This document shows positions 1 through 17,874 of a DNA stretch of 17,874 nt, piece after piece. The first letter of the stretch is position 1. The number at the start of each line of letters is the position of its first letter. Origin of the DNA: Candidatus Fermentibacteraceae bacterium (GTDB lineage: Bacteria; Fermentibacterota; Fermentibacteria; Fermentibacterales; JCC-6); NCBI GenBank assembly GCA_041686025.1, contig JAWLEP010000048.1, positions 1-17,874 of the forward strand, written 5' to 3'. Below the pieces are notes generated by a model that was not told where the DNA came from, ran no database searches, and saw only the letters and a program-made list of their open reading frames with translations. The position numbers and the translations under genes were made by a program.

Positions 1-4
1 GCGG

Positions 5-48
5 AACGAAGAAGGGGAGGCGGCGGTGCCGCCTCCCCCATTTTCGTT
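5..48. terminator. Rho-independent terminator, probably bidirectional, closing the minus-strand operon
   Basis: Perfect 11-bp GC stem GGGGAGGCGGC (14-24) / GCCGCCTCCCC (28-38) with a 3-nt loop. T-rich tails on both strands (minus: TTCTTCGTT; plus: CATTTTCGTT). The stem lies about 20 nt downstream of the stop codon at 60-62. Confidence 0.85.
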
Positions 49-59
49 GCAGGCGCCGG

Positions 60-1151
60 TCAGTCCAGGACCACCACGGCGCGGAAGGCGGGGCCGGGGA
101 GGTCCTCCGGCGGGCCTCCGGAGAGGCCGCGGGGCTCGGCGCCGGGCTCCAGCACCATGCTGCCGCCGCGGCGGGCGGGAAGGTCTGCAAAGAGGGCGAA
201 CTGCTCCGGGTCCAGCATCGGCCCCTCCATGTGGGCGCCGGTCTCGTTCAGCACGATGGTCCGTCCCCTCTGGAAGTAGTTGAGGTCGGAGGCGAGGTAC
301 ATCACGGCCCGGCCGGCCTCCGAGCTGTCGCGGAGGATGACCATCCGCTCCACGGCGGTCATCCCCTCCGGGGCGGTCTCGGCCAGCACGTAGGTGCCCG
401 GCCGAAGTCCCTCCCGCCGGGGGACCCTCTCGGCGTCCAGGTGCTTTCCAAGCTCCGGCGGCGTCTCGCCGCCGCCCACCAGCAACACGTCGCTGCCGCG
501 ACCCAGCAGGGGCTCGGAGCCCCCCAGGCCCACGGCCTCCCGCCAGGGAAGCAGCAGCAGGGCCGCGGCCAGGGCGGCCGCCAGCAGAAGCAGCAGGAGT
601 GCGGCGAGAAGGCGCTTTCCCCCGGACCTTTCGGCGCGCCTTGCGGGGGCGGGCTGGCCCAGGCGGATGACGGCCGCGGGGGCTTCCGCCCCCAGGCCGT
701 CACCCTTGACCAGGCCGTCCAGCAGGGCGGCGGGAAGCAGGGACGCCGGCACCTGCGGGTCTGCCCCGAGGCCCTGCGTTGAGCAGACCAGAAAGTCGCC
801 CCTCGAGAGAATGGCCTGGCCGGTGGAGTAGGAGGTCCTGTCCGCGGGGTCCAGGAGGTCCCTGGACTCGCCCTCTCTCAGCCGGCGGCAGACGGCTCCC
901 CCGGCCCCGAAGAGCACCAGCTCGGTCCCCTCCAGCACTCCCAGCAGCAGCGGGGTCTCCGCGGAGATGAAACCCGCCTGGCGGGCGGCCCCGGCCAGGG
1001 ACTCCGGATCGGGGTCCCTCACCTCCTCCAGGAGGTCCAGCAGGGGGCCCGCACGGCCGGGAGCGCCGGTGAGGGCGAAGACGGTGCGGCTTCCCGACTG
1101 CTGCCAGGCGGCGTCGCCGCCGCCTCGGCGCACCGCTCCCAGGGTCTTCAT
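60..1151 (-). CDS. Membrane protein: degenerate PP2C/PPM-phosphatase-like N-terminal domain, single TM helix, extracytoplasmic domain of unknown function (363 aa)
   Basis: Start placed at ATG 1151 (MKTLGAVRR) because the upstream part of the ORF overlaps the neighbouring lipoprotein gene; no clear SD. Segments VFALTG, LVLFGAGGAVCRRLREG, LSRGDFLVCSTQGL and AAVIRL follow PP2C motif order. Hydrophobic TM stretch KRLLAALLLLLLAAALAAALLLLPW. Confidence 0.6.
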   Translation of the reverse strand: MKTLGAVRRGGGDAAWQQSGSRTVFALTGAPGRAGPLLDLLEEVRDPDPESLAGAARQAGFISAETPLLLGVLEGTELVLFGAGGAVCRRLREGESRDLLDPADRTSYSTGQAILSRGDFLVCSTQGLGADPQVPASLLPAALLDGLVKGDGLGAEAPAAVIRLGQPAPARRAERSGGKRLLAALLLLLLAAALAAALLLLPWREAVGLGGSEPLLGRGSDVLLVGGGETPPELGKHLDAERVPRREGLRPGTYVLAETAPEGMTAVERMVILRDSSEAGRAVMYLASDLNYFQRGRTIVLNETGAHMEGPMLDPEQFALFADLPARRGGSMVLEPGAEPRGLSGGPPEDLPGPAFRAVVVLD

Positions 1152-1173
1152 CGAGTGGGTCAAACCGGCCGGT

Positions 1174-1734
1174 CTACCTGCCCGAGGAGCCGCCGGAGGT
1201 TCCGTCGCCCGAGTCACGCGGGTCACCTCGGCCTCCGGTACGGCTCCCGGAGGTGCGGCTTCCGGAGGAGCTCGAGCTGGAGCTGTTTCGCAGATTCCAG
1301 ACCTGCGACTCCAGCGACTCCACCCTCTCTCCCAGGGAGTCGGCCACCAGGGCCAGCTCCTCCGAATGGGCCACGATGGAATCCAGGCTGGCGCTGAGCG
1401 AATCCATGCCGGCCCTGAGCACATACAGGCTCTCCGCCTGGGCCGTGGCGTTCTCTACCAGCGAATCCAGGTCGGGCAGCTGCAGGCTGTCCATGCCTCC
1501 GGCGGACACCGAAAGCGAGCTTCCGGCATCCAGCCTGAGCTCCTGCACCTGCTCCTCCAGCTCGCTGAGTCGCAGGGTCACGCTCTCCGAGGCCACGTCC
1601 AGGGCCTCGCCGGTGACCTCCTCGAGGTCCTCCACCCTCTCGTTGACCTGGTCTATGCGCTGGTTGGCCTCGTCCATTCCGGGAACGCTGCAGGCCAGCA
1701 GCCCCAGCGTCATGGCGAATGCTATCGGTCTCAA
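1174..1734 (-). CDS. Hypothetical coiled-coil lipoprotein with Ser/Gly-rich disordered tail (186 aa)
   Basis: TTG start overlaps the amrA stop (TTGA), with GGAGG upstream. Signal peptide MRPIAFAMTLGLLA-C carries a lipobox. Heptad-like acidic helices follow, and the C-terminus contains SSSSSSSGSRTSGSRTGG. Confidence 0.75.
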   Translation of the reverse strand: MRPIAFAMTLGLLACSVPGMDEANQRIDQVNERVEDLEEVTGEALDVASESVTLRLSELEEQVQELRLDAGSSLSVSAGGMDSLQLPDLDSLVENATAQAESLYVLRAGMDSLSASLDSIVAHSEELALVADSLGERVESLESQVWNLRNSSSSSSSGSRTSGSRTGGRGDPRDSGDGTSGGSSGR

Positions 1735-2297
1735 GTGGCTTCCCCTCCGTTGTCGCCGAAGACCTCGGCGGTGTAGGTGTAGACGGTGGTCTCTGATCTC
1801 TTCCAGCAGTCGGGGGACAGGCCGGCCTTCAGGCAGGTGTGGGATAGGAAGGTCTCCCTGTCCCACCCCTCCTCCTCGGCCACCTGCGGCAGCAGCGTGC
1901 CGGCGAAGGGGCCGGAGCGGATGTATATGCCGTGCTCGCCGGGGACCACGTCCTCCGGGTCGGTCTCCTCCATTGGCGACAGCAGCGACACCTGGATGGA
2001 GAGGTCGTCCACCTCCGCCGGGCGCACCGGCCGGAACCTGGGGTCCCGCACCGCAGCGGCCCTGGCCATGGAGACCAGCGTCTCCCCCAGGCTGCCCTCT
2101 CCGGTGAAGTGCCCGATGCAGCCCCGCAGCCTTCCGTCTCCTGTCTTGAGGGTGACGAATGCTCCACCCTGCCTCTGCAGCTCCGTGATGTCCGGGGGGT
2201 CGGGAAGGGGATGGCCCGAGGCGGCGGCCCTCACCGCCCTGCGAACCAGCTCCAGTATCTGCCTGCGGCCCTCCGGCGGAGTTGTGCTCCCGGCCAT
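1731..2297 (-). CDS. amrA: AmmeMemoRadiSam system protein A (AMMECR1 domain)
   Basis: Motifs GAFVTLK...LRGCIG, AAVRDPRF, LLPQVA, W...FL...CLKAGL. Confidence 0.95.
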   Translation of the reverse strand: MAGSTTPPEGRRQILELVRRAVRAAASGHPLPDPPDITELQRQGGAFVTLKTGDGRLRGCIGHFTGEGSLGETLVSMARAAAVRDPRFRPVRPAEVDDLSIQVSLLSPMEETDPEDVVPGEHGIYIRSGPFAGTLLPQVAEEEGWDRETFLSHTCLKAGLSPDCWKRSETTVYTYTAEVFGDNGGEAT

Positions 2298-2298
2298 G

Positions 2299-3111
2299 TC
2301 ATTCCACCTCCGTCAGGGCGCCGGCGAAGTAGCCCACCACCGCCGAGCGGTCCCCCGAAGCGGTGGCGGAGGTGTCGTAGGCCAGCTCCCGGGTGCCCGT
2401 GTAGCCCCTGCGCTTCGCCCAGCTCATCAGCGTGAGTATGGGGCCCGCGCCGCAGGCCTCCCCGGAGCCCTCGCGGAGGACGGAGACCAGCCGGTCGGGG
2501 TCGGCGGACAGGAAAGCGTCGGCCACCTGGCGGTCCAGCTTCTTCGCGTGGTCCTCCGGGTGGTAGTGGGACATGTCGCTGGAGGCCACCAGCAGCGTCT
2601 TCACGCCGTCGTCGAGCAGGCCGGCCAGCGACTCGGCCAGCCGGTCGGAGTGCTCCCGGGAGACCTCGCCCTGTATGATCACTACCAGCTTCGCGTCCGG
2701 CCACCGCACCTGCACGAAGGGGACCTGGACCTCGGTGGAGTGCTCCGAGGAATGTGCCCGGGGCTCGAAGGAGAAACCGGAGTCCAGCAGGGCGCTCACC
2801 GTCTCCCGGTCGATGTCGGCCACTCCCAGCGGGGTGCGGAAGCCCTCGGCGTCCAGGACGGAGCTGCCGTAGACGGGATACCGGTGGGAGGGGGCGATCA
2901 GGACCACCCGCTCCACGCCGTCGGGGGCCGCCGCGAAGGCGGCGCCGGCTACCGGGCCGGAGTAGACGTAGCCCGCGTGGGGGCTCACGATCCCCCGCAC
3001 GCTGCCATCGGGGTCCTCCCCCGACTTCTCGATGTACCCGGCCACCGTCCGGCGGAGCTCGCCGGCGTCGTCGGGGTAGAACATGCCCGCTACGACGGGT
3101 TCTCTTATCAT
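2299..3111 (-). CDS. amrB: AmmeMemoRadiSam system protein B (MEMO1 family)
   Basis: Motifs REPVVAGMFYP, PHAGYVYSG, PSH, EHSTEVQVPF, SSDMSHY, ACG, VVGY. ATGA overlap with the dapB stop. Confidence 0.95.
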   Translation of the reverse strand: MIREPVVAGMFYPDDAGELRRTVAGYIEKSGEDPDGSVRGIVSPHAGYVYSGPVAGAAFAAAPDGVERVVLIAPSHRYPVYGSSVLDAEGFRTPLGVADIDRETVSALLDSGFSFEPRAHSSEHSTEVQVPFVQVRWPDAKLVVIIQGEVSREHSDRLAESLAGLLDDGVKTLLVASSDMSHYHPEDHAKKLDRQVADAFLSADPDRLVSVLREGSGEACGAGPILTLMSWAKRRGYTGTRELAYDTSATASGDRSAVVGYFAGALTEVE

Positions 3112-3875
3112 GGTGCCTCCCCTCCCGTGGGTGAAGAAGCCATAAGCTCTCTCATTCCGTACAGCCCCGGGGGACTGCCTGCCACCATCTCCGCCGCCGC
3201 CAGCGCTCCCAGGGCGAAGGTCCTGCGGCCGACGGCCCGGTGGGAGAGCTCCAGCACCTCCCCATCGCAGAGAAGCATCACGCGGTGGTCTCCGGGAACG
3301 TCTCCGCCCCGGACCGAGTGCACGCCCACCTCGCCCCGCGGCCGCGGTCCGGCGGCGCCGTGCCTGCCGAAGACCCGGCCGTCCTCACCGGCGGTGCGGC
3401 TCCAGGCGTCCAGGAGGGTGAGGGCCGTGCCGCTGGGGGAGTCCACCTTGCGGCGGTGGTGGGTCTCCACCAGCTCCAGGTCCGCAGACCCTCCCAGCAT
3501 GGCCCCGGCGCTCTCCAGCAGCCTGCCCAGAACGTATATGCCGCGGCTCATGTTGAAGGACTGGAACACGGCCCTCTCCCGCGACCAGCGGCGGACCATG
3601 TCCATGTGCAGCTCCTCCAGGCCGGTGGTGCCGGTTACCAGGGCGGCTGTGCTTCCCGCCAGCAGCCGGGCAAGATCGTTCCAGGCCTGCGGCAGCGAGA
3701 AGTCCACCACCACGTCCGTGCCCTCGGCAAGCGCGTCTCCGGGAGGCGTGCCGGGGGGGCGGCTGTCGTAGAGGGCGGTTATGCGAAAGCGGCCCTCCGC
3801 CTCCTCTGCCACCAGGCGGCCCATGCGGCCGCTGCTTCCGAAGACGGCCAGGCCCGGCAGGCCACCCCGGGTCAC
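3108..3875 (-). CDS. dapB: 4-hydroxy-tetrahydrodipicolinate reductase
   Basis: GSSGRMG Rossmann motif, VVDFS, VTGTTG, catalytic ETHHRRKVDSPSGTA. GTG start overlaps the dapA stop (GTGA); the longer ORF in the track is an in-frame upstream extension inside dapA. Confidence 0.95.
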   Translation of the reverse strand: MTRGGLPGLAVFGSSGRMGRLVAEEAEGRFRITALYDSRPPGTPPGDALAEGTDVVVDFSLPQAWNDLARLLAGSTAALVTGTTGLEELHMDMVRRWSRERAVFQSFNMSRGIYVLGRLLESAGAMLGGSADLELVETHHRRKVDSPSGTALTLLDAWSRTAGEDGRVFGRHGAAGPRPRGEVGVHSVRGGDVPGDHRVMLLCDGEVLELSHRAVGRRTFALGALAAAEMVAGSPPGLYGMRELMASSPTGGEAP

Positions 3876-4744
3876 AGCAGGCCGGCCTCCGAAAGCACCC
3901 CGCGGAGCTCGCCCTCCAGGTCCTGCCGCATGGGCACCAGCGGCAGTCGGAGCTCGTCGGCGATCATGCCCTTCATCCAAAGGGCCTTCTTCACCGGCAT
4001 GGGGTTGGTCTGCAGGAACATGGCCCGTATGGCCGGCAGCAGCCTGGCCTGCAGCCTCCGGGCGGCCTCCAGCTCGCCGCCGCGGGCCAGCTTCACCATC
4101 CGCGACATCTCGCCGGGGGCGATGTTGGAGATCACCGAGACCACACCTTCCGCCCCCAGTGCCGCCTGGGCCATGGCCAGCGGGTCGTCGCCGGAGAGTA
4201 TGTCGAAGCCCTCCCCGCAGAGCGTGCGCAGCTCGGTAACCCGCTCCACCGAGCCCTGGGCGTCCTTTATGCCGGCTATGTTGGGATGCTGCGCCAGCTC
4301 GGCCACCGTCCGGGCCTCTATGGCCTTTCCGGTCCTGCCGGGGACGTTGTAGAGGTAGACGGGGCACTCCGAGGCGTCCGCCGCCTGCCGGAAGTGCTCC
4401 ACCTGTCCCCGATGAGTGGGCTTGTTGTAGTAGGGCGTAATAAGCAGCACGGCGTCCAGGCCCATCCCGGAGATCTTCCGGGTGAGCTCCACCGTGGTGG
4501 CCGTGGAGTTGGTGCCGGTGCCGGCCATGACCGGCACCCGGCCGGCGGCGGCGTCCATCACCGTTGAGACCACGTCCTCGCGCTCGCCGTCGGTAAGCGT
4601 GGCGGCCTCTCCGGTGCATCCGCAGGCCAGCAGGCCGTCTATGCCGCTGTCTATCTGCCAGCCGACCAGCTTCTCCAGGGCGGGGAGGTCCACCTCCCCG
4701 CCCCGGAAGGGCGTCACCAGCGCAGTAATGGCTCCGCTAAGCAT
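3872..4744 (-). CDS. dapA: 4-hydroxy-tetrahydrodipicolinate synthase
   Basis: ALVTPF, GCTGE, PYYNKP, YNVPGRT, Schiff-base GIKDA, SGDD, TNPMPVK. Adjacent to dapB. Confidence 0.95.
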   Translation of the reverse strand: MLSGAITALVTPFRGGEVDLPALEKLVGWQIDSGIDGLLACGCTGEAATLTDGEREDVVSTVMDAAAGRVPVMAGTGTNSTATTVELTRKISGMGLDAVLLITPYYNKPTHRGQVEHFRQAADASECPVYLYNVPGRTGKAIEARTVAELAQHPNIAGIKDAQGSVERVTELRTLCGEGFDILSGDDPLAMAQAALGAEGVVSVISNIAPGEMSRMVKLARGGELEAARRLQARLLPAIRAMFLQTNPMPVKKALWMKGMIADELRLPLVPMRQDLEGELRGVLSEAGLL

Positions 4745-4747
4745 CCT

Positions 4748-5503
4748 CTAGCCGTTCCCCCCTCCCTGCGTGAGCTGGTTGAGGAAGGGCTTCAGCATCT
4801 CCAGGGGGATGGGGAACACGGTGGTGGAGTTGTTCTCCACCGCGATCTCCGAGAGGGTCTGCAGGTAGCGGAGCTGGAGGGCCACCGGATGCCGCGATAT
4901 CACGTCCGCAGCCTCGGCAAGCTTCTGGGAGGCCTCGAACTCGGCTTCGGCCCGGATGATCTTGCCGCGGCGGTCGCGCTCGGCCTCCGCCTGGCGGGCC
5001 ATCACCCGCTGCATGTTCTCGGGGAGGTCAACGTGCTTCACCTCGACGGTGCTCACCTTGATGCCCCAGGGGTCGGTCATGCGGTCCAGTATGTCCTGCA
5101 GCTTGTTGTTTACGTCCTCGCGGTCGGAGAGCAGCTCGTCCAGCGAGGTCTCTCCCAGGACGCTGCGCAGGGTGGTCTGGGCCAGCTGGCTGGTGGCGTA
5201 GTGGTAGTTCTCCACCTCGATGATGGACTTCTCGGCGTCGATCACCCGGAAGTACACCACGGCGTTGACGCTCACCGATACGTTGTCCCGGGTGATGATG
5301 TCCTGCGGCGGCACGTCCATTGCAACCACCCGCAGAGGCACCTTCTGTATCTTGTCCACGATGGGCAGGACCACGATCAGTCCGGGGCCCTTTATTCCAA
5401 TGAACTTGCCCAGCCGGAACACCACGGCCCTCTCGTACTCCTTGATCACCCTCAGCACAATAACCATCAGGAAGACTGCAGCAATGACTATGCCCCAGAC
5501 CAT
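4748..5503 (-). CDS. SPFH/band 7 stomatin-like (slipin) protein
   Basis: N-terminal [61 protein letters not shown]. Start at 5503 is preferred (AGGAAAGGA upstream); the alternative is 5530. Confidence 0.95.
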
Positions 5504-5545
5504 ACGGAATCCTTTCCTTCCGGCCGCCATGCAGGCGGCGTTGCC

Positions 5546-5587
5546 AAAGAAAAACCCGGCCCACCCTGATTGTAAGGGATGAACCGG
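5546..5587 (-). terminator. Putative intrinsic terminator downstream of nfeD
   Basis: Minus strand reads CCGGTTCATCCCT-tacaatc-AGGGTGGGCCGG, a 12-bp stem with two G:U pairs and one bulge, followed by GTTTTTCTTT. Confidence 0.5.
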
Positions 5588-5597
5588 ACCCGCTCAA
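5569..5597 (-). promoter_or_regulatory. Putative sigma70 promoter for the SPFH-dapA-dapB-amrBA segment
   Basis: Minus strand TTGAGC (5597-5592), 17-nt spacer, TACAAT (5574-5569), in the largest intergenic gap of the operon. Confidence 0.6.
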
Positions 5598-5627
5598 CCT
5601 CTTGCGTCCATGTCCGTACGGGAGCGG

Positions 5628-5948
5628 TCAGACCGGTTCCACCTCCAGGACCATGTCATCCTTCACCGCGGTGACCCGGACCTCCATGCCGGGCCTGAGG
5701 TCTGCGGCGCTCTCGCACCACCATCTCTCTCCCCGGACCTCCACGGAGTAGCGTCCCCTGTGCCGGGGGCCGGTCTTAACCAGGCCGGTCTCCCCCACCA
5801 TCTTCTCCACCCCGCTGGACTTGGGGCGCCTCTGGGCGATGAGGCCCACGTAGAGGATGCCCAGGGCCACCAGGAGAAGGAAGATGAAGAGGGGCCCGCC
5901 CAGGAGGGTCCAGGCGGCCACCACCAGCTCCTCCCAGATGTAGCTCAT
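5628..5948 (-). CDS. nfeD: Short NfeD-family protein (TM + OB-fold), partner of the SPFH protein
   Basis: Hydrophobic N-terminus, then SGVEKMVGETGLV, VEVRGERWWCES, PGMEVRV, VLEVEPV. ATGA overlap with the pilT stop and GGAGG SD. Lies directly upstream of the SPFH gene. Confidence 0.88.
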   Translation of the reverse strand: MSYIWEELVVAAWTLLGGPLFIFLLLVALGILYVGLIAQRRPKSSGVEKMVGETGLVKTGPRHRGRYSVEVRGERWWCESAADLRPGMEVRVTAVKDDMVLEVEPV

Positions 5949-7045
5949 CTCTCCCTCCATTCGGAAGTTGACTGAACGCCTTCGAGCTTCAGCTGCAGGG
6001 CGTTGGGGTTGGTGGCGGCAGCCAGAGCGGTCTCAGTATCTATCTTGTTCTCTTGCAGCAATTTGATCAGAGCCATGTCGAAAGTCTGCATTCCGTACTG
6101 GCCCCCGCTCTGCTCCATGGCGTCGTGGATCTGATGGGTCTTGGCCGGGTCGGATATGCAGCTCTGTATGAAGGCGGTATGCACCATCACCTCCGCCGCC
6201 AGTACCCGCTCGTCACCGCCGACCCCTGGAAGCAGCCTCTGGCTTATCACGGCCTTCAGCAGGCCGCCCACCTGTATCCGAACCTGGTTCTGCTGGTCGG
6301 CGCGGAACATGTCAATGAGCCTGTTCACCGTCTCCGGGGCGTCGGTGGTGTGCAGGGTGCTCAGGACCAGGTGGCCGGTCTCGGCCCCTGTGATGGCCAC
6401 CGAGGCGGTCTCCCGGTCGCGCATCTCGCCTATGAGTATCACGTCGGGGTCCTGCCTGAAGACCGACCGGAGGGCGCTGCGCCAGTCGGGGGTGTCGATT
6501 CCCACCTCCCGCTGGCATATGCTGGACCTGTGGTCACGGTGTATGAACTCGATGGGGTCCTCTATGGTGACGATGTGGGCGCTGCGGCTTTTGTTGATCC
6601 GGTCGATTATTGCTGCCAGGGTGGTGGACTTGCCGCTGCCGGTGGCCCCGGTCACCAGCACCAGTCCCCTCTGCTGCCGGGCGATCTTCTCCACCACGGG
6701 GGGAAGCCCCAGGTCCTCTATCTGGGGGATCTCATAAGGGATTCGCCGCATCACTATGGCCGTGGTGCCCCGCTGGTGGTAGATGTTGACCCGGAACCTG
6801 GCCTTGCCAGGGAGGGAGTGGGAGATGTCTATCTCCTCCCCCGCCTCGTAACGGGGGAGCTGCTTGTCCGGCATCATCTCCCGGGCTATCCTGTCCACGT
6901 GCTGCTGGGTAAGGTCTCCGTAGGTCTTGGCGTGCTCGATGCTGCCCGAGCGCCTTACTATGGGCGGGCTTCCCACCTTGAAGTGAATGTCGCTTACCTC
7001 CTCCTCCAGCAGGAGGGAGAGGATCTTGTCAACGCCCTGCGCCAT
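5945..7045 (-). CDS. pilT: PilT/PilU-family type IV pilus retraction ATPase
   Basis: SDIH, FRVNIY, Walker A GATGSGKSTT, TIEDPIEF, QREVG, QDPDVILIGEMRD, His box AETGHLVLSTLHT, GMQTFD. Confidence 0.9.
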   Translation of the reverse strand: MAQGVDKILSLLLEEEVSDIHFKVGSPPIVRRSGSIEHAKTYGDLTQQHVDRIAREMMPDKQLPRYEAGEEIDISHSLPGKARFRVNIYHQRGTTAIVMRRIPYEIPQIEDLGLPPVVEKIARQQRGLVLVTGATGSGKSTTLAAIIDRINKSRSAHIVTIEDPIEFIHRDHRSSICQREVGIDTPDWRSALRSVFRQDPDVILIGEMRDRETASVAITGAETGHLVLSTLHTTDAPETVNRLIDMFRADQQNQVRIQVGGLLKAVISQRLLPGVGGDERVLAAEVMVHTAFIQSCISDPAKTHQIHDAMEQSGGQYGMQTFDMALIKLLQENKIDTETALAAATNPNALQLKLEGVQSTSEWRER

Positions 7046-7622
7046 AGAGTCCCCGTTCGCTGATGTACCGCCTCACAGCCTCGGTTGTAAGATAGGCGGT
7101 GGGCCGTCCCCGGGCAAACCGCTCCCGCAGGTCCGAGGAGGAGATCCAGAGGCCGGGAAACGGGAACACCTCCACCCTTCCACGGGCAAGTTCGGGTACG
7201 CTCTCAGACTGGAAGCCGGGCCTGGTCCCCGCCACCACGCTGGCCAGCCGCAGAAGCCTCTCGGGGGTCTTCCAGCTCTCCAGGTCCAGCAGGCTGTCCA
7301 TGCCCACGATGAACCAGACCCGCTGCGGGGGAAGCCCCAGGGCCTGCAGGAGGTCGGCGCTGTAGGAGGCGCCGGTCTCCCCCTCCAGGTCACGCACGTG
7401 AAGAAGGCGGCTTGTGGAGGTGGCCAGGCGCAGCATCTCCATCCTGGCGGCCAGGCCGGCCTCCGGGGCCTTCTTGTGAGGCGGCGTGCGGGAGGGGTAG
7501 AGGACCACGCTGTCCAGGCCGAACCTGTAGGCCGCCTCGGAAGCCAGTGCCAGGTGGCCGTAATGGGGAGGATCGAAGGTGCCGCCGAGCAGGCCGATGC
7601 GGCCATCCCCGGGGAGGCTCAT
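7029..7622 (-). CDS. nadD: Nicotinate-nucleotide adenylyltransferase
   Basis: GGTFDPPHYGH (HxGH), PPHK, FIVGMDSL, ISSSDLR. ATG at 7622 overlaps the bamD stop (ATGA). Confidence 0.93.
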   Translation of the reverse strand: MSLPGDGRIGLLGGTFDPPHYGHLALASEAAYRFGLDSVVLYPSRTPPHKKAPEAGLAARMEMLRLATSTSRLLHVRDLEGETGASYSADLLQALGLPPQRVWFIVGMDSLLDLESWKTPERLLRLASVVAGTRPGFQSESVPELARGRVEVFPFPGLWISSSDLRERFARGRPTAYLTTEAVRRYISERGLYGAGR

Positions 7623-8368
7623 CGAATCCTGGCCAGCCCCTCCTCCACCGACCGCTCCTGCTCGGGGCTGAGATCGCACTCGTCCCTGGCCCTCCGGTAG
7701 AGCCTGTCGGCGGAGAACTCGTTGCCCTGGGCGTAGTTGGACTTCGCCATCTGTATGAGGATGTCGGCCTTCCAGTCGGTCTCCCCGTAGCGGCTCATGG
7801 CCTCGTTGAGGTAGAGCAGGGCGGCGTCGTGCCTGTCCCTGCGAGCGTAGAACCTGCCGATGAACAGCGCCCTTCTGGCCAGAAGGTCGTAGATCTTCGC
7901 CCGCAGGCTGTCGGCGTCTTCCATGAGATCGGAGCCCGGGTAGCGGTCGTAGAAGGCCGCCAGCTCCGTCATGGCGCTCTCCACGGGGGTGGTGTCCTTG
8001 CGGTAGTCGCGGTGCTGGGCCCAGAAGAGCCTGGCCAGCGCCAGCTGTCCGTCGTCGGCGTAGGCGCTGCGGGGAAAGTCCCTCACCAGCCTACGCAGGC
8101 CGAACTCGGCGTCCGCCCACAGCCCCAGCTCCATCTGCGACAGGCTGAGCCTGTAGAGGTACCTGTCGGTGTGGGCCGCCCCCGGGAACCTGTACATCAG
8201 GCCTGTGTAGAGGTCCTCCGCCGCCCGGTACCTCCCGGTGGCGAAAGCCGCCTCGGCGGCCTCCTCCAGCTCCTCGCGGGTCATGTCCGTGATGTTGTAG
8301 CTTCTTCCGCAGCCGGCCGCAACGGCCAGCAGCAGGATCGAAGCTGCCATGAGTGTGGTGCGGATCAT
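7619..8368 (-). CDS. bamD: Outer membrane protein assembly factor BamD (YfiO-type TPR lipoprotein)
   Basis: Lipobox AAG-C. TPR helices with RFPG, FPRSAYADD, DYRKDTT, RYPGS, LARRALFIGRFY, AALLY, typical of BamD. Confidence 0.85.
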   Translation of the reverse strand: MIRTTLMAASILLLAVAAGCGRSYNITDMTREELEEAAEAAFATGRYRAAEDLYTGLMYRFPGAAHTDRYLYRLSLSQMELGLWADAEFGLRRLVRDFPRSAYADDGQLALARLFWAQHRDYRKDTTPVESAMTELAAFYDRYPGSDLMEDADSLRAKIYDLLARRALFIGRFYARRDRHDAALLYLNEAMSRYGETDWKADILIQMAKSNYAQGNEFSADRLYRRARDECDLSPEQERSVEEGLARIR

Positions 8369-8411
8369 CCTAGAATGCCCTTCTTCGTTTCCGTGGCCTC
8401 CGCCGGGCGCG

Positions 8412-9401
8412 TCACGGCTGCACCAGGTACAGGAGGGAGTCCCTCCTGGAGGCGGCCACCTGAGACCAGTGGGTGGTGAGGCCCGGGGAGGTGTTGCACG
8501 CCCGCCTGTACCAGCGCAGGGCCTCCTCGGCGTCCCTGCTTCCCTCGGCCAGCTCGCCCATCAGCACCGCGGCCTCCACCTTCTCGCCCACGAAGTCCGA
8601 GGCCCAGACCTCCATCAGCTTCTCGCGGGCCAGCACAGTCCTGCCCGCATCCATGTCCTTGCGGGCCAGCTCCAGCAGCAGCCTCATCCGGCGCTGCCGG
8701 TTGGCCGGCCCTATCTCCCCCAGCCGGTCCAGCTCGGTGAGCACCGAGAGCTCCTCGTCCCGGCGGTCTGTGTACGGGAGCAGCCCCGCCCTGGCCCTGA
8801 GGATGCGTACCCGCAGGTCGGTGCGGGTGCGGGATATCCTGCCCAGCTCCAGCAGGTGACGCTCGGCGCAGGCGGCCAGCATGCTGTCCGCCCGTTCTGT
8901 ACCCAGCATGCTGTCGGGTGTTCCAGACACGTATCCCGTGTGCGTGCCGGCGTAGGCCCCCCGCAGCAGCCACTCCTCCTCGAAGGTCTGCGCCACCTGG
9001 TCGCTGAGCCGCATGGCCATCTCGAAGGCCTCGAAGGCCTGCAGGGAGTCCCGGTCCCGCGCCATCTCCCAGCCCAGCCTCCGCCACAGCTCCGCCCGGA
9101 GGGTGGAGTCGGTATCCTCCGGGTGCTCCTCCAGGGAGACCAGGGCCTGCTTGGCCTTCTGCCTGAACATCCGCCCCCGTTCGGCCTGGGAGGCCAGCAC
9201 CGCGGTCTCGGCGTACTCCAGCTGCAGCTCCGGCGTGCTGTCGCGGTTGGCCAGGGCCTCCTCGTAGAGCATGAGGCTGTGGGTGTACTCCCCCGCCTGG
9301 CGGAGGAGCCGGGCCTCCTCCAGGGTGTCCGACTGCGGCCCGTCGCCCCCGCAGGCCAGAACGGCCAGGAAGGCCAACAGCCCCGCCAGCCTTGGGATCA
9401 T
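8412..9401 (-). CDS. TPR-like alpha-helical lipoprotein, function unknown
   Basis: Lipobox VLA-C. TPR-like segments (GEYTHSLMLYEEAL, AFEAFEMAMRL, EEALRWYRRA). ATGA overlap with the upstream gene. Confidence 0.75.
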   Translation of the reverse strand: MIPRLAGLLAFLAVLACGGDGPQSDTLEEARLLRQAGEYTHSLMLYEEALANRDSTPELQLEYAETAVLASQAERGRMFRQKAKQALVSLEEHPEDTDSTLRAELWRRLGWEMARDRDSLQAFEAFEMAMRLSDQVAQTFEEEWLLRGAYAGTHTGYVSGTPDSMLGTERADSMLAACAERHLLELGRISRTRTDLRVRILRARAGLLPYTDRRDEELSVLTELDRLGEIGPANRQRRMRLLLELARKDMDAGRTVLAREKLMEVWASDFVGEKVEAAVLMGELAEGSRDAEEALRWYRRACNTSPGLTTHWSQVAASRRDSLLYLVQP

Positions 9402-9997
9402 TCGGCCCGGCTGGAGTAGAACAGGTATATGAGGCTGGCCACCACGCCCGATACGATAAGGGGCTCCAGTATGCCGCCCTCGCCGTCTCCTTCCATCTCC
9501 GGCGACAGCCAGGGGTCGCCCCTGCCCCCCGCCAGCTGCGACAGGTGGGAGACCGGCACCCGGTCGGACACGTCGGCCCCGTACCGGGTGGCAAGCACCA
9601 CCTGGCCCGATGGGCCCAGGAGAGTGACCGAGATCTGGCAGGTGGCGTGCCGGGCGACCTTCTTGGTGCCGATGAGCCAGGAGCGGGAAGACTCTCCGTA
9701 CCTGACCTCCAGCTCCATGGGCCGGAGCCTGAGCCGGTAGGCGGACCGGGCCGACTCATCCTCCGCCGAGTTGACGGTAATTCCACCGGCGCTCAGCTCG
9801 GAGGTGGCAGTCTGCTCCAGCAGCCACCCTCCCGCGTGATCGCCCGCCATCTCCACCACAACCGTGTCCACGCCCAGCTCGGCGAGATCGCCGGGAATCT
9901 CCGAGACCGCCTCCAGCACGGCCGCCTCGGCCAGCTCGAGGTTCGTGGGCGCCGGCATCGCCGCCAGCGCTGTCAGTACGAGTATCGATGGGATCAT
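9398..9997 (-). CDS. Hypothetical exported protein with C-terminal membrane anchor
   Basis: N-terminal signal peptide MIPSILVLTALAA; C-terminal hydrophobic segment ILEPLIVSGVVASLIYLFY; purine-rich SD (AGGGGAAGG). Confidence 0.75.
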   Translation of the reverse strand: MIPSILVLTALAAMPAPTNLELAEAAVLEAVSEIPGDLAELGVDTVVVEMAGDHAGGWLLEQTATSELSAGGITVNSAEDESARSAYRLRLRPMELEVRYGESSRSWLIGTKKVARHATCQISVTLLGPSGQVVLATRYGADVSDRVPVSHLSQLAGGRGDPWLSPEMEGDGEGGILEPLIVSGVVASLIYLFYSSRAE

Positions 9998-10058
9998 AGC
10001 CTTCCCCTGGGTCTCTTAGGGCCTTATCTGCGGGGTCGCCGGCGCTCCGGCCTCCCCT

Positions 10059-11366
10059 TCAACGGTTCGCGCCTGCCGGCCCGGCCTTCGGGCCGGGCAC
10101 GCAATGCACGAATATATCACTTCCCTCCGAGGAGATAACCTCCACCTCGGCCACCGTACCCGGGCCGGGATGCCGGCCGCGGAAGCGGCAGACGGCGTCC
10201 ACCCCCGGTGCGTCATACATGGTATGTCCCCTCCCGGCCTCGTCAACCAGAACCGCGAAGGTGCCTTCGCCGAGTACCCCGTCCCAGCGGAGCCAGGCGG
10301 CCTCCGCCACCGCCGACAGCTCCGCCAGCCTCTCCCGGACCGCTGATTCGGATGGACGGTCCCCGTCCCGGCCGTGCTCCCGGGTGCCCGGCTCGCTGTA
10401 GTAGGGAAAGGCCACCAGGTTCCTGATGGAAGGGTATTCGCCCAGAAAGTCCAGAAGCCTCCGGAAGTCCTCGCCGGTCTCGCCGGGATAGCCGGCGATC
10501 ACCGTGGCCCTCACCGCGATCCTCCTGTCGGCCGCTTCCACCCGCCGCATAATCCCCCGGAGGTGCTCCTCGCCATATGGTCTGCCCATCCGCAGCAGCA
10601 CCCGGTCGCTGGCGTGCTGCATGGGGAGGTCCAGGTAGGGCATCACGTTCTCCCTCTCCTCCATAAGGTCCAGGAGCCGCTCCGGCATGTGGGCGGGGTG
10701 TATGTAGTAGCTGCGCCACCAGATGTCCGGATGCAGCCGGGAGAGCCGATCCAGAAGGTCGGCCAGGTCGAGGCCCCCGTCCCGCCACAGGCCGCAGTCC
10801 TGCCCCACCAGGCCGATCTCGGCAGCCCCCTGTTCGGCCATTGCCTTCGCCTGCAGCAGTATGTGGTCTCGACCCACGGAAACGTAGGGGCCCCGGATGG
10901 CGGGGATGGTGCAGAAGGCGCAGCGGTTGCTGCACCCGTCGGAGATCTTCAGGTAGCGCACCACTTCCCCCTCCACCGGAAGGCGGAGATGGCCCGGGCA
11001 ATCCACGTCCAGGAAACGGGCCAGGCCGGCCAGGTCTCCGGGGCCCACCACCAGGTCCAGGTCCTCCAGGCCCCCGCTTCCGTCGTCGGCGTACCTGGCG
11101 GGAAGGCACCCGGCCAGCACCAGCCTCCGGCCGGGCTGCCGCCGTTTCCAGTCCATGGCCGAAAGCAGGTAGTCCATGGACTCCTCAACCGCCGGCCGTA
11201 TGAAGGCGCAGGTATTGACCAGCAGCAGGTCTGCGGCCTCCGGGTCGTCGGCCAGCCGCCAGCCGGCTGCGGACAGGACGGCGGCGAAGCCCTCCGTGTC
11301 GGTCTCGTTCTTGGGGCAGCCGAAGGTCACCAGGCAGGCCCGCCCCGCCCGGTCAGGGCCTGGCAA
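10059..11366 (-). CDS. rimO: Ribosomal protein S12 methylthiotransferase RimO (MiaB/RimO radical SAM)
   Basis: UPF0004 cysteines in TFGCPKN, VNTCAFI and AGCL; YLKISDGCSNRCAFCTIPAIRG (CxxxCxxC); PYLDLPMQHAS; GYPGET; TRAM-like DAPGVD. TTG start with GGAGG upstream. Confidence 0.88.
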   Translation of the reverse strand: MPGPDRAGRACLVTFGCPKNETDTEGFAAVLSAAGWRLADDPEAADLLLVNTCAFIRPAVEESMDYLLSAMDWKRRQPGRRLVLAGCLPARYADDGSGGLEDLDLVVGPGDLAGLARFLDVDCPGHLRLPVEGEVVRYLKISDGCSNRCAFCTIPAIRGPYVSVGRDHILLQAKAMAEQGAAEIGLVGQDCGLWRDGGLDLADLLDRLSRLHPDIWWRSYYIHPAHMPERLLDLMEERENVMPYLDLPMQHASDRVLLRMGRPYGEEHLRGIMRRVEAADRRIAVRATVIAGYPGETGEDFRRLLDFLGEYPSIRNLVAFPYYSEPGTREHGRDGDRPSESAVRERLAELSAVAEAAWLRWDGVLGEGTFAVLVDEAGRGHTMYDAPGVDAVCRFRGRHPGPGTVAEVEVISSEGSDIFVHCVPGPKAGPAGANR

Positions 11367-11940
11367 CCGCGTAGCCCTCCGGCACCTCCAGCCCGAAGGC
11401 GCCCTCCGGGGGCGGACCCCCGGCCCGTACCCCTTCCAGGCGGTAGGTGATGGTGTTCCCGTTGATATCGGTGGTGGCGTAGAGGAAGGGCAGGCTGTCG
11501 GAGAGGGTGTACCCCGCTCTCACTGCGGCCACTCCGCTTCCGGCCCCCTCCAGCCGCACCAGGACGCTGTCGCCACTGACCCGCACGGAGTCCACCATGG
11601 TTGAGTCGTCGTAGGAGCGGAGGGTGCCCAGGAAGCTGTCCGGGCGCCGGTCTTCGTAGATGATGACCTGGCTGGTGGCCGGCTCCACCGTGTAGCTCCG
11701 CGCGCCGTCGAAGCCGATCCTGCGGCCCTCGGGCTCGGCAAAGTCCAGCACGAAGAGGTTCGGGGGGGCCAGCAGGAAGGTGCCCCTGGTGGTGTCGGCC
11801 TCCATGGTGAGCATCAGGTAGTCGGTGCGCACGAAAGTTCCCCGCAGGGACTCCACGCTCTGCAGCCTGTGGTTCAGCGCTGCAAGCGGAGCCTCGGGCG
11901 GGACCTCCGCCAGTGCCAGCAGCAGGATCAGAAGGATCAA
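11353..11940 (-). CDS. lolA: Outer membrane lipoprotein carrier protein LolA
   Basis: Signal peptide, then SLRGTF, GTFLLAPPNLFVLDF, IGFDG, YTVEPATSQVII, DINGNTITY, F...VPEG. TTG start overlaps the upstream stop (TTGA). Near ftsK, as is common for lolA. Confidence 0.82.
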   Translation of the reverse strand: MILLILLLALAEVPPEAPLAALNHRLQSVESLRGTFVRTDYLMLTMEADTTRGTFLLAPPNLFVLDFAEPEGRRIGFDGARSYTVEPATSQVIIYEDRRPDSFLGTLRSYDDSTMVDSVRVSGDSVLVRLEGAGSGVAAVRAGYTLSDSLPFLYATTDINGNTITYRLEGVRAGGPPPEGAFGLEVPEGYAVARP

Positions 11941-12575
11941 CCTCCGCTCCCCTCGCCCCGCGGTCCGCCCGCGGCGGGCGCCGCGTCGCTGCCCACAACC
12001 AGTATCACTCCCGAGAAGCCCGGGGCCACCATCTCCGCCAGCTCTCCGGCGGGCTGGGAGGGAACTGTCTCCGGGGCGGACAGGACCCGTCCCAGGGCCC
12101 CGGTCACCCGGGCGGCGTCCTCCCCATATCCCTCGGTGTAGAGGACCAGCGTGATCTCCGGAGCCCCCTGGTCCTGGGTGCAGGAGGCTTCGAACCCCCG
12201 GGACCGCAGCGCCGACGCCAGCCTGTCGGCGGAGGCGGACAGGCCCGGCCGGGAGATCAGTGTCAGACGGGGTGCGTCGGAGGGGCTCCCGGTGCTGTCG
12301 GGGACTGAGGCGCCGGCCAGGTCCGACTCGATGCGCCTCAGGGCCAGGGAGGCGTCCTCGGCCAGAGGGGATTCGGGGTACCTCTCGCCGAAACCGGTGA
12401 GCAGCTCCCTGGCGTCTGAGAGGTTGCCGCGGAAGTAGAGCTGCGAGGCCCGGGCGAAGTCCCTGGTGTCGCCGTCCCCCCGCAGCAGGCCCTGCCGGTC
12501 GTAGTCGGAGCCGCCTCCTCCGCAGCCGGCGGCCAGCAGAACCGCGGCCAGCAGGAAGGCAGTCGCTGCTCTCAT
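11937..12575 (-). CDS. Lipoprotein with a single TPR (CpoB/YfiO-like) and a C-terminal LytR_C-like domain
   Basis: Lipobox AAG-C. FARASQLYFRGNLSDARELLTGFGERYPESPLAEDA is TPR-like. RPGLSASADRLASALRSRGF...TLVLYTEG...AARVTGALG...VILVVGSD fits the LytR_C pattern. Confidence 0.7.
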   Translation of the reverse strand: MRAATAFLLAAVLLAAGCGGGGSDYDRQGLLRGDGDTRDFARASQLYFRGNLSDARELLTGFGERYPESPLAEDASLALRRIESDLAGASVPDSTGSPSDAPRLTLISRPGLSASADRLASALRSRGFEASCTQDQGAPEITLVLYTEGYGEDAARVTGALGRVLSAPETVPSQPAGELAEMVAPGFSGVILVVGSDAAPAAGGPRGEGSGG

Positions 12576-14824
12576 TCGCCTTCACCGCCCTCTCCTTCGG
12601 TTTCCTCCTGCCCGGGTGCCGTCTCGGGCTCCGGGTCCAGCAGCACGTCTCTGGCCTTGCTCCCCTGGAAGGGGCCCACCACTCCCATCTGCTCCAGCAT
12701 GTCGATCAGCCGCGCGGCCCGGGAGTAGCCCACCCGGAGCCTCCTCTGCAGGAAGGAGACCGAGCCCTGCTGAAACTGCACCACCAGCTGCCTGGCCTCG
12801 TCCAGCAGGGGGTCGTCCAGCTTGAGGTCGCCGGTTGCGCCCTTCCCCGGGGTGTCGTCGTCCGGCGGCTCGTACTCGTAGGGCATGGACGGCTGCTCCC
12901 GCCAGAAGGCCACCAGCCGCTGCGCCTCTTCGGTGCTCAGAAAGGAGCCGTGGATGCGTATGGGCTCCGGGGACGCGGAGGGCAGGAAGAGCATGTCTCC
13001 CTTGCCCAGCAGCTTCTCCGCCCCGTTCATGTCCAGTATGGTCCGGGAGTCGGTCTTAGACTGGACGTTGAAGGCTATCCGGGAGGGGAAGTTGGCCTTT
13101 ATCACCCCAGTGATCACGTCCACGGAGGGCCTCTGCGTGGCCACTATCAGGTGGATGCCCACCGCCCTTGCCATCTGGGCAAGCCTGGCGATGGGCTGCT
13201 CCACGTCGGCTCCGGAGACCAGCATCAGGTCGGCCAGCTCGTCGATGACCACCACCACGTAGGGCATGCGCTCGTCCTCGCTGCCGGCCTTCACCTCGTT
13301 GTTGTACTCCTCTATGGTGCGGGCGCCGTCCTTGGTGAGCTTGCTGTAGCGCTCCTCCATCTCCTGCACCAGCTTCTCCAGCAGGCCCGTGGCCTTTCGC
13401 GCCTGCAGTATCACCGGGGACCAGAGGTGGGGTATGTCCTGGTACAGGGAGAGCTCCAGCATCTTGGGGTCCACCAGGGCCAGCCGCACCTCCCGGGGGT
13501 TTCGGGTCATCAGGATGGTGGAGATTATGGAGTGCAGGCAGACGCTCTTGCCGGAGCCGGTGGCCCCGGCCACCAGCAGGTGGGGCATGTCGCAGATGTC
13601 CGCCGCGAAGGCGTCGCCGCCTATGGTCTTGCCCAGGGCGATGGGCAGCCTGGAGGTATCGCACTCATCCAGTATCTCCTTGAGATATACCGTCTCCGGC
13701 TCCGCGTTGGGCACCTCGATTCCCACCACTCCCCGTCCCGGTATGGGGGCCAGTATGCGCACCCTCTTGGCCTTCATGGCCAGGGCCAGGTCGTCGGCCA
13801 GGCCCAGTATCCTGTTCACCTTGACCCCGGGGCCGGGCTTCAGCTCGAACCTGGTGAGAACCGGGCCCGGCTTGCATCCCACGATACGGCAGGGGACTCC
13901 GAACTGCTCCAGGCCGTCCACCAGCATCTCGGACCTGCGCTTCAGGTCCTCCCGGCTCTCTCCCCCTCCCCTTCTCGGGGGAGGGTCCACGAGGATGCTG
14001 CTCTCCGGCAGGGTATAGGCGTCCTCACCGTCATCGGTTCCAGCGTCGGACGCCGGGGGCCGGGGCCGGGGCTCGCTGCGGTTTTCGTGGCCGGAGTCCT
14101 TCCCGAAGCCGGGGGCCAGGCCCGATGGCGGCGCGTCCCCGCCGGCCGGGGCCGTCTCCTCCCGGGCAGACGCTTCCAGGTCCTCGGCGGGCCGCAGCGA
14201 TGGCGGCCCGTCATCGGCTGAGGGGCCGGCTGCAGACCTGGGCCTGCCCCGCCCCCCGCCGGAGACCGCCCGGCGGACCCTGAGCCTGGGCATGGAGAGC
14301 GACCCCATCCGGTCCAACAGCCTCCTCACGTCGCCCAGCAGGTCCCATCCGGTGAGCAGAACCAGGGAGGACGTGAAGAGGGTCAGCAGCGCCAGGTAGC
14401 TGATGATGGGGCCTATGGAGCCGGTGAGCATCTCCACCAGACCGGTGGCGGCCACCCCTCCGGGCGCTCCCTGCAGCGAGGGGGCCAGCCTTCGGCCCAC
14501 CATGTCCACCAGGGCGGCCAGGAAGAAGGCGGTGACGAAGCCACCGAGGAGGTACCGGAAGCCGTTGCGGAGGTAGCTTATGCCCAGCGTCCATCCGGCC
14601 AGCTGAAGGCAGGCCAGGGGGGCGAAGAAGGCCAGGGCCCCGAACCGGTGGTAGAGGAAGCCCCTCACCGCCATGGTGATCCCTATCGGCGGGGCCACCA
14701 GGGCCGCCAGGAGGGCCAGTCCCGCGAAGAGGCTCACCACGAACAGGAGGTTGCGCATCCGGTGGGAGTCCCTCTTCTTCGAGGTCTTCTTCTTTCTCCT
14801 GCTGCCGGACCGGCGTCGGCTCAT
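12572..14824 (-). CDS. ftsK: DNA translocase FtsK/SpoIIIE
   Basis: N-terminal TMs, Pro/acidic linker, GPVLTRFEL, RILAPIPG, MPHLLVAGATGSGKS, DPKMLEL, IDELADLM, LAQMARAVGIH, ATQRPSVDVITG, gamma domain LQRRLRVGYSRAARLID. Confidence 0.98.
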   Translation of the reverse strand: MSRRRSGSRRKKKTSKKRDSHRMRNLLFVVSLFAGLALLAALVAPPIGITMAVRGFLYHRFGALAFFAPLACLQLAGWTLGISYLRNGFRYLLGGFVTAFFLAALVDMVGRRLAPSLQGAPGGVAATGLVEMLTGSIGPIISYLALLTLFTSSLVLLTGWDLLGDVRRLLDRMGSLSMPRLRVRRAVSGGGRGRPRSAAGPSADDGPPSLRPAEDLEASAREETAPAGGDAPPSGLAPGFGKDSGHENRSEPRPRPPASDAGTDDGEDAYTLPESSILVDPPPRRGGGESREDLKRRSEMLVDGLEQFGVPCRIVGCKPGPVLTRFELKPGPGVKVNRILGLADDLALAMKAKRVRILAPIPGRGVVGIEVPNAEPETVYLKEILDECDTSRLPIALGKTIGGDAFAADICDMPHLLVAGATGSGKSVCLHSIISTILMTRNPREVRLALVDPKMLELSLYQDIPHLWSPVILQARKATGLLEKLVQEMEERYSKLTKDGARTIEEYNNEVKAGSEDERMPYVVVVIDELADLMLVSGADVEQPIARLAQMARAVGIHLIVATQRPSVDVITGVIKANFPSRIAFNVQSKTDSRTILDMNGAEKLLGKGDMLFLPSASPEPIRIHGSFLSTEEAQRLVAFWREQPSMPYEYEPPDDDTPGKGATGDLKLDDPLLDEARQLVVQFQQGSVSFLQRRLRVGYSRAARLIDMLEQMGVVGPFQGSKARDVLLDPEPETAPGQEETEGEGGEGE

Positions 14825-15351
14825 ACCCGGCGGACCGTGTTTCCGTCATCGTCGGCGGGAAAGGCCGGGTCCGGCTCCCAGCGGCCGTCGATGTTGTATC
14901 GGTAGACGACGGTCCTGCCCTCCTGCAGGCTCACCTCGGCCACCCAGCTGCCGTCCGGCAGCTTCTGCATGGGAGTGGCCTCCTCGCTCCATCCGTTGAA
15001 CTCCCCCACCACGGACACGTAGTCGGCGTCGGCGGCCCCCAGGCAGAGGAAGCTGACGTCCACCCGGGGGGCCAGCCTGTCCTGGATCCTGTCCTTCAGG
15101 CGGTCGTAGGCCCGGAAGGAGGGTCTGACCTTGGGGGGGATGCGGATGAGGCCGTCGCCCCTGGGATCGCGGGCCCGCCTGGACCTGCCCCGGCGGGTCT
15201 CGAAGCAGCCGAAGCCCCGGAGGAAGACGCTGTCTCCCCCGCAGAGGGTCTCGGAGATGACCTCCAGCGTCGTGTCCAGAACGGACCTGGCCTCGGTCTG
15301 GGTGAGCCCCGTCCTGTCCGCCACCTCCCGAGCGAGTTCGTCCCTGGTCAT
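14821..15351 (-). CDS. HU/IHF-family DNA-binding protein fused to a C-terminal glycogen-binding CBM48/AMPK-beta-like (E-set) domain (176 aa)
   Basis: aa 1-90 are HU-like: MTRDEL...V.LRGFGCF...RRARDP...IPPKVRPSF...LKDRI. aa 97-176 are CBM-like: VSVVGEFNGW, PMQKLPDGSW, YRYNIDGRWEPDP, DDDGN. Single uninterrupted ORF with GGAGG SD; ATGA overlap with ftsK. Confidence 0.9.
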   Translation of the reverse strand: MTRDELAREVADRTGLTQTEARSVLDTTLEVISETLCGGDSVFLRGFGCFETRRGRSRRARDPRGDGLIRIPPKVRPSFRAYDRLKDRIQDRLAPRVDVSFLCLGAADADYVSVVGEFNGWSEEATPMQKLPDGSWVAEVSLQEGRTVVYRYNIDGRWEPDPAFPADDDGNTVRRV

Positions 15352-15444
15352 GGTTCCCTCCAATGCGTTCCCGGAAAGGGGCAGCCGGATGCTTCCGTCT
15401 ATCTTTCCATTGCAACGCCGGTTGCCGGCGGGCGGCTCGTGGAC

Positions 15445-15473
15445 TCAATACAGACGGCGACCGGCCCGGTCAA
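15445..15473 (-). promoter_or_regulatory. Possible sigma70 promoter for the HU-CBM/ftsK operon
   Basis: Minus strand TTGACC, 17-nt spacer, TATTGA in the divergent intergenic region; the -10 lacks the conserved final T. Confidence 0.35.
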
Positions 15474-15506
15474 GTACGGAAGTGCCCGGAGGAGCGGGAA
15501 GGCCCT

Positions 15507-15512
15507 TATATT
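15507..15512 (+). promoter_or_regulatory. Possible -10 element for aroK
   Basis: TATATT 33 nt upstream of the aroK ATG in otherwise GC-rich DNA; no convincing -35. Confidence 0.3.
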
Positions 15513-15545
15513 GTGCTCCGTCAACGATTCGGAGGTGACCGGCGG

Positions 15546-16049
15546 ATGAAGCCCCATTCGAGGATAGCGCTGGCGGGCCCGCCCTTCTCGGGCAAGACCG
15601 CCGTCGGGAGACGGCTGGCCCGCATGCTGGAACTGGAGCCGGTGGACCTGGACCGGGAGATCGAGGCCGGCGCCGGACGGTCCATACCGGAGATATTCCG
15701 GGACCGGGGCGAGGAGGGGTTCCGGAAGCTGGAGGCCGCCGCCCTGGACCGGGCGCTGCGGAGGGACGGGGTGGTGATCGCGCTGGGAGGAGGCGCACTC
15801 CTGGACCCCGATTGCCGGCGCCGGGTTCTCCGCCTCTGCACGGTCTTCACGCTGTGGGCGTCCGAGGAGGAGACGGTGTCGAGGTGGGAGCAGGGGGGCC
15901 GCCCGCTGGCGCCTACCCCGCAGGCCCTTCGCCTCCTTCTGCGGAAGAGGCGGCGGCACTACCTCTCCCTGCCCCGCAGGGTGGACACCACCGGCAGGAC
16001 GCCGGAGGAAGTCTGCGCCGAGATCGCCGGCATGGTCGGGGCGGGCTAG
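15546..16049 (+). CDS. aroK: Shikimate kinase
   Basis: Walker A GPPFSGKT, DLD, SIPEIF..RGEEGFRKLE, ALGGG, RPL, R..HY. Strong SD GGAGGTGA at 15531-15538. Confidence 0.92.
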   Translation: MKPHSRIALAGPPFSGKTAVGRRLARMLELEPVDLDREIEAGAGRSIPEIFRDRGEEGFRKLEAAALDRALRRDGVVIALGGGALLDPDCRRRVLRLCTVFTLWASEEETVSRWEQGGRPLAPTPQALRLLLRKRRRHYLSLPRRVDTTGRTPEEVCAEIAGMVGAG

Positions 16050-17056
16050 TCCTCCAGGAGGTCGGCCTCCGTGGTCTCCGTCAGCCCCGCCGCCGCTATG
16101 GTGTCCCGGGCGTGCCTCAGGCCCACGTAGAAGCGGTCGGTGTACAGCTCGTAGTCGTCCCTTAGCCTGGGGGGCGTCATGTTCACCGTGATCACGTTGG
16201 CCCCCGCCTCGAAGCAGCCCAGCTGGCCGCCGTCCTTCAGCCTCTCGAAGGTGCTGGTGGCAGGTATCAGCGGGGTGCGCAGGTAGAGCCTCATGGCCGC
16301 CACGAACCGCAGGCCCAGCTCAACGTCGCCGGGGGGATGGTGCTCCAGCGGGGTCCCGGCGGCGGGCATGAAGAGGGCCACGCTGGACATCTCCGGCTCC
16401 AGTCCCCCCATCAGGACCAGGTCCTCCACCAGGGTGTCCACCGTCTGGCCCGGAAGCCCCAGCAGGGCCCCGGAGCCGATGTGGAACCCGTGCCGGCGCA
16501 GCGTGTGCAGCCAGCGCATCCTGTCCCTCAGGGTCTGGTCCGGCTTCATCTCGGCGAACAGCTCCGGGTCCGCCGTCTCGTGCTTCAGGATGAACTTCCG
16601 GGCCCCGGCGCGGTACCATTTGTCCAGGTCCGACTCGTCGTGGATTCCCACGCACAGGAGCACGACCATGCCCATTCCGTGGATGCGACCGATCACGTCC
16701 TCCAGCCAGCCGGCGCTGTACTCCCCGCTCTCCGCCGCCTGCAGGAAGAAGGTCCTGATGCCGCTGTCCAGGGCCTTCCGGGCGGTCTGCACCACCTCGT
16801 CTGCGCTGAGGCGGAAGCGCTTCTTGGCCTCGTTCTCCACCCGCATTCCGCAGTAGAGGCAGCTGCAGCGGCAGCTGTTGGCGAACTCCACCACTCCCCT
16901 GATGAAGGCCCGGGGTCCGAAGACCCGGTCCCGGACCTCCCTGGCGGCCCGGTAGACGTGCCGGGCCTCCTCCTCGCTGCAGGTGAGGACGGCCCTGAGG
17001 TCATCCCTGTCGAATCCGCCCTCCAGCCGCTGCTCCAGCCAGGTTCCGTCGATCAT
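16046..17056 (-). CDS. HydE-like radical SAM enzyme (BioB/HydE/PylB subgroup), 336 aa
   Basis: RGVVEFANSCRCSCLYCGMR (CxxxCxxC), LKHETAD, GSGALLGLPGQT, GTPL, IPATS, GANVI, Y.LY. ATG at 17056 overlaps the aroE stop (ATGA). Confidence 0.85.
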   Translation of the reverse strand: MIDGTWLEQRLEGGFDRDDLRAVLTCSEEEARHVYRAAREVRDRVFGPRAFIRGVVEFANSCRCSCLYCGMRVENEAKKRFRLSADEVVQTARKALDSGIRTFFLQAAESGEYSAGWLEDVIGRIHGMGMVVLLCVGIHDESDLDKWYRAGARKFILKHETADPELFAEMKPDQTLRDRMRWLHTLRRHGFHIGSGALLGLPGQTVDTLVEDLVLMGGLEPEMSSVALFMPAAGTPLEHHPPGDVELGLRFVAAMRLYLRTPLIPATSTFERLKDGGQLGCFEAGANVITVNMTPPRLRDDYELYTDRFYVGLRHARDTIAAAGLTETTEADLLED

Positions 17057-17871
17057 GTGCCGCGGCTCCTCTCGCTCTCTTCGGTCTTCATGGCCTGTCT
17101 CACCCTTTTCATGGCCCCCCCGGCGTCGGGGGTCCGTCCCGTCCATACGCGGAAGGACTCCGCCGCCTGGTGGACCAGCATCACCTCTCCGGTCACCGTC
17201 CTGAGGGCCCATCGGGCCGCTCTGCTTCGCCACCTCCACCGGGGGGAGTAGTTCAGGTCCAGCAGCACCATGCCCTCCAGGGACCCGGGGGGCACGGGCA
17301 TCACGTCGGAGGGGTCCCTGCCCAGCGTAGTGGCGTTAACCAGCGTGCCCTCCCCACCCATATAGCCCTCCAGGCGGTCCAGGGGAAGAGCCCGGCCCGG
17401 GCCCCGGTACCCCCCGGACCGCCGGCAGAAGAGGGTCACCTCCCTGCCGGCATCCCCGCACCAGGCCGCCACGGCTGCGGCGGCGCCGCCGCAGCCGGCC
17501 ACCAGGAACGGCCCGGGGGCCTCCGCCTCCGCCGCCATGGCCCCGAATCCCGCAATGTCGGTGTTGTGGCCCTCCCAGCCGTCTGCCGTCCTCCGGAGGG
17601 TGTTCACCGCCCCGGCGCGGCGGGCGGTGTCGTCCAGGGCGGCGCAGGCGCGCAGGGCCCCCAGCTTGCAGGGAGAGGTGACGTTCAGGCCGTCGGCGCC
17701 GTGGATCCACAGGCGGCGCAGGGCCACTGCGGTACGGTCCGGATGCACCGGAATGGCCCGGTAGGAGCCGGGCAGGCCGAGGCAGCGCAGGAACTCCCGG
17801 TGAATAAGGGGCGAGAGGGAGTGGCCCACCGGCCATCCCACCAGGCCCAGACGCAGCCGCGGCCTATCCAT
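17053..17871 (-). CDS. aroE: Shikimate dehydrogenase
   Basis: GWPVGHSLSP, GLNVTSPCK, GAVNT, GHNTD, GCGGAA, VNATTLG, DLNY, MLVHQAAESFRVWTG. The start is at the window edge, so its upstream context cannot be seen. Confidence 0.93.
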   Translation of the reverse strand: MDRPRLRLGLVGWPVGHSLSPLIHREFLRCLGLPGSYRAIPVHPDRTAVALRRLWIHGADGLNVTSPCKLGALRACAALDDTARRAGAVNTLRRTADGWEGHNTDIAGFGAMAAEAEAPGPFLVAGCGGAAAAVAAWCGDAGREVTLFCRRSGGYRGPGRALPLDRLEGYMGGEGTLVNATTLGRDPSDVMPVPPGSLEGMVLLDLNYSPRWRWRSRAARWALRTVTGEVMLVHQAAESFRVWTGRTPDAGGAMKRVRQAMKTEESERSRGT

Positions 17872-17874
17872 GCC

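Follow-up and report, generated by a model that had tools for sequence, protein, structure and literature searches.

An HU/IHF-CBM48 fusion protein encoded ahead of ftsK across the Fermentibacterota: a possible DNA-bending regulator of its own operon

Introduction

HU and IHF proteins are nearly always bare 90-residue dimers. To our knowledge, the few existing clades of fused HU proteins are uncharacterised. HU-HIG and HU-CCDC81, both expansions within the Bacteroidota, join HU to additional C-terminal domains, among them an Ig-like domain (4FMR) and the envelope-binding LysM and SPOR domains, and chromosome tethering has been predicted for them (Burroughs et al. 2017, PMC5499826). The main text of that paper mentions neither CBM nor glycogen nor FtsK.

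A DNA-binding part can also be combined with a part that binds a storage polymer. PhaF is such a granule-nucleoid tether. PhaM, for which polymer binding is shown, sets the precedent for PHB granules and the nucleoid (PMC3556143).

The protein discussed here likewise carries an extra C-terminal domain behind HU, yet it is encoded by a single-copy gene, and the added domain has the CBM48 fold of AMPK-beta, SNF1-beta and GlgB. Its partner is HU, not an enzyme. With PhaM and PhaF it shares the concept, but its polymer binding, as judged from sequence, is doubtful; by Pfam only HU and CBM families match, and no phasin-like or PhaM-type domain was found. Our best reading, to which we assign a probability of about 0.45, is a DNA-bending HU/IHF paralog that autoregulates the ftsK operon and uses its CBM mainly for protein docking. 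The sugar-gripping residues are lost in most copies; the protein is therefore likely to be a DNA-binding regulator with a docking domain, not a glycogen tether.

The fusion gene and its product

The gene lies in a window of 17,874 nucleotides, the whole stretch of DNA that was analysed (contig JAWLEP010000048.1 of assembly GCA_041686025.1, Candidatus Fermentibacteraceae bacterium). It runs on the minus strand from an ATG at 15351 to a stop codon at 14821-14823 (Table 1). A sequence-only reading of the window had taken it for one open reading frame comprising HU and CBM48, and the analysis bears this out. The three profiles proposed for checking all score above their cut-offs: Bac_DNA_binding (PF00216) on aa 1-89 with E 8.8e-22 and 77.6 bits (cut-off 22.4), AMPK1_CBM on aa 109-170 with 31 bits (26.8), and CBM_48 with 29.9 bits (22.4).

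Table 1. Features of the fusion locus in the window
Feature	Position	Strand	Basis
Conserved downstream gene run, LytR_C lipoprotein to dapA-like	3872..12575	minus	Pfam
ftsK (membrane anchor, alpha, ATPase, gamma domains)	12572..14824	minus	Pfam; start overlaps fusion stop by ATGA
HU/IHF-CBM48 fusion gene, 176 aa	14821..15351	minus	ORF, Pfam, AlphaFold2 model
CBM48/AMPK-type E-set domain, aa 94-176	14824..15072	minus	Pfam, structure alignment, conservation
HU/IHF domain, aa 1-93	15073..15351	minus	Pfam, fold match, residue conservation
Shine-Dalgarno-like GGAGGG, 5 nt before ATG	15356..15361	minus	sequence
26-bp leader element, consensus YCAAC-N4-GTTR-N2-ATGGWRAGATA, candidate operator	15400..15425	minus	conservation
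Predicted sigma70-type promoter TTGACC-17 nt-TATTGA	15445..15473	minus	same arrangement in relatives
Shikimate kinase gene (aroK), divergent from fusion	15546..16049	plus	Pfam

In the AlphaFold2 monomer model (mean pLDDT 95, pTM 0.68) the HU part consists of two helices, a three-stranded saddle with a beta-arm, and a third helix; helix 83-93 leads into an E-set beta-sandwich that starts at residue 96. Structural matches are HU/IHF proteins and the CBM48 domains of AMPK, SNF1 and GlgB, the latter with an rmsd of 1.6-2.3 Å. The yeast SNF1 complex, for example, is matched with a Z of 11.2 and an rmsd of 1.8 Å over 79 residues.

An assembly artefact that merges two separate genes is excluded, because the HU/CBM junction is spanned by contigs from four runs of four studies, with 1-14 differences, and because 60 of 70 Fermentibacterota genomes encode the fusion in full.

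Distribution and origin

Three more genomes contain the fusion in fragments. Of the seven without it, five have a contig end that truncates ftsK on that side, and the other two are without ftsK as well. The fusion gene tree tracks genera and families. Inheritance is vertical, and retention is near-universal across the Fermentibacterota, an uncultured candidate phylum; outside this phylum no fusion was found. The sequence-only reading knew of no characterised HU-CBM48 fusion, and our literature search found no description of one either; the supplement of PMC5499826 (domain architectures), which lay outside that search, may bear on novelty. Conservation is counted below in 60 genome copies and, as a wider set, in 143 unique fusion sequences.

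The CBM half has its nearest relatives among stand-alone “isoamylase early set domain-containing” proteins of about 90-100 aa (ESM score 0.97), most of them with 39-53% identity. Many match the strand spacing of the fusion before the YxY motif. They mostly keep the Trp and a long hairpin, with an equivalent of W121 in 28 of 28, but are not fused to HU and do not have LPDGSW, E139 or R174. To judge from these sequences, such a protein is the likely donor of the CBM.

The origin of the HU half is less evident. HU domains of the fusion form a long-branch clade of their own, and Bacteroidota proteins that have the VFLRGFG motif in common with them fall elsewhere in the tree. Column covariation between the two halves is uninformative, since at about 41 effective sequences the top pairs reflect phylogeny. 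Exactly three HU/IHF genes are present in 26 of 31 genomes, so that bulk packing would be left to two plain paralogs; in our best reading the fusion is the third, IHF-like paralog of the family.

The DNA-binding half

With classical HU/IHF (PF00216; Anabaena HU, 1P71; E. coli IHF, 1IHF) the fusion shares the fold, the GFGxF motif and a basic arm with Pro63. The motif, here GFGCF, and the arm-tip proline are found where the sequence-only reading had placed them. R45, GFGxF, R58, R59, R61, P63, F79 and Y82 are invariant in 60/60 genome copies; they include, without exception, the DNA-contact residues R58, R61 and P63 of the basic arm with its intercalating proline. R45 is the Arg of an xRGFG motif of the IHF-beta type, which we take to be equivalent to R46 of IHF-beta. 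Unlike the classical proteins, the fusion has, in addition to the C-terminal CBM48-fold domain, invariant Y82 and R59, F/Y43 and C/S49. Y82 occurs in 143 of 143 fusion sequences, as opposed to none of 31 plain paralogs.

None of the NCBIfam equivalog profiles for IHF-alpha, IHF-beta, HU-alpha and HU-beta is reached; the best, IHF-alpha, attains 56.1 of 111 bits. The HU-HIG profile (PF18291) stays below its cut-off with 24.8 versus 26.2 bits, and structure 4fmr_A aligns with model residues 1-93 only. By analogy with HU/IHF biology, the fusion would dimerise and bend DNA. It may prefer particular sites, as is suggested by R45, F/Y43 and Y82, which are invariant in the fusion but differ in the two plain paralogs.

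The sugar site

The sequence-only reading had named W121, R151, W158 and N171 as glucan-binding residues. All four are present. The first three align to W100, K126 and W133 of AMPK-beta, with Arg replacing Lys, and N171 corresponds to N150 by C-terminal register. This Fermentibacteraceae copy could thus be among the few able to bind alpha-glucan. Unlike AMPK-beta, SNF1 and GlgB, however, it has a hairpin shortened by 4 residues where AMPK carries L146, G147 and T148; the hairpin spacing is 9 in 87 of 99 fusions versus 13-14 in 141 of 155 pattern-matched control domains (of 478).

Conservation of the site is poor. W+K/R+W+N is complete in 3/60 genome copies, the Fermentibacteraceae copy being one of them, and in 8/143 unique sequences, whereas control CBM domains (n=585) have K/R in 95% and W in 79%. 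Among the 83 CBM columns, positions 151, 158 and 171 rank 71st, 69th and 64th in conservation. W121 is retained in 56/60 copies and replaced by Arg in 4. A looser site (W121, K/R151, W/L/M158) is seen in 14/60 copies from 7 of 14 genera, including that of the present copy. Leu at 158 need not mean loss of the site, because it aligns with a Leu in E. coli GlgB, whose CBM48 sugar site is presumed here. W153, present in 25/60 copies, could provide another aromatic platform. In genera g7, g8, g10, g11 and g14 the site is gone and glycogen synthase is still encoded. The commonest residue at 151 is Gln (14/60), which at the matching AMPK position is reported to abolish binding (PMC6274970). W158 is present in g1, g5 and g9, early branches of family f1, and the intact site is therefore probably ancestral. 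In our best reading the CBM has been largely repurposed, and its glycogen binding is likely to be weak or confined to certain lineages.

Glycogen metabolism and the storage hypotheses

The metabolism that a glycogen-binding function presupposes is there: glgA, glgB, glgC-like and phosphorylase genes are present in the Fermentibacteraceae genome, and glycogen synthase is encoded in all 46 good-quality genomes. The co-occurrence of fusion and glycogen genes holds throughout the phylum, but the two are not linked at the fusion locus. One genome (G069) is without glgC and phylum-type glgA/glgB; as a glycogen-free negative control it is ruled out by a different glycogen cluster of debranching enzyme, stand-alone CBM, phosphorylase, synthase and branching enzyme. 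No glycogen-free genome for contrast was found.

One of the two roles proposed by the sequence-only reading was a PhaM-like tether: an HU dimer on the DNA would hold glycogen particles with its two CBMs, so that they are shared between the daughters. The architecture would suit, the avidity of a dimer could make up for weak sites, and W121 is widely kept. Moreover, no storage polymer other than glycogen is predicted for the described species (PMC5030696), in E. coli csrA mutants the chromosome can be excluded by glycogen in the wrong place (PMC4836754), and PHB offers the precedent mentioned above. As a conserved role of the family, however, the tether is not supported: the site is incomplete in 57/60 copies, few positions of the CBM vary more than those of the site, whole genera have lost it despite their glycogen synthase, and the operon is devoid of a glycogen gene. 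It also leaves Y82 and the invariant opposite face of the CBM unexplained. We consider it highly doubtful.

A regulator that senses alpha-glucan, the other role proposed by the sequence-only reading, is a different matter for this lineage. CBM binding of glycogen or maltodextrin would release the protein from the leader element described below or alter its grip there, and the ftsK operon would follow the carbon store; other lineages would have kept the DNA role and lost sensing. The four AMPK-type residues of the Fermentibacteraceae copy, the probable ancestry of the intact site, the looser site in several genera, the ubiquity of glycogen synthase and the W121 of the stand-alone relatives (~100 aa) speak for it, the short hairpin against it.

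The opposite face of the CBM

The conserved part of the CBM is the sheet opposite the sugar site, with Q129, LPDGSW and E139. L131, P132, D133 and S135 are found in 143/143 fusion sequences and E139 in 140/143; W136 and R174 are likewise invariant in the genome copies, and K/R130 and Q/R175 are conserved. In control CBM domains the positions of L131, P132, S135 and E139 vary. Q129, L131, S135, V137 and E139 align to T106, S108, N111, V113 and I115 of AMPK-beta. Of these, T106, N111, V113 and I115 presumably line the kinase interface. S108 lies within the CBM/kinase interface (PMC11752127). In this alignment the invariant sheet corresponds to the kinase-docking face of AMPK; it could also be structural or contact DNA.

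Could the CBM simply be a rigid structural extension, which lengthens the DNA footprint or stacks dimers and needs neither a partner nor a sugar? There is no linker to speak of in the model, helix 83-93 passing directly into strand 96-103, and the length is constant among relatives (176-179 aa). The conserved K/R130, R174 and Q/R175 and a leader element twice as long as the IHF core fit as well. The invariant face, however, is hydrophobic and acidic instead of basic, and the CBM has a net charge of -8 in the Fermentibacteraceae copy and of -4 to +3 in ten others. We regard such an extension as decidedly unlikely.

The ftsK operon and its leader

Wherever downstream DNA is seen in Fermentibacterota genomes, the fusion directly precedes ftsK, and the ATGA overlap noticed by the sequence-only reading is confirmed. 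Behind ftsK follow genes for a LytR_C lipoprotein, lolA-like, rimO-like, hypothetical, TPR and bamD/YfiO-like proteins, then nadD-like, pilT-like, nfeD, SPFH and dapA-like genes (the names nadD, pilT and dapA interpret Pfam matches and sequences), in an order identical in two genomes of another family. The operon is free of glycogen genes, here and in the relatives' loci compared. Since the whole run to dapA is conserved and two further junctions in it overlap by 4 nt, the link to ftsK is weak evidence of a shared function. That the fusion is the first gene after a divergent promoter is true of this genome, where aroK diverges, but not of family f2, where aroK is co-directional in 6/6 genomes checked. 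Beyond aroK, a minus-strand gene at 16046-17239 serves as a position marker only.

A strict consensus scan does not call the predicted promoter. Contigs derived from three RNA libraries span portions of the fusion gene. One of them ends at 15440, 5 nt beyond the predicted -10 box; since neither expression nor a start can be read from contigs, this single-study observation is a weak hint.

Just downstream of the promoter sits the 26-bp element. It is found in 56 of 62 genomes, with a single occurrence per genome examined; a matrix built without this genus has its best genome-wide match at the fusion leader, and exact metagenome matches lie upstream of the fusion gene in 8 of 8 cases. The 6 genomes that lack it belong to g10 and g11 and have retained the fusion. 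The element is a likely operator, and autoregulation of the ftsK operon through it appears possible, at somewhat less than even odds. Of 54 element sites, 53 agree with the E. coli IHF core at just 5-7 of its 9 positions. The element could instead serve a different regulator or act as a second promoter. An alternative-sigma promoter could be considered, but the start codon is just 12 nt away in several genomes and the element is single-copy. Other candidates were rejected: against an RNA hairpin or a known RNA, 54 sequences yield no consensus fold and Rfam gives no notable match; lexA is preceded by a different motif, which excludes an SOS box; and a regulon motif is contradicted by the extra matches, of which 7/7 inspected fall within coding sequence.

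The second-best match in the genome, 88 bp from glgC, deserves mention. Its score of 19.4 is inside the 13.4-23.1 range of column-shuffled matrices, and it is not repeated at glgC when 39 other genomes are compared, where the mean best score is -5.2 versus -6.1 +/- 1.4 for shuffled matrices. An element at glgC is rejected on these grounds; probably the match is the promoter of the divergent gene. An operator-like element at a single locus would suit the sensing regulator; its absence upstream of glgC in those genomes and its conservation in g7 and g8, where no sugar site can be recognised, would not. On balance we hold sensing to be unlikely, albeit worth keeping in mind. Its specific form for this lineage, a glycogen-responsive, IHF-like repressor on its own 26-bp operator that is titrated by glycogen or maltodextrin, we likewise judge unlikely, and slightly more so.

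Implications

In our best reading, the fusion protein is likely to bind preferred DNA sites and to bend them, and one of these is likely the 26-bp element that precedes its own gene in the ftsK operon leader. The CBM, if AMPK-beta is a guide, is likely to be above all a docking surface; possible partners are the HU body of the partner subunit, the second CBM, the IHF-beta-like paralog and FtsK.

Within the phylum, the sugar site occurs naturally in intact form (this genome), in part or not at all. If the repressor reading were true, it would wire the carbon store directly to the expression of genes for chromosome segregation and division. Because the fusion is single-copy, near-universal in one phylum and associated with a candidate site on the DNA, it opens three questions to direct tests: can a member of the HU family be dedicated to regulation at one site, can glycogen be read by a nucleoid protein, and how does a sugar-binding module turn into a docking module?

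The fusion protein

The sequence-only reading had described a single gene that joins an HU/IHF fold to a CBM48-type domain, and this description holds. In Pfam, Bac_DNA_binding covers residues 1-89 (E 8.8e-22), and the C-terminal half scores above the cut-offs of AMPK1_CBM and CBM_48 alike; the plus-strand frame over the locus is unrelated sequence. An AlphaFold2 model based on 78 homologues (pLDDT 95.0, pTM 0.68) displays an HU fold whose helix 3 (residues 83-93) continues straight into a beta-sandwich. By Foldseek and VIA-align of this model, the N-terminal half matches HU/IHF structures and the C-terminal half the CBM48 domains of AMPK, SNF1, SEX4 and GlgB. The junction is spanned by contigs of four sequencing runs from four studies. 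The residues that had been named are present as described, and the gene does overlap ftsK by ATGA.

On the HU side, R45, R58, R59, R61, P63 and Y82 are invariant in 60 genome copies; position 43 is F or Y, position 49 C or S. In 31 plain paralogs, i.e., HU/IHF proteins without a CBM, position 49 is Thr and position 82 is never Tyr. By analogy with HU/IHF structures, the conserved positions presumably face the DNA.

Several copies among L053-L056, L060, L062, L064, L065 and L071-L075 start with TTG, GTG or CTG instead of ATG, which would reduce translation. One copy (L078, G042) lies in two frames and one (L024, G023) has an in-frame TAG near its start, due to sequencing error or real inactivation.

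Features and their locations
Feature	Location	Strand	Basis or remark
AMMECR1 and Memo-like genes, adjacent	window 1731-3111	-	Pfam
Fusion ORF, 176 aa	window 15351 (ATG) to 14821 (stop)	-	
Leader element, 26 bp	window 15425-15400	-	candidate operator
Gap between RNA-library contigs	window 15441-15514		
lexA-upstream motif, own genome	G000:C3 near 91270-91300		
Genes head-to-head with glgC, own genome	L205:2619-3706 (G000:C15)		
Glycogen cluster of G069	L080:7141-17933 (G069:C65)		

Distribution and descent

The fusion is real and, as far as the searches reach, undescribed and restricted to its phylum. The search of other genomes for this architecture, as proposed from the sequence, did find fusions, and every source name that bears a taxon is Fermentibacterota. 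A search with the single sequence yielded 81 proteins; one with a profile yielded 143, with 120 listed. Among the matches listed, full-length fusions span 98% to 51% identity, and the next matches are plain HU proteins of 90-95 aa. Of 1.84 billion cluster representatives, the 150 best matches include only two with both domains; a distant fusion may still sit below these. Scanning 185,579 species genomes for the motifs, a method that detects only proteins retaining them, gave 62 loci: 59 fusions, assigned to Fermentibacterota or without a name, and three single-domain partial matches, which lie elsewhere. In the ESM Atlas, a cluster of 100 members, named automatically, has the same architecture.

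Within the phylum, 60 of 70 genomes have a full-length fusion (one with an in-frame stop); it is cut by contig ends in two and frameshifted in one. Seven lack it: in five a contig end truncates ftsK on that side, and the other two (61% and 68% complete) are also without ftsK. The tree of the 60 copies tracks genus and family. Exactly three HU/IHF genes, HU-like, IHF-beta-like and the fusion, are found in 26 of 31 good genomes.

The protein belongs to the HU/IHF superfamily but falls outside all named HU/IHF equivalogs and outside HU-HIG. In the clades of Burroughs et al. (PMC5499826), HU is fused to Ig-like, LysM or SPOR domains, whereas the present protein carries a CBM; the accessible parts of that paper mention neither CBM, glycogen nor FtsK. 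"Fused" or "fusion" had no match in the available text of Nandy et al. (10.1101/2024.06.24.600358). No published description of an HU-CBM48 protein was found in the literature open to search, which covers few subscription papers.

The ftsK operon and its leader

ftsK directly follows the fusion in 62 of 63 genomes (start offsets -4 to +2 nt); the remaining one has a weak ftsK match at a contig end. This linkage means less than it seems: two genomes of another family keep the whole gene run, fusion to dapA, and two further junctions within it also overlap by 4 nt.

Upstream of the fusion, the promoter layout TTGAC(G/A)-17/18 nt-TATT(C/G)A recurs. Just downstream of it, 12-115 nt before the start codon, lies the leader element, YCAAC-N4-GTTR-N2-ATGGWRAGATA, with fixed spacing. 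A strict rule finds it in 54 of 62 genomes, and one mismatch adds two more (12 of 14 genera); the six genomes that lack it, all g10 or g11, make up a single clade. The window's site is the top-scoring one in the 2.7-Mb genome (27.0; next 19.4) with a matrix built without this genus, shuffled matrices reaching 13.4-23.1. The exact pattern has eight matches in the JGI metagenome collection, all before a fusion gene; since it was derived from such sites, the informative part is the absence of matches elsewhere. Neither a shared RNA fold nor an Rfam match was found for the element. Such a site, long, asymmetric, confined to one locus and lying close behind a promoter, is most simply taken as a candidate operator. 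Its simplest binder would be the product of the operon's first gene, the IHF-like fusion protein with DNA-face residues of its own.

In our best reading, to which we give a probability of roughly 45%, the fusion would be a paralog that bends DNA at preferred sites, heads the ftsK/envelope operon and probably regulates it, and its CBM fold would mainly be a docking surface.

Contigs of one RNA-library assembly end at 15440 and restart at 15515, flanking two predicted divergent -10 boxes, and a DNA run is continuous there; this is a weak hint at two transcript starts. Of 12 loci (L255-L266), 11 have a near-palindromic motif of the form AAACATATGTATAG directly in front of lexA; it is a candidate SOS box of the phylum. 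The leader element differs from it in sequence and is not found at glgC. The AMMECR1 and Memo-like genes are two parts of the AmmeMemoRadiSAM system; no radical SAM gene lies beside the pair.

Glycogen genes

The fusion had been proposed as a tether between glycogen and chromosome, with glycogen genes expected to co-occur. They do: glgA-like genes occur in 67, glgC-like in 68 and glgB-like in 64 of 70 phylum genomes, in agreement with the available part of Kirkegaard et al. (PMC5030696). They are, however, unlinked to the run: none lies between the fusion and dapA, and in this genome glgA, glgB, glgC (just below cut-off) and a phosphorylase reside on four other contigs. For a tether, PhaM offers a precedent (PMC3556143), and a spatial conflict between glycogen and the chromosome is on record (PMC4836754), as far as the accessible portions of both papers go; we consider this role very doubtful.

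The one apparent exception, G069, is without glgC and the phylum's own glgA/glgB. Instead, one compact cluster encodes a debranching enzyme of 1413 aa, a stand-alone CBM48 of 97 aa whose AMPK-type site is complete, a phosphorylase, and divergent forms of the synthase and the branching enzyme; this is likely a replacement pathway gained by horizontal transfer. In the window's genome, a small Cys-rich gene, probably for a DNA-binding protein, and two short ones are arranged head-to-head with glgC; the layout of the divergent promoter is the same in most of 40 genomes.

The two faces of the CBM domain

W121, R151 and W158 align with W100, K126 and W133 of AMPK-beta. In the structural alignment V176, the last residue, pairs with residue 155; this puts N171 on N150 and implies a 4-residue deletion in hairpin 141-150 versus AMPK. 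Glycogen binding by AMPK is lost with W100G or K126Q and lowered with W133L or G147R, according to the accessible text of PMC6274970. The claim of a glucan-binding CBM suits the window's copy, which has all four residues, but the set is rarely complete elsewhere: among 60 copies it is limited to this genome, its congener and a third genome, and it occurs in 8 of 143 unique fusion sequences. W121 is retained in 56 of the 60; position 151 is most commonly Gln (14/60), Leu occupies position 158 in 33 copies against 4 with Trp, and Asn171 is found in 22. The 585 control CBM domains, which come from repeat proteins and are not mutually independent, have K/R at 151 in 95% and W at 158 in 79%.

No recognisable sugar site was seen in genera g7, g8, g10, g11 and g14. 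Speaking against a general loss, a looser one persists in 14 of 60 copies and 7 of 14 genera, Leu158 pairs in alignment with a Leu in E. coli GlgB that has a role in sugar binding, and W153, present in 25 copies, could supply an alternative platform. The Trp-bearing genera branch early within their family. We read this as a site that probably worked ancestrally, decayed several times and is best kept in the window's lineage. The window's copy has about even odds of measurable alpha-glucan binding. That a glucan-sensing version of the regulator is alive in this lineage is possible, if unlikely.

The opposite face is better conserved. L131, P132, D133 and S135 occur in all 143 fusion sequences, R174 in 142 and E139 in 140, and positions 102 and 137 are always hydrophobic; L131, P132, S135 and E139 vary freely in control domains and 28 stand-alone relatives. 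Q129, L131, S135, V137 and E139 align to AMPK T106, S108, N111, V113 and I115, which we take to line the same face as S108. [quoted passage not shown] A rigid extension for DNA contact or stacking would be another use of the domain, and a rather improbable one. In the preferred reading of a DNA-bending regulator, this fold would serve mostly for docking, and the family's essential job would not need alpha-glucan binding.
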